A stretch of 64,000 nt of DNA from Candidatus Dormiibacterota bacterium (GTDB lineage Bacteria > Chloroflexota > Dormibacteria > Aeolococcales > Aeolococcaceae), in the NCBI GenBank assembly GCA_963709585.1, contig CAVPXI010000023.1, forward strand, positions 32,001-96,000, read 5' to 3'. The notes under the pieces were generated by a model. The model was not told the origin of the DNA, ran no database searches, and saw only the letters and a program-made list of their open reading frames with translations. A program made the translations under genes and the position numbers. Below are positions 1 to 64,000 of this stretch, piece after piece (position 1 is the first letter of the stretch; each line of letters opens with the position of its first letter).

Positions 1-288
1 CATCGTCGCAACCGCATCGTCGACCTCCTGAATGAGATCCCCGGCTTCAAGTGCCATCGTCCTGCGGGCGCCTTCTACGTCTTCCCGGACATCACCGCCA
101 CCGGTTTCGGCGATCGCGAGCTGGCCACCTCGCTGCTCGACGAGGTGGGCGTCGCGGTGCTCCCCGGTCGATCCTTCGGGCCGGAGGGCGCCGGGCACAT
201 CCGCCTCAGCTACGCGGCGTCGATCGCCAACCTGGAGGAGGCGGCGCGCCGCATCGCGCAGTACGTCGGTGCAGCGGTCCCCGGATGA
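1..288 (+). CDS. PLP-dependent aminotransferase class I/II, 3' part (runs off window start)
   Basis: Frame 1 reads ...PAGAFYVFPDI...VAVLPGRSFGPEGAGHIRLSYA..., a typical aspartate aminotransferase C-terminus; TGA at 286-288. Confidence 0.85.
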   Translation, partial: HRRNRIVDLLNEIPGFKCHRPAGAFYVFPDITATGFGDRELATSLLDEVGVAVLPGRSFGPEGAGHIRLSYAASIANLEEAARRIAQYVGAAVPG

Positions 289-309
289 CACCTCCATGGC
301 GCGCTCGTG

Positions 310-1769
310 ATGAACCAGCCGGTTCCCGGCCTCGAGGAGACACAGCGCCTTCTCGCTGACCACGACGGCGTCGCGGTCGTTCTCGAGCTTCCGATCGGCG
401 AAGCGACCCCGGTTGCCGCCATGCGAGCGCTCGGGACTGATGCGAGCTGCTTCCTGCTCGAATCGGTCGAGGGAAGTGGGGCGGTGGCTCGCTGGTCGAT
501 CCTCGGCCACCGTCCGTCGCGCGTGATCAGCGACGCCGGGGATGGTGAGGACCCGCTCGCCCTCCTCGAGCGCGACGTTGCGTCGATCCGGGTTGCCACC
601 GCGCCAGGGGTTGGGGCCCCGCTGTTCGGCGGCGCAGTCGGCTTTCTCACCTACGAGGCGGCGGGGCGGTACGAGCGCCTCCCGGCGGCGACCCATAACC
701 CGCTTGATCTGCCGCATCAGTGGTTTGCGATCTTCGACACCGTCGCGGTCTTCGACCATGCGCAGCATCGCCTGCTGCTCTCCAGCTGCGTCCGTCGCGA
801 CGATCCCGAGGGAATTGATGCCGCCTACGAGCAGGCGCTCACCCGCATCGGCGAGTTGCGCGCGGCGGTGTGCTGGGCGGTTGCGGGCCGGCCTCTCGCT
901 TGCCGGGCATTCCCGTCGACGTCGCCGCCCACGATCCCGAAGCCAATCTTTCAAGGGACGAGTACCAGGACCGGGTGCGGCGAGCGCTCGACTACATAGT
1001 GGCCGGAGACATCTTCCAGGTCCAGGTGTCGCGGCGATTCGCCGTGCCGCTGCAGGCGGATCCCTTCGACGTGTACGTCGCCCTGCGCGCCATCAACCCG
1101 AGCCCGTACATGATCTATATCGCCACGCCGGAGTGCACGCTGGTCGGTGCCTCGCCCGAGATGCTCGTCCAGGTCACGGAGAGCAGCGTCCGATATCACC
1201 CAATCGCCGGAACCCGGCGGCGGGGGCGCACACCCGAGGACGACGCGCGCATGGAGCGTGAGCTTCGATCCAGCGACAAGGAGGCGGCGGAGCACCTCAT
1301 GCTTATCGATCTCGGGCGCAACGATCTTGGACGGGTGTGCTCGACCGGCAGCGTGCGCGTCACCCAGCACATGGAGGTGGAGCGCTACTCGCACGTCATG
1401 CATCTGGTGAGCAGCATCGAAGGGACCCTCGACGAAGGCTACGGTTCGCTCGACGCGCTGCGCGCGTGCTTTCCCGCCGGGACGGTCACCGGGGCGCCGA
1501 AAATCCGTGCGATGGAGATCATCGCCGAGCTCGAGCCCGAGGTTCGCGGACCCTACGCCGGCGCGATCGGCTACGTCGGCTACGGCGGGGATCTCGACAC
1601 GGCGATCGCGCTGCGCACCATCGTGGTCCGGCAGGGCATCGCATACGTGCAGGCGGCGGCCGGCATCGTCGCCAACTCGTCGCCTCACGAGGAGACGGTC
1701 GAGATCGACAACAAGGTGGCCGCGCAGATCCTCGCGGTGGAGGAGGCGAACGCGTGGGCTCGACGCTGA
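310..1769 (+). CDS. trpE: Anthranilate synthase component I (split by a frameshift near 870-900)
   Basis: N-half FLLESVEG..RWSILG, GGAVGFLTYE in ORF 307-999; C-half GDIFQVQVS, NPSPYM, PIAGTRRRG, EHLMLIDLGRND, GAPKIRAMEII in ORF 870-1769. Confidence 0.92.
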
Positions 1770-2365
1770 GCGGCCAGGTGCTGGTCATCGACAACTACGA
1801 CTCGTTCACGTTCAATCTGGTGCAGTACCTGCGCGAGCTCGGCGCGACGGTTGCCGTCGTGCGCAACGACGCGCTTTCCGTCGCCGACATCGCGCGCTTG
1901 GATCCCGCGGCGATCGTGATGTCGCCGGGACCGCGAATCCCCGAGGAAGCGGGGATCTGCGTCGACCTCATCCGCGAGCTTGGGCTGACTGTGCCGATGC
2001 TCGGCGTGTGCCTCGGCCACCAGGCAATCGGCGTCGCCTATGGCGCCAGGGTTGTCCGCGCGCCTGCCGTGGTCCACGGTAAGGTCGGCGCGGTCCACCA
2101 TGCTGGCGCCGGCGTGCTCCGCGGTGTCGAGGATCCGTTCATGGCCACCCGCTACCACTCCCTCGTGGTCTCGACCACTGGGCTACCCGGCGTTCTCGAG
2201 GCGACGGCATGGAGCGACGACGGCCTGATCATGGCCATGCGCCACCGAGACTTTGCCGTCGAGGGTGTGCAGTTCCACCCCGAGTCGGTGGGCACACCGG
2301 CCGGTCGTGCGCTGCTGCGCAACTTCCTCGACACGGCGGGCATCGCCGTCGGAGTGGGCTCGTGA
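1754..2365 (+). CDS. trpG: Anthranilate synthase component II (glutamine amidotransferase)
   Basis: VIDNYDSFTFNL, SPGP, GVCLGHQ, RYHSL, GVQFHPES; AGGAGG RBS before GTG at 1754. Confidence 0.95.
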   Translation: MGSTLSGQVLVIDNYDSFTFNLVQYLRELGATVAVVRNDALSVADIARLDPAAIVMSPGPRIPEEAGICVDLIRELGLTVPMLGVCLGHQAIGVAYGARVVRAPAVVHGKVGAVHHAGAGVLRGVEDPFMATRYHSLVVSTTGLPGVLEATAWSDDGLIMAMRHRDFAVEGVQFHPESVGTPAGRALLRNFLDTAGIAVGVGS

Positions 2366-3158
2366 GTGCGGTGGAGGCGCGCTCAGCGCCATCGCGCGTC
2401 GCAAGCGCGCCGAGGTCGAGCAGCTCCGCTGCGTGGAGGCCACACTCTGGGCCAAGGCCGAATCGCTGCCTGCCGCGCGCGGCACGGCGGACGCGCTGCG
2501 CGGCGGCACGATCATCGCCGAGATCAAGCGCCGCTCACCGAGTGGCGGTGTCCTCCGTCCCGAGCTGGATCCAGCGGCGCTCGCGAGGGAATATGCCGCG
2601 TGCGGCGCTGCCGCCATCTCGGTGCTTACCGACGGACCCGACTTCGGGGGCTCGCTCGACGACCTCGCCCGGGTGCGCGCCGCGCTCGATATTCCGTTGC
2701 TGCGCAAGGATTTCACGCTCGATCCGGTGCAGATCGCCGAAGCCCGGGTGGCGGGCGCCGACTGGGTGCTCCTGATCGTCGCGCTGCTCGACACCGACAC
2801 CCTCGACCTCTGTCTCGCCGGTGTCGCTCGCAGCGGTGCGCACGCGATCGTCGAGGTGCACGACGTCGATGAGGCGCGCGTCGCCGTCGCCGCGGGAGCC
2901 GAGTGCGTCGGCATCAACAACCGCAACCTGAGCACGCTCGCCACCGACCTGGCGACCTTCGCCCGGGTACGTCACGCCATCCCGGAGGGCATCATCTGCA
3001 TCGCCGAGTCAGGGGTTCGCAGCCCGGCCGACGTCTTGCGCCTCGTCAACGAGGGAGCCGACGCGGTGCTCGTCGGCGAGGCGCTGATGCGCGCCCATTC
3101 CCCGGCGGACGCGTGCGCCGCGATGGTCGCCGCGGCGCACGACGCGATGCGCTCGTGA
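2362..3158 (+). CDS. trpC: Indole-3-glycerol phosphate synthase (start uncertain; probable indel near 5' end)
   Basis: IIAEIKRRSPS, ISVLTD, LRKDF, GINNRNL, AESG, LVGEALM. Confidence 0.93.
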
Positions 3159-3796
3159 TCGTCAAGGTGTGCGGCGTGCGCACGGCCGAGATCGCCGAGG
3201 CGGCGATTGACGCGGGCGCCGACTGGATCGGCTTGATGCTGGTGCCGAGGAGCGCGCGGTGGGTTGACGACGATGCGGCCCTGGCGGTGATGCGGGCGGT
3301 CGGCGGCCGCGCGGATCTGATCGGCGTCTTCGTCGAGCCCAGCGCCGCCGAGTGCGAGGACGCGGCAACTCGATACCGGCTCGCCGGCGTCCAGGTGCAC
3401 GGCGACTTCGACCGCACGCTGGTTATGACCTGCTCCGTTCCGGTCATTCCTGTCTTCAACGTGGAGGACCGGGTCGCGGCGACCACCATCGACTGGGCAC
3501 CGGACACGCTGGTGATGCTCGACGGAATGCCCGACAGGGGAGCGCTCCCCGGCGGCACCGGGCACCACGTCCCCATGGGCTGGGCCGCGGATGTCGCCCG
3601 CCACCGCGAGATCCTGCTCGCCGGGGAACTCGGTCCGGACGACGTCGCGCAGGCGATCGCCACCGTGCGTCCCGCCGGCGTGGATGCGTCGAGCCGGCTG
3701 GAGCGGCGTCCCGGAGAGAAGGATCCCGAGCTCGTCCGACGCTACGTGATCGCTGCTCGATCAGCCTCGGCGACGCTGGAGGTGGAGCCGCGATGA
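3155..3796 (+). CDS. trpF: Phosphoribosylanthranilate isomerase
   Basis: [29 protein letters not shown]. Confidence 0.92.
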
Positions 3797-4971
3797 GTGC
3801 GCAGACGCGCGGCCGCTTCGACGGGTATGGCGGCGCGTATGTGCCCGAGACCCTCGTGCCGGCCCTCGAGGAGCTCGACGCCGAGATGATCAGCGCCTTC
3901 GCCGACATAGCCTTCACCACCGACCTCGACCGCCGGCTCGCCGAGTTCGCCGGCCGTCCGACGCCGGTGACCCACGCCCGCCGCCTCAGCGCCGCGTCCG
4001 GGGGGGCCCAGATCTGGCTCAAGCGTGAGGACCTCCTCCACACCGGCGCGCACAAGCTGAACAATGCCCTCGGCCAGGTCCTGCTCGCCGAGCGCATGGG
4101 CAAGCGGCGGATCATCGCCGAGACGGGAGCGGGGCAGCACGGGGTTGCGACCGCGACGGCGTGCGCCGCGCTCGGCCTCGAGTGCGTTGTGTACATGGGT
4201 CGCGAGGACATGCGCCGCCAGGCGCTCAACGTCTACAAGATGGGCTTGCTCGGGGCCGAGGTCGTGCCCGTGGACAGCGGCTCGGCTACCCTCAAGGACG
4301 CCACCAACGAGGCGATCCGTGACTGGGTGGGACATGTTCGCGGCACCCATTACGTCATCGGCAGTGCCGTCGGACCGCATCCGTACCCGTCGCTGGTGCG
4401 ACGCCTGCAGCAGGTGATCGGCGACGAGGCGCGCGCGCAGATGCTCTCCCGTCTGGACCGTAAGCCTTCGGTGGTGGTGGCCTGCGTCGGCGGGGGAAGC
4501 AACGCCATCGGAATGTTCGCGGCGTTTCTCGACGACGACGTTCGCCTGATCGGTGTCGAGGCGGCGGGGCGTGGGCTCGACAGCGGCGAGCACGCGGCGC
4601 CACTCTCGCGAGGCCGTCCCGGCGTGCTCCACGGGTCGCTGAGCTACCTGATGCAGGATGACGCCGGACAGGTCCTCGCCACCCATTCGATCAGCGCCGG
4701 CCTCGACTATCCGGGGGTCGGCCCGGAGCACAGCGCGCTCCGCGACAGCGGGCGGGTCGACTATCTCACCGCCACCGACGCGGACGCCCTCGCCGCGTTC
4801 CATCAACTCTGCCTGCTCGAGGGCATCATCCCCGCCCTCGAGTCGTCGCACGCCCTGCATGTCGCCGCCAGGATCGCCGTCGATCGAGCTCCTGACGACG
4901 TGGTGCTCGTCTGCCTCAGCGGCCGCGGTGACAAGGATGTCGACACCGTGCGCGAGCACGACCCGGTATGA
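3793..4971 (+). CDS. trpB: Tryptophan synthase beta subunit
   Basis: [52 protein letters not shown]. Confidence 0.97.
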
Positions 4972-5786
4972 CCGCGGCACCGGTGACGCGGTTCACCGCC
5001 GCCTTCGCCGGCCGGACGGAGGATGCGCCCCCAGGGCTCATCCCTTATTTCAGCGCCGGATATCCGCATCTCGACAGCCTCGGAGCGCTGCTGCTGTGCG
5101 CGCAGCGCAGCGGCTGCATCGCGGCCGAGGTGGGGATCCCGTTCAGCGATCCGCTGGCGGACGGACCGACGATCCAGCGCACCGGTCACGTGGCTCTGAG
5201 CAACGGGATGACCGCGGCCACAGCGCTCGCGCAGGTGCGCGCTGCGCGTACAGCCGGCGTGAGCATCCCGCTCGCGGTGATGACCTATATCAACCCGGTG
5301 CTCAGTTTCGGCATCGTCGACTTCGCGAGAGTGGCGTCGGCGGCGGGGGTCGACGGCATCATCCTTCCCGACCTCCCGCTCGACGAGGCCGCGGGCGCCA
5401 GGGAGGCGATGCACACCACCGGCGTGGCGCTGATTCCGCTGGTCGCACCCACCACCACGGCGGATCGCCTGGCGCGCATCTGCGCGACCGCCGCGGGGTT
5501 TGTCTACTGCATCGGCGTGACTGGTGTCACCGGCGCGCGGCGCACGATCGCCGGCGACGCGATCTCGCTACTCGACGCGGTGCGCGAGCTGACACCACTG
5601 CCGCGAGCACTCGGCTTCGGACTCTCGACGCACGAGCACCTGACGGCGCTGCGCGGGCACGCTGAAGCGGCCGTGGTCGGGTCCGCGCTGCTCGACGCCA
5701 TCGGCCTCGATCCCGACATCGCGGTCGCCGCCGCCGGGCGATTCCTCACCGCCATGATCGGCACTCAGATGGCGCCGGCGGGGTGA
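4968..5786 (+). CDS. trpA: Tryptophan synthase alpha subunit
   Basis: [32 protein letters not shown]. Confidence 0.96.
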
Positions 5787-7087
5787 CCCATGAGCGCGTC
5801 TCTCCGGCAGCTCGGGTCGACGGCGACGTCGACGTTCCCGGTGACAAGTCAATCAGCCACCGCGCCCTGATCCTTGGTGCCCTGGCGAAGGGCCGGACGT
5901 ACATCGGCAACGCGTCGCCGGCGGCGGACGTCCTTGCGACCGCCGCCTGCCTGCGCGCCTGTGGCGCCTGGGTGCGTGACTTCCCACCGGATCGGTACGC
6001 GCTCGACGGGGCAGGCGCCGGCATCAGCCTGCGCAGCCCCGACGGCGTGCTCGACTGCGCCAACTCGGGGACCACCATGCGCCTGCTCACCGGCGCGCTC
6101 GCCGGGAGCGACTGCGACGCGACCCTCGACGGCGACGCGTCGTTGCGCCGGCGTCCGATGCTGCGCGTCGCCGAACCGCTGCGCGCCATGGGGGCGGGCA
6201 TCGACGCATCGCCGCAGGGGACCGCGCCACTCCGGGTACGGGGCAGGAGCAGGCTCGAGGGGGTGACCTGGCGGTCACCGGTGGCAAGCGCGCAGGTGAA
6301 ATCGGCCATCCTGCTCGCCGGGCTCTCGGCCGACCGGCCGACCACGGTCGTCGAACCGGTGCCGAGCCGGGACCACACCGAGCGGATGCTCGGCATGTGC
6401 GGGGTCGCGGTGGTGTCGAACGGGTCCGAGGTGACCGTCCATCCCGGACCCCTCGAACCCTTCGGGCTGCGCGTCCCGGGAGACCTCAGCTCCGCCGCGT
6501 TCTTCCTCGCGCTGGCGGCGTCCCGTCCCGGCTGGCGGATTCGCTGCCGACGGGTGGGCATCAACCCCGGTCGCACGGGCATCCTGGCGGTGCTCGAGGC
6601 GATGGGCGCGGCCATCCAGGTGGAGGAGGGGGAGCCGGCCGGCGGGGTCGAGCCGGTCGGCGACGTCGAGGTGCGCGGAGCCCACCTTCACGGGGTGACG
6701 ATCTCCGGCTCGCAGACTGTGCGGTCGATCGACGAGCTCCCGATCATCGCGGTGCTCGCGAGTCAGGCCGACGGCGACACCGTGATCCGCGACGCGGGCG
6801 AGCTTCGCAACAAGGAGACCGACCGCATCGCCGTGCTCGAGACCGGCCTCCGCCTGCTCGGTGTGCCCTGCGAGAGCAGCCCGGATGGACTCATCGTCCA
6901 CGGCCCAGTGCGGCTTCGCGGCGCCCATCTCGACGCGGCCGGTGACCACCGTTTGGCCATGGCATGGGCGATCGCGGCGGCGCTGGTGCCCGAGGGTGGC
7001 GGCGACACGGTCATCGAGGGGGCTGACGCGGCTGCAGTCTCCTACCCGAGCTTCTTCACCGACCTCGCGACGCTGTTGTCCTCCTGA
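5783..7087 (+). CDS. aroA: 3-phosphoshikimate 1-carboxyvinyltransferase
   Basis: PGDKSISHRA, NSGTTMRL, SAQVKSA, RDHTERML, KETDRI, GDHRLAM. Confidence 0.96.
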   Translation: MTHERVSPAARVDGDVDVPGDKSISHRALILGALAKGRTYIGNASPAADVLATAACLRACGAWVRDFPPDRYALDGAGAGISLRSPDGVLDCANSGTTMRLLTGALAGSDCDATLDGDASLRRRPMLRVAEPLRAMGAGIDASPQGTAPLRVRGRSRLEGVTWRSPVASAQVKSAILLAGLSADRPTTVVEPVPSRDHTERMLGMCGVAVVSNGSEVTVHPGPLEPFGLRVPGDLSSAAFFLALAASRPGWRIRCRRVGINPGRTGILAVLEAMGAAIQVEEGEPAGGVEPVGDVEVRGAHLHGVTISGSQTVRSIDELPIIAVLASQADGDTVIRDAGELRNKETDRIAVLETGLRLLGVPCESSPDGLIVHGPVRLRGAHLDAAGDHRLAMAWAIAAALVPEGGGDTVIEGADAAAVSYPSFFTDLATLLSS

Positions 7088-7091
7088 CCCG

Positions 7092-7565
7092 TCAGGGATC
7101 GAAGCTGAGCAGCAGGTGGGCGCTGTCGCGGGCCTCGACGACCTTGAGCCAGCGGACGGCGATGGTGACGGGGAGCACCTCCTGCCCCTCGACATACGCC
7201 TGGGCACCCGCGGCATGGTCGATCAGCCGGCGGACCACGTCCATGCGCAGCCCCGGATCCTCGACGACCGATGCGATGCCTCCACCCTGGATCCACCGTG
7301 AGGCATTGCCGGGTGAGCACATGAACGCGACCCGCGGATCCGCGGCGAGCTCGCGATGCAGGCGCGACCCGCCTCTGGTCGCGATCAGGAGGCGGATGCC
7401 GGTCGCGGTGCGCTCCGGCGCGAAGAAGACGCCGGCGACATGGGGACCCGCCCGACCTGTCGTGGCCAGCGCCATGGTGTCGTAGGCGCGCAGCGCCCAG
7501 AGCGCTCGCTCGAGCGCCAGCGGCGTCACCGCCCCGTCGCCATCGCGCTCTGCTTCGGATGTCAT
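7092..7565 (-). CDS. Pyridoxamine 5'-phosphate oxidase-like (split-barrel flavin-binding) protein
   Basis: TMALAT..GPHVAGVFF, S.LHRELAADPRVAF pattern; overlaps the fpg stop. Confidence 0.6.
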   Translation of the reverse strand: MTSEAERDGDGAVTPLALERALWALRAYDTMALATTGRAGPHVAGVFFAPERTATGIRLLIATRGGSRLHRELAADPRVAFMCSPGNASRWIQGGGIASVVEDPGLRMDVVRRLIDHAAGAQAYVEGQEVLPVTIAVRWLKVVEARDSAHLLLSFDP

Positions 7566-8419
7566 CGCAGCAGGCGGCTCAGACGCCGGTCCGCGAGGAC
7601 ACGTCCTCCCGTCTGGCACCGCGGGCAGTACTGAAATGAGCGGGACGCCAGCGAGACCTCGCGGACGGTCTCACCGCAGACCGGGCAGGGCAGCCCGGTG
7701 CGGCCGTGGACCTGCATCGACTGCCGCTTCCCATCCTTGAGCGACCCCGGATCCGAGTCGACGGCGAGCGCCACCGCCGCGGTCAACACGTCTCGAATCG
7801 CGGCCGCCAGGCGATCGAGCTCCTCGTCGCTGAGCGCGTCCGCATGCCGGAAGGGCGAGAGCTGCGCGGCGTGCAGGATCTCGTCGGAGTAGGCGTTCCC
7901 GATGCCGGCGATCACCGACTGGTCGGCGAGCACGCTCTTGAGCGTTCCCCGCTGATCGCGGAGCAGGCTGCCCAGCATCGGCGGCGACAAGCCCGGGTCG
8001 AGCGCATCGATCCCGAGTCGGGCCACCCCAGGGACGTCGCCGGGATCGCTGACGATCGAGACCGCAAGGCGCTTGTCCGTCCCGTGCTCGGTGATCTCGA
8101 GGCTGCCGCCGTCCTCGAGGGTCACGATCACCGCAAGCGGGCCCCGAAGCGATGGCCGCGCGTTGGTGGGTTTGTCACGAAGCCGGATCCATCCCCCACG
8201 GGCGAGATGCACGACCAGGTGCAGGGGTGGAACCGCGAAATCGAGGAACTTGCCCCGACGGACGCAGCCGCCGAAGACCAGGCCCTCGAGCGCGGTCGCC
8301 GGCGGGTCGAACGTCTTGAGCACCGCGACCGAGCGCACGGCGACACGCGACACCACACGTCCACGGAGCCGGGTGTCGAACGACCGGCACAGCGCTTCGA
8401 CCTCGGGCAATTCAGGCAT
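7562..8419 (-). CDS. Fpg/Nei family DNA glycosylase
   Basis: MPELPEVE start, GIGNAYSDEILH, C-terminal CPVC...CPRCQ zinc finger. Confidence 0.93.
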   Translation of the reverse strand: MPELPEVEALCRSFDTRLRGRVVSRVAVRSVAVLKTFDPPATALEGLVFGGCVRRGKFLDFAVPPLHLVVHLARGGWIRLRDKPTNARPSLRGPLAVIVTLEDGGSLEITEHGTDKRLAVSIVSDPGDVPGVARLGIDALDPGLSPPMLGSLLRDQRGTLKSVLADQSVIAGIGNAYSDEILHAAQLSPFRHADALSDEELDRLAAAIRDVLTAAVALAVDSDPGSLKDGKRQSMQVHGRTGLPCPVCGETVREVSLASRSFQYCPRCQTGGRVLADRRLSRLLR

Positions 8420-8432
8420 CGCGGATGAAAGA

Positions 8433-9143
8433 ATGCGCTCGGTGCTGAGAAGCGTGGCTGGACCGCGTGCCGTCGGGCCGCGGCGGAGCCGTGCGCACGG
8501 GGCGGAGGACGTCCTCTGCGTGCCCCGGTCGACCATCTTTCCGGACGGCGCCTGGCACGGCTTGATCGCGCGCGGACTGGAGCGCGTGCTGCGGACGGTC
8601 CACGCGACATCGGAATACAGGCCTCGCGCGGAGATCGAGGACGATCCTGAGCTGCAGCAGATCATCCCGTACTGCGTGGTGCACCACGCTCACAACGACA
8701 CCTATCTGCTCACCCGCCGCCTTCGACGCTCGAGTGAAAAACGCCTTCACCATCTTTACTCGCTGGGGATCGGCGGACACGTGAACCCTGGCGACGGGGA
8801 GGCCGAGGACCCGGTGGTCGGCGGCCTGCGCCGGGAATGGGCCGAGGAGATCCGCTGCGAGGCGCCGGCGCGGGCCAGCCTCGTGGCTCTCCTCAACGAC
8901 GATTCGAGCCCGGTTTCGCGCGTCCACCTCGGCCTCGTGTTCCTCGTGGAACCCGCCGACGGCGTCGTCGAGGTGCGCGAGGTCGAGAAGCTGGAAGGGG
9001 AGTCGCTGTCGCTCGAGGCGATGCGGCGCCACTACCTGAGCATGGAGTCCTGGTCTCAGCTCGTCTTCGACGACCTCGTTGCCGGCGCGCGGACGCGAGT
9101 GGAGAAGAGCCCGCTGATCGTCGACCTCGACCCCGAGCCATGA
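8433..9143 (+). CDS. NUDIX-family phosphoesterase
   Basis: EDDPELQQIIPY, EKRLH..SLGIGGHVN, GLRREWAEE. Confidence 0.8.
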   Translation: MRSVLRSVAGPRAVGPRRSRAHGAEDVLCVPRSTIFPDGAWHGLIARGLERVLRTVHATSEYRPRAEIEDDPELQQIIPYCVVHHAHNDTYLLTRRLRRSSEKRLHHLYSLGIGGHVNPGDGEAEDPVVGGLRREWAEEIRCEAPARASLVALLNDDSSPVSRVHLGLVFLVEPADGVVEVREVEKLEGESLSLEAMRRHYLSMESWSQLVFDDLVAGARTRVEKSPLIVDLDPEP

Positions 9144-9505
9144 CCCGCGCGGTCCCCTCGCACCCGGAGTTCTTTCTCGCGCCCCAGGATCTCGCGGCCT
9201 GGTTCGAGGCGAATCCAGCAGCAGCGGAGTTGTGGGTGGGATTCTGGAAGAAGGGCTTTGAGCGCCCGGGCATCTCCTACGCGGATGCCGTCGACGAGGC
9301 GTTGTGCAACGGCTGGATCGACAGCGTCATCCGGCGCGTCGACGAGGCGAGTTACATGCTCCGCTTCACCCCGAGACGCCCGAGGAGCAACTGGACGGAT
9401 GCCAACCTCCGCCGTGTCGAGGAGCTGCGCGCGGCGGGCCGTCTGCACGCCGGCGGGGAGCGCGCGGTCGCGGCACATGCAGCTGCGGGGCGCGCCAAGC
9501 GGTGA
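9140..9505 (+). CDS. YdeI/OmpD-associated family protein (short form)
   Basis: ELWVGFWKK, YADAVDEALCNGWIDS, RFTPRRPRSNW. Confidence 0.8.
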   Translation: MTRAVPSHPEFFLAPQDLAAWFEANPAAAELWVGFWKKGFERPGISYADAVDEALCNGWIDSVIRRVDEASYMLRFTPRRPRSNWTDANLRRVEELRAAGRLHAGGERAVAAHAAAGRAKR

Positions 9506-9527
9506 CCCTCCGTATACTCGGCCCTCA

Positions 9528-9815
9528 ATGACAACCACGGTTCGCGTTCCTGGACCGCTGCGCCGGCTTACCGGCGGCAACGCCGAGGTGATTGTCGAGG
9601 GCGACACCGTCGGTGCGGTGCTCACCAACCTCGAAGCCACCTATCCTGGCTTCCACGATCGTCTCTACGACGACTCCGGAAGCCTGCGGCAGTTCATCAA
9701 CATCTATGTCAATGACTCCGATATCCGCTTCGCCCAGGGCCTCGAAACCGCCATCGCCGAACGCGACGAGGTATCGATCGTCCCCGCCGTTGCCGGAGGT
9801 GGCGGTCGCCGCTGA
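9528..9815 (+). CDS. MoaD/ThiS/CysO-like ubiquitin-fold sulfur carrier
   Basis: VRVPGPLRRLTGG, FINIYVNDSDIRF, IVPAVAGG followed by extra GGRR. Confidence 0.88.
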   Translation: MTTTVRVPGPLRRLTGGNAEVIVEGDTVGAVLTNLEATYPGFHDRLYDDSGSLRQFINIYVNDSDIRFAQGLETAIAERDEVSIVPAVAGGGGRR

Positions 9816-10923
9816 CCGTCCGCTGGATCTCCTGCCGCGATCAGCGGTGATCGCCGTGGCAATGTCGGGCGGAGTGGACTCCAGCGTCGCTGCCGCTCGC
9901 GTTGCGGCCACGGGTCTGCGCGCGTTCGGCATCACCCTGGCGATGTGGCGGGGAGGGCAGGAGATCGTCCGCGATCGCGGATGCTGCTCGATCGACGCGG
10001 TGGATGACGCCAGGCGGGTCGCGACCGCGCTGGCGCTGCCTCACTACGTCTGGAACCTCGAGCAGGATTTCGAGGGAGAAGTTGTGCGTGACTTCGAAGC
10101 CGGATACGAGCGCGGCATCACCCCGAATCCATGCGTCCGGTGCAACCAGCGCATCAAATTCGGCGTCCTGCTCGAGCGCGCTCGAGCGGCGGGGGCGACG
10201 CACCTGGCGACCGGCCACTATGCACGCACCGGCCGGAGGGGCTCGCTGGCGACACTGCATCGAGCCCGTGATGCCCGCCGCGACCAGGCATACGTGCTTC
10301 ACCGCCTCGATCAGCGCCAGCTGCAGAGCGCCGTCTTCGCGCTCGGCGCCGACGCATCCAAGGCGGGCGTCCGCGCCGAGGCGGCAGCCCTCGGTCTGGG
10401 AACGGCCGCCAAGCCCGAGTCACAGGACCTGTGCTTCATCGACTCGAACATCAGGTCCGAGTTGCGGCTGCGGCTCGCCGGTCGGTTCGCGCCCGGCGCG
10501 ATCATCGAGTCCGACGGCACGGTACTCGGGCAGCACGAGGGCCTCCCGTTCTATACGGTGGGTCAGCGCGCCGGCCTGGGGATTCAACCTTCGCGTCCCG
10601 ACGCGGCGCCGCGCTATGTCATCGAGCTCCTGCACGATGCGAACGCCGTGGTCGTCGGCCCGCGCGAAGCGTTGCGTCGAAGCACCGTCGAGGCATCCTC
10701 GTTCACGTGGGTCGCGGGCTCGGCGCCGCCGTCGGATACCGAGTGCGAGGCGCAGCTTCGGGCCCACGGCGACCCACACAGGGCACGGATCGAGGCAGGC
10801 GACCAGGACGTCGTGCGCGTCCGGTTCGAGACCCCGGTCGACCAGGCGGCGCCGGGCCAATCGCTGGTGCTCTACCGCGGTGATGAGGTCCTCGGAGGCG
10901 GATTGATCCGCCGGGCCGCCTGA
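9799..10923 (+). CDS. mnmA: tRNA 2-thiouridine(34) synthase
   Basis: AMSGGVDSS, CC, TPNPCVRCN, ATGHYA, KPESQDLCF, YTVGQR, APGQ. Confidence 0.95.
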   Translation: MAVAADRPLDLLPRSAVIAVAMSGGVDSSVAAARVAATGLRAFGITLAMWRGGQEIVRDRGCCSIDAVDDARRVATALALPHYVWNLEQDFEGEVVRDFEAGYERGITPNPCVRCNQRIKFGVLLERARAAGATHLATGHYARTGRRGSLATLHRARDARRDQAYVLHRLDQRQLQSAVFALGADASKAGVRAEAAALGLGTAAKPESQDLCFIDSNIRSELRLRLAGRFAPGAIIESDGTVLGQHEGLPFYTVGQRAGLGIQPSRPDAAPRYVIELLHDANAVVVGPREALRRSTVEASSFTWVAGSAPPSDTECEAQLRAHGDPHRARIEAGDQDVVRVRFETPVDQAAPGQSLVLYRGDEVLGGGLIRRAA

Positions 10924-10935
10924 GGCCCGCCGGCG

Positions 10936-11349
10936 GTGCCCCCGACCCCGGAGCAGATCGTCATCGGCATCATCGCGGTGCTCGCCGGCTGTCTGGCGGT
11001 GACCAGCTCGGCGTACGCCGGGCGGCGAACCGGGAACTGGCTGTACTACGTCTGCACGGTCGGGAGTCTCGCGTTCGTCGCGGGTGTCGTCGGCCAGCGG
11101 GTGTTCCCGAGCCCTGCCGCGATCACCCGCCTTGGGCCGGTCGCGGCCACGGGCTCCTCGCCGGGGCCATGGGATGCGGGGGTGTCATTGCCGCTGATCG
11201 GCATCAGGGTGACGCCGGTCGCGATCGTCGGGCTCCTGATCGCGGCCATCGGCCTGAGCCTCGTGCTCCTCTTCGAGCGCATCCCCAGCACGGCCCGTGC
11301 AACCGTGCCGGGGCGGACATCGCGGCTTGACGACGACGATTCGGTCTGA
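10936..11349 (+). CDS. Hypothetical membrane protein
   Basis: ORF with about 3 hydrophobic segments, in operon context. Confidence 0.6.
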   Translation: MPPTPEQIVIGIIAVLAGCLAVTSSAYAGRRTGNWLYYVCTVGSLAFVAGVVGQRVFPSPAAITRLGPVAATGSSPGPWDAGVSLPLIGIRVTPVAIVGLLIAAIGLSLVLLFERIPSTARATVPGRTSRLDDDDSV

Positions 11350-11382
11350 GCCTGCGCTGACTACAATGCCGCCCGCGCCCTC

Positions 11383-11997
11383 ATGACCCCCAACGCAATC
11401 GCGTTCTACGCCGTCGCCGTGCTCATCGTGCTTGCCGCCGGGGCCGCAGTTGGGCTTCCTTCACTGCGCCATGCCGGGTACGCGGGCGCCGCTGTGATCG
11501 TGCTCCTGGCCGTGCTCGAGCTCATTTCCGGCGCCTACGCGCTGGCTGTGGTGCAACTCGTGGTGCCCGCCGTGGCGACTGCGATTGTCACCCTGGTGCT
11601 CCGGCGTGACGCCTACCGCGGTCTGGTCGTCGTACCCCATGCGCCTGAACGTCTCTGGATCGCCGGGCCGATCGCCATCGGCGTTGCGGTGGTGCTCATT
11701 GTCACCGTGGCGGTCGTCGGATCCGGTTGGTATCCCGGGTTCCAGGGGTATGCGAAGCTCGCCCCCACCGCCGCGCTGATCACCGTGCTCCATTACCGCG
11801 CGCCGTACGCGCTCGCCATCAGCGTTGTCCTGGTGATCGTCACCGCAGCCGCCGGACTTGTCATCGGCAGGCGCAGCGCGGACGAGCAGACGCTCGACCA
11901 GCGCATCCAGCAGCGCCGCGAGCGCGAAGAGCTGGCGCGCAGGCGCCGCGCGGACCGAGAGCAGGGGCGACGGCGTCCGGCGGAGAACGACTCGTGA
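11383..11997 (+). CDS. NuoJ-like membrane subunit (divergent)
   Basis: Five hydrophobic segments in NuoJ arrangement; first gene of a J-K-L-M-N-like run. Confidence 0.6.
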   Translation: MTPNAIAFYAVAVLIVLAAGAAVGLPSLRHAGYAGAAVIVLLAVLELISGAYALAVVQLVVPAVATAIVTLVLRRDAYRGLVVVPHAPERLWIAGPIAIGVAVVLIVTVAVVGSGWYPGFQGYAKLAPTAALITVLHYRAPYALAISVVLVIVTAAAGLVIGRRSADEQTLDQRIQQRREREELARRRRADREQGRRRPAENDS

Positions 11998-12308
11998 CCG
12001 TCGGTCCGGGAGCGTTCGTGGCGCTGAGCGCCGCCGTTTTCGCAATTGGGATCTACGGGGTGCTCGCGCGCCGCCATCCGCTAGGGGTTGCGATGGCGAT
12101 CGGACTCCTGTTCGCGGCACCGGTCATCGCCCTGGTCGGGTTCACCCACGCGATCAACGTCGGACCGCCTGCCTACGGCGACGCCTTGGCCGCCCTCGCC
12201 ATCGTTGTGGCGAGCTGCATCTGCAGCCTTGGCTTTGCTTTGATCGTGCTGCTCTGGCGCCGCACCGGGCGCGCGGACATCGACGCGCTCGGCGATCGCG
12301 AGGCATAG
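11994..12308 (+). CDS. NuoK-like subunit (divergent)
   Basis: LSAAVFAIGIYGVLARR N-terminus and 3 TM; conserved Glu residues absent. Confidence 0.75.
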   Translation: MTVGPGAFVALSAAVFAIGIYGVLARRHPLGVAMAIGLLFAAPVIALVGFTHAINVGPPAYGDALAALAIVVASCICSLGFALIVLLWRRTGRADIDALGDREA

Positions 12309-12313
12309 CGGCG

Positions 12314-14345
12314 TTGACCATCTACTACGCGGCGTGGGCGATCCCCTTCCTGCCGTTGCTCGGCGCGCTCGCCTCGCTTGGGGCGGAAAGCCAGCGGCGG
12401 GCCGCGCAGCTGTGCGTCGCGTTCAGCGGTCTGTCGTTCGTCGTCGCGGCGATCGTGCTCGGCGTCCGCCTGACTCACGCGCCGGCCGCGCCATTCGAAC
12501 TCGCTGTTGACATTCTTCGCGATGAACCCACCGGAGGGCGCGGTCTTCGCAACCCAGTTCCAGGCACAGGTCGGGATCCACGTCGACGCGCTCTCGGCAA
12601 GCTTCGCGGCGGCCATCGCGTTCGCGACGCTGGTCATCCAGACATATGCCGTCAACGCGATGCGCGGCGCGCAAGGGTTCCGGCGGTTCTTCTGCGCGTC
12701 GTCGGTGCTCGGCTTCTGCACCACCGGCTTCGTGCTCAGCCCCAATCTCTTCGACTCGCTGATCCTGTGGGTGGGGGCGTCGGCGAGCCTCTACGTCCTG
12801 CTCTCATTGTCGTGGCAATATGCGGACGCGGCGCGTCGCGCGATGCGCGCGATGGTGATCCTCACCGCGAGCGACATCGCGCTCACCCTCGGCGTGGTCT
12901 TCACGTGGATCAAGTTCGGTGTCTTTTCGTCGCTGCTGCCCGCGCCTCCCGGACAGACGATCGCGGATCCCTTTTCGTTCAACGTCATCTCGCAGGGAGT
13001 GATCGCGACCCTGCATCACGGCGTGGCGAGCACCGGCCCGCGCGCGATCCTGGTCATGGGTATCGTGTTCCTGGTCGCCGCCGCCGTCCGCAGCGTGCAG
13101 TTTCCGTTCACCGTCTGGCTCACCGACGCCGCATCGTCCGCAATCCCGGTGCTCGCGCTCGCCGCGGCCACGGTCGCGCCGCTCGGGCTTTACCTCGTGG
13201 CGCGGATCTACCCGGTGGTCGCCCACGCTCCGCGAGCGCTTCCCGTCCTGGCGTTGGTCGGCGGCGTGAGCGCGGCGATCAGCGCCGCGACCGGGATCGC
13301 GCAGCGGAGCATCGCGAGAATCGCCGTGTGCGCCGTCGCCTCGGAGCTGGGGCTCGGACTCGTCGCCCTGGGGATGGGCGGATACAGCCCCGGCGTGTTC
13401 ATCGCGTTCACCTCCGTGTTCACCTCGACGCTCCTGCTCCTTGCAGTTGGCAACCTGGTGCGCGCCTATCGCACAGACGACATCAGCGAGATGGGCGGCG
13501 CGTGGGCGAAGTTGCGCACCACCAGCATCGCGCTCGTCGTTTGGGCGCTGCTCGCGGGCGGAATCGGCCTGAGCGCCTATTACGCGCTGTCGTCCGCGCT
13601 CAACGGCATCGACCCTGCCGGGGGAGTCTTCAGTGGGAGCGAGCGCGCGGTCGTGACCATCGTCACCGTCATCGCCGCGGCGCTCGTGGCGTTGCTCGCC
13701 GGTCGTCTCCTGCTCACCGTGACCTCCGGAGCGGTGACACGCCGGCGAGGATTCCAGCACGATCGGATTGCCGAGGTCGAGAACGCGTTACGCCGTCCCC
13801 TCTGGATCGCGATCGTCGCCGCAGTGGTCGCGGTGCTCATCGGGTTGCCGGGACTGCAGCCCTTCCACCTCGGCGGCGCGCGGGTCGCCGGCCTGACCTT
13901 CATGCGATTCGTGTACTACGGAAGTCATCCACAGGCGATCGGGCCTGATGGGTTGGCAGCACTCATCGCGCTGCTCAGCCTGGCGGGCGGTTTCGGCGCG
14001 GCGTATGTCGGGTTCGGTCCGGCGCGAAGAGCTGCGGCGCTTGCGGCCGGCGCTGCGCGACCCCTGCGCGTGGCCGAGCAGGGCTACTACATCGAGCGTC
14101 TCACCGAACTGGCCGCGGAGCCGCTGCTCGCGATCGCCGGGAGCGTGTCGAGCTTCGATGCGCAGGTGATCGCCCCGATCGCAGCCTCGGTGGGGGAGAG
14201 TGTCGATGACGACGCCACGCTGCTTGGAGCGTTCCGCAACGCTCGATTCGCGCGCTACCTCGCCGGCAGCCTGGTGGTCGTCACGATTCTCGCGGTGCTG
14301 TCGGTGCTCGCCGCGACCGGACATCTCTGGGTCCACCTGACATGA
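12314..14345 (+). CDS. NuoL-like antiporter subunit (frameshift near 12500; divergent)
   Basis: WAIPFLPLLGA, VDALS, RRFF, SVQFPFTVWL, DISEMGG. Confidence 0.8.
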
Positions 14346-15832
14346 GCGTCATCCTCTCGACGATCGTCTGGTCGCCGCTGTTCTTCGCGCTCATCGCTCT
14401 CTTCCTTCCCGAGCGCGATGACGACGAGCGCGCCCGGGTGCGGACGGTCGCGCTCGCGGGCGCGGGAGTGAGCTTCTTCGTGACCACATTCTTCGCCATC
14501 CTGGGGCAGATCACACTGGGCACCGGGGGCGGTCTCGCGTCGGCCTACCAGGAGAACCACACGTGGTTCGGGAACTTCCTCTTCCAGGCGCACTACGACC
14601 TCGTCGCGGACGGCATCACCCTTCCGCTGCTCGTGGTGGTGACCACCGTCTTCGCCTGCGCGATGTTCCACTCATGGAAGATCCACGAACGCGTCCGACT
14701 GTACGTGATCCTCGTGCTGCTGCTCGAGACCGCCGTCAACGGGGTGCTGTGTTCCTCGGACTTCGTTTTGTTCGTGTTCTTCTGGGGCCTGCTGCTGGTC
14801 CCGATGTACCTGCTCATCCGTATCTGGGGCGGCGACGGTGCGCGCCGGGCCGCCGCATGGTTCGCGGGATTTCACGCGGTGTCACTCGGGTTGATCATCG
14901 CAACCGTCGCGATCATCGTCGTGGAGGCGGGTGCTGGGTCCTCGGATATGAGCGCCGCCCAGACGAGCTTCCCGGTTACCGCTGAGACGGTCGGATTCTG
15001 GTTGAGCTTCGCCGGCTTCGCGATCGCGATGGCCATCTTCCCCGTGCACACCTGGATGCTCGAGGCGCAAAGCAAGGCGAGCGCCGGTGTCGCGACGATT
15101 CTTTCCGGGACGACGTTGCTGCTCGGCGCCTACGGGATGATGCGCATCAGCCTCGTCGTCTTCCCGACCGCGGCGCACTATTACTCATTCGCGATCACCG
15201 GGCTCGCTGTCGTGGGCGCGTTCTGGGGCTGCATCGGCGCCCTCCGCCAGGACGAGTTGCGCCGGTTCATCGGGTACATGAACGTTGCGCAGATGTCGCT
15301 CGTCCTGCTCGCCATCGGCGCGCAGACCTCGGTCGCGCTCGTCGGGGCAGTTCTGCTGCTCGCCGGGCAGGCATTCGCATCAGCGATGCTCACCCTGGTC
15401 AGCGGCGCGATCGAGGAGCGCACCCGGACCACGAGCATTCGCGCCATGGGCGGGCTCGTCACGCAGGCACCGCGACTCGCGGGTTTCTGGCTCGTCGCAG
15501 CGGCGAGCGTGATCGGGGTGCCGTTGCTCGCCGGATTCACCGGCGACTTCATGGTGTTCGCGGGCTCATTCCCCGGGCATCGGATTGCCACGGTGCTGGT
15601 GATGGCGAGCGTGATCGTGACCACCGGCGGTCTCCTGTGGGTCGCCAATCGCGTCTTCTTCGGACCCGTCCGCGACCAGTTCGCACGGGTGCGTGACGTC
15701 ACCCTCCTGGATCTGACCGTGCTCATCCCCCTGGTTGCCGCCGTGTTGCTGTTCGGCGTGCGGGCGGGGGCGGTCGTCCCGGTGATCGCCAACGGAGTGC
15801 TCGAGATCACCACGCGGATCGCCGGAGGCTAG
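14342..15832 (+). CDS. NuoM-like antiporter subunit (divergent)
   Basis: DGITLPL, PMYLLIRIWGG, FPVHTW, ERTRT..MGGL, P.LAGFTGDF. Confidence 0.82.
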   Translation: MSVILSTIVWSPLFFALIALFLPERDDDERARVRTVALAGAGVSFFVTTFFAILGQITLGTGGGLASAYQENHTWFGNFLFQAHYDLVADGITLPLLVVVTTVFACAMFHSWKIHERVRLYVILVLLLETAVNGVLCSSDFVLFVFFWGLLLVPMYLLIRIWGGDGARRAAAWFAGFHAVSLGLIIATVAIIVVEAGAGSSDMSAAQTSFPVTAETVGFWLSFAGFAIAMAIFPVHTWMLEAQSKASAGVATILSGTTLLLGAYGMMRISLVVFPTAAHYYSFAITGLAVVGAFWGCIGALRQDELRRFIGYMNVAQMSLVLLAIGAQTSVALVGAVLLLAGQAFASAMLTLVSGAIEERTRTTSIRAMGGLVTQAPRLAGFWLVAAASVIGVPLLAGFTGDFMVFAGSFPGHRIATVLVMASVIVTTGGLLWVANRVFFGPVRDQFARVRDVTLLDLTVLIPLVAAVLLFGVRAGAVVPVIANGVLEITTRIAGG

Positions 15833-15835
15833 GCG

Positions 15836-17323
15836 ATGACCGTGAATTTCGCGCACGCGATGACGCTGGCGCTGCTCCCCGAGGCGATGCTCGTCGGCAC
15901 GGCACTGCTCTCCGTGCTGGTTGCGGTGGTGCGGCCCGGACTCCGCCCCGATATCCATCGCTGGATGGCGTGCATCGGCCTCGCCGGGTCGCTCGCGGCG
16001 TGCGGGTTGGTGCTGCTCGGCCTCCGCAACATGCGCTCCGGGATCGCGATCACGGTCTGGAACGGCGGCTTCGTCGTCGACAGCTTTGCGCTCTTCATCG
16101 CGATCCTCGCGTGCGTGACCGCGCTCTGCACCTGCCTCATCAGCGATGCGGCCGTGCGCACTATCCCGACACGGACGAGCGCCTACTACGCGCTCATTCT
16201 CGTCTCGACAGCTGGAGCAGAGGCGATCGCCGCAGAACGTGAGATGACCACGTTCTTCGTCGCCCTCGCCGTCGTGCTTGTCTGCCTGGTCGCCCTCGGT
16301 GCGCTCGTCAAGACCAACCCGCGTGGAGCCGTCTCCTCGTTCGAGCACCTCATCGAAGGAGGCGTCGGCATCGCCACCGTGCTGTACGGGCTCGTGCTCC
16401 TCTACGGAACCACCCGGAGCACCAACCTCGCCGCGGTCGCCGCCGCCGCTCGCGCGGCTCCCGGGGCGGTCGCGCTCGGCGTGGCGCTGGTAATGCTCGG
16501 TCTCTGCGCCACGTTCGGCGTCTTCCCCCTGCGGCAGTGGGTGGGGCGCGTTGCCTTCAGCGTTCCCGCGGGCACGGCCGGGTTCATCCTGGCGATGAGC
16601 ATGATCGCTGGTGCGGGCGCGCTGGCACGCGTGACCGTCTCGGGCTTGGGTCCGGGTGTCGGGGTCTGGCGATGGCTTGTCCCCATCGTCGCGGCGGTCG
16701 CGCTCGGCGTCGCCTCACTGAGCTCACTGCGCGAGACCACGATCTCGCGCCTGATCGGCCAGCTGGTCAGTGCCCAGGCGGCGATGCTGCTGCTCGGGCT
16801 GCTCGCGTTCACGACCGGGTCGCGAGGTCTGCCCGCGTACGGGATGACCGCATTCCTCGGCGGTCTCGGTATCGCCGCGATCGCAACCGTGGCCGCGTTC
16901 GGGGTGCTCGCGATGCTCCAGGTGGCCGGGATCGGCGATGCCATCGGCGACCTTCGCGGGCTGGCCCACCGTTCCGCGCCGGCGGCGCTGCTCCTCACCG
17001 TCGCGCTGACAACCCTCGCCGGGGTACCGCCGCTCGCGGGCTTTCTCTCGCGCGTGCTGCTCATCTCGAGCGCGGCCGACACCCACTACGGCTGGCTGGC
17101 GATCGTCGCCGTCGGCGCGACCCTGCTGACGATGATCGCCGCGCTGCGGGTTGTGGCCACGCTGTACGCGGATGCCGGCGACGAGGTCCCGTTCACGCTC
17201 GGAGCCACGCCGGTGGTGTCTCGGGTCGTCGCCGGCGCGGCCTGTCTCGCCGGTGTCGGCCTGGTGGTGCTGATCCAGCCGCTGCTCGCGGTGGCGACGG
17301 CGGGAGCCGGAACACTGCGCTGA
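15836..17323 (+). CDS. NuoN-like antiporter subunit (divergent)
   Basis: LLPE, LYGLVLLYGTT.STNL, DLRGLAHRS, LAGVPPLAGF. Confidence 0.8.
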   Translation: MTVNFAHAMTLALLPEAMLVGTALLSVLVAVVRPGLRPDIHRWMACIGLAGSLAACGLVLLGLRNMRSGIAITVWNGGFVVDSFALFIAILACVTALCTCLISDAAVRTIPTRTSAYYALILVSTAGAEAIAAEREMTTFFVALAVVLVCLVALGALVKTNPRGAVSSFEHLIEGGVGIATVLYGLVLLYGTTRSTNLAAVAAAARAAPGAVALGVALVMLGLCATFGVFPLRQWVGRVAFSVPAGTAGFILAMSMIAGAGALARVTVSGLGPGVGVWRWLVPIVAAVALGVASLSSLRETTISRLIGQLVSAQAAMLLLGLLAFTTGSRGLPAYGMTAFLGGLGIAAIATVAAFGVLAMLQVAGIGDAIGDLRGLAHRSAPAALLLTVALTTLAGVPPLAGFLSRVLLISSAADTHYGWLAIVAVGATLLTMIAALRVVATLYADAGDEVPFTLGATPVVSRVVAGAACLAGVGLVVLIQPLLAVATAGAGTLR

Positions 17324-17358
17324 TCGCCCTGGAGCGCCCGTCGGGAGCGAGGCGCGAT

Positions 17359-18186
17359 ATGCCCGCCGTTGCGCTGGGCGTGATCACCACGGTCGTGCGC
17401 GTGCTCGGCCCCGCTCGCGGCATCGCCGCGGCTGCGGTGGGATCGACCTGGTACGCGCGCCTCAGCCGCGACGAGCGCGTCCGCGCCGCGGCGAATCACC
17501 ACCGCCTTCAGCCGCACCTCGACCACGCGGCGGCCGCGACACTGGCGCGGCGTTCGTACCAGGAGTACGTGCGCATGATCGTCGACTCGATGTGGGCAGA
17601 GCCGCTGGAGTTGGCCAAGGTGCTGAAGTTGTTTCGCGTGATCGGCGCCGAGCACCTCAACGTCGGCGAGCGCGGATCCATGGTCGTGCTCCCGCACTTC
17701 GGCAACTGGGACATGGCCGCGAGCGCCTCGCTCGGTCTCGGCCTGCACCTGAGCACGGTGATGGCACCGGTGGTGTCGCCGGGGATCACCGAGATGGTCG
17801 CGCTCTCGCGGCAGCGCAAGGGGCTCGAGATCTTCACGGTGCGGCAGTCCGCCCGGGGGCTGTTCCGCGCGTTGCGTCGGGGCAGGACGGTCGCGCTGAT
17901 GCTCGACGTTCCGGAGGCGGGTCCCACCGTCGTGGTGCCGTTCTGCGGCGGACCGGTGGCCTGCAGCGCTGTCCCGGCGCGTCTGGCTGCGGCCACCGGT
18001 GCGCCGATCCTCCCGGTCACGTGCCGGCGCGAAGGCCGGGGATGGGTGCTCGAGATCCACCCGCCGGTCGAGACGTCAGGGGACGATGCGGCGGTGATCG
18101 GAAGGATCGCGGCGCGCGTCGAGCCTGCCATTCGTGCCCATCCCGAGCAGTGGTATCCCTTTCACCACGTGTATGCGGATCGCTGA
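17359..18186 (+). CDS. Lysophospholipid/phosphatidylinositol-mannoside acyltransferase (LpxL-like family)
   Basis: PHFGNWD (HX4D), PARLAAATGAPI, IRAHPEQW. Confidence 0.85.
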   Translation: MPAVALGVITTVVRVLGPARGIAAAAVGSTWYARLSRDERVRAAANHHRLQPHLDHAAAATLARRSYQEYVRMIVDSMWAEPLELAKVLKLFRVIGAEHLNVGERGSMVVLPHFGNWDMAASASLGLGLHLSTVMAPVVSPGITEMVALSRQRKGLEIFTVRQSARGLFRALRRGRTVALMLDVPEAGPTVVVPFCGGPVACSAVPARLAAATGAPILPVTCRREGRGWVLEIHPPVETSGDDAAVIGRIAARVEPAIRAHPEQWYPFHHVYADR

Positions 18187-19315
18187 GCGCGACGAGCTGA
18201 CCGTGGCGGCGCGGGCGCTGCAGGTGGCCGCGGGCGCCGGGTCTGTGATGGCGACTGCCTGGGCTCCGGGGCGCTGCACGCTCGCCGGCGAGCACGTTGA
18301 CTATGCGGGCGGCCTGGTGCTCTGCCTGGCGGTCGATCTGGGGATTGCGGCGGCGGTCCGCCCGAGCGCGACGACGCGGTACCTGGCGACCAGCGGCGGC
18401 CTGACCGTCACGCGTTCCGAGGCCGAACCCGTGGGAGACATCGGAGATCGGGTGCTTGCCCCGGTGGTCGTGCTGCGCAGGCGGGGGCTCTCCGTTCCGG
18501 CGGTCGAAGTCGGTATCGCGGCGACCCTTCCGGCCGGAGCGGGCCTCGCCTCGTCTGCCGCGCTCATCGTCGCCACCACCACCGCGCTGCTGCGGATGAC
18601 GGCGATGACGATGACGGCGCGGGATCTCGCCGCGGTTGCGCTGTCCGCCGAGCGCGATGTCCTTGACATTCCCTGCGGCCCGCTCGACCAGCGAGCGATC
18701 GTCGACGCACCCGACGGCGGTGCGTTGCTCCTCGACTGCGCCACCGGCGCCGAGACGTCCGTGCAATGGCCCTGGGCCGACGCAGTCCTCGTGGGCTGCG
18801 ACACCGGGACGCATCACGACGTGGGCGGCGCAGAGTACCGGCGCCGCCGCGAGGAGACCGAGTCAGGGCTCGCGGCGCTGCATGTCGCGAGCTGTCAGGA
18901 GTTGAGCGCACCGGCCCTCGAGACGTCGGACCTCGACCCTGTGGTCAAACGGCGCCTCCGGCACGTGATGGAGGAGAGCGTGCGCGCCGCCCAGGCGGCC
19001 GCGGCACTGCGACGGGCCGATCTCGAGGCGCTTGGACACCTGATGTCGGCAAGCCATCGATCGCTCCGTGACCTGCACGAGGTGAGCACGCCCGCGCTCG
19101 ATGCGGTGGTCGCCGCGGCTGAGGCCGTGCCCGGCTGCGCCGGGGCCCGCCTGGTCGGCGCCGGCTTCGGCGGTGCCGTGGTGGCGCTGGTCACGAGACA
19201 CGCGGCCGGCGCCTGCCGAGAGGCGATGGCTGACGCGTGCGGCGGAGGGTCGACGTTCGAGCTCCGGCCTTCACCCGGGGTCGCGATTCTCGCCCCCGAC
19301 GTGGTGCAGGGCTAG
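18173..19315 (+). CDS. galK: Galactokinase (GHMP kinase)
   Basis: APGRCTLAGEHVDY, PAGAGLASSAA, CGPLDQ, GARLVGAGFGG. Confidence 0.85.
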   Translation: MRIAERDELTVAARALQVAAGAGSVMATAWAPGRCTLAGEHVDYAGGLVLCLAVDLGIAAAVRPSATTRYLATSGGLTVTRSEAEPVGDIGDRVLAPVVVLRRRGLSVPAVEVGIAATLPAGAGLASSAALIVATTTALLRMTAMTMTARDLAAVALSAERDVLDIPCGPLDQRAIVDAPDGGALLLDCATGAETSVQWPWADAVLVGCDTGTHHDVGGAEYRRRREETESGLAALHVASCQELSAPALETSDLDPVVKRRLRHVMEESVRAAQAAAALRRADLEALGHLMSASHRSLRDLHEVSTPALDAVVAAAEAVPGCAGARLVGAGFGGAVVALVTRHAAGACREAMADACGGGSTFELRPSPGVAILAPDVVQG

Positions 19316-19327
19316 ACTCGACGCCGC

Positions 19328-19954
19328 ATGGCTGGCAACGCGGCGACCGCGGCAGGCTGCGCCGCCGGGTATCTGATCGGGTCGGTGCCGTTCGGCCTGA
19401 TCGTCGGAAGGGCTGCGGGCGGCCTCGACGTTCGTGATTTCGGCAGCGGCAACATGGGAACGGCCAACGTGCTGCGCACCGTCGGCGCCAGAGCGGGGGC
19501 GGTCACCTTCGCGCTTGACGTCGCCAAGGGCGCGGCCGCGGTCGGGCTGGCGCGACGCCTTGGCGCCGACCCCGCCGCGCAGGCCGCGGCCGGGCTTGCC
19601 TCGTGTGTCGGGCATTCATGGCCGGTCTTCGCTCGGTTTCGCGGCGGCAAGGCGGTTGCGACGGCGTTCGGCGGGTTGCTCATGGTGTCGCCCGAGGCGG
19701 CGGCCTGGGCCACCTTTGGCGGAATCGGTGCGCTCGCCCTGAGCCGCACCATGTCGGTCGGGTCGCTGACCGCCGCGGGGACGGCAACGCTGGGGGCCGG
19801 CCTCGACAGCCGCCGCCGCCGCGACGCGGTGCCGTTCGTCTTCACTGCGCTGGCGTCGACGCTCGTGATCGTCCGTCACGCGCCGAACATCCGGCGGATC
19901 GCTCGTGGCGAGGAACCGCAGTTGTCGGCCCGTCTGTGGGGCGGTCGTCACTGA
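19328..19954 (+). CDS. plsY: Glycerol-3-phosphate acyltransferase
   Basis: GYLIGSVPFG, GSGNMGTANVLR, DVAKG, GHSWP.F.RFRGGKAVAT, RHAPNI.R. Confidence 0.93.
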   Translation: MAGNAATAAGCAAGYLIGSVPFGLIVGRAAGGLDVRDFGSGNMGTANVLRTVGARAGAVTFALDVAKGAAAVGLARRLGADPAAQAAAGLASCVGHSWPVFARFRGGKAVATAFGGLLMVSPEAAAWATFGGIGALALSRTMSVGSLTAAGTATLGAGLDSRRRRDAVPFVFTALASTLVIVRHAPNIRRIARGEEPQLSARLWGGRH

Positions 19955-19996
19955 TTCATCAGCGAAGCTCGGAGAACCCCTTCGTATGCTCGAATC

Positions 19997-21253
19997 ATGA
20001 AAGGCGCTCACGTTCCGAACGCCCGCATTCCCGCTGAAAGCGCGGTGGATCGAGTCGGCGCCGTGGCGCGCGCCCTGACCAGCACGGCAGGCGGCGTGCG
20101 AGAGCTGCAGCGCCAGGTCGTCCGCACTGCGGCGTCGATCGCCGGCGACCGGGCGGCCGCGGCGATGGCTCTGCGCGAGGGCGAGCACCTGAGCGTCAGG
20201 GTCGTCGACTCGGACCGCCCCGGGCTCGACGCATTCGCGGGGTGGGAGGCTGACCCGGAGGTGATCGCCGGGCACAGCGTCAGACGGGTGGTGCGCGGTC
20301 GGGGATCGTTGCTGGTACTGCCGATGTCGTACGAGGATGAGCTGGTGGGAGCGCTCGCGGTCATGTCCCCGTCCGGCCAACCCAGCCTGGATGGTGACGT
20401 CGAGGCTGTTCTGGCCATCCTTGCCAGCAACGCGGCGATCGCGATGGAGAATGCGCGCCTCTTCGAGTTGGAGAAGGAGACGGTTCGCCGTCTCCGTGAG
20501 CTCGACACCATGAAGACGGATTTTCTCTCGACCGTTCAGCACGAGTTGCGCACCCCGCTGACCGCGATCATGGGATTGAGCGACCTCATGGAGATGTGCT
20601 GGGAGGTCTGGGAGGACTTACCGAAGCTCGATGCGCTGCGCGACATCCAGGTCGCCGCCAACAACCTCGACGGCATCGTCGAGACCATCATCGATTTCTC
20701 GGTGGGCGAAGGCGAGGCCGTGGTCCTGGGACTGACCGACGTTCCCCTGGGGGATGCGGTTCGATCCGCGATCGGCGTGGTGAGTGATCGGCACAAGGGC
20801 GGACTTCCTGTACCGGCCGAGGTCGAGGTGGACCCCGGCATCACCGTGCTCGCAGATCCCGATCGCCTCGGGCAGGTGTTGCGCGCGCTCATCGACAACG
20901 CCGTGAAGTTCAGCGACGGCCACGGGGGCGTGGTGGTGCGCGGCACGCGCGTTGATCCGGATGGCGTTCTCGTCGAGGTCATCGATGAAGGAATCGGCAT
21001 TCCCGCCGACGACGTTCCCCGTATCTTCGAGCGGTTCTTCCAGGTGAACAACACCGCCACCCGCCGCTTCGGGGGCACCGGCATGGGGCTCGCCCTGGTC
21101 AAGCGGGTGGCGGAGGCGCACGGCGCCACGATCGATGTCGAGACCGGCGTGGGATCCGGGACCCGGATCTCGCTGCGCTGGCCGGAACGCGGCGCGGCGT
21201 CCGCGGAGCTGCGCGACCATGAGCCGACGGCGTCCCCCCTGCCCGTACAATGA
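19997..21253 (+). CDS. GAF-containing sensor histidine kinase
   Basis: HELRTPL H-box, LIDNAVKF, DEGIGI, IFERFFQ, GGTGMGL. Confidence 0.92.
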   Translation: MKGAHVPNARIPAESAVDRVGAVARALTSTAGGVRELQRQVVRTAASIAGDRAAAAMALREGEHLSVRVVDSDRPGLDAFAGWEADPEVIAGHSVRRVVRGRGSLLVLPMSYEDELVGALAVMSPSGQPSLDGDVEAVLAILASNAAIAMENARLFELEKETVRRLRELDTMKTDFLSTVQHELRTPLTAIMGLSDLMEMCWEVWEDLPKLDALRDIQVAANNLDGIVETIIDFSVGEGEAVVLGLTDVPLGDAVRSAIGVVSDRHKGGLPVPAEVEVDPGITVLADPDRLGQVLRALIDNAVKFSDGHGGVVVRGTRVDPDGVLVEVIDEGIGIPADDVPRIFERFFQVNNTATRRFGGTGMGLALVKRVAEAHGATIDVETGVGSGTRISLRWPERGAASAELRDHEPTASPLPVQ

Positions 21254-21255
21254 GC

Positions 21256-21529
21256 GTGGTCGCGCTAGGCGGGGCGTTAGCGGTGCCCTGTACCCGCAAT
21301 CCGCTATAGCGGGGCTGAATTCCCCACCGAGGGGGCGCGTCATTGGGTCTGCTCCGGACGCGCCGGCGTTGACGACTGGGTCCCGCGCAGCTCGGGCCCG
21401 TGAACCCCGTCAGGTCCGGAAGGAAGCAGCGGTAAGCGGTTCCCCGGGGGTGCCGTGGGGAAACCTGGTCTGAGCCGGTCGTACGGGTGAGCGCTGGTGG
21501 CGTGCCGACGACGTGGGGTGCGCGACTAC
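21256..21529 (+). ncRNA. ffs: Signal recognition particle RNA, large (Alu-domain) bacterial type
   Basis: Conserved S-domain GTCAGGTCCGGAAGGAAGCAGC, Alu-like 5' part, terminal stem GTGGTCGCGC/GCGCGACTAC; upstream of dnaX. Confidence 0.92.
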
Positions 21530-21662
21530 CCTCGTTTTCCGGGCGACCCGCCGTTACGGGCGGTTCGCCGTCATTGCGACAATGCCGCCTGCTTCGGGTG
21601 ACCATCGTGGAGGACTCGCGCGCCTTGGATCGCTTGACCGGCCGGTGGTGGGGTGCCCCATC

Positions 21663-23402
21663 GTGAGCCTCGCCCTCTATCGCCGCTATCGCCCGCAGCG
21701 CTTCGCCGACCTGGTGGGCCAGGAGGTGGTCGCGCGCACGCTGGTCAACGAGGTGCGGTCGGAGGAGCTCGCCCACGGCTATCTGTTCACGGGCGTGAGA
21801 GGGACCGGCAAGACGTCGACTGCTCGGATCCTTGCACGGGCCGTCAACTGCGAGGCGCCCGTTGACGGGGAGCCCGACAACGTATGTTCGGCGTGTCTCG
21901 AAATTCTCAGCGGAGCGGCCGTGGATGTGCTCGAGATCGACGCCGCGAGCAACCGCAGCATCGACGACATGCGGGAGCTTCGCGAGCGAGTCGGGTACCT
22001 TCCCGCCCTCTTGCGTCGCAAGGTCTACATCATCGACGAGGCACACATGCTGACCACAGATGCGTGGAACGCGTTCCTCAAGACGCTCGAGGAGCCTCCA
22101 CCGCACGTCCTCTTCGTCCTCGCCACCACCGAGCCCCACAAGGTCCCGGAGACGATCCGGTCGCGGGTGCAGCGATTCGACTTCCGGCGCGTCCCGATAC
22201 CGGCGATCGAGCAGCTGCTGGCCGATGTCGCGCGCCAGGAGGACGAGCAGGTTGACGCTGATGCACTGGCGTTGCTTGCGACCGCGGCCCAGGGGAGCCT
22301 CCGGGATGCGCTCGTCCTGCTCGAGCAGGCGCTCGGCGCCGGCGAGCGCCCGGTCACGGTGGCGGTCGCCCGGCGATCGCTCGGGCTCACCGACCCGTCG
22401 ACCCTGCACGCGCTGGTCACGTCGCTGGCCGGCGCGGACGCGGCGGGCACGCTGCGAGCGGCAGCGGCAGCGTTCGACGCGGGCGCCGATCCCCGCCAGC
22501 TGTTCCGCGATGTCGCCCGCCTGGCGCGCGCCGCCGAGCTTGTCGCGCTCGGCTACCCCGAAGGTGCGTCGGTTGGTCCGGACGAGGTCGCGCTGGTCGC
22601 GGACCTCGCGGCGATCGCGCCATCAGGGCTGTGGTTGCGGCTCCTCGAACTGGTGGCGGAGGCGGAGATGAACCTGCGCCAATCGGTCGACGCACGCCTG
22701 CTCGTCGAGGTGTGTCTGCTCCGGGCGCTGCGTCCACCCGCCGCCGACGGCGAGGCTGCCGGGATGGCCGCGCTGACCCTCCGTGTGACCGCGCTCGAGG
22801 GTGGTATACCCGCGCCGGCGCCGCGCCCAGTTGTCGAAACTCCTGGGCCGCCGGCAGCACCCGCGGCGGCACTACCCACCGTCTTCCGTGGCCCTGAGCC
22901 GGACGCAGTCGCGGAGACCCCTGGCCAGGCGGGGGAGGAGGCAGCGACTCCCGTGGAACCGGCGGCTGCGGCCGACGTGATCGTCGAGGCGATCGGCCGG
23001 CGCGATCTGAGCACCGTCGATGGCTGGATCGCCGAGTGGCCGGTTGCGATCGAAGCCGTGGCGCGCGCGAACAAGGGGCTCGCCGGGGTCCTGCGGGACT
23101 GCAAGCCCGTCGAGGCGGACGCGACCAGCGTGACCATCGGGACCAACGGTCGCTTCCATCACGAGCAGATCAGCGATCCCGAGAAACGCCGCGTCATCGC
23201 CGAGGCGCTGTCCGCGATCGGCGGGCGCCCGGTCGAGGTACGGACGCTGTTCACCGGCGAGGAGCGTCCACGGGGGGCATCGGGATCGGTCAGCGAGGTC
23301 ACCCAGGCGGTGCTCGACACGTTTGCCGGCAGCCGGGTGACGGCGACGCGCCTCCACGACGAAACCCGGCTCGGTACGCCGCGATCTGCCAACGGTGCGT
23401 AG
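21663..23402 (+). CDS. dnaX: DNA polymerase III subunit gamma/tau
   Basis: LYRRYRPQRF, GTGKTS, EIDAASN, IIDEAHML, LKTLEEPP. Confidence 0.96.
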   Translation: MSLALYRRYRPQRFADLVGQEVVARTLVNEVRSEELAHGYLFTGVRGTGKTSTARILARAVNCEAPVDGEPDNVCSACLEILSGAAVDVLEIDAASNRSIDDMRELRERVGYLPALLRRKVYIIDEAHMLTTDAWNAFLKTLEEPPPHVLFVLATTEPHKVPETIRSRVQRFDFRRVPIPAIEQLLADVARQEDEQVDADALALLATAAQGSLRDALVLLEQALGAGERPVTVAVARRSLGLTDPSTLHALVTSLAGADAAGTLRAAAAAFDAGADPRQLFRDVARLARAAELVALGYPEGASVGPDEVALVADLAAIAPSGLWLRLLELVAEAEMNLRQSVDARLLVEVCLLRALRPPAADGEAAGMAALTLRVTALEGGIPAPAPRPVVETPGPPAAPAAALPTVFRGPEPDAVAETPGQAGEEAATPVEPAAAADVIVEAIGRRDLSTVDGWIAEWPVAIEAVARANKGLAGVLRDCKPVEADATSVTIGTNGRFHHEQISDPEKRRVIAEALSAIGGRPVEVRTLFTGEERPRGASGSVSEVTQAVLDTFAGSRVTATRLHDETRLGTPRSANGA

Positions 23403-23419
23403 ACTCGTCTGGATCCGAG

Positions 23420-23731
23420 ATGAAGAACCAGCAGCAGATGATGAAGCAGCTCCAGCAGGTGCAGGCCCGCATGGCCAAGATGCAGGAGGAGCTCAACGAC
23501 GTGACCGTCACCGGCACCGCGGGCGGCGGCGTGGTGTCGATCACCGCGGACGGGCATCAGAAGGTGCTGTCGGTCACGATCGAGCCCGAGGCGCTCGAGG
23601 AGGGCGCCGAGTTGCTCGCCGACCTGATCCTCGCAGCCTGCAACGACGCTCTCGACAAATCCCGTGCTGCCGCGGCGGCGAACATGTCGCAGCTGACCGC
23701 CGGCTTGGGGCTTCCTCCCGGCCTGCTCTGA
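23420..23731 (+). CDS. ybaB: YbaB/EbfC nucleoid-associated protein
   Basis: MMKQLQQVQ, GTAGGGVV, LADLILAACNDA; dnaX-ybaB-recR synteny. Confidence 0.92.
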   Translation: MKNQQQMMKQLQQVQARMAKMQEELNDVTVTGTAGGGVVSITADGHQKVLSVTIEPEALEEGAELLADLILAACNDALDKSRAAAAANMSQLTAGLGLPPGLL

Positions 23732-23764
23732 CCGGGAGCCGGCGCACGATGACGGAGGCGGGAC

Positions 23765-24364
23765 GTGCCACTCGTTCCTGAGGCGGTCGAACGGCTGGCC
23801 GCGGAATTCGGCCGGCTGCCGGGCGTCGGCCCGAAGACGGCGCAGCGGCTGACGTTCTACTGCCTGCGCGCGCCGGCGGACATGTCGCAGCGGCTCGCCG
23901 GGGCGCTCAACGACCTGCACACGCGCGTCCGTCCCTGCTCGCGCTGCTTCTTCATCGCCGACGGTCCGCTGTGCGCGATATGCATGGATGCCAAGCGGGA
24001 TGGATCGTTGTTATGTGTTGTTGAGGAAGCCCTCGACGTGCTCGCTGTGGAGCGGAGCGGCGAGTTTCACGGCCTGTACCACGTGCTCGGCGGCGCCTTG
24101 TCACCCATGGACGGGGTGGGACCTGATGAGCTTCGCATTCGCGAGCTCGAGGCGCGCGTGGCCGAGGGGGAGATACGCGAGGTGGTCATCGCCACCGATC
24201 CCGACGTCGAAGGTGAGGCGACGGCGTACTACGTCGCCGAGCGGCTCGCGAAGCTCGAGGTCACGGTGTCGCGACCGGCGCACGGCTTGCCCGCGGGCTC
24301 CGACCTCGAGTACGCCGACGAGCTCACCATGGCCCGGGCGTTCGCTGGTCGTCGGGCGCTCTGA
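23765..24364 (+). CDS. recR: Recombination mediator RecR
   Basis: LPGVGPKTAQRL, C4 zinc finger, YHVLGG, VEGEATA. Confidence 0.96.
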   Translation: MPLVPEAVERLAAEFGRLPGVGPKTAQRLTFYCLRAPADMSQRLAGALNDLHTRVRPCSRCFFIADGPLCAICMDAKRDGSLLCVVEEALDVLAVERSGEFHGLYHVLGGALSPMDGVGPDELRIRELEARVAEGEIREVVIATDPDVEGEATAYYVAERLAKLEVTVSRPAHGLPAGSDLEYADELTMARAFAGRRAL

Positions 24365-24381
24365 CAGTCCCCCACCCGGGG

Positions 24382-24744
24382 CTAGCGGGATTTCGAAAGC
24401 CGTTGACGGGCGACGATCTTCGCGAAGATGCGTTCCCCGCACCCCGAGCACTTGGCCATTGGTCGCACGACCACTACTGCGGGGCCGGCTTCGCGCTGGT
24501 ATACCGAAAAGGTCAGCGGGATCAGGCGGTCGGCGCCGCACGCCGGGCAGACAAGCACGATGGCCGTGACCGTGCCACGTCGACGAACCTTTCGTCTGTC
24601 CGCAAGAGTGCGGTCGCGGGCTGCTGAGCGCCGTCGAGTCGTTGGTGGGCTTACAGCGGCCGTTGTTCCTTCTTGGTCACCGGCCTTGCAAATCCCCACT
24701 GCATCTTTTATACCGGTAGTGGAGTAAGCGTGATGAAACCTCAT
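24382..24744 (-). CDS. Small zinc-ribbon protein (true start probably near 24560-24600)
   Basis: CPACGADRLIPLTF...RPMAKCSGCG; paralog at 53480. Confidence 0.55.
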   Translation of the reverse strand: MRFHHAYSTTGIKDAVGICKAGDQEGTTAAVSPPTTRRRSAARDRTLADRRKVRRRGTVTAIVLVCPACGADRLIPLTFSVYQREAGPAVVVVRPMAKCSGCGERIFAKIVARQRLSKSR

Positions 24745-25050
24745 CGGGAAGCATGGTTGACCCGGCTGTCAGGATCCCAGCCGTTCTTCTCGGTTGCGGA
24801 CGAGCGCCAGAGCCGGCCGTGCTGGTCGCTGGGAGGCCTTGCCGCCGGCGCCATCCCTGCCGCTGTCCGGTCGAGCCACGGGTACAAGGCGCAGCTCCCA
24901 TCCGATGCCCGCGAGGAGCCGCAAGCTGCCCGCCCCGGGGACTTCTTTCGCAATTAGATTTCTAGTACCCCTGCGATGACCGGTGACGTGCGCGATCACC
25001 TGTGGAAGATCGAGGTGGTGGTCGCGCCGCTCGCGTAGGATCGTCGTGAA

Positions 25051-25308
25051 GTGAGCGACAATCTCCCTGGCGGGGATACCCAAGTACCTGTGTGGGCCGC
25101 GTCGATGCGACCCCTCCAACTCGGGCCGCTCAGGCGTCTCATTCGAGCGCTCCTCAGCCTCAGCCTTCGACGCCCCCGGTCGTTTGTTCCGGGTGATGAC
25201 GAGGGGCAACCTCCTCCCGAGGGGGCAGGCGTCCCGGCGCGACCAAAGGGTCCCGCCCCAACCTTGCTTGCGGCTGCCGAGGTCGAACTGCCCCGAGATT
25301 CAGACTGA
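25051..25308 (+). CDS. Hypothetical small protein
   Basis: ORF only. Confidence 0.3.
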   Translation: MSDNLPGGDTQVPVWAASMRPLQLGPLRRLIRALLSLSLRRPRSFVPGDDEGQPPPEGAGVPARPKGPAPTLLAAAEVELPRDSD

Positions 25309-25974
25309 GCACTCCCGGGGGTCGTCGGTCAGGATGGCTCACGCGGCCAGATAGCGGCTCAGTGTGGGCCGGGACGGCGAGGCGCCCAGTGCCCGGCTGC
25401 GAGGGCCACGAGCGCAAAGAAGAGAAAAAACAACAACGGCTCCACCGGGATCCACCTGAGGAAAGTCCAGGATTGCACGAGACCGAGAAGCAAGAGCGCG
25501 AAGGCGCCTGCGAGAAGCCACCATCGACGGCTAACCAGCCAGCGCACGCCCCGATTCTGTCATGGATCGCGCGGGTACCCAAGTTGCGTGCCCTTGGGCG
25601 CTCCGGCATAGATCACCAGGAGCACAGCCTGGAAGATCAAGGAGATCGGCGCCCTTCTCGACGCGTAGCGCTAGGCTTGCCGAGTGAGGCGCAAGATCGC
25701 CATCGCCCTGGTGGCGGTGGCCATCGCTGTGGGTTATGCGCTCTCCTTGGCGCGGGTACGGCAACCTTAGTCGCCCTGATAGCTCTGGCCATCGATCGCT
25801 GGCCTGAGACGACCTACTCAACCTGAGGCACCACGCCACCGGCGAGCTGCGTGAGCACATGAACTCGGGGTTGCTCTGAAAGTCTCAAGGTGATGCTGTC
25901 CTCCATGTGGACAGAATCCCTGGACTTGTAGCCCGGTCAGATTCCCTGACCTACTTCAGGCCAGCCAGGCCAAC

Positions 25975-26003
25975 TTGACCTGGGACCTCGGGACCAGTAG
26001 ACT
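25975..26003 (+). promoter_or_regulatory. Putative sigma-70 promoter of the rRNA operon
   Basis: TTGACC-17bp-TAGACT about 200 bp upstream of 16S; a second TTGACA at 26082. Confidence 0.55.
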
Positions 26004-26493
26004 TCGTGGGTTGCCCGCTCGGGGGTGCTCCCGACGGCCGCGTTGCCAGGGATCCATCGTGGACTTGGCGCGCCATGAACCTTGACACTTGAAGAGTGGA
26101 GACGACTTTCCGCGACGGCCTTGGGTCTCGTGCGATCGAGCACGGACCGGCGTAGGCCTCGTCAAAGCATGTCTACGACCCGGGTTTACCGGGACACAGA
26201 CGTATTCATGGAGAGTTTGATCCTGGCTCAGGATTAACGCTGGCGGCGTGCATGAAACATGCAAGTCGAGCGCGGTGTGATGAGGGGTAACCCAATTCAC
26301 ATCTAGCGGCGAACGGGTGAGTAACACGTGAGCAACCTACCTTCGAGTTGGGGATAGCCCTGGGAAACCAGGATTAATACCCGATGTGGTCACAACAGGA
26401 CATCCTGATGTGAGTAAAGGCGTAAGCCGCTCGATGACGGGCTCGCGGCCTATTAGCTTGTTGGTGGGGTAACGGCCTACCAAGGCGATGATG

Positions 26494-26567
<74 letters not shown>

Positions 26568-26689
26568 TAGGAATTTTCCGCAATGGGCGAAAGCCTGACG
26601 GAGCAACGCCGCGTGAGTGATGAAGACCTTCGGGTTGTAAAGCTCTGTCGGAGGGGAAGAACACAATGACGGTACCCTCCAAGAAAGCC

Positions 26690-26728
<39 letters not shown>

Positions 26729-26885
26729 GGGCGAGCGTTATCCGGATTTACTGGGCGTAAAGCGCGTTAAGGCGGCCGACAAAGTTGGTGGTGAAATTTC
26801 AGGGCTCAACTCTGAAACTGCCTCCAATACTAGTCGGCTTGAGTGCGAGAGAGGAAGGTGGAATTCCCGGTGTAGTAGTGAAATG

Positions 26886-26922
<37 letters not shown>

Positions 26923-26959
26923 CTTCTGGCTCGCAACTGACGCTGTAGCGCGAAAGCGT

Positions 26960-26993
<34 letters not shown>

Positions 26994-27092
26994 ACGCCCT
27001 AAACGATGTGCACTAGGTGTTGGGCGTATTGACGCGCTCAGTGCCGCAGCTAACGCATTAAGTGCACCGCCTGGGGAGTACGGTCGCAAGAT

Positions 27093-27136
<44 letters not shown>

Positions 27137-27236
27137 ATGTGGTTTAATTCGAGGCAACGCGAAGAACCTTACCCAGGTTTGACATGCATTCGAAAACCGT
27201 GGAAACACGGTCCCCGAAAGGTGGATGCACAGGTGG

Positions 27237-27303
<67 letters not shown>

Positions 27304-27548
27304 GGTTAGTTGTATTTTCTAGCCAGACTGCTGGGAGAAACCCAGAGGAAGGTGGGGATGACGTCAAGTCATCATGCCCTTTATACCTGGGGCTACACAC
27401 ATGCTACAATGCCCAGTACAACGGGCTGCGACACCGCGAGGTGAAGCCAATCCCTTAAAGCTGGGCCCAGTTCGGATTGCAGGCTGCAACTCGCCTGCAT
27501 GAAGTCGGAGTTGCTAGTAACCGTGGGTCAGCACACCGCGGTGAATAT

Positions 27549-27583
<35 letters not shown>

Positions 27584-27671
27584 CCCGAGTTCTGGTGCAC
27601 CCGAAGTCGCTGGCCGAACCCGCAAGGGACGGAGGTGCCGAAGGTGTGCCCGGTGAGGGGGGTGAAGTCGT

Positions 27672-28453
27672 AAATGTTGCGACCCACGCCGGTAACGGCG
27701 TTGGTAAAATTTGGCTGTATGCTGGGAACCCCGCCGTATCCCACACTACTCGCAAATGTGCAGTGAAAATGTGTTGGGTGATGCGGACAATCAGCAGGGA
27801 AGTCGCTCGGTCGTGGAGACCGGGTTGACCCCTCAGAGACTACACGCCGAACTCCTCGCAGCAAACATTTCAGTCTCCCGTGCGTACCTCTTGGGCGCAT
27901 TACATGACGCGACGATTAGCAAGCTTCATGGGACGGTCCGCTTCGGACAGTCCGACGTAGGTTGGCTGAGCGGCATCGCAACGCTGTGTCGCGCAATCGG
28001 CCAGCGGTCATGGATGTACCGAGAGGGCAAAACGCGCAACCTGTGGATCCTCGAGACGTCGGCCAGGTGGCTGACGCCCGAGATATCTCTCACCTCGACT
28101 GAGGAGCGCCTGGCGTATGCACGCGGGTACTTCGATACAGAGGGTGGGGTACCTCACAATCCGGCAGCGAGGTTCTACATTCAGCTGGTTCAAAAGAACG
28201 CAGTTGATATCGGTAAGCTCAAGGCGATCCTCGAAGAGCTCGGGATCGCCTGCGGCAAGCTGCATAATCCAAGCGCCGGCATCGATAACGAGCTCTGGCG
28301 GTTCTAGTATCCGCCAGATCGCATCGAGCATTCGTCGAGCGCGTGAGCTCGTGGCACCCGCAGAAGCGGAGGAGACTGGAACTCTGGCTCGAAAGCCAGG
28401 ATGCGAGGATGAAGATATAGTCCACGCCCCGTGGCGACACGGGGGCCTTCGTG
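27672..28453 (+). mobile_element. Group I intron in 16S rRNA after U1498 (E. coli numbering)
   Basis: Exons GAAGTCGT|AACAAGG; P1 GTCGT/GCGAC with U.G; P10 TGTT/AACA; core TATGCTGG, AATCAGCAGG, TCAGAGACTA, AAGATATAGTCC; terminal G. Confidence 0.93.
27771..28420 (+). CDS. Intron-encoded LAGLIDADG homing endonuclease, two motifs (1-nt indel near 28305)
   Basis: AYLLGALHDAT and AYARGYFDTEGG; restoring one base extends the ORF to ...SWHPQKR...RMKI* at 28420; start approximate. Confidence 0.82.
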
Positions 28454-28497
<44 letters not shown>

Positions 28498-28810
28498 TAG
28501 GGAGTGGCCCGAGTGCGTACGCGCAGCAATGCGCGTCACGGCACGGACCAGTCAACTCAAGTCGTGCAGTAACGCGTCATGAAGAACCGCGAAGAGTAGC
28601 GAGCAATCGCGAAGAGTACCGGGATGTAATGTGGCGCGGTCCATCAAGCGCAAGCGTGATGGGAAGGCCGGCCAGCAGGCAGTGGGAATCTGCAGAAAAT
28701 AAATGCGCGTCAGGAGCGCGGTGCTCCAGGCGCCCGAGGCTACCACGTCGCCTCGCGGATGTCGCTCCACGCTTCAGCGGTCAAGGGGACCGGCTGCGCC
28801 GGGCCCACAC

Positions 28811-28884
28811 GGGCCTTTAGCTCAGTTGGTGAGAGCGCACGGCTGATAACCGTGAGGTCTGTGGTTCGAATCCACAAAGGCCCA
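28811..28884 (+). tRNA. tRNA-Ile(GAT)
   Basis: Cloverleaf, anticodon arm CACGG-CTGATAA-CCGTG, in 16S-23S spacer. Confidence 0.96.
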
Positions 28885-28899
28885 CGCTCGTATCCGTTC

Positions 28900-28972
28900 G
28901 GGGATGTAGCTCAGCTGGAAGAGCACCTGCTTTGCAAGCAGGGGGTCGCCGGTTCGAGCCCGGCCATCTCCA
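28900..28972 (+). tRNA. tRNA-Ala(TGC)
   Basis: Cloverleaf, anticodon arm CCTGC-TTTGCAA-GCAGG. Confidence 0.96.
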
Positions 28973-29705
28973 CGGGCAACGACCCCTCCGCTCGACAGCC
29001 GGCCTCAAGGTCGGTCGTTTGTACGTTGACACGAGAATAGCGAGTTTGCGAGAACACTGGACGGTTTCCGTCGTCCAGCGTTCAAGTGAGAATCCTCAAT
29101 AACAAACAACAAGCCAGGCGAAACACGTGTCGTGGTGACGCAGCGTCGTCACCAGGCCTCCTGCAGTCATTGAACAGTGACGATAGGAAAGGTCAAGCTA
29201 CCAAGGGCACACGGTGGATGCCTTGGCACCAAGAGCCGATGAAGGACGTAGCGTTGTTGCGATAAGCCTCGGGTAGCTGCTAGCAAGCACTCGATCCGGG
29301 GATTTCCGAATGGGGCAACCCACCTGGAGGAATGTCCAGGTACTCCCGGTTGAATATATAGACCGGGTAGAGGGCACGCGGAGAACTGAAACATCTAAGT
29401 ATCCGCAGGAAAAGATGTCATCCCCTGAGTAGTGGCGAGCGAAAAGGGGTGAGGCTAAACCGAGACGGCGTGATAGCCGGCAGGCGTTTCCGTCTCGGGG
29501 TCGCGGGACCTCAGCGTTCCCTCTGCCGAGGGGACAAGGAGTTACAAAGTCGTTGTCTAGCCGAACGGCATTGGAAAAGCCGGCCGCAGAGGGTGACAGC
29601 CCCGTACGCGAAAGGCACACGACCTCCTTTGAGAGCTCCCAAGTACCACGGAACACGTGGAATTCTGTGGGAATCTGGGCGGACCATCGTCCAAGCCTGA
29701 ATACT

Positions 29706-29751
<46 letters not shown>

Positions 29752-31217
29752 CACCCCAGACGGGGAGTTAAAAGTACCTGAAACCGTGTGCTTACAAGCC
29801 GTGAGAGGGCTATGCCCCTAGTGGGAATGCCTGATTGCGTGCCTTTTGTAGAATGAGCCGGCGAGTTACTTCCATGTGGCGAGGTTAAGGGGTTGACACC
29901 CGGAGCCGTAGCGAAAGCGAGTTTGAATAGGGCGTGACCACCGTAATGGTGGTGGTAGTCGCATGGAGTAGACCCGAAACCGAGTGACCTATCCATGGTC
30001 AGGGTGAAGCGCGGGTAAGACCGCGTGGAAGCCCGAACCGACCCCAGTTGAAAATGCGGCGGATGAACTGTGGATAGCGGTGAAATGCCAATCGAACTCG
30101 GATATAGCTGGTTCTCCTCGAAATGCATTTAGGTGCAGCGTCGTCGATGGGTTTGTGGCCGGTAGAGCACTGAATGGGCTAGGGGCGATCACCTCGTTAC
30201 CAAACCCAACCAAACTCCGAATGGCAACAAACTTTCCGGCGGCAGTGAGACGGTGGGGGCTAAGCTTCATCGTCGAAAGGGAAACAGCCCAGACCACCGG
30301 CTAAGGTCCCAAATCGCAAGCTAAGTGGAAAAGGATGTCACGGTGTCCAGACAACCAGGATGTGGGCTTAGAGGCAGCCACCATTTAAAGAGTGCGTAAC
30401 AGCTCACTGGTCGAATGTCGTGGCGCCGACAATGATCGGGGCTCAAGCTTGCAACCGAAGCCGTGGATGGCCTTCCTTCACAGGAAGGTCGTGGTAGAGG
30501 AGCGTTCTGTTTGCTGCGAAGCCTGACCGTAAGGACGGGTGGAGCGGACAGAAGTGAGAATGCCGGCACAAGTAGCGAGAAACGCGTGAGAAACGTGTTC
30601 GCCGTAAACCTAAGGTTTCCTGGGCTACGTTAATCGACCCAGGGTCAGTCGGGACCTAAGCCGAGGCCGAAAGGCGTAGGCGATGGACAGTTGGTCAACA
30701 TTCCAACACCGCCGCTGGTTCGTTATCAGCAATGGGGGAACGGGGAAGGATAGGCCTGACGGGGCGACGGTTGTCCCCGACGGAGCCTTGTAGGAGGTCA
30801 AGTAGGCAAATCCGCTTGACGCTAACTCCGAGAAGGATCCCAAGACACTTTGTGTCGATGGGGCCGGTTCCATGCCTCCAAGAAAAGCCTCTAGCGAGAA
30901 CCACGGCGCCCGTACCGCAGACCGACACAGGTAGGTGGGAAGAGGATTCCAAGGCGATCGAGGGAAACGTGGCTAAGGAACTCGGCAAAATGTCCCCGTA
31001 ACTTCGGGAGAAGGGGAGCCCTTGGCGGTGATCCGATTTACTCGGTGAGCTGACGAGGGCCGCAGAGAAAAGGCCCATCCGACTGTTTACTAAAAACACA
31101 GGTCTCTGCTAAAGCGTAAGCTGACGTATAGGGGCTGACGCCTGCCCGGTGCCGGAAGGTTAAGTGGAGGAGTGCAAGCTCTGAAATGAAGCCCCGGTAA
31201 ACGGCGGCCGTAACTAT

Positions 31218-31938
31218 CAACAATGACCGTGGTAGTTATAAAATTCGGCTATATGCTGGAATACCCGTCCTTGAAAAGGTGAAGTATCCCGTGCTAGACG
31301 CCGCACTGGTCCTCATGGATTCAGTCGGCTCTGACAATGCAACGGGTGCGGGCAATCAGCAGGAAAGGCTCTCCATCGCAACCATCGCATCAGATCTAGG
31401 CAACTTCCTTGCGGGCTTCGCCCTCGGGGAGGGGAGCTTCATGATTGTCTGTCGGCGGCGCGCCGACTATCGATGTGGATGGAAGGTTTCCGCAGCATTC
31501 AATGTCTCTCAGAATGACATCGCCCCGCTCGAGCTCTTTCGTAGGACGCTTGGGTGCGGAACGATTCGCATGGCTGGGAACGGTGGCTGGTACTTCGAGG
31601 TGAACAACCACAGAGACATCCAGGCCGCGGTGGTTCCGTTCTTCCGCCAGTATCCACTGGTGGGGAAGAAGCAAACCGACTTTGAGCTGTTCGCGGATGC
31701 GGTTTCGATACTGGCGCAGGCGCCACTCACCGACACCGCGTGTCGGGAGATTCTCGAGATTCGAGAGTCGCTCAACGGTGGTGGCAAACGCCGATACACC
31801 ATGGAGAGAATCCTCAGAGACTATACGCCGAACCCTTCGCGTTGAAGGGATGAGATAGTCCGATCTCATGGGCGACCATGAGAGCCGGTAACCACCCCGG
31901 CCACTCCAGGTCTGATGCCTGGAGGAGCAACAACGATG
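31218..31938 (+). mobile_element. Group I intron L1917 with homing endonuclease
   Basis: Exons GTAACTAT|AACGGTCC; P1 TAACTAT/GTAGTTA; P10 GACCGT/ACGGTC; core motifs present; terminal G. Confidence 0.94.
31279..31845 (+). CDS. Single-motif LAGLIDADG homing endonuclease
   Basis: NFLAGFALGEGSF, FNVSQ, LGCG, VPFF.QYPL..KK.DF..F; ORF ends overlap the intron core. Confidence 0.9.
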   Translation: MKYPVLDAALVLMDSVGSDNATGAGNQQERLSIATIASDLGNFLAGFALGEGSFMIVCRRRADYRCGWKVSAAFNVSQNDIAPLELFRRTLGCGTIRMAGNGGWYFEVNNHRDIQAAVVPFFRQYPLVGKKQTDFELFADAVSILAQAPLTDTACREILEIRESLNGGGKRRYTMERILRDYTPNPSR

Positions 31939-31952
31939 AACGGTCCTAAGGT

Positions 31953-32211
31953 AGGAAAGTAGCTGCCTTAGTAAAATCTGGCTATATGCTGGAAAACCCG
32001 AGAATCCCGCGCTACTGCGTTCGCGCAGTGACAATGCGACGGGTGCGGACAATCAGCAGGAAAGGCTGCTCAGCGTGAGCAGAATCCTCAGAGACCATAC
32101 GCCGGACGGTTCACGCGAACTGAAGATATGGTCCCATCTGCATGGCGACATGCAGGGGAGCGCACCGCTAGTGCTCTCCCGCTCGAGCAACGATGTTTGG
32201 GTAAGAGATTA
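31953..32211 (+). mobile_element. ORF-less group I intron L1931 (apparent terminal A)
   Basis: Exons CTAAGGT|AGCGAAATT; P1 CTAAGGT/GCCTTAG; core TATGCTGG, AATCAGCAGG, TCAGAGACCA, AAGATATGGTCC. Confidence 0.9.
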
Positions 32212-32231
32212 AGCGAAATTCCTTGTCGGGT

Positions 32232-32483
32232 AAGTGAATAAACGAGCCCGTACCGGCTAATATCGGTGAAGCCCGAACGACAGCGTGCGGCTGTGCGAGG
32301 GTGATACCGAGGGAAGTCGTCCAACCGAGTTGGATTGACCCTGTATCGACTGAGGCAATGTGCCGAAGGTTGTCACCCGCATCACACCGGTGGTGCAAAT
32401 CCTTGTGGCAGCCAATACGCCGGCAAAGTCTAACGAGACTTTGAAGTTATAGTCAGTGCCTCCAGTAATGGAGGGAAGACATG
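32232..32483 (+). mobile_element. ORF-less group I intron L1951 (different subclass from the other three)
   Basis: Exons GTCGGGT|AAGTTCCGACC; P1 CGGGT/GCCCG; P7 ATCGACTGA...AAGTTATAGTCAG; terminal G. Confidence 0.88.
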
Positions 32484-32762
32484 AAGTTCCGACCCGCACG
32501 AATGGCGTAACGAGATGGGCGCTGTCTCGGCCACGTACTCGGCGAAACTGAAGTACCTGTGAAGATACAGGTTACCCGCAGCAGGACGGAAAGACCCCGT
32601 GGAGCTTTACTATAACTTGCCACTGAAATGGGGTCCAGCATGTAGAGGATAGCTGGGAGACTGTGAAGTCGGGCCGCTAGGTTCGGTGGAGTCAACCTTG
32701 GAATACCAGCCTTGCTGGATTTTATTTCTAACCGGCGCCGTTATCCGGTGTCGGGACCGTGG

Positions 32763-32795
<33 letters not shown>

Positions 32796-32952
32796 CAAAC
32801 GGTAACGGAGGCGCCCAAAGGTTCCCTCAGCCTGGATGGAAATCAGGCCTTGGCGTGTAATGGCGTAAGGGAGCTTGACTGTGAGGCCGACAAGCCGAGC
32901 AGGGACGAAAGTCGGGCATAGTGATCCGACGACTCTGAATGGAAAGGTCGTC

Positions 32953-32989
<37 letters not shown>

Positions 32990-33019
32990 GATCTTGCCCA
33001 AGAGTTCACATCGACGGCA

Positions 33020-33061
<42 letters not shown>

Positions 33062-33065
33062 GAGT

Positions 33066-33102
<37 letters not shown>

Positions 33103-33594
33103 TACGCGAGCTGGGTTTAGAACGTCGTGAGACAGTTCGGATCGTATCCGCTGTGGGCGCAGGAGATTTGAGGAGAGCTGACCTTAGTACGAGAGGACCG
33201 GGTTGGACGGACCGCTAGTGCACCAGTTGTTCTGCCAAGAGCATCGCTGGGTAGCCATGTCCGGATGGGATAAGCGCTGAAAGCATCTAAGTGCGAAGCC
33301 CACTCCAAGATAAGATCTCCCACCGGATAACCGGGTAAGACCCCAGAGAGACCATCTGGTTGATAGGCCGCGGGTGTAAGAGAGGTGACTCTTTGAGCTG
33401 AGCGGTACTAATCGGTCGAGGGCTTGACCTCCTATCCCACTTTTCAGCGACGAGTGGGATGGCGCCAATGGTGGCGCCGCAGGAAAGTGCAACGCCTGGC
33501 AGAGCGCTCGAGTAGCGCACTAGGATTCTCCGACGGAGAGCGCATGCGCTTCCGTGGACCAGAACTCGCATTCTCACTCGTCATGAGAGAGATA

Positions 33595-33711
33595 TCCGGT
33601 GATCATAGCGGTGGGGAAACACCTGTTCCCATCCCGAACACAGCAGTTAAGCCCACCAGCGCCGATGGTACTGCCCTGGCAACGGGGTGGGAGAGTAGGT
33701 CGTTGCCGGGT
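33595..33711 (+). rRNA. rrf: 5S rRNA
   Basis: CCCATCCCGAACAC, GCCGATGGTACT, GGGAGAGTAGG; flanking stem AGAGAGATA/TATCTCTCT. Confidence 0.96.
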
Positions 33712-33794
33712 ATCTCTCTTTTGTTTTCCGGGCTCTGAGGCGGATTTGTATATGAAACAGAGCAGGTAAGTGCTAAGGACATATAGCACGGCGC
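33703..33794 (+). repeat. att site 1: core overlapping 5S 3' end plus right arm
   Basis: Core TTGCCGGGTATCTCT 33703; motif A AAACAGAGCAGGTAAG 33755; motif B TAGCACGGCGC 33784. Confidence 0.85.
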
Positions 33795-33817
33795 TAAAAG
33801 AGTAGATAATAGCGGCG

Positions 33818-34734
33818 ATGCCGAAGCGCGCCGCCGCCCCGCAGCTCACCCTCGAGGGCGCCTGGCAGAGCTTTGACCGCTCCCTCCGAGCCGAGGGACG
33901 ATCGCCCGAAACCCGGCGCGCCTATGCCCAATCGGTCGCTCAGTTCGGGGCCTATCTGCGCGACCGGAGCCTGGCGTCCGAGGTGGCCCTGATCGACCGC
34001 GGTGACCTCGAGAACTGGATCATCACCCTCCTCGACTCCCGCAAGCCCGCCACCGCAGCCACCCGTCACCACGCCCTGGCTCGCCTGTTCTCGTGGCTGG
34101 TGGCCGAGGGCGAACTGGATCGCTCCCCGATGGAGCGGATGGAAGTGCCGAAGGTCCCCGAGAATCCTCCGACCGTGCTGAGCATCGAGGACATGCGGCG
34201 CATCCTGGCGGTGTGCAAGGGCACCGAGTTCGATGAGCGCCGCGACGCGGCTATCTTGCGCGTGCTGGTCGATACCGGCCTGCGCCTCGCCGAGCTCACC
34301 GGCCTGACCTTGGATGACGTCGACCTCGATGAGGGGTTGGCAACAGTCACCGGCAAGGGCGGCGCCGCCGTGCCGTGCCACTCGGCGCGAAGTCGACGGC
34401 CGCACTCGACCGATACCTCAGGGTCCGCCACGCCCACCCGCACCATCGCAGCTCGCACCTTTGGCTCGGCCAGAAAGGTCCGCTGACCGCGACCGGGATG
34501 CGCCAGGTGGTGCAGCGCCGGGCGCGTCAGGCAGGGTTGGATCAGCGCATCTGGCCGCATCTGTTCCGGCATACCGGCGCACATCAATGGCTCGCCGCGG
34601 GTGGCTCCGAGGGCGACCTGATGAGCCTCTATGGGTGGCGATCGAGCGCGATGCTGCGCCGCTACGGCTCGTCAGCGGCAGCCGAGCGCGCCCGCAAAGC
34701 GCACGCCGACCTCTCGTTGGGCGACCGGGTATGA
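33818..34734 (+). CDS. Tyrosine recombinase/integrase (frameshift near 34370)
   Basis: SAM-like N-terminus (RSPET.RAY), DTGLRLAEL, GKG, PHLFRH, YGW, RRYG catalytic residues across two frames. Confidence 0.9.
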
Positions 34735-35099
34735 CCGGGCTGCTCGCCGCCCGGATGGGCAAGGACGGCGCCGCGGTGCTCTGTGGCCAACCGACCTGTC
34801 CGTGCGAGATCGGGAGGATGATGGGCGCGCATCTAGTCGTGGCGCGCGGCCTGGTCGAGGTCCGCGATCCCCTCGGCAAACCGTATGACCCGCCGTGCTA
34901 CGCCCAGCCTCGCAGTGTCGTCAAGCGTGTCCGCCACGCCGTGATCGCGGGGACGAGACCGACATTGCGGCCCAGGGTGCAAGCCGCGACGCCCGCGTGG
35001 ACCGTGGACCGCGTGGTCTTCCTGCCACAGCACCCGGAAGTGTGGGTGAAGTGCCCACGCTGCGGGAACCAGAGCAGGGTCCGCCCACGAGGTACCTAG
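34731..35099 (+). CDS. Hypothetical Cys-rich protein of the element
   Basis: CGQPTC and KCPRCG; ATG overlaps the integrase stop. Confidence 0.55.
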   Translation: MTGLLAARMGKDGAAVLCGQPTCPCEIGRMMGAHLVVARGLVEVRDPLGKPYDPPCYAQPRSVVKRVRHAVIAGTRPTLRPRVQAATPAWTVDRVVFLPQHPEVWVKCPRCGNQSRVRPRGT

Positions 35100-35101
35100 T
35101 A

Positions 35102-35127
35102 AGCACGGCGAACAAGACGCCGTGCTA
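35102..35127. promoter_or_regulatory. Inverted pair of att motif B upstream of 35222
   Basis: AGCACGGCG-aacaaga-CGCCGTGCT(A). Confidence 0.6.
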
Positions 35128-35221
35128 GAGTACGTCCGTTCGTTATCAGTAGCGCCGGATCGTCGGCCTCTGCCCTTTGGCTTCCATCCCATCGCGGGAG
35201 TGAGCGGGGCGAGGTCACGGC

Positions 35222-35488
35222 ATGCCCCTCGATCCCGCTGCCCGAACGCTCCGAGCCCGCATTGGCGCTTTCGCCATGCACTCGAAACATCCCATCGAAG
35301 CGACAACTCGCGGCGGCCTGGACGCCGCCTGGCAACGCTTCGTTCTCGAGGTCGATCCGGACGGCTTACTGTCTGAGTCGGAGCGCACGCGGCGAGCCAA
35401 GGCTGCGCAGCGAGCTCATATGGCCAGGATCGCGCTTCGAAGTGTGCAAGCCCGACAGGCGGCGAAGTCTTCAGGAGAATCGGGGTGA
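35222..35488 (+). CDS. Small basic helical mobile-element protein (candidate RDF/regulator)
   Basis: RF..EVDPDG.L...ER.RRA..A.RAHM.R.AL.S pattern recalled from integrase-linked actinobacterial proteins. Confidence 0.6.
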   Translation: MPLDPAARTLRARIGAFAMHSKHPIEATTRGGLDAAWQRFVLEVDPDGLLSESERTRRAKAAQRAHMARIALRSVQARQAAKSSGESG

Positions 35489-37063
35489 TGGGCGAGGACC
35501 CTGCCAGGGGTCCCCTGCCCGACCACGACGACAACGCTGACGATAACACCGGCGCGGATGAGGCGTTGCTCGCGGCCGCGCAGCAAGTCATCGATAGGGG
35601 GTTAGATGTCGGTCCCAACCTCGCGGGGCTGACGCCCGAGGAACGGGCCAGCGCACTCGCGGCCTTCGCGCACGAGATCGTCCGGGTACCGCCTCCCCTC
35701 GCCGATGTGCTCGCGTCGACGTGCGAACTCCTGCGCCGCTACATCGTCCTACCTGCCGATCACTACTACCTGGTGGTCGCGCTCTGGATCCTGCACGCGC
35801 ACGCGATCACGGCAGCCGACACCACGCCGCGGCTGATCTTCAAGTCGCCCGAGAAGGAAAGCGGGAAAACCCGTTGCCTCGAGTGTCTCGACGCGCTGGT
35901 GCCGGCGCCGCTGCAGGTCATCAGCGTCACCACGGCCGCGATCTTCCGACTGCTCAAGGAGGAGCAGGTGACCGTGTTGTTTGACGAGGTGGACGCCATC
36001 TTCAATCCACGGGCGACCAACCAGGAGGATTTGAGGGCACTGTTGAACGCCGGGTATCGCCGCGGCGCGACGGTTGCTCGAAGTCGTCGGCGACGGTAAA
36101 CGGATGCGGGTCGAACGATTCCCGGTCTTTGCCGCCACCGCACTCGCCGCGATCGGCGATCTCCCCGACACGATCGAATCGCGGTCGATCATCGTCCCGA
36201 TGCGCCGGCGCGCACCCGATGAGACCGTGGCGAAGTTCCGTAGCCGCCAGGTCGCGCTCGAGGTCGTGGAATTGCGCGGCGACCTGGTCAACTGGGCATC
36301 GATTTATTCCGCGGAGCTCAGCAGAGCGGATCCTGTCATGCCGGACGGTCTTGAGGATCGGACCGAAGACTGCTGGGCGCCGCTGCTCGCCATCGCCGAC
36401 ATGGCCGGCGAGGAGTGGGGCGAGCGAGCCCGTGCAGCCGCACTGCTGATCGCCAAAGGTCGCGTCGCCGAGGATGCGTCCACAGGCGTCCGCCTGCTGG
36501 CCGATATCAAGACCGTCCTCGGCGACCGCGACCGCCTGTCCAGCGCCGGACTCTGCGCGATGCTCAACGCGCTCGAGGAATCGGGGTGGGGAGGATGGAA
36601 CGACGGCCGCGGCATCGGTCAACGTGACCTGGCGAAGCGGCTGAAGCGCTACTTCATTGAGTCGAAGAACATCAGGCTCGGTGACGGCTCGGTCCCGAAG
36701 GGTTACCTGCGCAGCGACTTTGACGATGCCTTCGCTCGCTACCTGCGCCTTCCTGCTCTTACAAGCGCTACAAGCGCTACAAGCGCTACGCAGGTTCGAA
36801 TTGACGTAGCGGACGTAGCGCCTGTAGCGGTTACTAGGGGAGAGAGAGAAGTCGGCCGGGAAGACGACGGTCACCCCACACAGGAGACATCCGCGACGCC
36901 GCTGGAGACGTTTCAACACCAGGTCGATGCAACGCTCACGAAGGTCAATGGACTGCAACCCGGCTGGCTTGAAGCCGATGATCAGCGCCGCCGCGAGTTG
37001 ATGGAGGCCGGCATGCGACACAAAGCGGAGCACAGTCGTCACACACATAGGAGGCACCCATGA
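35488..37063 (+). CDS. DUF3631-containing replication protein (frameshift near 36075)
   Basis: TPRL...SPEKESGKT Walker A, LFDEVD, LLNAGYRRG, GDLPDTIESRS, D.W.PLLAIAD.AGE.W, KGY.RSDF.DAF.RYL. Confidence 0.85.
36760..36830. repeat. Opposed 9-bp-period iteron arrays (candidate origin)
   Basis: CGCTAC x3 then GTAGCG x3, each with 9-bp periodicity. Confidence 0.6.
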
Positions 37064-37314
37064 CTGACAAGCCCCAGAGCCCCAGTATGTTCACCCCTGA
37101 AGCCGCTGTCGCGACTGCCATCGCTCAGCTCGTCGACGTCTCCAACGGGCTCGGACTGATGGTCACCCTCGGGCGACACCTGGAGACTTCGGCCGCCAAC
37201 ACCGATGACATGCTGGACGCTCGGACGTACGTGCGCCGCGTGCAGGAGGCGCTGGCACACTGCCACGAGGCCGCCGACGCACTGCGAACCCTACTGCCGG
37301 CCAAGCCCGCGTGA
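37060..37314 (+). CDS. Hypothetical protein of the element
   Basis: AGGAGG RBS; translationally coupled to neighbours. Confidence 0.6.
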   Translation: MTDKPQSPSMFTPEAAVATAIAQLVDVSNGLGLMVTLGRHLETSAANTDDMLDARTYVRRVQEALAHCHEAADALRTLLPAKPA

Positions 37315-37685
37315 GCATCATGCGTCCGTGCCTCGATTGCGGCGCGCCGTACGAACCGCGGCGTGGCGTAGCACGTTGCCCACAGCATCAGCGTGAGTAC
37401 CGACGCACCCGTGAAGCACCCCTTTCGACGGCCGCCTGGCGCGCGCTCCGCGCCCGCAAGCTCAAGCGCAACCCGATCTGTGAGGACTGCGGACGACAGT
37501 GGGCTGTCCAGGTTCAGCACATCGTCCCACGGTCGATGGGCGGCGCCCTGCTGCCACCGCTGTCGGGACTGCGCGCCCTGTGTGTTGCCTGCCATGCGGT
37601 CTGGACAAACCGAGAGCGTCGCTGGGGCTACCGGCCGCCGCCAACTGTAGTGAACGACGACGACGAAGGACCGCGCGTCGCATGA
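37311..37685 (+). CDS. HNH endonuclease (HK97 gp74-like terminase cofactor)
   Basis: CLDCG..RCPQH, W..LR...L..NPICEDC, HIVPRSMGG, LC.ACH; directly upstream of TerL. Confidence 0.85.
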   Translation: MSIMRPCLDCGAPYEPRRGVARCPQHQREYRRTREAPLSTAAWRALRARKLKRNPICEDCGRQWAVQVQHIVPRSMGGALLPPLSGLRALCVACHAVWTNRERRWGYRPPPTVVNDDDEGPRVA

Positions 37686-37850
37686 ACGCTGAGCATCGCA
37701 ACTCGCTTGAAAGCGCACAGCAAACCCCGAGGAATGGGGGGGCCAAATCCATCGCGTTTTTCCCTCCGGCGCGAACGCTGTTGGGCCACAATCCCGGTTA
37801 CACACTTTTCGCGATCGCAAAAGTCGTCGCACCAGGGGTGGGATGACCCC

Positions 37851-39302
37851 GTGAAAGCAGGCCCGAAAGCAGCCCCCACGGCCGAGCCGTTGACCTTTGA
37901 GGACCTTCCAGCGTCGGGTGGCGATCGGGTGGTTGCTTTCATCGAGCAGTACATCGTGCTGCCTCACGGGCGAGGGGCCAAGCGTCCGCTGGCGCTGCGT
38001 CCGTGGCAGCAGCGGATCATCCACGGCCTCTTTGACGAGCCGCGCCCGCGCCAGGGCCTGCTCAGCCTGCCACGTGGCAACGGCAAGACCACGCTCGCCG
38101 CGGCAATCGCTCTCTACGCCCTGTTTGGCGACGGCGAGGACTCGGCGCAAGTGCTCTGTGTAGCCTCGGATGAGCGCCAGGCCGCCATCCTATTTCGCAC
38201 TGCGCGGCGCATGATCGAGCTCGAGCCGCGACTGCTGGATCGCTGCCAGGTCTTCCAGGACCAGATTGTTGTGCCCTCCAGCGACGGGGTGCTTCGACCC
38301 TTGCCGGCTGAGAGCGCGGCCCTGCTGGGCTGGAATCCGAGCCTCTGTGTCGTCGACGAGTTGGCGGTCGTGACGGAGCGGGTGTGGGAGGCGGTGTCAG
38401 GCGCCGCCGGCAAGCGCGAGCGCAGTCTCACTCTGGCGATCTCCACCCCGCCCGAGAGCGTCGACAGCGTGATGTACGGCCTAGCCGAGCTTGGCCGCGA
38501 CGCTGACGACCCCAGTTTCTATTTCCAGGAGTTCTCCGCCCCCGCCGACTGCCTGATCGATGACGAGAGGGCGTGGGCAGTGGCTAACCCTGCGCTCGGC
38601 GATTTCCTGGCCATCGATGCGATGCGCAGCGTGCTGAGGACCATGCGTGAATCGACCTTTCGGCGCGCGCGTCTCGGTCAGTCGGTTTTTGGGAGCGAGA
38701 GTTGGATCAGCACCGAGCAGTGGAAGGCCGCGGCGGCCCCTGATCAGGAGATCCCTGAGGGCGCTGCGGTGTGTCTCGGCTTCGATGGATCCTTCTCCCG
38801 CGACGGGACTGCGCTGGTGGCCGTCTCTTGTGCGCGTCCGCACCACCTCCAGATAGTCGATCTCTGGGAGAAGACGTCCGACGACGGCCCGGCGTGGCGG
38901 GTGAGCACCGCCGATGTGGAGCAGGCGATCCGTGACGCCTGCACCACGTACCAGGTGCGGGCGATCGTGGCTGATCCGAGCTGGTGGGCGCAGACCATGC
39001 AAACGTTGGCGGGAGAGGGTCTTCCTGTGGTCGAGTTCCGGCCGAACTCGTCGCGGATGATTACCGCGAGCGAGAGATTCTACAAGGCGATTTGTGACGG
39101 CGACCTCAGCCACAGCGGCGAGCGCGACCTCACTCGCCACATCAGCAACGCGGTGCTACGGATGACGCCATCGGGACCGCGTGTCATGAAAGAGAGCAAG
39201 CAGAGTACCCGCCATGTTGACCTGGCCATCGCTGCGATCCTCGCGTACGACCAGGCGGCTCAGGTGGCACCCGAGCGCACGCCGCTGATCGCGTTCGTCT
39301 GA
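37851..39302 (+). CDS. Terminase large subunit
   Basis: LRPWQ, PRGNGKT Walker A, VVDE Walker B, ANPALG, GFDGS, D...W, VDLAIA. Confidence 0.92.
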   Translation: MKAGPKAAPTAEPLTFEDLPASGGDRVVAFIEQYIVLPHGRGAKRPLALRPWQQRIIHGLFDEPRPRQGLLSLPRGNGKTTLAAAIALYALFGDGEDSAQVLCVASDERQAAILFRTARRMIELEPRLLDRCQVFQDQIVVPSSDGVLRPLPAESAALLGWNPSLCVVDELAVVTERVWEAVSGAAGKRERSLTLAISTPPESVDSVMYGLAELGRDADDPSFYFQEFSAPADCLIDDERAWAVANPALGDFLAIDAMRSVLRTMRESTFRRARLGQSVFGSESWISTEQWKAAAAPDQEIPEGAAVCLGFDGSFSRDGTALVAVSCARPHHLQIVDLWEKTSDDGPAWRVSTADVEQAIRDACTTYQVRAIVADPSWWAQTMQTLAGEGLPVVEFRPNSSRMITASERFYKAICDGDLSHSGERDLTRHISNAVLRMTPSGPRVMKESKQSTRHVDLAIAAILAYDQAAQVAPERTPLIAFV

Positions 39303-39352
39303 CATTTCTTTTGTTCAACGCTCGTTGCCGAAAACCACGCAAAGGAGAACCG

Positions 39353-39670
39353 ATGACTGACCGGATCAACGACCCGACCAAGCCGGGCTATTCCTGGATT
39401 GAGGTCAATCACCATGTCGCCGACATGGAGCAGGGCATCGCCGCCATCGTCGATGTGCGATGCCTGTTCGTCGGCCAGGACGGCAAGGTCGTCAACACGC
39501 CGGGAGTCGGCTTCCGGCTCGCCGACGCGGAAGCGCTTGCGGCTGACATTGTCGCCCACGCGCACGCGGCGTACCTCGAGGCCAGAGCTGCCGGCGGCGA
39601 CATGGAGGCCATCGAAGCGCTCGAGGAGGAAGCGCAGGGCTATGACGACGAGCGCAATTCTCGAAATTGA
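39353..39670 (+). CDS. Hypothetical acidic protein (homolog at 43602)
   Basis: AAGGAG RBS; C-terminal AYLEARAAGGDMEAIEAL. Confidence 0.65.
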   Translation: MTDRINDPTKPGYSWIEVNHHVADMEQGIAAIVDVRCLFVGQDGKVVNTPGVGFRLADAEALAADIVAHAHAAYLEARAAGGDMEAIEALEEEAQGYDDERNSRN

Positions 39671-39855
39671 GGTGATACGATCAATTCACGCTCCCGCGCT
39701 CACTGCTGAATGGCACTGAGCAGCCGCAAATCCGACAGCGTGTCGGTTTTGGGGGTAGGGACCGAAGGCGATACGCGCCGAGGCTGGCTGTGCCACCCGC
39801 GGAAGTAGCTGAACGGGCCGCGAAAGGCTCAATTTCAACGACTTCAACGGGAGGC

Positions 39856-41331
39856 ATGAAAATGCCACGAGCACTCGCCGAGATTCGGCAAGAACAGACA
39901 CAACTGCGTGCGCGCGTCGGCCAACTGGTCGATGAGGCGCGCGAAATCGAAATCAAGCTCGAGGTCGACGGCGCCAACGACGGGCTCGAGGAGCGCAAAG
40001 CCAACGTGGAGCGCGGCAAGGCCAAGGCCAGCGCGCGACTGCAGGAGGTGGGCGCCGAGTACAGCGCGGCGATAACACGGATGGTCGAGAACGGCCAGAC
40101 GCAGACCGAGGCCGGCGTCAGCCTGGAGAACGCCTACACAGAGCGTCAGGACGACGACAGGACCGCGTCCATGGCGCCGCACCAGCGCCAGGCGGTCTCG
40201 GACGCCATGCGCGCCCTCGAGCGCCATCAGCGCGACGGTGTGCTGTTCACCACGGCGGCGGAGCGCATGGAGAATGTGGTTCGTCACGGTGACCCTACCG
40301 GCAGCACTGGGCGGTACATCGCCGCGGTGGGCGCGGACGCCTATGCGCGCGCGTTTGTCAAGCTGCTGACGTACGGCGACACGGCTGTGCTGCGCATGAC
40401 CTCTGAGGAACAGCAAGCCATGCAGCGCGTCAGCCAGGCCGAGTCCGAGCGCGCGATGTCCGACGGCACCACCACCGCCGGCGGATTCGGAATCCCGCTG
40501 ACAATTGATCCGACGATCAATTTGACGTCGTCGGGCGCGTTGTGTCCGGTCCGCGAGGTTGCGGACGTGCGCCAGATCGCCACCAACGAATTGCGCCTGG
40601 TGAGCGCTGACACGCCTGCGTCGGCATATGCAGCGGAATTGACCGAAGTGGCTGACGGCAGCCCGACTTTGGCGCAGCCGATCGCGGTCACCCAAAAAGG
40701 GCAGTCGTTTGTTCCATTTTCGATCGAGGTTGGGGCTGACTACCCTGGCCTGCAGAACGAGCTGCTCAAATTGCTCGCGGACGGTCGGGCGATATTGGAC
40801 AGTACGAAGATGCTTTCCGGCCTAGCAAGCGCCAACGAGCCGGTAGGCATCCTCGCCTCGACCGGCGGATTGACGACGTCGCAGCGCGTGCAAACGGCCG
40901 TTACTGGCACATTTGGCATCTCCGACGCGTACGCATTGCGAGAAGGCCTCGCCGCCACGCGGTTCTTTCAAAATGCGGTCTTTATGGCCCATCCGACCAC
41001 CATGGATGCGGCGTATCGACTGGTCGGCGGTGGGTCGACCACCGAGCCGCTGCCCATGCCTCAAGGCCGGAGCGGCCCGTTCGTCGGCACTCCGCAGTAC
41101 GGCTGGAATGCGATGGCAACCGGCACCACCACCGGTACCAAGATCCTCATCCTCGGCGACTGGAGCGGATACGTCGTCGCCGACAGGATTGGAGCTCAGG
41201 TTGAACTGGTGAGCCACCTGTTTGGAAGCGCGTCAAGGTTCCCAATCGGAGCTCGCGGGCTCTACTTCTACTGGCGCACGGGGACGTGTGTCCTGAAACC
41301 GAACGCATTTAGATATTTGGAAATGCGGTAA
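39856..41331 (+). CDS. Major capsid protein, HK97 fold with N-terminal coiled-coil delta domain
   Basis: GGFGIP..IDP, EVADGSPTLAQP, VPFSIE, LGDWS, NAFR; resembles phiRv1/phiRv2 capsids. Confidence 0.92.
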   Translation: MKMPRALAEIRQEQTQLRARVGQLVDEAREIEIKLEVDGANDGLEERKANVERGKAKASARLQEVGAEYSAAITRMVENGQTQTEAGVSLENAYTERQDDDRTASMAPHQRQAVSDAMRALERHQRDGVLFTTAAERMENVVRHGDPTGSTGRYIAAVGADAYARAFVKLLTYGDTAVLRMTSEEQQAMQRVSQAESERAMSDGTTTAGGFGIPLTIDPTINLTSSGALCPVREVADVRQIATNELRLVSADTPASAYAAELTEVADGSPTLAQPIAVTQKGQSFVPFSIEVGADYPGLQNELLKLLADGRAILDSTKMLSGLASANEPVGILASTGGLTTSQRVQTAVTGTFGISDAYALREGLAATRFFQNAVFMAHPTTMDAAYRLVGGGSTTEPLPMPQGRSGPFVGTPQYGWNAMATGTTTGTKILILGDWSGYVVADRIGAQVELVSHLFGSASRFPIGARGLYFYWRTGTCVLKPNAFRYLEMR

Positions 41332-41333
41332 CC

Positions 41334-42168
41334 ATGGCCGGACAGAGTCGCACCCTACGGGGACGTCGACTATGCAGATCCAGGTCTCCAAGCCGACAAG
41401 GTCAAGCGCTATCCGATCGATACCAAGGCGCACGCGAAGGCCGCGTGGACGCTCATCAACATGAGCTCGCACGCCTCGCAGTATTCGGCTGCGGACCTCG
41501 CGCTGGTCAAGGGCAGGATCCTGACGGCGTGTCATCACTTCGACGTCGAGGTGAGCGAGAACGCCCTGCCGCGCGAGGGGTTGATCCGGGCGCTCTCGGG
41601 CCTGGAGATCCGCGACGATGGCGGCGCGGATGGCAGTCCGGGGACATTGACCGGATACCTCGCGGTGTTCAATCAATGGAGCGAAATCAACTCGGCCCAC
41701 GAAGGTCACTTCATGGAGCGGATGGCGCCGGGATCGTTCGCCCGGACCATCGCTGACAACGCGTCACGCATGAAGGTCACCTTCAATCACGGTAAGGATC
41801 CGCAGTTGGGCGACAAGGTGCTGGGCATCCCCACCGTCCTCGAGGAGGACAGCCGCGGAGTGCGCTATGAGGTGCCGCTGTTCGACACATCATGGAATCG
41901 CGACCTTGCTCCCGGATTGAAGGCCGGCGCCTACGGCTCCAGCTTCCGGTTCAACGTGGCCGCCGACGACTACAACAAGAAGGCCAGGGTCGCTCCGCAC
42001 AACCCCAGAGGCTTGCCGGAGAGGACGGTCAAGGAAGTCCGCATGCAGGAGTTCGGCCCGGTCACCTTCCCCGCATACCCGGGCGCGACCGCGGGGATGC
42101 GCTCGCTGACGTCGCCCGCGCGCGGTCAATCCGTGTTCGAGGAGTTCCTACAGCTGATCGGAGGCTGA
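41334..42168 (+). CDS. HK97 prohead protease with N-terminal DUF6582-like domain (1-nt indel near start)
   Basis: PYGDVDYADPG..KRYPIDT..HA.AAW then LTGYLAVFN, FNHG, GSSFRF, EFGPVTFPAY. Confidence 0.85.
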
Positions 42169-42334
42169 GCGTCGTGAAGGCGGTGTCCGTCGGTTTCGTT
42201 CACTCCGGGCCGCGGCACCGTCTTCACGGCGCCAACCATGGGGGCGGTTGCGTCGGTTCGAAGGGCACACCCACTCCGGCCGACGCGCCGCCTTCCCGTC
42301 GACGAAGGCCGGCGCTGACGGCTACCATGCGGCG

Positions 42335-42583
42335 GTGAGCGATGCCCCTGACGATGAGATCGAGATCGGCTGGGAGAGCTATGGACCTGGCGATAAGCCT
42401 CGCGACCTGACGTTCACGTTCAGGGAGCGCGGCGTCCATCTCGGGTCGCGCGAGGTGGAGTGCGACGGAGATCGATACTTCATCGTGACGCGTCCCGACG
42501 GGAGCGTCCAGCGGTACCGCCAGAACCCGGAGTCAGGCAAGCTCGAAAAGGTCGACGAGATCCCCTGCGGTGATCCGGAGTGA
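42335..42583 (+). CDS. Hypothetical small protein, last gene of the satellite
   Basis: ORF stops 5 bp before att arm motif A. Confidence 0.45.
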   Translation: MSDAPDDEIEIGWESYGPGDKPRDLTFTFRERGVHLGSREVECDGDRYFIVTRPDGSVQRYRQNPESGKLEKVDEIPCGDPE

Positions 42584-42588
42584 GTAGC

Positions 42589-42764
42589 AAACAGAGCAGA
42601 TAATTCGGCCTCGCTCGCTCATGACACGCAAGATGCGAACGTCGTCATAGCACGGCGTACAGTCCCGGATACTTGCCGGGTATCTCTTTCTTGTTTACCG
42701 GCCCCTCGCGCGGTTTGGTATTCAAAACAGAGCAGGTAAGTGCTCGAGCCCCATAGCACGGCGC
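42589..42764 (+). repeat. att site 2: left arm + core + right arm
   Basis: A 42589, B 42648, core 42673, A 42725, B 42754. Confidence 0.88.
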
Positions 42765-42937
42765 GTTCGTGCCGGCGACATCTGGCGAAGCCTGCCCGGG
42801 ACGCAGCAGTGGATCCAGTTGGTGTCGGTGTGGAACCATCAACCGCCGAGCTCGAGGGCGGATGGCGCCGAGTACCAGGTGGCCGCGTCATCCCGCCGCA
42901 CAACTCCGGGCTCACAGTCAGAGTTGATTGGGCGCCG

Positions 42938-43528
42938 TCAGCGAGCGTGCCAACCAGGTCCTTGCGCCCCGGTCGCGGAGACGGACTCTTGCCGCCGCTC
43001 GAGCTTGTCTTTGACGTTCCCGATTTGCCCACATCGTTGGCATTCGGTCACAGTCTCGATCAGATCGTAGTCCTGTTTGACCGCTTCCAATGTCGGACGA
43101 TGCGTAGACGAGCGCTGGTGCCAATCATGACCAAACACCTCGCAGCGCAACCGGAAAGGACTCCACCGCCCTCTCTCATATCGCGTCCGGAAAGGTTTGG
43201 GTGTTGCCAAAGTGACCGGGGCTGCCGTTGTCTCGCTGAGGAACGTTTGCAGATCGTTTGTATGACGGCGGATCTGCAGCCGAATGACTGTCGCGCTGCC
43301 AATGACGCCTGCGTAGACAAGCAATGTCCACCAGGGGGAAATAAAGAGGCTAGCGACGACGAGAACGAGCCCAATTCCCCCGACGAGGAGTCCGTCGAAT
43401 GTGTCTCGGATCTTCGCGACGCGGGGAAAGGGGGGGCGGTAGTCGGGCAGAAAGTACCAGCCGAGACCGCCCAGCACGAGTACCCATCCGAAGAGCGTCA
43501 CAGCCCACCAGGGGATCGTTCCAAGCAT
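42938..43528 (-). CDS. Hypothetical membrane protein with C-terminal Cys/His motifs
   Basis: Three hydrophobic segments, then LRCEVFGHDW...CQRCG; start uncertain. Confidence 0.45.
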   Translation of the reverse strand: MLGTIPWWAVTLFGWVLVLGGLGWYFLPDYRPPFPRVAKIRDTFDGLLVGGIGLVLVVASLFISPWWTLLVYAGVIGSATVIRLQIRRHTNDLQTFLSETTAAPVTLATPKPFRTRYERGRWSPFRLRCEVFGHDWHQRSSTHRPTLEAVKQDYDLIETVTECQRCGQIGNVKDKLERRQESVSATGAQGPGWHAR

Positions 43529-43601
43529 GCGTTGGACTTTAAGCCTGCCGAAACCGATCTGCGAAAGACGTTGGAGCCCTTGTAACAAGGAGAACGAGCC
43601 C

Positions 43602-43925
43602 ATGACCGACGAAATTGACGAGATCACCAACCGCCCCGGCAGACCCCTGAGCACGCTGGAAGTCATCGGGCGGCAGGACCCGGAGCCCGCCGTGGTGCTC
43701 ATCCTGCGATTCAACCGTGGGGATGGCGTCATCGACACGATCAGGCTGGCCCACAGCCCGGAAGAGGCGCGCCGCCTGTCCGACTATCTGTTGGGGACCG
43801 CGGATGCGGTACACCTCGAGGCACTGGCCGACGCTGGCGATGCGGAGGCCGCGGAGCTGCTCGCCGAACTGAAGAGGCAGCTCGACGAGCGCGATCCGAT
43901 TCCCGAGTGGTACGCGGATCTGTAA
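43602..43925 (+). CDS. Hypothetical protein homologous to satellite gene 39353
   Basis: AAGGAGAAC RBS; MTDEID..RPG start and VHLEALADAGDAEAAELL. Confidence 0.65.
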   Translation: MTDEIDEITNRPGRPLSTLEVIGRQDPEPAVVLILRFNRGDGVIDTIRLAHSPEEARRLSDYLLGTADAVHLEALADAGDAEAAELLAELKRQLDERDPIPEWYADL

Positions 43926-43982
43926 GCGCGATGAGGCACGGGTCACAAAGGCAAGCGGACAGTGTTGGGCTAGGCTTGCGCG

Positions 43983-44612
43983 ATGGCCCTGTCGGTGCGG
44001 ACCGTCATCCCTTTCTATCGGCTCGGGTTCGGCCTACTCGTGCTCGTGGCCATCCTTATACAGATGGTGTCGCTCGGCCAGTCGGGTGTCCTCGACCCGC
44101 TGCATTACCTCACCTACTTCACCAACCTCAGCAACATGATCGCGGCCGTCGTATTTATCGTTGGCGCGACGGGCTGGCGCTATGTGCGGTCACCCGCCTT
44201 CGACGTGGTGAGGGGCGGTGCGGTCGTGTACATGACCATCACGGGCGTCGTCTTTGCAGTCCTTTTGAGCGGTGTCAATGTCGATGCCCAACTGCGATGG
44301 GTCAACGATCTCATCCACCAGGTGTTTCCAATTGTTGTCCTTGCTGATTGGTTGCTCGACCCGCCCAAGGCACGGGTGACGCTCAGGCAAGGGGTGCTGT
44401 GGCTGACTTTCCCGGTCGCCTGGGCGGCATACGAACTGATCCGCGGAGCGACCTCGGGGAAGTATCACTATCCGTTCCTGAATCCGGTCAACGGCGGGTA
44501 CGGAAGCGTCGCCCTCTACGTGGTCGTGATCTCCGTATTCACGCTCATTGTCTCCGGAGTTGTCGTGTGGCTCGCAAACGCTCGGAGGCACCTCGAGCAC
44601 GAGCCCGCATAG
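43983..44612 (+). CDS. Pr6Pr / FAR-17a-AIG1-like integral membrane protein
   Basis: YFTNLSN, YMTITGVVF.VLL, H.V.P....DWL, YPFLNP. Confidence 0.8.
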   Translation: MALSVRTVIPFYRLGFGLLVLVAILIQMVSLGQSGVLDPLHYLTYFTNLSNMIAAVVFIVGATGWRYVRSPAFDVVRGGAVVYMTITGVVFAVLLSGVNVDAQLRWVNDLIHQVFPIVVLADWLLDPPKARVTLRQGVLWLTFPVAWAAYELIRGATSGKYHYPFLNPVNGGYGSVALYVVVISVFTLIVSGVVVWLANARRHLEHEPA

Positions 44613-45044
44613 GAGAAACTCCCGGCCACATCTCCGGACGCTAAGAGAGAGCGCCGAACGATCCCGTGCTAAGATGAGCCTACGATCCGCGTACCGCTGC
44701 TGAGCTGCACCGGACAGACGCCCGCGGCGGTGAGGACCGAAGGCTGCAAGCGCCGAGGCTGGAACGTCCACCCGCGGAAGTCATGTGAACGCCGCATTGG
44801 CGGCGACTTCGACGACTTTACCTCGAAATCAAGTTGGACATCGACGGCGCAGACGCCGGCCTCGAGGAGTGGGAATCGCGCCCTTCAGCGGAGGACGGTC
44901 CGCGCCCGACATTCAACGGTCCGGCCGGTATTCCTTCCCGACCTACTCGACGCGCGATCGGACGTGAGTTACGCTACGCACCTTTGGAGCTGGCGTCGTG
45001 GGGACGTTTAGCTGCGGAGAGCGTTCGACGCCTTTGGCGCGGCT

Positions 45045-45070
45045 GTAACCGCTGATGACTTGCTCCCGTT
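45045..45070 (+). promoter_or_regulatory. Putative ECF-sigma promoter GTAAC-17-CGTT
   Basis: Same motif and flanks at 59667-59692 (-) and 61238-61263 (-). Confidence 0.6.
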
Positions 45071-45085
45071 GACCGGGTAGCCGCC

Positions 45086-45814
45086 ATGAAACTCACCAAC
45101 GTCATCGGCACTGTGATCGCCGCGTTGAGCCTCGCGGCTGGTGGATCGACAGTCGCGCCGACTGTTTCTCCAACTTCCGCGCTAACTGTCGGGGCAACCG
45201 TAGCGCCGACTCCCAGCGCAACGCCCACCGCGACACCCACGCCAACTCCGATCGCCACGCCCACTCCGTCTGCAAGGCCTACGCCCGCACCGCCTGTGCT
45301 CGTGCTCGTCGAAACGTGCGATGGCTCCGCAAACGCTGACAACTATGGCAGCGTGACGTTCTCTGGTGACACACCCGGCTTCGACTTCGTAGTGTACGGT
45401 CCTGGGCGATTGGGTGGATGGGCAGGGGCAACGACAGCAGATGCAAGTGGCGACGGAACAGTCAGCGACCTTACTGCTGATGACTATGAGTTCAACAACT
45501 TCGCACCCGCCGATATGCCGGGAACACTCACCGGCTCGTTCGCCATCGTGGCGTGCCCGCCGACGCCCACGTATAGCGTCACACAGACATGCGCCGCCCC
45601 TGGTAGTGCTCAGGGCGGGAGCGTGATGATTACCTTCGCAGGTGGCACGCCTGACACCGTTGTTATTGACGGCAATACCGTGGACGTGACCGGCAACCCG
45701 TTCACCTATGGGCCCCTCACCGTGGGCGATCACAGGATCACCGTTGAAGGTTTCGTCTGGCCAGTCACCATTACCGCGTGCGTATCTACGCCGCACTTGA
45801 CCGTCACAGTCTGA
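45086..45814 (+). CDS. Secreted PT-linker protein with Cys-bounded beta modules (probably continues to ~46003 via frameshift)
   Basis: Signal peptide paralogous to 59569 and 61141 lipoproteins; TPTP linker. Confidence 0.65.
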   Translation: MKLTNVIGTVIAALSLAAGGSTVAPTVSPTSALTVGATVAPTPSATPTATPTPTPIATPTPSARPTPAPPVLVLVETCDGSANADNYGSVTFSGDTPGFDFVVYGPGRLGGWAGATTADASGDGTVSDLTADDYEFNNFAPADMPGTLTGSFAIVACPPTPTYSVTQTCAAPGSAQGGSVMITFAGGTPDTVVIDGNTVDVTGNPFTYGPLTVGDHRITVEGFVWPVTITACVSTPHLTVTV

Positions 45815-45989
45815 CGGTGCTCCGGGCCGCGTGGCATGGACCGGCACCAAGACGGGTGACACACTCTTTATCGGCGCCGGCGCGTTTTCCGTCACTCTTC
45901 CGACTGGCACCGGTGGCACGTCTGGACCACTCCCAGCTGGGACGTTCGACACCGAGAGTGGCAGCGGCACGTCAGCGCTCGGCGGCCCA

Positions 45990-46092
45990 AAACACAGTAG
46001 ATAATTCACCCACCGACGCTCGAGACACTCGAGATCGGAAAGCCGAGGTAGCACAGCGCTAAACCCGTGGATGGTTGCCGGGTATCTCTCTT
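45990..46092 (+). repeat. att site 3: left arm + core, no recognisable right arm
   Basis: A 45990, B 46049, core 46075. Confidence 0.82.
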
Positions 46093-46129
46093 TTTTACTC
46101 CACGCCGAGGACTGGAACGTCGACTGCAC

Positions 46130-46444
46130 GGTCGACGGGATGACGTTCCCGAGGAGGAGTTACCGGACGTGACTGACGCTGCGCACGCTGTGGTCCAGGA
46201 GGCCAAAGACGCCGGCGTGTTTGTGTTCGCCGGCGGACTGCAGGACCACCAGGAAGCGAGCGTCGTGGCCATCGACGGGACGATCACCGACGGCCCGTAC
46301 CCGGAGAGCAAGCAGTTCCTCGGCGGATTCACAGTCGTCGACGTGCCCTCACGCGCCGAGGCGCTGGAGTGGGCTGCCAAGCTCGCGGTCGCCTGCCGAT
46401 GTGCTCAAGAGGTTCGCGAGATCCTGTTCGACCCGACCGTCTGA
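46130..46444 (+). pseudogene. YciI/DGPF-family gene, 5'-truncated
   Basis: EAKDAGVFVFAGGL, TDGPYPESKQFLGGF, EALEWAAKLA.ACRC.QEVRE; normal N-terminus missing. Confidence 0.7.
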
Positions 46445-46500
46445 TCGCAGACCCTCAAGCGGATCAACGATCCCGCCGCCCTCCAAGACAACTGATCCTC

Positions 46501-46676
46501 AAACACAGCAGATAAGTGGGAGCCGTACGCTCGACCCACCCAGGATCAGAGTAGCCGAGGGCACAGCGCTAAACGCCTGGATGGTTGCCGGGTATCTCTC
46601 TCTTGTTTTCCGGCCTCTGGCGCTGTTCTGTATTCGAAACCGAGCAGGTAAGCGCTCAGGCGACATAGCACGGCGC
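46501..46676 (+). repeat. att site 4: left arm + core + right arm
   Basis: A 46501, B ~46560, core 46585, A 46637, B 46666. Confidence 0.88.
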
Positions 46677-46728
46677 CAAGCGAGGCGACCCCCCCAACGC
46701 TCCACATCGATCTGAGAGATTAGGCGCG

Positions 46729-47724
46729 ATGCTCAGATACATCGTCAGCCGCGTCCTGCAGGCGGTGCTGGTCGTCATCGGCGTCGCGACAGTGGTGTTC
46801 TTCCTCGAGCGTCTGATGCCCGGCGACCCGGGAAGGATCATGCTGGGACCGCGCCTCGGCCCGGCCCAGTGGGCGATCTACGACCATCAGAACGGGTTCG
46901 ACCAGCCGATCCCGGTCCAGTACATCGACTTCCTCGCGAATCTTTTCCACGGGAGGATCGCCTTCACGCCGCCGGGATTCGCCGACCAGATCGACCCCTT
47001 CGAGGGTGGCGTGGTCGACGTCGATCTCCAGTCGCTGGTTAAGGGACCGATGATCAACTCGCTGATCCTGACTGGTCTGTCGACACTGTTGGTGATAGCC
47101 CTCACCATCCCCATCGCCCTCTACGAAGCGGCACGGCGGCGCCGGCGTGGAGCGCACCTCTCAAACATCATCTCGATGACGCTGTACTCGATCCCGCCGT
47201 ACCTACTGGGCACGTGGCTCATCCTGGTTCTTGCGACGGATCTGAACTGGATCAATCTGAATACGCCGAATTGGAGCACGGGCGATGTACTCGCCGATCC
47301 GGCGGCGCTGATTCTCCCCACGCTGACCCTGTCAACGGGAACGGTCGCGCTGTTCACCCGCTATCTCCGGGCGTCGACGATCGATGAGCTGACCAAGGAC
47401 TACATCACAACGGCGCGAGCCAAGGGCGCCTCCCGCTCCCGAGTCAGCCTGCGCCATGCGCTCCCCAACGCTTCGTTACCGATCATCACCCTGCTCGGCA
47501 CGCGCCTTCCCCAGATCTTCGGTGCCCAGCTCGTCGTGGAGGTGCTTTTTGGATATCCGGGGCTGGGAACCACGCTGTGGAGCGCAGCGATGAATCACGA
47601 CTTCTACTCCATGCTGGGAGCAATCCTGATCGCTGGCGTTCTCACCACTCTCGGCTCGCTGATCACCGACTTGATCTACGCGGCGGTCGATCCTCGTATC
47701 CGATATGTCCATGCTCGGAGCTGA
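46729..47724 (+). CDS. Orphan DppB/OppB-type ABC transporter permease
   Basis: MPGDP, DYITTARAKG (EAA loop), HALPNA, VEVLFGYPGLG, DLIYAAVDPRIRY. Confidence 0.92.
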   Translation: MLRYIVSRVLQAVLVVIGVATVVFFLERLMPGDPGRIMLGPRLGPAQWAIYDHQNGFDQPIPVQYIDFLANLFHGRIAFTPPGFADQIDPFEGGVVDVDLQSLVKGPMINSLILTGLSTLLVIALTIPIALYEAARRRRRGAHLSNIISMTLYSIPPYLLGTWLILVLATDLNWINLNTPNWSTGDVLADPAALILPTLTLSTGTVALFTRYLRASTIDELTKDYITTARAKGASRSRVSLRHALPNASLPIITLLGTRLPQIFGAQLVVEVLFGYPGLGTTLWSAAMNHDFYSMLGAILIAGVLTTLGSLITDLIYAAVDPRIRYVHARS

Positions 47725-47736
47725 TTCGCGCGCCCC

Positions 47737-47910
47737 AAAGACAGCAGATAATTCGGGCTCGCTCGCTAAGGACATGCAAGATACATAGCGTGCGATAGCA
47801 CGGCGCATAGTCCCGTATGCTTGCCGGTATCTCTCTTGTTTTCCTGGCAGCAACCGAGCTTGCGTTGTCGAAACTGAGTAGATAACTGACTCAGCGTCGA
47901 TCGCACACCG
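47737..47910 (+). repeat. att site 5: left arm + core (one G missing) + diverged right arm
   Basis: A 47737, B 47796, core TTGCCGGTATCTCT 47821, A AAACTGAGTAGATAAC 47871. Confidence 0.8.
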
Positions 47911-48061
47911 CTTGGGGAGTTGGTAACCACGCGTTGCTGCCTCCGACGGCTCTACGAGGGGCGGCGGGGCACCCGTAACCAGGGCGGCCATCGCTCGGTT
48001 CCCTCCGTGCAACCCGATCGTCTGACGACCCTCTGTACTGGCCTGAGGGAAAGGAGCACGG

Positions 48062-48960
48062 ATGAGATCCGCAGTCTTCGCTGGAGCCATCTTTGCAACG
48101 GTGCTCGCGTCAGGCTGTGCGAGCACCCCTGGCACAAACCTCGGCTCGCCGTCAGCGAGCGCCCGGGCGACCCAGCCGTCGTCGACGGCGCCATCAACCA
48201 CGCCAACCCCCGGCACACCGTCGTCGACCTGCTCGAAGGCGACGCCGCTCGATGCCGCAGTGGTGCTGACGGATTGGACGCATGCGCCGGGCTACACCGT
48301 GAACCTCGTGGCTGCAAACGGCTGCGTCATCGCATCGGCCACCGCCCGCACCTGGTCTGGATACTCGGCCACGGCCGGTCAGCCCGTCAGTCTGCCGACG
48401 AGCGAGTCCGCCACGCGCGTGTATTTCCTCGACGGCGATTCGACGCTGCGGTTTCTCGGCCTGGACGGCAGCAAAGGTGTCGCAGCCCAACTGCCCGGAT
48501 CCTCGAGCAGCAAGGTTGCGTTCAGTGTGAGTCCCGACAACACCCGCCTTGCCTTCTCGGTGATGAGTTGGGGTTCGGATGAGCGCCATTTCACGGAGCA
48601 GTCGTATGTCGAGGACCTCGCGACGGGCGCAGATCGCACGGAGCTCTTCACCCTGACTGGCGGCAATGTTGCAGAGGAGCCGATTGGATGGATAAACGGT
48701 GACATCGTGTTCGGCCTGCTGCTCTCGGCCAACCAATACGCTGCGGGTCCAACTCCGCCGATATTCGACGCCTACCACGTAGCGAACCCGCTCACCGGTA
48801 AGCGCCTGACCAGCATCTGCGCCGGGTCCGGCAACGCCTGGGTCTTCGACGGCGGTGACTACACGACACTGCCGACGAGGACAGCAGTGCTCTGTCGAGT
48901 CGGAGAGCAGTACCAGCCGGACGGAACCCTCGAGCTAGTTTCCTGGTCGGGAAGCCGGCG
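48062..48960 (+). CDS. Lipoprotein with beta-propeller-like region (3' end replaced)
   Basis: LASGC lipobox, VYFLDG, FSVSPD; paralog of 58373-59569. Confidence 0.65.
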
Positions 48961-48965
48961 ACCAT

Positions 48966-49313
48966 GTGAGCGTGTCGATTACCCGCGGTTCGAATGGCTG
49001 GACCATCACGGTGAAGGATCCCCGGTCGGGCACATTCACGACCGTAAAGGCCTACTCAGGCCCGGGTACCTCGGCGGAGTGGATCCAGGAGGCTCCCACC
49101 GTCGGCGGCCGCATCGCCACGCTTGCCAGATACGGCGAGGCGACCTTCGACCCGGGGACGGCGAATGGGAAGTCACCCGGCCTGGTCAGCAGCGATGGCG
49201 GAGTGATGGTCCAGAAGAGCATCCAGGTCTCGACACCTTCGGTGCCGGACAAGGACTTTGACGGGTTCAACATCAAGTACGCCAGCACCGCGCCGGCGGC
49301 TCCGTCGAGCTGA
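48966..49313 (+). pseudogene. G1 family glutamic peptidase C-terminal fragment
   Basis: SAEWIQEAP catalytic-Glu motif; no N-terminal half. Confidence 0.7.
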
Positions 49314-49424
49314 CCCGACCCTCCTCCGTTCTTTCATTGCGGCTGCGGCGCTGGTCAGCATCTGTTTGTGACACTGCAGGTCCGTCGATCGGCGGTGCTC
49401 GCAACCGCGTAGACTTGAAGCGCG

Positions 49425-50775
49425 ATGAGAGGGGGTTCGGGAAGGTACGCGATCGCCTGCGGCGTCGCCATGGGATTCGCCCTGTCGATGACGGGTGGCG
49501 CCCTCGCGGATGCCGGGCAGTGGAACATCGTCGCGAGTACGCTCAACACCGGCGTCAATGGCATCGTGAGCGCAGTCGCCTGCGCCGGCACGACGTGCTG
49601 GGCGGTCGGCGGTCCCCAGAGCTACATCGCCAGCCAGCCCGGACCGGCTCTCTTGGAGGGCAACACCGGTAACGGGTGGTTCATCGCAAACGACCCGAGC
49701 CCCCTGATCGTCAACTCCTTGAATGCGGTTACCTGCGTGGATGCCGGCGATTGCTGGGCGGTGGGAGACGCAACCCCTGACCGGACCCTGATCGAGCACT
49801 ACTCGAACGGTGGGTGGACATATGAACCCAGCCCAGCGCTACCACCGGAAGCAACGCTCAACGGCGTGGCCTGCACCAGCCTCACCGACTGCTGGGCGGT
49901 GGGTGGCGACGGCCCGTCAGGCGCCGCCGGACATACCCTCGTCGAGCATTACGACGGGACCAGATGGATCGTGGTGAGTAGCCCCAACAGCAGCCCGAAC
50001 GACTTCCTCAACAGCGTCAGTTGCCCCGCTGCCAACGACTGCTGGGCGGTTGGGGACAACAACACCGATGCACTGTTCGTGGAGCATTACGACGGAACTG
50101 CCTGGACCGTAGATACCGCCCTCGCCGCAGTCGGCACGAACAACAATTTGAGCGGCGTGACTTGCGTCAGCGCCGCGGAGTGCTGGGCCGTCGGCTGGCA
50201 GGGCAACCCGATCGCCTCGTTCACGCAAACGGTCATCGAGCGGTACAACGGTGACGACTGGAGCACGGTGTCGAGTTCCCAACCCGCTGGGTGGATCGTG
50301 GGGCGTCAATTTCCTGAAGGGCGTGAGCTGCGACAGCAACGGAGTGTGCTGGGCGGTGGGGCAGAGCACAGGCGTCGAGGGCTACAACGCGCCGGGACAA
50401 TCGCTCATCGCCGAGTACACAGGCTCCGGAGACTGGACGGCGGTTGCCAACCCGGATCCAGGTCTCTCCGGTGACAATTTCAATGGCGTCGGATGCGGAA
50501 GCGCAGCATGTGTCGCGGGCGGCTCGGGCAGTAACGGTCCGCTGTTGGCGCAGGGTCCCCTTGGCCAGGAGTCCAAGGTCGGTACAACGGGTGGCGCTGC
50601 GTCCTTACCGCCGCCGGGCCTCTCGACCACCAGCGGTGACCCGGCCGTCCCCGATACCGGCGGAGCCGGGACTCCGTGGGCGGCGCTGGCGATTGCCGGC
50701 GGCTTGGCAGCGGTCATCACTGGCTTCCAGTTTCGCCGCCGACGCCTCGAGCGACCGACCATCAGCAAAGTCTGA
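49425..50775 (+). CDS. Secreted Cys-repeat surface protein with sortase signal (frameshift ~50285)
   Basis: Repeats LNxVxC...CWAVG...LIEHY.G..W; C-terminal VPDTG + TM + RRRR. Confidence 0.75.
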
Positions 50776-50830
50776 ACCGCCTCGGGGCAACGCCCCGGAT
50801 CAGCGGGACCCTCGATTAGACTCACCGCTC

Positions 50831-51371
50831 ATGGCTGACCTCGACGAGCAGGGTCGTCCGAAACCTCCCTCTGCAGCCGACGAGGCGGCAACCCTCGTGG
50901 GTTTCGTGGAGTTCCAGCGAGCGACCTTCGCGTGGAAGTGCGCAGGGCTCGACGCGGCCGGCCTGGGAACAAAGGTCGCCGCCTCGTCGATGACCTTGGG
51001 CGGGATGCTCAAGCACCTCGCATTGGTCGAGGACTACTGGTTCTCCCAGTGGCTGCACGGCCGAGACACGAGTCCGCCCTGGGACACCGTGGACTGGGAC
51101 GCAGACCCCGACTGGGACTGGCACTCGGCCGCGAAGGACACCCCCGAGCAGCTGCGTGCCCTCTGGCAGGACAACGTGGACCGCTCGCGCGCCCGGGTCG
51201 CTGAGGCTCTGGCCGGCGGCGGACTTCGAGCAGCTGGCCCGGCGCGCCGAGCCCAGCGGTGAGTCACCCAGCCTGCGCTGGATCATGTGCCACATGATCG
51301 AGGAGTACGCGCGGCACAACGGGCACGCAGACCTCATCCGCGAGGCCGTGGACGGGCAAACCGGGGAGTAG
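50831..51371 (+). CDS. DinB/DUF664 family protein (frameshift ~51220)
   Basis: [41 protein letters not shown]. Confidence 0.85.
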
Positions 51372-51379
51372 GCGCCGGG

Positions 51380-52131
51380 TCAGTCCGGACCCAGCACGAA
51401 GTCGATGGGCTCTCGATACGCGACGCTCGCGCTGCTCACGCCGGCGGCAACAAGCTCGGGATGGGTGCGACGTGCGTCGGCCAGGACACCCTCGGGCAGT
51501 GATCGTGCGTCATACGTGCACACGATGGTCGCGGGGGACGAGGCGAGCGCCAGGTTCACGATTAACTCGTAGCGGAACCACTCCGCAACCTCGGCGTCGG
51601 ACCGGTCGGCCCACACCGCCTCGGCGAGGATCCGGACCCAGGGAGTTCCGCGCTCGAACCGCTCCCTCACGAACGAGAGGTATCCGCCCGCGGCGTCGCG
51701 AAGCGAGCGGTACCACTCCGACAAGTCCAGGAACTCAACCCGGTGCGCGTCGTCCCCAAGCGCCTCACGGAGCAGGTCGCCCTGCCACTTCGTCGGGACG
51801 CACAAGAACTCCCTCAGAGCGCGCGATACCCCCCAAAAGAAACGGGAGCGCGGACTCGAGATACTCGTCCTCCGATCCGTAGATGAGAACCCTGTGCCCG
51901 AGGAGCTGCGGAGATATGGTCGCGTCGCCCCCGACGAGGTAGTCGACGCTGACCCCGAGCGCACTCGCGAGCGCCACCAGGCTGCTGACGCGGACCTGCT
52001 GGCGCCGGCCGGATTCGATCTGGGCGATCGCCGCCCAGCTGAGGCCCGAGTGATACGCGAGAGCCTCGCGAGTTCCAGCCCTTACGCTCTCGCGCCGACC
52101 TGAGCGATCCACCGATCCGAGACGGGGCCAT
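51380..52131 (-). CDS. XRE HTH + MEDS domain regulator (split by indels)
   Basis: ARERKGW, LSWAAIAQIESG..LASALGVSVDYL, HRVLIY, W.RYE..VN, CTYD, RTHP. Confidence 0.7.
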
Positions 52132-52247
52132 GTGTCAATTCTCCACCCAACGGCGCGATCGCCGCGCTCGTTTCTGGGAGTATGTCATAAGACGCTGTCA
52201 TTTGACACGAGAGGCCGTCGGCAGCGACAATTACGACCAGAAAAGTC

Positions 52248-53351
52248 ATGGATCAGTCGATGGATCAGTCAACAGGACGGGCGGATCGCCACGCACGCTG
52301 GGTGTCGATGTGGCGGGAGGCCGTTCGCACGAGCCCCTTGGCGATCGGCCTCGTCGAACTAGCGACCACGCGCTTCGTCGAGATGTCGGACCGCGCCGCG
52401 GCGTTCCTCAGGACAACCCCAGAGAAGGCAGCCGGCCTCGACTACCTGTCGGTCACCGAGCGGCCGCGCGAGTCGGCGCAGACGTTCCGGCTGGTGCGAG
52501 AACGGATGCTCGACGGCATCAAGGGCCGGCGCCGGTTCCACCGACCGGACGGTTCGCTGGTCGAGCTGGAGGTGACCGGATGGGCAGTCCGCTCCAGCAC
52601 GGGGCCCGATCTGGGACTGTGGATCGCGTCCGAGCTCGCAGACGCAGAGCACGCTGTGGGTGAGGAGGAGGTCGCCGCTCCCGAGCCCTGGAGCCTGGCC
52701 GGTCCCGATTTTGAGGGCGCTCAGCTCACCCTCGACGACCACTGGCGCATCGCGCACATCAGCAGCAACGCTGGTGCCGTCCTTGGCCGGCCCCCGGCCG
52801 AGCTGTTCGGAAGCTCGATCATCGAGCTCACCCACATCGGCGACCTAGCCGCCCTGCTCCTTGGTTTCGCCCGGGCCACCACCGACCCCAGGACCGACGT
52901 ACGAATTCGGCTCCAGCAGGACCGCCGGCGGCGAGCGATTCGGGCGATGATCACCCGTCTGGAAGGCGACGGGACGGTACCGTTCTCGCTCATCGTGGCT
53001 CCGGCTGGTGAGCCCGAGGCGCAGGAGCCCAGCGGCGCGAGCCAGCTCGCCGGGCATCTTCGTCGCATCGCGTCCCAGATCGAGGCCGCGGGCATCCTCG
53101 CTCCCTTGATGCAGACGGCCGCCGCCCTCGGGGTTCCAGCAACGGCCGAGCTGTCGCCGCGCCAGTGGGAGATCGCCTCTCGCCTGGTCCAGGGCGACCG
53201 TGTGGCCACCATCGCCACCGAGATGTACCTGAGCCGGAGCACCGTCAGAAATCACCTCAGCGCGATCTTCCAGAAGTTCGGCGTCCATTCCCAGCCGGAA
53301 CTCCTCGCGCTCTGGCGTTCCTCTGGCCAGGGGAAACCACCGAGCGGCTGA
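52248..53351 (+). CDS. PAS-domain LuxR-family regulator
   Basis: Two PAS-like segments; LSPRQWEI, IA.EMYLS.STVRNHLSAIFQKFGVHSQ. Confidence 0.85.
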   Translation: MDQSMDQSTGRADRHARWVSMWREAVRTSPLAIGLVELATTRFVEMSDRAAAFLRTTPEKAAGLDYLSVTERPRESAQTFRLVRERMLDGIKGRRRFHRPDGSLVELEVTGWAVRSSTGPDLGLWIASELADAEHAVGEEEVAAPEPWSLAGPDFEGAQLTLDDHWRIAHISSNAGAVLGRPPAELFGSSIIELTHIGDLAALLLGFARATTDPRTDVRIRLQQDRRRRAIRAMITRLEGDGTVPFSLIVAPAGEPEAQEPSGASQLAGHLRRIASQIEAAGILAPLMQTAAALGVPATAELSPRQWEIASRLVQGDRVATIATEMYLSRSTVRNHLSAIFQKFGVHSQPELLALWRSSGQGKPPSG

Positions 53352-53479
53352 CCGGCTCGCCGCGGTGCCGCGTGTACGCGACCGGACGGACGGCACCCTG
53401 GACGGGCGAGCATGATCTCCTCGATAAGGTATGCAGATTCCACGCTGGGGAGCGGGATGATGCCATCGGGACAGTGCCC

Positions 53480-53653
53480 ATGCGGATCCCCGACATCCCG
53501 GTCTTGCGTTGCGAAGGTTGCGGCGGAGATCGGTTCATTCCCTTGACCTTCCCCACCCGCGAGGGTGCGGGGAAAGCCGAGGCGAGCGCGCGTCCGACCG
53601 CCAAGTGCCTGACCTGCGGCTGGTCCTACACCGCCTCTCGCGCGCGGAAGTAG
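53480..53653 (+). CDS. Small zinc-ribbon protein
   Basis: CEGCGGDRFIPLTF...RPTAKCLTCG; paralog at 24382. Confidence 0.6.
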   Translation: MRIPDIPVLRCEGCGGDRFIPLTFPTREGAGKAEASARPTAKCLTCGWSYTASRARK

Positions 53654-53690
53654 CAGCGGCCATCCACGTCCGGGTCTACTGCGCATCGGC

Positions 53691-54308
53691 GTGGCAGATC
53701 TCGATAGAGATCCGGACCAGTCGCCTCGAAAGAAGGACCATTGGCAGGTGGACGTCGACGATCGATTTCGCCAGATGCTCATCGATGCCGGCGACGCCGA
53801 GCGCGACGAGGACTCGCTCACCACGCTGGCGCAGCGCTACTCGTACGTCTTTCCCGATGACCGATCCCTCGCAGCGCTCGCCCGCCTCGGTCCGCTCGTC
53901 GAAATGGGCGCCGGTACCGGGTACTGGGCGTACCGGTTGCGCGCTCTCGGGACCGACGTCGTCGCATTCGACCAGGCGCCGCCGGATGGAGCGCGTCCGA
54001 ACCGCTACCACGCGACGACACCAACGTGGACCGAGGTCGTCGCCGGAGACCACACCATCCTGACGCGATACTCCGATCGGGCACTGCTGCTCTGCTGGCC
54101 GCCGCTCTTTTCGAGTCTCGGCGAGTCGCTGACCTACTACAGCGGGAATACCGTTGCGGTGATTGGGGACGGCGGCCATCGAACCGCGCGCGTGCGCGGC
54201 CTGAACGAGTCGTTCACACCGGTTTCGGTGTCCGAGGTGCAGGCGCTCGAGCCGTTCCCGGGACAGCAGCCCACGCTCAGCATCTGGCGGCGCCGGCCGA
54301 CGTCGTGA
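53691..54308 (+). CDS. SAM-dependent methyltransferase-like protein
   Basis: LVEMGAGTGYWA, VVAFD, LLLCWPP. Confidence 0.7.
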   Translation: MADLDRDPDQSPRKKDHWQVDVDDRFRQMLIDAGDAERDEDSLTTLAQRYSYVFPDDRSLAALARLGPLVEMGAGTGYWAYRLRALGTDVVAFDQAPPDGARPNRYHATTPTWTEVVAGDHTILTRYSDRALLLCWPPLFSSLGESLTYYSGNTVAVIGDGGHRTARVRGLNESFTPVSVSEVQALEPFPGQQPTLSIWRRRPTS

Positions 54309-54324
54309 CGTTGTGCCGCCGCCC

Positions 54325-54552
54325 TCAGGTGGTGGGGCCTGGGCGCGGCACCACGGCAAGGCCGGCAGTTAGCACCACGATGCAGGCCAGGATCAGGGGC
54401 CAGTAACCGCCGATCGTCGTTTCGAGGTCGTGGGCCGCTTCGTGCGGGCCGCGCACCAGCCCGATCAGCACGGAGATCGAGAGGGCGACGATGATCACGA
54501 TCGTCACCGCCACGACCAGTGAAAAGAACAGCCGGCTGATTCCCCGTCGCAC
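54325..54552 (-). CDS. Small two-TM membrane protein
   Basis: Two hydrophobic helices. Confidence 0.5.
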   Translation of the reverse strand: MRRGISRLFFSLVVAVTIVIIVALSISVLIGLVRGPHEAAHDLETTIGGYWPLILACIVVLTAGLAVVPRPGPTT

Positions 54553-54609
54553 TACGACCCGCGAGGTTACAGGAGCTAGCCGACCTACTGCGGGCCGCGC
54601 CCGACGCGA

Positions 54610-55050
54610 TCAGCGCCGCGTGCCGGCGAGCTCCGCAGGTGACTCTTCCTTGACGTCGTGCGCGCCCTGCCGGGGGATATTCGATTCGGCCAGCAGCCGA
54701 ACCCAGACGCTGGGGTCGGAGGGTGGCGGACTCGGCGACGGGTCCGGGCCGGGCCCCCGGTCACCCTGGTCGTTATCCGCCGTCCCCGTCGGCGGCAGCA
54801 TGCAGGCAACGAAAAGGCCTGAGATCACCAGCCCCTCGAAGATGGCGATGGGCAGGACCTCAGCGGGAGATGCCCCGCTCAGGGCGCCGGCGACCACGAG
54901 GATCGTGAAGCAGAGAAGCAGCGCGGCCGCGGGCAGACCCCAGACGTATGCGCGATTTCCGCCGTTCGCATTGCGCAACTGCCGCTCGAGCCCGCGCACT
55001 CGATTCGTAGCTGTTCCCCAGACCTTCCGGAAGTGGCGTTCCATGACCAT
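54610..55050 (-). CDS. Hypothetical membrane protein
   Basis: Two TM segments and a Pro-rich tail. Confidence 0.5.
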   Translation of the reverse strand: MVMERHFRKVWGTATNRVRGLERQLRNANGGNRAYVWGLPAAALLLCFTILVVAGALSGASPAEVLPIAIFEGLVISGLFVACMLPPTGTADNDQGDRGPGPDPSPSPPPSDPSVWVRLLAESNIPRQGAHDVKEESPAELAGTRR

Positions 55051-55210
55051 CCTCTCAGAGCTGCCGTGTGCAGCATGGCACAGACGCCGAAGTGGCATCG
55101 GCCTGGCCCGGGGCCGGGTCGGCGCCTGTCAGTTACCAGGGTCGCCGTGAGCATCCGTCTGTAGAATGACCGAGCTGCGTGCGCGCATCGGGGCGCGTGC
55201 CGGCCGCCGT

Positions 55211-55297
55211 GCCGAGGTGGTGGAATTGGTAGACACGCTAGCTTGAGGGGCTAGTGAGGGCAACCTTGTAAGGGTTCGAGTCCCTTCCTCGGCACCA
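55211..55297 (+). tRNA. tRNA-Leu(GAG)
   Basis: GCCGAGG/CCTCGGC acceptor stem, anticodon arm CTAGC-TTGAGGG-GCTAG, long variable arm, encoded CCA. Confidence 0.95.
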
Positions 55298-55396
55298 CAT
55301 GACCGGTTTCATATTCGGCCGACACTCCGCGGGCGACCCGGTCGGTCGGCTGTCGGTGAGGTCGTCCCCGAGCCGTAACGCCCCTACACTCAGCCG

Positions 55397-58344
55397 GTGG
55401 TCCGAAAGACCGTGACGATTCTCTTCGCTGACGTGACGGGATCCACGGCGATGGGGGAGCAGAGCGATCCAGAGGCGTTGCGCCGGGTTATGACGCGCTT
55501 CTTCGAGGTGTCACGAGCCACGCTCGAACGGCACGGTGCGACTGTCGAGAAGTTCATCGGTGACGCCGTGATGGCCGTGTTCGGTGTCCCGGCCGTTCAC
55601 GAGGATGACGCGCTGCGTGCGGCTCGCGCGGCACTCGAGCTGCGCCGCAACGTGGCGGCCCTTGGCATCCAGCTGCGCATCGGGATCAACACCGGGGAAG
55701 TCGTTGCCGAGGCGGGCGAGACACTCGTCACCGGGGACGCCGTCAACGTCGCCGCGCGGCTCGAGCAGGGTGCATCCCCGGGTGAGATCCTGCTCGGCGA
55801 CGCAACGTACCGCTTTGCGCGCGAAGCGGTGCGCGCGACGGCGGTTGCTCCTCTGAACGCGAAAGGAAAGAGCCAGCCGGTCGCGGCGTGGCGGCTGGTC
55901 GATGTCCTCGACGACGCGCCGGCATTCACGCGCAGGATCGACGCGCCCTTCGTCGGCCGTGGCGATGAGCTTGCCCGGTTCACAGCCGCGTTCGAGAGCG
56001 TCGTTCGGACGAATGCCGCACGGCGCTTCACGCTGCTCGGCGCACCGGGAATCGGCAAGTCACGCCTCGCGCGGGAGCTCGTGCAACACGTATGGGTCCG
56101 AGCGCGTGTTGTCGTCGGCCGTTGCCAAGCCTACGGCGAAGGGATCACGTACCTGCCGCTCGCGGAGATGGTCCGAATGACCGCCGGCACGCAGCGCGAT
56201 GCGATTGCCGCCGTCGCGGGGGACGAACTCGTGGCCGATCGCATCGCGGCGGCGCTCGGTGTCGGCGGCGTTGCCGGTACGAAGGAGGAGACCCAGTGGG
56301 CGGCTCGGCGCTATCTCGAGGTGCTCGCCGCGGACCGGCCCCTCCTCGTCGTCCTCGACGATCTGCACTGGGCCGAGCCGACGTTCCTCGACCTCGTGGA
56401 ATACGTCGCGGACTTCGCCACTGCGCCGATATTGCTTCTGTGCACCGGGCGCGTCGAGCTGCTCGACGCGAGGCCGGCCTGGACTGGGCCGCGTCCGAAC
56501 GCCGACGTACTCGTGCTCGAACCACTCTCGGCCGAGGAGGCGGCCGAGCTCGCGGGAGACCTTGATGAGGAGACGCGCCAGCGCATTCTCGACGCCGCCG
56601 AGAGGAATCCGTTATTCGTCGAACAGCTCGTCGCGCTTCGGGCGCAGGCCCACGGCGACGTCGGTATCCCTCCGACGCTCCAGGCGCTGCTCGCGGCGCG
56701 CCTCGACTCCCTCGCGCCGGCCGAACGAACGGTGGTCGAGCGCGCCTCGGTGGAAAGGCCGGCTGTTCCACCGCGGCTCCGTCACTGATCTGGTTCCTGC
56801 GGACGTGCGGACCGGTGTCGGCGCCGTCCTCCTGGCCCTCGTGCGCAAGGAGTTCGTCCGTCCCGATCGCGCTCAGTTTCCTGGCGACGACGGATATCGA
56901 TTCACACATGTCCTTCTGTGACGCTGCATATGAGGCGATGTCGAAGCAGCTGCGGGCGGACCTGCACGAGGGGCTCTTCGACTGGCTTCGGCGCGTCGCG
57001 CCGGAAAGGGTTGGCGAGATGGAAGAGATCCTGGCCTACCACCTCGAGCGCTCCGCGCTCTATCGCAACGAGCTCGACCTGCCGGACGACAATCATGCCG
57101 GGCAGCGCGCGGCGGAGCTGCTGGCACGTTCGGGCACGCGCGCCTACGACCGCGGCGACCTGTCAGCGGCCCAGAACCTGCTCAGCCGCGCCGTTTCGCT
57201 TCTGCCGCCAGGGAATCCGATCCGCGTCCGGGCTTTGCCGCTGCTCGCCGTCGCGATCCTCGATGCAGCCGCCGGGATGGAACGGGCGCTCGGCCTCGTC
57301 GCGCAGGCGCTCGAGGAGAGCCGCGCTGCCGGCGACCGCGCCGCCGAGGTGAGTGCGTGGGCGATCCAACAGCTCGTGCGATTGCAGAGCGTTCCGGACA
57401 CCGACACCGCGAGCATCCATCGTGAGCTCGAGCTGCGCGCGCCTGAGATCGAGCGCCTCGGCGACGGACGTGCGCTCGTCTATCTGCGCCGGCTCGAGCT
57501 CGTGATCGCGCTCAGCGAGCTCTCCGACCTGGATTCGGCAGCCGGGCGGCTGCTCGCCGCGGCGCGCGACGCTGGCGATCGCCCGAGCGCGCTCCAGGCG
57601 ATATTGTTCCTCACCGCGTCAGTCGTGGTGGACACGATCCCTGTCGACGAGGCACTTTTGATGACGCGGCGGCGGTTCAGGGCGCTTGCGCAGGGGCCTG
57701 TCGAGGAAGCTGCGGTCGACGACATCGAGGGGCTCCTGCGGGCGATGAGGGGCGAGTTCGATGAGGGCCGCCGGCTGATCCGAAAGGCGCGTGCCACCTT
57801 CTCAGAGTTCGGGTTGCGGTTGACCGATGTGGCGACGGCGCGGGACGAGGCGCTCGTCGAGCACTACGCCGGGGAAGCAGCCGCCGTCGAGCGCTTGCTC
57901 CGTTCTGCCTGTGACGAACTGCGGTCTGTCGGCGAGACAGGCTACCTGTCGACCGACGTCGACGAGCTCGCGGACGCGCTCCACGATCTCGGGCGGCACG
58001 CCGAGGCGGAAGAGGCAAGTCGCGAGAGCGAGCGCCTGGCGCAGCCGACGGACGCGGCGGCCCATGTGCAGTGGCGGGGGGTCCGCGCGAAACTGCTCGC
58101 CCGACAAGGCGAGGGCGACGAGGCGGTACGGCTCGTGCGCGAGTCAATCGAGTGGGCCGGCAAGAGGCCCGAGGAGGTCGGCAACGCATATGCCAACCTC
58201 GCCGAGATCTGGCGGCTCGGCGGGGATTTGGATCGCGCAGCAGAGGCACTCGAACGCGCCATTGCGATGTACGAGCAGAAGGGGATCGTGCCGATGGCTG
58301 AACGCATGCGCAGCCAACTGGAGGAGCTGCGCTCGAGACCCTAG
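55397..58344 (+). CDS. Class III adenylate/guanylate cyclase - AAA ATPase - TPR protein (two indels near 56755 and 56915)
   Basis: ILFADVTGST, EKFIGDAVMAVFG, GDAVNVAARLEQ, GAPGIGKS, LDDLHWA, YRFTHVL, helical repeats. Confidence 0.88.
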
Positions 58345-58372
58345 CGCTCGAAGGTGTCGGCGAAGCGACTGG

Positions 58373-59569
58373 CTACGCCAGTGGGATGTGGGCAGGGAGC
58401 ACCCCGAGAGCTCCTACCGCCGGGGCGGGCGAGATCTTGGTGCGGCCTGTGAACGCAGGTGAGAGCAACCAGGTCGCTCCTTGTTCCGGGTACTGGTTAT
58501 CCCACCCGACCAGACGATCGTCGGGGAGCCACACCTCCGGCGCGAAATTCCGTACGGTGGAAACTGTCTTTTTGGTGCTCAGATCCACGACTGTAGTCAC
58601 GTAATACCCGGAGTCGAAGATCCCCACGTAGGCGGCATACGCCAGGTAGCGTCCGTCGCCCGACACGCTCACCGGACCGTACGCCGCTGCGTTTGCAGGG
58701 TGCAGGGCAATCGTCTCGGTGCCCGAGTTGCGCACTACTATCAAGCTCGAGTCCCCATCCGCGACGCACACCGAGCCGGGTGCGACTGTCGCGGGACAGA
58801 GATACCCTCCCCAGGCGTTGTTGATCGGGGTCTGCACGAGCGTTCGCGTCGTTGGATTGAACGTGGCTTGGGCGCAACCAGTGAATTGGAGGAACGGACC
58901 GACTCCGCCGAGTCCTTTGCACTGCTCCGCAACCGAGATTCCGGCAGTGCTCCACGCGAAAGGCATCAGGACCTCGCCGCCGTTGTCGCTGTTATTGGCG
59001 TCGTCGTAAACCATGGTCGCGGATGCTGCGGTGCCACCCGTGGGCTCGGTCCAGAGCTGCGAGTGATCGGTGGGCGCACCGTTGTCGAAGGTCATTGCCA
59101 AGGGGATGCCGAACACCAGCGTTGTCTGGTCGGGCGACACGGCAAACGTGGTGTACCCCTGGAGATCCGCCGCAGTGACTGTGGTCTTCACCTGCGGCAC
59201 CTGACCCACGACCGAGACGGTGCCGGATCTCCCGAACGCCTTCACGGTGGTGCCGTCGAGGAAGTAGACATCATCGGATCCGACGTAGTACGCGTGGCCG
59301 TCGACACCTCCGGGGTCTTCGACCGTGGCGACTATGCTGCCGTTCTCACCGACTAGGCTGAGTTGCAGAGCAGTCTTGGAATTCCCGGCTGCGGTCACCG
59401 CCAGCGGCGGGGGAGTGGGGGATGGCGCCGGCACGGGCGTTGCGGTCGGCTCAGGGGTTGAAGCGACCGTCGTCGCGGGCGTCGGGGTTACCGTCGGAGC
59501 GACTGTCGATCCACAAGCTGCGAGGCCAAGAGTGGCGATCGCAGTGCCGATGATGGTTGTGCGTTTCAT
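58373..59569 (-). CDS. Lipoprotein with PT linker and beta-propeller-like domain
   Basis: LAAC lipobox, VYFLDG, FAVSPD, VSGDGRYLAY. Confidence 0.8.
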   Translation of the reverse strand: MKRTTIIGTAIATLGLAACGSTVAPTVTPTPATTVASTPEPTATPVPAPSPTPPPLAVTAAGNSKTALQLSLVGENGSIVATVEDPGGVDGHAYYVGSDDVYFLDGTTVKAFGRSGTVSVVGQVPQVKTTVTAADLQGYTTFAVSPDQTTLVFGIPLAMTFDNGAPTDHSQLWTEPTGGTAASATMVYDDANNSDNGGEVLMPFAWSTAGISVAEQCKGLGGVGPFLQFTGCAQATFNPTTRTLVQTPINNAWGGYLCPATVAPGSVCVADGDSSLIVVRNSGTETIALHPANAAAYGPVSVSGDGRYLAYAAYVGIFDSGYYVTTVVDLSTKKTVSTVRNFAPEVWLPDDRLVGWDNQYPEQGATWLLSPAFTGRTKISPAPAVGALGVLPAHIPLA

Positions 59570-59720
59570 GTCTGCTGCGCCACCACCAAACCCACCAGCG
59601 TGCTGGCCGGTTCAGGGACCCCAGCTGCACTCCCTCTAGAACTCATGATGGATGCCATACCCACTCAACGGGAACACGTCATCCACGGTTACATCCGCGC
59701 GAACGCGTCGAACGTCCCCG
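59565..59720 (-). repeat. Conserved promoter/leader repeat, copy 1
   Basis: Near-identical to 61136-61290; contains GTAAC-17-CGTT. Confidence 0.8.
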
Positions 59721-59838
59721 CACTCGATGCCCAACCTCACGGGAGATCGACCGCACAATGCGTGACGCCGAGCCGTGGCTATCTCGAAGGGGCTTCCGGC
59801 TGATCTCCGCCGCGCTGGGATCCCGCTAGGATCTGATC

Positions 59839-60726
59839 GTGCCCCGCGCGCGCGTCAACGGCCTCGAGCTCGAGTACGACAGCTTCGGCGATCCCGGGGC
59901 CACGCCGCTGCTCCTTGTGATGGGGCTCTCGTACCAGATGATCGAATGGGATGACGCCCTCTGCGAGCTGATCGCCCGTCGCGGATTCCGGGTGACGCGG
60001 TTCGATAACCGCGATGTCGGTCTCTCCACCAAGCTCGACGCGCTCGGGCCGCCGGACATCATGGCGTTGTTCGGTGGCACGGGACACCCTCCGTACTCGC
60101 TGGACGACATGGCCGGCGATGCGATCGGCCTCCTCGATGCGCTTGGCGTCGAGGCGACACATGTCGTGGGCGTGTCGATGGGAGGGATGATCGCGCAGTT
60201 GATCGCGATCAACTACCCCGAGCGGGTGCTGAGCCTCACCTCGATCATGTCGACGGTGGGCGGTCCCAATGTCGTGCAGGCCGAGCCCGCCGTCGGTGCC
60301 GCTTTGCTCGCTCCGCCAGGACGGACTCGAGAGGAACGAGTGGAGCGCTCGCTGGCCAACCGGCGCCTGATCTTCGGCGCGGGGATGCCGTTCGACGAGG
60401 ATCGAGCGCGGCGGAAGGCGGAGCGCGCAGTCGATCGCTGCTTCTACCCCGACGGTGGCATGCGTCAGCTCGCGGCGATCTTCGCCGCTCCGAACAGGAC
60501 CGCTGGGCTCGGGCGGCTGAGCATCCCGACGCTGGTCATCCATGGAGAGCACGACCCGCTCGTGCCACCCGCGAACGGGCGTCAGACGGCGGCGGCCCTG
60601 CCGCGCGCCCGGCTCATCATGATCCCGGGCATGGGCCACGCCCTGCCCGACCACGTGTGGCCGCAGATCGTCGATGCGATCGCTGCAGTCACCGTTTCAT
60701 CTACCCGGGGCAAGCCGGGATGGTGA
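59839..60726 (+). CDS. Alpha/beta fold hydrolase
   Basis: RFDNRDVGLS, GVSMGG nucleophile elbow, HGEHDPL, GMGH. Confidence 0.92.
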   Translation: MPRARVNGLELEYDSFGDPGATPLLLVMGLSYQMIEWDDALCELIARRGFRVTRFDNRDVGLSTKLDALGPPDIMALFGGTGHPPYSLDDMAGDAIGLLDALGVEATHVVGVSMGGMIAQLIAINYPERVLSLTSIMSTVGGPNVVQAEPAVGAALLAPPGRTREERVERSLANRRLIFGAGMPFDEDRARRKAERAVDRCFYPDGGMRQLAAIFAAPNRTAGLGRLSIPTLVIHGEHDPLVPPANGRQTAAALPRARLIMIPGMGHALPDHVWPQIVDAIAAVTVSSTRGKPGW

Positions 60727-61141
60727 ACGTGCCGCGAGCAACAAACGCGACCTTCGGATCGTCCCAAACACTCCACGACCAACGCCCAACGGTCACGGGC
60801 CCATAGGTAACGGTGGGGAACTTCAGGATTTCGGGATCAGAGCCCCACCCCATCCATTCTCCGGGCTTCACTCCATGGAACGTGACGGTCCCACCCTGGG
60901 CTGTGCCAGCCACACCACACGTAGTCGTCACTGTGACGCCGAGCTTAGGCTTGGAGGCCGGAGCAGGCGTTGCAGTCGGCGTAGCTGTCGGGGCGGTCGT
61001 CGGCGCTACTGTCGGAGCGACGGTCGGGACGACGGTTAGCGCCAGGGTTGGCCGTGCACTCGGCCGCGTAACTGCCGTCGAGCCACATGCTGCGAGGCCA
61101 ACGGCGGCGATCGTCGTGCCGATGATGAATGTGAGTTTCAT
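60701..61141 (-). CDS. Small lipoprotein with PT linker and one Cys-bounded beta module
   Basis: LAAC lipobox; TTCG.AGTAQGGTV...TYGPVTVG shared with the 45086 protein. Confidence 0.75.
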   Translation of the reverse strand: MKLTFIIGTTIAAVGLAACGSTAVTRPSARPTLALTVVPTVAPTVAPTTAPTATPTATPAPASKPKLGVTVTTTCGVAGTAQGGTVTFHGVKPGEWMGWGSDPEILKFPTVTYGPVTVGRWSWSVWDDPKVAFVARGTFTIPACPG

Positions 61142-61290
61142 GTCTGCTGCCCCTCCTCTACACGGACCGTCGTCCTGGCCGGTGCAGGATCCTAGCTGCA
61201 CTTCCTCTAGAACTCATGACGGGTGACACACCCACTCAACGGGAACACGCCATCGACGGTTACATCCGCGCAAATGCGTCGAAAGTTCTC
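61136..61290 (-). repeat. Conserved promoter/leader repeat, copy 2
   Basis: Near-identical to 59565-59720. Confidence 0.8.
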
Positions 61291-61402
61291 CCTTGGGTGA
61301 CCTGACTCGCGCGCTGCGGCCGAGGATAGGATGACCGCCGACGGCCCTCGGCTATCAGGTGGGCCGAAGAGCCTGCAGTGAACGCGCCGGCGCGCAAGGA
61401 GA

Positions 61403-61930
61403 GTGGACGTGGCCGGTCATCCCGAAAGCGAAGCCGACGACGAAATGTTGCGGGCCTTTTTGCGCGGCCAGCGCGAATCGATGTTGGCGATCGTCGAGGG
61501 GCTGGACGAGGAGGCCTGGCACCGCTCCGTCGTGCCCACAGGCTGGACGCCGGCCGGGATGCTCGAGCACCTGGGCGGCGCTGAGTGGCACTGGTTCCAA
61601 GGCGTCGTTTTGGGCAAGCAGCCGGATTTGCCAGGCGACATCGCCGAGGATCAGCCGCCGTACGACCCCACGACGGTGGTGTTCACAACTGACGCGCCCT
61701 CGGCGGAGGTCGTCACCTTCTACCGCGACCAGTGCGCGCAGTCCGAGGCGGTGCTGGCGACCACCGCCCTTTCGGCGCGACCACTAGGCGAGCACGGGCT
61801 TGGTGGATTCGAGCCACCGAATGTTCGCTGGATCGTGTTGCACATGATCGAGGAGACGGCGCGGCATGCCGGGCATCTGGACATCGCGAGGGAGCTCCTC
61901 GACGGCACGACCCGGCTGGGTGGCCGCTGA
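61403..61930 (+). CDS. DinB/DUF664 family protein
   Basis: PTGWTPAGMLEHL, RWIVLHMIEETARHAGHLDIARELLDG. Confidence 0.88.
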   Translation: MDVAGHPESEADDEMLRAFLRGQRESMLAIVEGLDEEAWHRSVVPTGWTPAGMLEHLGGAEWHWFQGVVLGKQPDLPGDIAEDQPPYDPTTVVFTTDAPSAEVVTFYRDQCAQSEAVLATTALSARPLGEHGLGGFEPPNVRWIVLHMIEETARHAGHLDIARELLDGTTRLGGR

Positions 61931-61977
61931 CAACTCGCAGAATCGGCGATTCACCAGTCATAACGAGGAGGACCACC

Positions 61978-62541
61978 ATGGCATCGATCGATGAAGCGAC
62001 CGCGTTCCGGCGTGCCAGCGAGAGTTTCGTGGAGCGAGCTCGAACGATCGGCCAGGAACAGTGGTCGGGACCGACGCCGTGCACGGACTGGGATGTGAGG
62101 ACGCTCGTGAATCACATTGCCGGTGAGTACCTCTGGGTACCGGAGATGTTGGCTGGTAAGACGATCGCGGAGGTCGGCGATCGTCTCGACGGTGACGTGC
62201 TCGGCGATGATCCACTGCGGAGGCTGATCGACGCTCGGAACGCCGCGCTCGCAGCCATCGATGGCCCGGGAGCTGTGGAGACCACGGTCCACCTGTCATT
62301 CGGTGACCTGCCCGCCGAGGCGTACGTGCAGCAGATGGCGCTCGACAGCGTGATCCACTCATGGGACCTCGCGCGCGGTATCGGTGCCGACGATGCGCTC
62401 GACCCCGAGCTCGTCGACCACTGCTATGCGGATCTGAAGGGAAGCGCTGAAGCCTGGAGGTCTGCAGGAGTTTTCGGCCCGGAGACGCCTCCCGCCGACG
62501 ATTCGACCCAGGCCAAACTCCTCGCGCTGACCGGCCGATAA
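61978..62541 (+). CDS. TIGR03086 family metal-binding protein (MDMPI-like)
   Basis: PTPCTDWDVRTLVNH, IHSWDLAR, LLALTGR; GAGGAGG RBS. Confidence 0.88.
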   Translation: MASIDEATAFRRASESFVERARTIGQEQWSGPTPCTDWDVRTLVNHIAGEYLWVPEMLAGKTIAEVGDRLDGDVLGDDPLRRLIDARNAALAAIDGPGAVETTVHLSFGDLPAEAYVQQMALDSVIHSWDLARGIGADDALDPELVDHCYADLKGSAEAWRSAGVFGPETPPADDSTQAKLLALTGR

Positions 62542-62580
62542 ATCCGCCGGGGATTACCCCGCTGCGGTCGGGAGGCGCGG

Positions 62581-62811
62581 CTAGGATCCAGTCCCTAAGC
62601 CACCACGCTGACTGTGTCGATGAGCGATCCGACGATGTGGAGTGACTGGGACGGCCACAGTGGGACAGCTGAGCCAGCGGGGTTCGCCGCTGCGGTTAGC
62701 AGCGTCACCGCGGTCGGCCTGTCTTTTGGCGGCGGCTGCTTCTTCGAGAATGGTATCGGGACCACAGACGGCTCGGGTACCTTCACCCTCAACAACTTCA
62801 CCGTGGGCTGA
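62581..62811 (+). pseudogene. Orphan C-terminal fragment of a secreted protein
   Basis: VGLSFGGGCFFENG...FTLNNFTVG reads as a domain end with no start context. Confidence 0.35.
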
Positions 62812-62973
62812 ACGTAACGGCGTAACCCGTTCTGAATGGAGCCTCTGGCAGCGCACCAGGGGCTCCTATTCACGCGGACCGAACGCGGTCGGGAATCGCC
62901 CCTCCGCAAGGTCTGATGCGGCCCTGCGGAACCCACCGCTGGCTTCTGTCGGATGCCGCCAGGCTAGCCAGGG

Positions 62974-63964
62974 TCAGGAGGTGTAGGCGGGATTCAAGAC
63001 GGTAGCGTCAAACGTGTAAGTGCCACCAATGTTGTTCCACCAATTGGTCCACGCTGCACCGCGTGCGTGGCACGAAGCGGTCGGGGTTGCTCTATAGACC
63101 GCTAGCACGACAGTTGTGGTGCAGGTTGCGAGTCTCCCCCCGGACGAGTTCGTGATCGTCATGGTCACTGTCGCGGTACCACTTCCAGCGTCTGAACCGA
63201 CGACCGCCGTGAGGGTGCAACCCGCACTGTTGCAGCCGTGGGCATCCACCGAGGAGATGTAGAAGTGCGGCGGCATGGTCACGAGGTCTGGCGTGACGTA
63301 GTCGGTCGGAATCGCAATCGTGACTGGAGAGTTGAAGCCGTCGAAGATGATGTCCACGTCTGAGAACCTGCCAACCAGATAGTGCGCGGCGGTGGTGATC
63401 TCCAGGATGTTGTGAGGAGTCGACGCTGCGAGAACGACGCTGCCCGAGGCATCGCTGAGCCGTATCCCCGCGCGCCCGTGCGAGTGCTTGCCCGAAGTCC
63501 GAGTGAGACCCGTGCGTCCGGACAGGAATGTCGACTCCAAAAGGCCGGGGCTGAGTATTGCCAGCACCGCGGCAGCCGACGCTGAGCCACCAGTCCGAAA
63601 CCACGGCGGCCCCTTCAGACTGGCCGCCAGCGTAGCGACGCTCGGGAACCCCGCGGTCACGAAAGGCGCCAGCGAATCAAAGTACGTGGCCCCGTCTGCG
63701 GAGACGAACGGTGAATCCGCGCCGTCGAGGGTGAGGGTACCGGAAGCGTTGCTGTTGTGGAGCATCGACGCTTGCACCGAGCCATCGAGCCCGTCAACAG
63801 TGAATGACCCCTCGACCTGCGTCGACTGAAGTGCCATAAGCGATTGCACGCCCCGCGGCCAGAAGCTGGCTCGGGGTCACGGACGGAACGGTGGGCTTGC
63901 TTGCGCATGCGGCCATCGCCAGAACCAGGCCAACGCCGACTGCGACCCTGCGCGTAGCCCTCAT
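62974..63964 (-). CDS. Lipoprotein (frameshift near 63850)
   Basis: MRATRRVAVGVGLVLAMAAC lipobox from ATG 63964 joins ORF 62974-63849. Confidence 0.65.
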
Positions 63965-64000
63965 AGTCCTCTTGCCCTCCCTCGGTGAGGTGCCAGGTGG

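Follow-up and report, generated by a model that had tools for sequence, protein, structure and literature searches.

In the antiporter-like subunits of complex I, the buried axis of Glu, Lys and His residues is considered to do the actual work, and is also assumed to be important for the stability of these subunits. Mrp (Mnh/Pha) antiporters, which are redox-independent sets of NuoL/M/N- and NuoK-like subunits, retain such a charged relay. In actinomycetes, a membrane-arm-only "partial nuo operon" consisting of nuoA, a hypothetical gene and nuoH-J-K-L-M-N forms a second nuo set without peripheral-arm genes beside a complete operon, with no assigned function (PMC6676996). Cyanobacteria swap distal antiporter-like subunits, and NdhF3 of NDH-1MS, which "lacks the conserved charged residues" and is regarded as non-pumping, has been proposed to form a CO2 conduit (bioRxiv 10.64898/2026.08.03.742399), providing a precedent for repurposing. 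An 11-subunit operon (nuoABCDHIJKLMN, without nuoEFG) occurs in two related Dormibacteria genomes, referred to here as G123 and G150, and in other bacteria.

We analyzed a 64,000-nt stretch of Candidatus Dormiibacterota bacterium DNA (GCA_963709585.1, CAVPXI010000023.1:32001-96000), hereafter the window, with coordinates counted from its first letter. Tightly coupled homologs of nuoJ-K-L-M-N lie at 11383-17323. Literature searches retrieved no publication describing the module. The actinomycete sets (5 of 80 fetched loci examined) keep nuoA, nuoH and nearly all relay residues (NuoM, D/K/K/H/H/E; NuoK, E/E; NuoL, E/D/K/H/H/K), whereas the module of the window is devoid of both genes and of nearly all these residues, and their NuoM shares approximately 30% identity with the NuoM-like protein of the window. 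NdhF3 is a single charge-free subunit within a redox-active complex with CupA, whereas five subunits are affected in the window, with no redox module alongside. The module also differs from Mrp in lacking the charged relay, in having a NuoJ homolog and the J-K-L-M-N order, and in that its L, M, N and K proteins score higher with the Nuo than with the Mrp models of NCBIfam; MrpB, E, F and G are absent from the locus, which contains no small membrane genes besides up137 (described below). The 11-subunit operon shares both the mnmA ... acyltransferase/plsY locus and the J-K-L-M-N order, and in the trees the M and N genes of G123 and G150 are the nearest relatives of those in the window, but the intact operons keep A, B, C, D, H and I together with the relay residues, which the window has lost.

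Gene content and homology of the module

All genes of the locus described here are on the plus strand. The nuoJ-like gene (11383..11997) encodes a 204-aa protein with five predicted TM helices and an Arg/Glu-rich C-terminal helix, and its stop codon overlaps the GTG start, at 11994, of the nuoK-like gene (11994..12308; 104 aa). The nuoL-like gene (12314..14345; 676 aa once a spurious base at 12498 is removed) overlaps by its stop the ATG, at 14342, of the nuoM-like gene (14342..15832; 496 aa), which encodes the best conserved subunit, and the nuoN-like gene (15836..17323; 495 aa) follows; the other intergenic gaps inside the module are 3-5 nt. Outside the module, an mnmA-like tRNA 2-thiouridylase gene (9592..10923, an open frame whose true start lies further in) provides the upstream synteny anchor, and genes for a PatA/LpxL-like acyltransferase (17359-18186), galK (18134-19315) and plsY (19328-19954) were identified downstream with NCBIfam and Pfam. 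The original prediction had described a module intact in gene order, lengths and coupling that runs into a lipid acyltransferase, galK and plsY, with nuoA-I not adjacent, and our ORF and Pfam survey agrees on each point. Neither Q-module genes nor nuoH or nuoA were found beside the module, and the locus thus encodes no complete complex I of 14 or 11 subunits. A promoter and terminator scan of the locus gave no signal above shuffles.

As deposited, the nuoL-like gene is broken in two by one inserted nucleotide at 12498, the only frameshift in the module of the window. We attribute it to an assembly error, because the extra base is missing from the contigs of all four public runs and both halves share one frame in 20/20 relatives.

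The 137-aa, 3-TM membrane protein up137 is encoded by an ORF (10936..11349) 34 nt upstream of the nuoJ-like gene. Its orthologs adjoin the module in 20/20 loci of the genus and in two other genera, its dN/dS is 0.17, and all 304 homologs are labeled "hypothetical". No family was found for it in Pfam or NCBIfam, a PDB profile search returned a chance-level match only, and all leads from a protein atlas search scored below 0.9. We regard it as a possible member of the module. An origin as a NuoA remnant was rejected, since G123 has both an up137 homolog and nuoA; the G123 homolog lies after mnmA, with an NDH-2-like gene between it and nuoA.

The NuoL-, NuoM- and NuoN-like proteins all exceed the gathering score of PF00361 (63-63.6, 140.6-143 and 68.4-70 bits, respectively; cut-off 21.5), below the 244, 229 and 227 bits of the copies in the canonical operon on contig C14; the NuoL-like protein additionally matches PF00662, the NuoM-like protein matches NuoM in the PDB (E 9.7e-52), and the NuoN-like assignment is also based on PDB alignments. 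The NuoK-like protein contains the PF00420 domain (48.5 bits) without its two membrane Glu residues. All five proteins miss the NCBIfam equivalog cut-offs (J, 20.4 vs 192; K, 54.4 vs 57; L, 175.7 vs 556; M, 256.9 vs 585; N, 147.8 vs 523), and the subfamily model TIGR01972 is the only NCBIfam Nuo J-N model passed (M, 306.7 vs 263.8). The NCBIfam NuoL model nevertheless aligns across positions 69-611 of its 615, with the lateral-helix and TM16 region retained. The NuoJ-like protein has no Pfam match, its best E in a PDB profile search was 2.4, and only 58 cluster representatives were found in 1.84 billion proteins; its homology to NuoJ was detected only by profile-profile comparison with hhalign, using a 36-sequence family against nine canonical NuoJ sequences (probability 99.4%, E 5.8e-21).

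Loss of the charged axis and predicted retention of the fold

To map residues, we aligned the proteins with HMMER to chains of solved complex I structures and with MAFFT to canonical subunits. Numbering for NuoM follows a count along the E. coli chain; the labels for the other subunits, which we take to be E. coli numbers, were placed by motif. At 23 of the 24 relay or E-channel positions checked, the canonical Glu, Lys, His or Tyr is replaced, the sole exception being one NuoL Asp, and these replacements are found across the whole genus. The relay of TM5 Glu, TM7 Lys, TM8 Lys/His and TM12 Lys/Glu is replaced throughout L, M and N. In the NuoM-like protein, all six axis residues have changed (E144 to G149, K234 to A229, K265 to L260, H322 to Q317, H348 to Q343 and E407 to D402), as have all six checked in the NuoN-like protein (E133A, K158E, K217T, H224R, K247I and K395R). 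The NuoL-like protein carries Val for the TM5 Glu, Arg for K229 (VRSVQ), a deletion or Ala at H254 and Ile, Ser and Ser for H334, H338 and K342; Asn stands in the K399 region, a stretch with poor alignment, and the TM6 Asp (D123) and the "LxD" Asp (D207) are kept. Both E-channel Glu residues of the NuoK-like protein are gone (E36G and E72I, in alignment with Nqo11, NdhE and NuoK chains), and in the NuoJ-like protein Tyr59 corresponds to Pro62 and the TM5 "PFE" Glu to Ala143. Only three changes are conservative (NuoL K229R, NuoN K395R and NuoM E407D), and the substitutes are mostly Gly, Ala, Val, Leu, Ile, Ser, Thr and Gln. In the same alignments, every relay residue is retained by the canonical NuoK, M and N of this genome. 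Every loss that the original prediction had read by eye in NuoK, L, M and N was recovered in both kinds of alignment. Several polar or charged residues, kept or new, remain in the former axis (L D123, R195 and D207; N E170, H171, R233 and R406; M D402) and could provide another pathway.

According to the AlphaFold2 model of the NuoM-like protein (pLDDT 87, pTM 0.89), the only antiporter-like subunit modeled, the canonical fold is retained: the predicted structure has 14 TM helices with breaks at 230-237 and 391-397 (TM7 and TM12), and Foldseek superimposed it on Paracoccus denitrificans NuoM (8qby_M) with a TM-score of 0.94 and an rmsd of 2.0 Å. The model of the NuoJ-like protein is of low confidence (pLDDT 56).

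Origin, conservation and selection

A complete 14-gene nuoA-N operon, the canonical copy for which a search elsewhere in the genome had been suggested, is located on the separate contig C14 and holds the single NuoH gene of the genome; a full 14-gene operon is likewise present in every module-bearing genome examined. Synteny identifies the module as what is left of a different, second nuoABCDHIJKLMN operon, about half of whose genes are gone, because the intact 11-gene operon of relatives sits in the same locus. In G123, a member of the same family, the order is a ThiS-like gene, mnmA, the up137 homolog, NDH-2, nuoA-B-C-D-H-I-J-K-L-M-N and the acyltransferase ... galK and plsY, with all relay residues canonical, and G150 is similar; mnmA homologs lie upstream of nuoA in both genomes and also precede the module at the loci of families f3 and f2 (labels of this study), and plsY follows the operon of G150. 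Of this operon, no nuoA, B, C, D, H or I is left at the window locus. The description of the module as stand-alone thus holds in that nuoA-I are not adjacent, but not in the sense of a self-arisen unit. Since the same neighbors flank the intact operon of relatives, the linkage with acyltransferase-galK-plsY is inherited synteny and gives no evidence of a lipid function; a lipid-related role is not supported by these neighbors, which are older than the degeneration and differ in f2, where a polyprenyl synthase gene is found.

In quick trees, M and N of the window cluster with second-operon genes (SH-aLRT 97 and 99), apart from those of the 14-gene operon, and the charge-free genes of families f1 and f2 form one clade (100 and 99) with the intact genes of G123 beside it. 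An AU test against a grouping of charge-free f1 with G123, named after the tree had been seen, gave p 0.03. In trees of the 14-gene operon, f2 falls outside f1, and branches are long. One to three origins of the charge-free state are possible. Among 121 sampled genomes of the class, the second-operon NuoM clade occurs in 75; a second NuoH of the complex I type accompanies it in only 11 of these, namely G123 and 10 members of family f5. Charge loss is graded by family: f5 and G123 have an intact axis, f3 retains part of the charges, and f1 and f2 are charge-free.

Within the genus, the NuoM-like gene is present in 22 of 24 genomes at 79-91% identity, with intact orthologs. The dN/dS values, measured over dS of approximately 0.8-0.9, are 0.25 (J), 0.18 (K), 0.17-0.18 (L), 0.10 (M) and 0.16 (N), comparable to those of the acyltransferase gene (0.11), galK (0.22) and canonical nuoM (0.083). 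The test across orthologs proposed at the outset therefore indicates purifying selection and, together with the distribution and the fold, bears out that the module is a conserved membrane arm devoid of the canonical relay and not a product of random decay. Relatives have open frames in 96 of 100 copies of the module genes; the 4 breaks, compared with 7 in 37 copies of two flanking genes, look like assembly indels. The only hint of expression comes from contigs with 92-99% similarity in a single metatranscriptomic library that may also contain DNA; the comparison with public runs is based on contigs, has no bearing on expression level, and does not count uncovered bins as evidence.

Possible functions of the arm

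We consider it probable that the products of the five genes form a membrane-arm complex that stands alone, is under selection and does not pump. The genes are a remnant of a second 11-subunit operon, nuoABCDHIJKLMN without nuoEFG, which Dormibacteria carried between mnmA and acyltransferase-galK-plsY. Deletion of nuoA, B, C, D, H and I in the window lineage left the arm without a quinone or redox module of its own, and the Glu/Lys/His relay and the E-channel carboxylates were next exchanged for small, hydrophobic or non-titrating residues. Strong purifying selection has continued, and the fold, both broken helices, the lateral helix of NuoL and translational coupling are retained. The five proteins would still assemble like the membrane arm of complex I and could probably not translocate protons by the canonical mechanism. 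The arm is under strong selection although nearly all pumping residues are gone, which argues for a role other than the usual proton pumping, and it presumably persists because it fulfills, as a membrane complex on its own, some redox-independent role. We think a structural or scaffolding role most likely, as a default; nothing was found pointing to a scaffolded partner. A bolder and more tentative reading is that the whole five-subunit arm was turned into a charge-free complex with a new selected function, a multi-subunit "pseudo-pump" kept in at least two Dormibacteria families. Such a complex might conduct a gas, quinone or lipid within the membrane, or it might organize the respiratory membrane. 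If so, the series from f5 and G123 through f3 to f1 and f2 would record the course of the conversion.

Two further explanations appear unlikely to a similar degree. First, the charge-free J-K-L-M-N proteins may replace their canonical counterparts on the peripheral arm, NuoH and NuoA of the 14-gene operon, yielding an uncoupled NADH:quinone oxidoreductase under high proton-motive back-pressure. The constant company of the 14-gene operon, the supply of exactly one exchangeable block from J to N and the cyanobacterial subunit exchange are consistent with this, but divergence is greatest in the J-like subunit, the very one needed for docking on NuoH/NuoA, the origin of the module lies in another operon than the 14-gene one, and an NDH-2-like enzyme encoded in the same genome is already available for uncoupled NADH oxidation. 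Second, the arm may pass a non-ionic species (gas, quinone or lipid) within the membrane, as proposed for NdhF3. Dormibacteria are described as trace-gas oxidizers, and the small, uncharged substitutes would suit such a conduit. However, neither CupA/ChpXY nor DabA (PF10216, PF10070) was found in the genome (88.8% complete), the NdhF3 model TIGR01960 scores 69.2 bits against a cut-off of 588.7 and lower than the NuoL models, so that the locus does not represent an NdhF3/CupA module, and the lipid-gene neighbors are inherited.

More doubtful still is that the arm remains an ion translocator, in the manner of a redox-free Mrp-type antiporter, by means of relocated or substituted Arg, Asp or Glu. 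Mrp antiporters are indeed redox-free relatives among the PDB matches, f3 modules without NuoH retain many relay residues, as the actinobacterial membrane-arm-only operons do nearly all, and K229 and K395 have become Arg and E407 Asp in the window. Arg is a poor proton carrier, however, and the window's genus and f2 lack both NuoK Glu residues and any titratable Lys, His or Glu at TM5, TM7, TM8 and TM12 in any subunit. Decaying pseudogenes, left after the deletion and pending erasure, are very improbable: the deposited nuoL-like frameshift, the frame breaks in some relatives and the long stem branches in the trees are countered by the absence of that frameshift from the public-run contigs, the low dN/dS, the open frames of relatives and the retention of the module across three families.

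The charged axis has been removed by nature from all five subunits of the arm, yet the proteins remain under purifying selection approximately as strong as that on a working NuoM. The selected, non-pumping arm that we favor would offer a natural "dead arm" control for studies of complex I mechanism and folding, and the graded evolutionary series may reveal the order in which residues are lost once the redox drive is gone. Databases name such genes "NADH-quinone oxidoreductase subunit M" and the like, and metabolic reconstructions would count those of the module as a second complex I. In a soil lineage that is abundant but uncultured, the module is thus a candidate case of a very common protein architecture with a new function other than pumping.

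Gene content and relay residues of the module

In the window (G+C ~70%; assigned to Candidatus Dormibacteraeota/Dormibacteria by the names of near-identical database proteins), a same-strand array opens with a ThiS-like ORF and mnmA (open frame 9592-10923, with the true start further in), followed by up137, a 137-aa membrane ORF (10936-11349), and by nuoJ-like (11383-11997), nuoK-like (11994-12308; Pfam PF00420), nuoL-like (12314-14345; PF00361 and PF00662), nuoM-like (14342-15832; PF00361) and nuoN-like (15836-17323; PF00361) genes. A PatA/LpxL-like acyltransferase gene (17359-18186), galK and plsY complete the array. The junctions from J to N are stop/start overlaps or 3-5 nt spacings. A Pfam search gave no match for the nuoJ-like protein. 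Despite this blank, it appears to be a genuine, very diverged NuoJ, because a profile of its family (36 sequences) matched a canonical NuoJ profile (9 sequences) with a probability of 99.4% (E 5.8e-21), spanning all five helices; searched against 1.84 billion proteins, the family profile retrieved no more than 58 cluster representatives.

Further along the window, an ordinary large bacterial SRP RNA (21260-21525, 182.5 bits) lies between a sensor-kinase-like ORF and dnaX. Group I introns are uncommon in bacterial rRNA genes, and the rRNA operon (26205-33711) contains two matches to them: one (31936-32155, 66.7 bits) inside the 23S gene, whose match extends over 4241 nt versus a 2925-nt model, and another (27662-28444, 55.4 bits) overlapping the 16S match at its 3′ end and the spacer at its start.

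The buried Glu, Lys and His residues of the proton relay were mapped by HMMER alignments to solved complex I chains (P. denitrificans, E. coli, T. thermophilus, cyanobacterial and M. smegmatis) and, in a second mapping, by MAFFT alignments with the canonical subunits of the same genome and its relatives. For NuoM, the numbering was read directly off the E. coli chain; the labels in the other subunits are E. coli numbers assigned by motif. The substitutions were E36G and E72I in NuoK; E144V, K229R, H254 deleted or Ala, H334I, H338S and K342S in NuoL, with Asn in the K399 region, a poorly aligned stretch; E144G, K234A, K265L, H322Q, H348Q and E407D in NuoM; E133A, K158E, K217T, H224R, K247I and K395R in NuoN; and Tyr59 to Pro and the TM5 Glu to Ala in NuoJ. 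The canonical residue was kept at 1 of the 24 positions checked, the TM6 Asp of NuoL. As a positive control, the canonical NuoK, NuoM and NuoN of this genome showed canonical residues in the same alignments. The original prediction of a nuoJKLMN-like module without proton-pumping residues thus stands, with all of its listed substitutions upheld by the two mappings taken together and others added. These alignments show an arm that, judged from its sequence, would be unable to use the canonical relay.

Relationship to a second nuo operon

A search for a canonical operon elsewhere in the genome found a complete 14-gene set, nuoA-B-C-D-E-F-G-H-I-J-K-L-M-N, on another contig (C14), including the sole NuoH of this genome. 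Its PF00361 copies scored 227-244 bits, versus 63-143 bits for those in the window. The NuoL of 14-gene operons (C14, L065 5585-7288; loci L085-L089) carries Ala or Ser at the TM5 Glu site ("GWALV" or "GWSMV" for "GWE") in 6/6 Dormibacteria genomes examined, with Asp (4/6) or Glu (1/6) 9-10 residues upstream, which may mean that the charge has moved in a complex I that still works; the NuoL of the 11-gene operons described below keeps the TM5 Glu.

The corresponding locus of G123, a genome of the same family but another genus, reads ThiS-like, mnmA, up137 homologue, NDH-2-like gene, nuoA-B-C-D-H-I-J-K-L-M-N, acyltransferase, galK and plsY, and that of G150 (family f5) reads ThiS-like, mnmA, nuoA-B-C-D-H-I-J-K-L-M-N ... 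plsY. All relay residues are kept in these two 11-gene operons, which contain no nuoEFG. Both genomes have two NuoH and two full L/M/N sets. The window's genome, G159, G044 (f1) and G037 (f2) each encode a single NuoH and, besides the canonical L/M/N set, a second one with low scores. Quick maximum-likelihood trees joined M and N of the window with the second-operon genes (SH-aLRT 97 and 99) and put the 14-gene-operon genes into a separate clade in both. From the shared synteny and these trees, we infer that the module is what the second operon left behind once nuoA, B, C, D, H and I had been lost. The NDH-2-like gene between the up137 homologue and nuoA in G123 (L082 2981-4438) has a 56%-identical homologue in the window's genome (C17:6158-7411). 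The f2 modules have different neighbours, polyprenyl synthase upstream and DeoC downstream; because the f1 neighbours are inherited and those of f2 differ, the flanking lipid genes are uninformative on function.

An HMM built for the second-operon NuoM clade, whose hits fell into two score classes (>=390 versus <=330 bits), was run on 121 genomes of the class and detected the clade in 75: the window's own, 25/27 in f1, 10/10 in f2, 29/36 in f3 (plus 3 truncated hits), 10/11 in f5 (plus 1 truncated hit) and 0/36 in f4. This census and the genus tally below also count genomes flagged as unpublished, from which no sequence was used. A second complex-I-type NuoH (336-352 bits) occurred only in G123 and 10 f5 genomes, leaving 64 sampled genomes with arm genes and no matching NuoH, a count to which MAG incompleteness applies.

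The loss of relay residues is graded between families. The 11-gene operons are intact, and in the window's genus and in f2 virtually every relay residue is gone. In two modules from other f1 genera, NuoK E72 is kept, as is NuoL E144 in one. In two f3 modules, E133 and K395 are retained in N (with Lys at K217 in one module and Arg in the other), H254, H338 and K342 in L, and E72 in K, with E-to-Q changes elsewhere; these modules possibly represent an intermediate stage. Both f3 loci (L053, G168, 13-8016; L054, G057) comprise mnmA, a small membrane ORF and J-K-L-M-N without nuoA-I, and their substitutions include NuoK E36Q and NuoM E144Q and E407Q, with several Lys and His kept. In an M-family alignment of 93 rows (85 database hits, the window and 7 loci), the TM5 Glu was present in 1, K234 was Lys in 2, H322 was Gln in 85, K265 was Lys in 23 and Arg in 27, and E407 was Glu in 38 and Asp in 34. 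The M and N trees united the charge-free genes of f1 and f2 into a clade with the intact G123 genes beside it, and an AU test weakly rejected a grouping of the charge-free f1 genes with G123 (p 0.03); the single charge-free clade conflicts with the 14-gene-operon trees, where f2 branches outside f1, and is vulnerable to long-branch attraction.

Reading frames, selection and fold

In the deposited nuoL-like gene, the first 62 codons are out of frame with the other 612. This frameshift is an assembly artefact, because the responsible A at ~12498 is absent from 8 aligned relatives and from the contigs of 4/4 public runs, one of which holds near-identical DNA (a 2,996-nt contig with 6 differences); the nuoL-like parts share one frame in 20/20 fetched relatives. 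The canonical nuoL on C14 (L065 ~5585-5786) also has an apparent frameshift in the deposited assembly. Among relatives, frames were broken in 4/100 copies of module genes versus 7/37 of the flanking acyltransferase and galK; these breaks look like indels of assembly rather than decay.

The NuoM-like gene is present in 22/24 other genomes of the genus (79-91% identity); it is missing from two genomes, with completeness of 79% and 86%. Within-genus dN/dS, calculated pairwise by the Nei-Gojobori method (split or <90% matches removed; 12-21 sequences for each gene; median dS 0.8-0.95), was 0.17 for up137, 0.25 for J, 0.18 for K, 0.17-0.18 for L, 0.10 for M and 0.16 for N, with 0.11 for the acyltransferase and 0.22 for galK as controls and 0.083 for canonical nuoM (17 genomes). 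The range of 0.10-0.25 for J to N shows the module to be under selection, and agrees with the earlier suggestion that it is not in random decay. The M-like protein, as predicted by AF2 from a 22-row alignment (pLDDT 87, pTM 0.89), contained both broken helices and matched P. denitrificans NuoM with a TM-score of 0.94 (2.0 Å). The NCBIfam NuoL model reaches the end of the L-like protein, consistent with retention of its lateral helix and last TM helix. One metatranscriptomic library yielded contigs over parts of J to N (92-99% likeness), which is not proof of transcription.

Known membrane-arm sets and the possible role of the module

Membrane-arm-only nuo sets are already known: marine actinomycetes are reported to have "partial nuo operons" of nuoA, a hypothetical gene and nuoH-J-K-L-M-N (PMC6676996). 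We examined 5 of 80 fetched actinomycete loci (two Streptomyces, Lentzea, Brachybacterium and Mycobacterium gastri); nuoA and nuoH were present in 5/5 and almost all relay residues were kept, whereas the Dormibacteria module lacks A and H and has lost the relay residues. In these loci (L096, L112, L118, L158 and L166), NuoN has Leu at the TM5 Glu site and NuoM has Asp there, and the other relay residues are canonical except for Gln at NuoL H334 (3/5) and Glu at NuoN K217 (1/5). A full-text literature search found no description of the Dormibacteria module, and databases give its proteins ordinary names such as NuoM.

In less likely readings, the module would pair its J-N with the canonical peripheral arm as a hybrid, or would still let some ions through by way of the Arg, Asp and Glu that are left. 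A hydrophobic conduit, by analogy with NdhF3, is a further, also less likely alternative, but CupA and DabA were not found in the genome. We favour a stand-alone, non-pumping membrane-arm complex, because neither a NuoH nor a NuoA of the same lineage accompanies the module, because divergence is greatest in J, the subunit on the docking side, and because the cell already possesses an NDH-2-like enzyme as well as a canonical complex I.

Follow-up and report, generated by a model that had tools for sequence, protein, structure and literature searches.

Tandem att-bounded units behind a 5S rRNA gene: a candidate insertion site for Xer-like integrases

Tyrosine integrases use the ends of tRNA and tmRNA genes. 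In the window (the whole 64-kb stretch of DNA analysed here) a short sequence from the end of the 5S rRNA gene is repeated in tandem behind that gene, and an integrase gene stands next to the first copy. The question is whether the 5S gene too is an insertion site, and how units without an integrase of their own came to be stacked there. As argued below, the array has probably arisen by tandem accretion at a new target, the 3' end of the 5S gene, of integrative elements and of att-bounded derivatives of theirs that lack an integrase.

The core repeat and its arms

The core, TTGCCGGGTATCTCT, has exact matches at 33703, 42673, 46075 and 46585; 0.06 matches are expected by chance, and none of 100 shuffled sequences reached four. 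The original prediction listed five copies, the last without one G, and the fifth copy at 47821 is indeed one base shorter. Contigs of four public runs have G instead of C at position 47825, so that core 5 has 14 nt there as well. The assembly contains a single 5S gene; since the Rfam match ends at 33711, the core is formed by the final 9 nt of this gene and 6 nt of the trailer. No further copy was found elsewhere in the assembly (24 contigs, 3.5 Mb) in a profile search with the core and both arms.

Two motifs, A and B, flank the core at the offsets originally described, and deviations are seen at junction 46075, which has no downstream A-B pair, and at junction 46585, where the upstream motif B is degenerate. 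Motif A has ten matches with at most two mismatches in the window, versus 0.06 expected. It precedes cores 2-5 by 84-85 nt (42589, 45990, 46501, 47737) and follows cores 1, 2, 4 and 5 by 50-52 nt (33755, 42725, 46637, 47871). Two additional A-like sites, not listed originally, lie at 33795, the third near core 1, and at 33636, inside the 5S gene. Motif B occurs at -25/-26 (42648, 46049, 47796) and at +81 (33784, 42754, 46666).

The left (P) arm of about 85 nt comprises motif A, CGCTC, GAGAT, motif B and a 5-bp stem pairing with CCGGG of the core, and the right (P') arm of about 95 nt comprises a T-tract with a hairpin followed by motifs A, B and A'. The arms contain no recognisable relics of the 5S gene. 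In unit 1, A' ends in GATAAT 7 nt upstream of the start codon of the integrase gene int, which itself starts 101 nt downstream of core 1. Motifs A and B are presumably protein-binding arm sites, A' may double as a -10 box, and we propose that the T-tract and hairpin of the right arm re-supply a terminator after the 5S gene.

A common junction grammar was observed in 20 loci of relatives: a left arm is missing before the first core, internal junctions consist of a left arm, core and right arm, and the last junctions usually have the left arm and core only. The left-arm blocks are conserved in 19 junctions from 11 genomes of three genera. The conservation is that of sequence blocks: RNAalifold gave -0.3 and -1.1 kcal for the two strands of the 19 left arms, with no consensus helix. 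At 32 of 44 non-5S junctions the sequence can fold into a 5-bp stem closing a 7-nt loop, with a T-rich tail behind it. This potential terminator and the resemblance of A' to a promoter box just before int would suit a different explanation, namely, that the repeats are functional trailer modules which supply genes with a terminator and with promoter or regulatory sites and were copied for that role, with no part in recombination and with the integrase as a bystander. However, such modules are highly improbable here, as the repeats are confined to the region behind 5S, loci with and without a unit differ precisely from the core onwards, and the integrase clade stands at RNA-gene ends elsewhere with similar arm repeats (see below).

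Table 1. Features of the array and its surroundings (window coordinates)
Feature	Position	Strand	Comment
5S rRNA gene	33595..33711	+	last gene of rRNA operon; Rfam RF00001, 107 bits
Core 1 (attL)	33703..33717	+	last 9 nt of 5S + 6 nt of trailer
Right (P') arm of unit 1	33718..33809	+	T-rich tract, weak hairpin, TTTGTAT, motif A (33755), motif B (33784), A' (33795)
Xer-like tyrosine integrase, ~305 aa	33818..34733	+	two frames: 33818 to ~34378, then 34381-34733
DUF3631 protein	36074..37063	+	Pfam 2.3e-52; homologue in G044
Phage head and packaging genes, unit 1	37311..42168	+	individual genes in the next four lines
HNH gene	37311-37685	+	
Large terminase (TerL)	37707-39302	+	32-35% identical to Streptomyces phage terminases
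HK97-type capsid	39790-41331	+	
Prohead protease (S78)	41461-42168	+	
Junction 2, attP-like composite	42589..42766	+	unit 1 left (P) arm 42589-42672, core 2 42673-42687, unit 2 right arm
Unit 2 cargo	42767..45988	+	ORFs without family match; capsid-gene fragment
Junction 3 (attR for units 1+2)	45989..46089	+	unit 2 left arm and core 3; no right arm behind
YCII-domain gene module	46090..46500	+	ORF 46067-46444
Junction 4	46501..46689	+	left arm, core 4 (46585-46599), right arm
Single ABC-transporter permease gene, unit 4 cargo	46729..47724	+	Pfam BPD_transp_1 1.2e-34
Junction 5	47737..47927	+	left arm, core 5 (47821-47834, one base short), right arm
d399, 399-aa gene	48062..49261	+	weak DUF3558 match
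Conserved chromosomal flank of the genus	53757..55297	+	tRNA-Leu(gag) 55211-55297 at its end

The units, the unoccupied site and the integrase

The units are 8970, 3402, 510 and 1236 nt long. Only the first encodes an integrase, and units 2-4 are att-bounded and integrase-less, in agreement with the original description of later units (3.4, 0.5 and 1.2 kb) carrying cargo only. Unit 1 holds int and the genes for the DUF3631 protein, HNH, TerL, HK97 capsid and S78 protease in 9 kb; none of its genes could be recognised as a portal or tail gene with Pfam and NCBIfam. The int and DUF3631 genes form a module common to unit 1 and an element in a genome of another genus (G044), and we tentatively take the DUF3631 protein to be replication-associated. 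Capsid-forming PICI-like phage satellites are small, helper-dependent islands with an integrase, a replication module and head and packaging genes, and with no tail genes. Judged by its gene content, unit 1 is a small phage-like, integrase-carrying element that may be such a satellite; it may also be a decayed prophage. A fragment of unit 2 (44726-44869) is paralogous to the 5' part of the unit 1 capsid gene (39751-39993), and unit 2 can be read as a decayed relative of unit 1.

The YCII module stands immediately after 5S in three other loci (L082, G090, G115). The permease of unit 4 is 98% identical on the protein level to its counterpart in L082, and in G110 and G080 the cassette closest to 5S is d399. 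Behind d399 (unit 5) no closing arm or core was detected in the window by the profile search; the conserved flank marks the distal limit of the variable region.

Among the observations that the original prediction suggested are an empty 5S site, differing content behind 5S in relatives, and circular junctions of the units. An empty site is present in the metagenome contig L082, which has the order 5S-YCII-permease-d399 and does not contain units 1 and 2. This contig is identical to the window over 33611-33722 (112 nt) and 95% identical over 46133-48488 (2368 nt), and it passes from the 5S core straight into the YCII flank. Its left side is that of attL, and its right side is that of attR at 46075 (97% over 67 nt). 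Together, L082 and the window form a clean attB/attL/attR triplet with a direct repeat of 20 nt (33703-33722). Thus both a shared repeat and an unoccupied attB, as in site-specific integrative elements at the 3' ends of RNA genes, were found, and the 5S end is a site-specific insertion point, as had been predicted. Circular junctions were not observed: the left-arm-plus-core pattern has no match in viral contigs, neither an excised circle nor a free attP was found there or in 19 metagenome loci, and none of these 19 loci has an integrase homologue or int next to a composite junction; contigs cannot reveal rare circles.

The integrase matches the Pfam Phage_integrase domain (PF00589) and SAM-like domains. 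The near-invariant R156, H248, R251, W274 and Y283 of alignment A2 are all found in its two pieces; that is, it has the R...HxxR...H/W...Y pattern and the SAM-like core-binding domain of tyrosine recombinases and phage integrases. The gene is frameshifted as assembled. In a contig of run X1, position 34359 is followed by one more C, which would restore one frame, and the frameshift may be an assembly error. The position of the catalytic lysine is near the frameshift. As the protein is Xer-like and no arm-binding N-domain is recognised in it by Pfam, the label "lambda-type" of the original prediction is not supported. It is not an integron integrase (53 bits versus the cut-off 265 for TIGR02249 of NCBIfam, 30 versus 435 for NF011946) and not a housekeeping XerC or XerD (135 bits versus 335 and 130 versus 330, respectively), the clade occurring at E<=1e-30 in only 13 of 117 genomes of the family.

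In five of the eight fetched loci, the homologue is closely preceded by a tRNA gene on its own strand (Gly-ccc, Gln, Gly-tcc, Thr, Phe). In three of these five, the spacer contains a pair of direct repeats, both with GATAA(Y) at the end; the distal one is 7-8 nt away from the start codon, which resembles the pattern before int in the window. The G044 homologue is an intact protein of 305 aa (52-67% identity) encoded directly behind the 5S gene, within an 8.2-kb unit bounded at both ends by the variant core TTGCCGAGTATCTCT. So the adjacency of an integrase gene and the 5S end, first noted in the window, recurs in another genus.

The probable mechanism is as follows. A clade of short Xer-like tyrosine integrases (about 305 aa), which otherwise target the 3' ends of tRNA genes, would use the 3' extremity of the sole 5S gene as attB. 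Strand exchange would occur within the 20-nt repeat TTGCCGGGTATCTCTCTTTT, and an incoming element would bring a copy of the core between its left and right arms. Insertion would take place at the 5S-proximal core, and therefore the 5S gene would remain intact, while older units would be displaced distally with attP-like composite junctions between them. The window would then have started with an older YCII-permease-d399 stack, to which first unit 2, and most recently the integrase-carrying unit 1 with its DUF3631 and phage-head genes, were added.

Arrays in relatives and alternative explanations

Between two and five cores on one contig were found in 12 of 161 genomes of the order and in 11 of 19 metagenome loci, and the stretch separating 5S and the conserved flank varies from 2.6 to 20 kb. 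Both the content behind 5S and the number of units differ among relatives, and cargo genes may be on either strand. Modules with 91-96% identity are shared between species and stand at different ranks. For the TetR module, the identity among G101 (rank 2), G097 and G105 (both rank 1) is 92-96%, versus 66-77% for the flanks, and G110 and G080 share the d399 module with 91% identity. The homology between genomes is lost no more than about 30 nt beyond the core. Modules without flanking cores also exist (the TetR module in G098, a methyltransferase in G097), hence other recombination shapes the region as well.

The integrase was found in only two of the 12 arrays, and nine have no tyrosine recombinase whatever; the array of G101 has an unrelated integrase (28% identity), and in G069 the integrase gene is at a tRNA, on a different contig from the array. 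This rarity, in genomes and in the 19 metagenome loci alike, the modules without cores, and the 80-100 nt of homology provided by the arms are what one would expect if the att sites were scars of an old insertion, the present variation being due to homologous recombination after DNA uptake, anchored in 5S, the 100-180-nt arms and the tRNA-Leu flank, with no site-specific mobilisation of small cassettes. However, arm motifs and their spacing are retained around unrelated cargo in three genera, the attB/attL/attR triplet is exact to the 20-nt repeat, inter-genome homology ends close to the core and not inside the arms, and the arm repeats match the pattern beside the tRNA-linked homologues. The explanation by old scars is thus unlikely.

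An artefact, that is, a chimeric join via the repeats such that the array, or at least unit 1, is not as drawn, would agree with single-base indel differences from the public-run contigs (33563 and 52073 in all four, 50276 and 51807 in three) and with the fact that, among the independent contigs listed, none spans junction 1 or junction 2, where unit 1 begins and ends. On the other hand, junction 4 is bridged by contigs of X1, X2 and X5 and by L082, and junction 5 by contigs of X1 and X4 and likewise by L082; arrays with the same grammar are present in 12 genomes, including a single-contig assembly of 3.3 Mb (G101), and the 5S-integrase adjacency is the same in G044. The chance of a misassembly is therefore minimal, the spanning by independent data holding for junctions 4 and 5 and not for junctions 1 and 2. 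In one contig of X1 the 5S end continues directly into the 26 nt that precede core 2, so that unit 1 is bypassed. The joints derived from reads all rest on short sides of 21-32 nt, matched at 90% likeness, and other strains may be their source.

Returning to tandem accretion, units 2-4 have arms and cores similar to those of unit 1 and no recombinase of their own, a structure fitting CIME-type derivatives. By analogy with cis-mobilisable elements, they were presumably moved in trans by an integrase of this kind. The insertion site, the att-bounded integrase-less units and the variable arrays of the original prediction are all observed; the integrase of the window is no more than a candidate for the enzyme that moves these units. 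A more tentative suggestion, for which we would claim less than even chances, is a second, non-integron route to chromosomal cassette arrays. Small double-stranded cassettes with a complete arm-core-arm att site, a built-in terminator and perhaps a promoter might be inserted in trans, always next to 5S, by an Xer-like integrase residing on a phage-like satellite. If so, these soil bacteria would have in their single 5S gene a gene-exchange dock shared across species.

Comparison with known systems

No paper on a prokaryotic integrase targeting the 5S rRNA gene, or on a 5S-anchored cassette array, was found in a full-text literature search, in line with the original remark that no described system with such target and architecture was known to its author. 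The modules, far more similar between species than their flanks (about 70%), indicate that genes are actively exchanged via this site in an uncultured lineage from soil. The locus combines an integrase, a 20-nt crossover repeat with conserved arms, and natural empty, partly filled and filled states; thus the making of an integron-like capture site from ordinary att sites is directly testable.

Integrons contain expandable arrays of small gene units, most of them without their own recombinase. The 5S arrays are similar in these respects, and insertion is apparently anchor-proximal. However, there is no IntI-type integrase, no folded attC (none is conserved in the left arms) and no fixed platform, as int lies inside the mobile unit 1, absent from the attB form in L082; in relatives, cargo is on either strand. 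Hence "integron-like", as the array was originally called, holds as a functional analogy only.

Integrative elements at the 3' ends of tRNA and tmRNA genes undergo tandem accretion and give rise to integrase-less cis-mobilisable derivatives (CIMEs beside ICEs and IMEs). The likeness is close: a tyrosine integrase gene beside an RNA gene, units bounded by a direct repeat of its 3' end, tandem units of which some are integrase-less, and nearest relatives of the 5S integrase at tRNAs. The differences are the 5S target, many single-gene units of 0.5-2 kb, full conserved arms (about 180 nt) at all junctions, and a short Xer-like integrase without a recognisable arm-binding domain.

Elements exploiting Xer at dif (IMEX) and the pdif modules of Acinetobacter plasmids also stack in tandem and include modules without a recombinase, and Xer-like recombinase chemistry is common to them and the 5S arrays. 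In contrast, the site here is 5S, not dif, the integrase is element-borne and far below the XerC/XerD cut-offs, and the arms are long.

Finally, in additive flexible genomic islands, as outlined in PMC7771536 (citing Rodriguez-Valera et al. 2016), cassettes are added at tRNA genes and leave a tell-tale partial tRNA repeat. The features given there, an RNA-gene hot spot with different cassettes at the same position in close relatives and direct repeats at the anchor end marking recent insertions, are all seen behind 5S. Compared with the islands as described in that paper, the arrays have a 5S anchor and complete, arm-bearing att junctions, and an integrase belonging to the matching clade is found in place.

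Repeated junctions behind the 5S rRNA gene

The original prediction described a tandem array anchored on the 3' end of the 5S rRNA gene. The assembly (24 contigs, 3.52 Mb) contains a single 5S gene. The core, TTGCCGGGTATCTCT, consists of the final 9 nt of 5S and 6 nt of the trailer. It is found exactly at four sites (chance expectation 0.06; 0 of 100 shuffled sequences reach four), and the predicted fifth copy is indeed short by one base. Motif A, AAACAGAGCAGATAA, has 10 matches with at most two mismatches against 0.06 expected, every one inside or beside the units between the cores. Motif B, TAGCACGGCGC, occurs at the offsets claimed. The flanking A-B pairs are likewise in place, but none is present downstream of the junction at 46075 (a junction being a core with its arms). 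A further departure from the original prediction is an A-like 15-mer with two mismatches within 5S itself, 67 nt before the core, compared with 84-85 nt for motif A in the arms. As that prediction proposed, profiles of the left arm (90-95 nt before the core) and the right arm (about 95 nt after it) were built, and in the whole assembly they match this locus only. The same search found no further decayed arms at E<=1 in 48-53.7 kb.

Features of the rRNA operon and of the array behind it, in window coordinates
Feature	Position	Length (nt)	Content
16S rRNA gene	26205-27718		window's one rRNA operon
Group I intron match (Rfam)	27662-28444		shares ~57 nt with the end of the 16S match and extends 0.7 kb past it
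23S rRNA gene	29191-33431		same operon, after tRNA-Ile and tRNA-Ala
Group I intron match (Rfam)	31936-32155		within 23S, whose match spans 4241 nt against a 2925-nt model
5S rRNA gene	33595-33711		end of the rRNA operon
A-like 15-mer	33636-33650	15	within 5S
Core 1	33703	15	
Integrase, first frame	33818 to ~34378		
Integrase, second frame	34381-34733		
Unit 1	between cores 1 and 2	8970	tyrosine integrase, DUF3631 protein, HNH endonuclease, large terminase, HK97-type capsid protein, S78 prohead protease
Core 2	42673	15	
Unit 2	between cores 2 and 3	3402	ORFs without family matches, capsid-gene fragment; both arms kept
Core 3	46075	15	
Unit 3	between cores 3 and 4	510	YCII-domain gene
Core 4	46585	15	
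Unit 4	between cores 4 and 5	1236	single ABC permease gene
Core 5	47821		
d399	after core 5		399-aa gene

The terminase of unit 1 belongs to PHROG 9 (3.5e-97) and has 32-35% identity to Streptomyces phage terminases. No portal or tail gene was recognised in this unit, and its gene content points to either a decayed small prophage or an element resembling a phage satellite. No excisionase was found among its nine small or unassigned ORFs, which have no Pfam match at E<=0.1 except two weak DUF matches. The capsid fragment of unit 2 is paralogous to the 5' part of the unit 1 capsid gene (79-83% identity), and unit 2 can be read as a decayed relative of unit 1. Between the d399 gene and the conserved flank no closing arm was found.

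Alignment of 22 non-5S junctions from 11 genomes gives a common order of elements. The left arm consists of motif A, about 14 variable nt, CGCTC, variable nt, GAGAT, variable nt, motif B and TCCCGGATGC, followed by the core. The right arm consists of a T-tract, a short hairpin of variable sequence, TTTGTAT, motif A, motif B and a third A-like site, A'. The GATAAT at the end of A' in unit 1 lies 7 nt ahead of the integrase ATG. A scan of 14.8 kb for sigma-70 consensus promoters gave none in the arms and 1 site elsewhere. The left arms of the 19 junctions retained for the fold test have no consensus fold on either strand (RNAalifold -0.3 and -1.1 kcal), which rules out attC-like folding; thus the arms are sequence motifs rather than attC-like hairpins. 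An origin of the left arms as relics of 5S was also rejected: Rfam gives no 5S match in 42400-48100 even at E<=10, and the left-arm HMM meets 5S genes at the core only, the best full-length match having E 0.23 (fetched locus L038).

Between the last 9 nt of the arm and CCGGG of the core, a stem of 5 bp with a loop of 7 nt can form, with the T-rich TATCTCTCTTTTGTTTT behind it. Of 44 junctions, 32 allow all five pairs and 39 allow four or more. A simple scan flags one such stem site as terminator-like. The arms would thereby restore a terminator behind 5S, with a hairpin and a T-tract closing each unit. Another possibility is that the repeats are purely regulatory; this fits poorly.

The unoccupied site and the insertion

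A scan of metagenome contigs with the left-arm end plus core yielded 20 rows representing 19 distinct loci. The locus L082 (2725 nt) contains 5S, the core, YCII, a complete junction with both arms, the permease, another complete junction and d399. The proteins are 94% (YCII), 98% (permease) and 91% (d399) identical to those of the window; at the nucleotide level, identity is 100% over 33611-33722 and 95% over 46133-48488. The sequence after its first core is the sequence after core 3 of the window (97% over 67 nt). Since its left side matches the 5S end of the window and its right side the sequence following core 3, L082 is the attB form, and thus the empty 5S site called for by the original prediction does exist for units 1 and 2. 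Compared to L082, the window carries an insertion of 12,372 nt, comprising these two units and bounded by the 20-nt direct repeat TTGCCGGGTATCTCTCTTTT. The junction at 46075 is the attR of this insertion, hence its missing right arm. The left-arm end plus core pattern has no matches in viral contigs that could represent a free attP or phage form, and none of the 19 metagenome loci contains an integrase homologue.

Independent contigs assembled from public sequencing runs (X1, X2, X4 and X5) bear on the possibility that the array is an assembly artefact. Long X1 contigs with 0-5 differences cover 42673-53300, and so the strain of the window is present in X1. Misassembly, raised as a possible refutation, is countered for part of the array: contigs from X1, X2 and X5 span junction 4, and contigs from X1 and X4 span junction 5. 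On the whole, an artefact fits poorly. Depth is 0-4.8 over unit 1 (34064-42695) in four runs and 11-21 over 42696-53300 in X1, an uncovered stretch alone not being evidence. A contig of X1 (depth 17.6, with 32 nt on its shorter side) links 33726 to 42647, skipping unit 1. In another, the match begins exactly at 42673 and there are 15 extra letters unlike the left arm of unit 1. These contigs hint weakly at an X1 population with unit 2 and without unit 1, given how short the matching sides are and that unread letters lie between them. In three further joints (33720 to 46622, 46096 to 46614 and 42696 to 47868) extra letters separate sides of 21-26 nt. Arrays of other strains are their most likely source, as arms at fixed offsets from the core produce core-to-core skip lengths by construction.

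The integrase and its relatives

The two integrase frames together span the full 305-aa protein and, in alignment with eight homologues, retain the conserved R, HxxR, W and Y columns. A 323-nt X1 contig with 7 differences from the window has an additional C after 34359, a position open in both frames, and the added base would yield one continuous frame. Single-base indels distinguish the window from the short-read contigs of all four runs at 33563 and 52073 and from those of three runs at 50276 and 51807. Given the extra C and the indels elsewhere, the frameshift may be an assembly error. More generally, indel differences at 33563, 34359, 50276, 51807 and 52073 are typical of assembly errors, and apparent frameshifts in the window should be read with care.

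In NCBIfam the integrase is nearest to XerC/XerD, yet it scores 135 bits against a cut-off of 335; the integron-integrase cut-off is far from reached (53 versus 265 bits). The SAM-like domain (Pfam) starts at residue 18, leaving no separate arm-binding domain.

Members of this clade were found in 13 of 117 family genomes, including the unpublished genome G004 (query, the intact protein of G044; E<=1e-30). Only the copies in the window and in G044, a member of another genus, lie behind 5S. In G044 the variant core TTGCCGAGTATCTCT borders an 8.2-kb unit with the integrase, a DUF3631 protein and a resolvase. An empty site for this unit was not found within its genus, where G040 has another attR-type junction and G039 a right-arm-like trailer. 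A scan with this single protein produced four loci, of which none besides G044 itself was informative about 5S.

In five of the eight other homologue loci fetched, the homologue follows closely on a tRNA gene of the same orientation (Gly-ccc, Gln, Gly-tcc, Thr and Phe). In the remaining three an RNA gene is absent from the available stretch, which in one case begins at a contig end. In three of the five tRNA-linked loci (G069, G032, G084) the spacer between the tRNA and the integrase contains two direct repeats ending with GATAA(Y), the second 7-8 nt before the start codon. This is the A/A' pattern of the window with a lineage-specific sequence. Based on the tRNA-linked loci and these repeats, the clade is one of RNA-gene-end integrases, two members of which use 5S, and motif A behaves like the arm repeat of the clade. 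In G022 (locus L062, ~5330-5400) the spacer between tRNA-Phe and the integrase holds a copy of the 3'-half of a tRNA-Gln, identical to the corresponding half of the tRNA-Gln of G032. This may be a hint that members of the clade occupy tRNA targets in tandem or have switched between them.

Arrays in related genomes and comparison with known systems

Of the 161 genomes of the order, 72 (unpublished G005 and G060 included) contain the core with at most one mismatch, and 12 have 2-5 copies on one contig; these relatives are kin rather than independent samples, and many of the genomes are 60-90% complete. The window itself comes from an uncultured soil or sediment MAG. Two or three cores are present in 11 of the 19 metagenome loci. 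Two of the latter, L084 and L087, have three cores each about 0.8 kb apart, that is, very small cassettes, and their 5S is 92% identical to that of the window. Across the 20 fetched loci a left arm is missing from the first core, the one in 5S; internal junctions carry both arms, and the last ones usually just the left arm. Spacing between cores is 510-8970 nt over genome and metagenome loci. The cargo of the relatives, called with a simple GC3-based script, lies on either strand and includes genes for TetR, a methyltransferase, a GMC oxidoreductase, a glyoxalase and ArsR/DsrE, as well as large NTPase and phosphatase genes. A 7.4-kb unit in the array of G069 (L037, 8713-15741) resembles a conflict or defence system in cassette form: it encodes a DUF4062-cyclase-AAA-TPR protein of 1068 aa, a TCAD9/phosphatase protein of 782 aa and a ferritin-like protein.

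As anticipated, content and length downstream of rrf differ among relatives, the distance from 5S to the conserved flank being 2.6-20 kb. Genus synteny returns at ~53757, in a stretch ending in tRNA-Leu. It breaks again directly after this tRNA-Leu(gag) (~53757-55298; 55211-55400 region), suggesting a possible second variable region anchored there. The modules also change rank. YCII heads the array in L082, G090 and G115, takes second place in G114 and G105, and is third in the window; d399 comes first in G110 and G080, third in L082 and fifth in the window; the 2-kb TetR module leads in G097 and G105 and is second in G101. Genomes with 66-77% identity in their conserved flanks share the TetR module at 92-96%; the value is 92% for the glyoxalase module between G080 and G098 (flanks 68%) and 91% for the d399 module between G110 and G080. 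Homology stops about 30 nt past the closing core (G110 versus G080, G097 versus G105).

The best-supported explanation of these patterns is site-specific integration at the 5S end by the integrase clade of the window. Insertions would recur at the 5S-proximal core, and integrase-less units would pile up, keeping full att sites. As the arms are conserved, the boundaries exact and the spread inter-species, we infer that the small units were moved in trans. The main competing account treats the sites as fossils, with present-day exchange proceeding via homologous recombination. Indeed, the integrase is rare: the window type is present in 2 of the 12 genome arrays, and in G069 a clade copy resides at a tRNA on a contig other than that of the array. 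Some modules have no cores, which also agrees with fossil sites. However, the breakpoints are exact and the arm grammar is conserved, contrary to what this rival would suggest. The same site may serve a second lineage of recombinases: the first unit of the five-core array of G101 (L035) encodes a different 350-aa tyrosine recombinase (oriented 7630-8682, 28% identity to the clade of the window), with a typical left arm and core directly adjoining its 5' end.

The original prediction likened the array to an integron, but it is not one: none of the three defining features considered is present. Integrons have an IntI-type integrase, whereas that of the window falls far below the family cut-off; their attC sites are conserved in fold, whereas the arms have no consensus fold; and their integrase occupies a fixed platform, whereas here it lies inside unit 1, a part of the insertion missing from L082. 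The general kind of system is known. Integrative elements sit at the ends of RNA genes, accrete in tandem and leave behind cis-mobilisable derivatives that lack an integrase. Cassettes at tRNAs are a feature of additive flexible genomic islands (PMC7771536). No description of a prokaryotic 5S-targeting integrase or a 5S-anchored array was found in the full-text literature searched, whose coverage largely excludes subscription journals. Three features are new here: the 5S target, how densely single-gene units with complete conserved arms are packed, and the presence of an integrase at the site itself.
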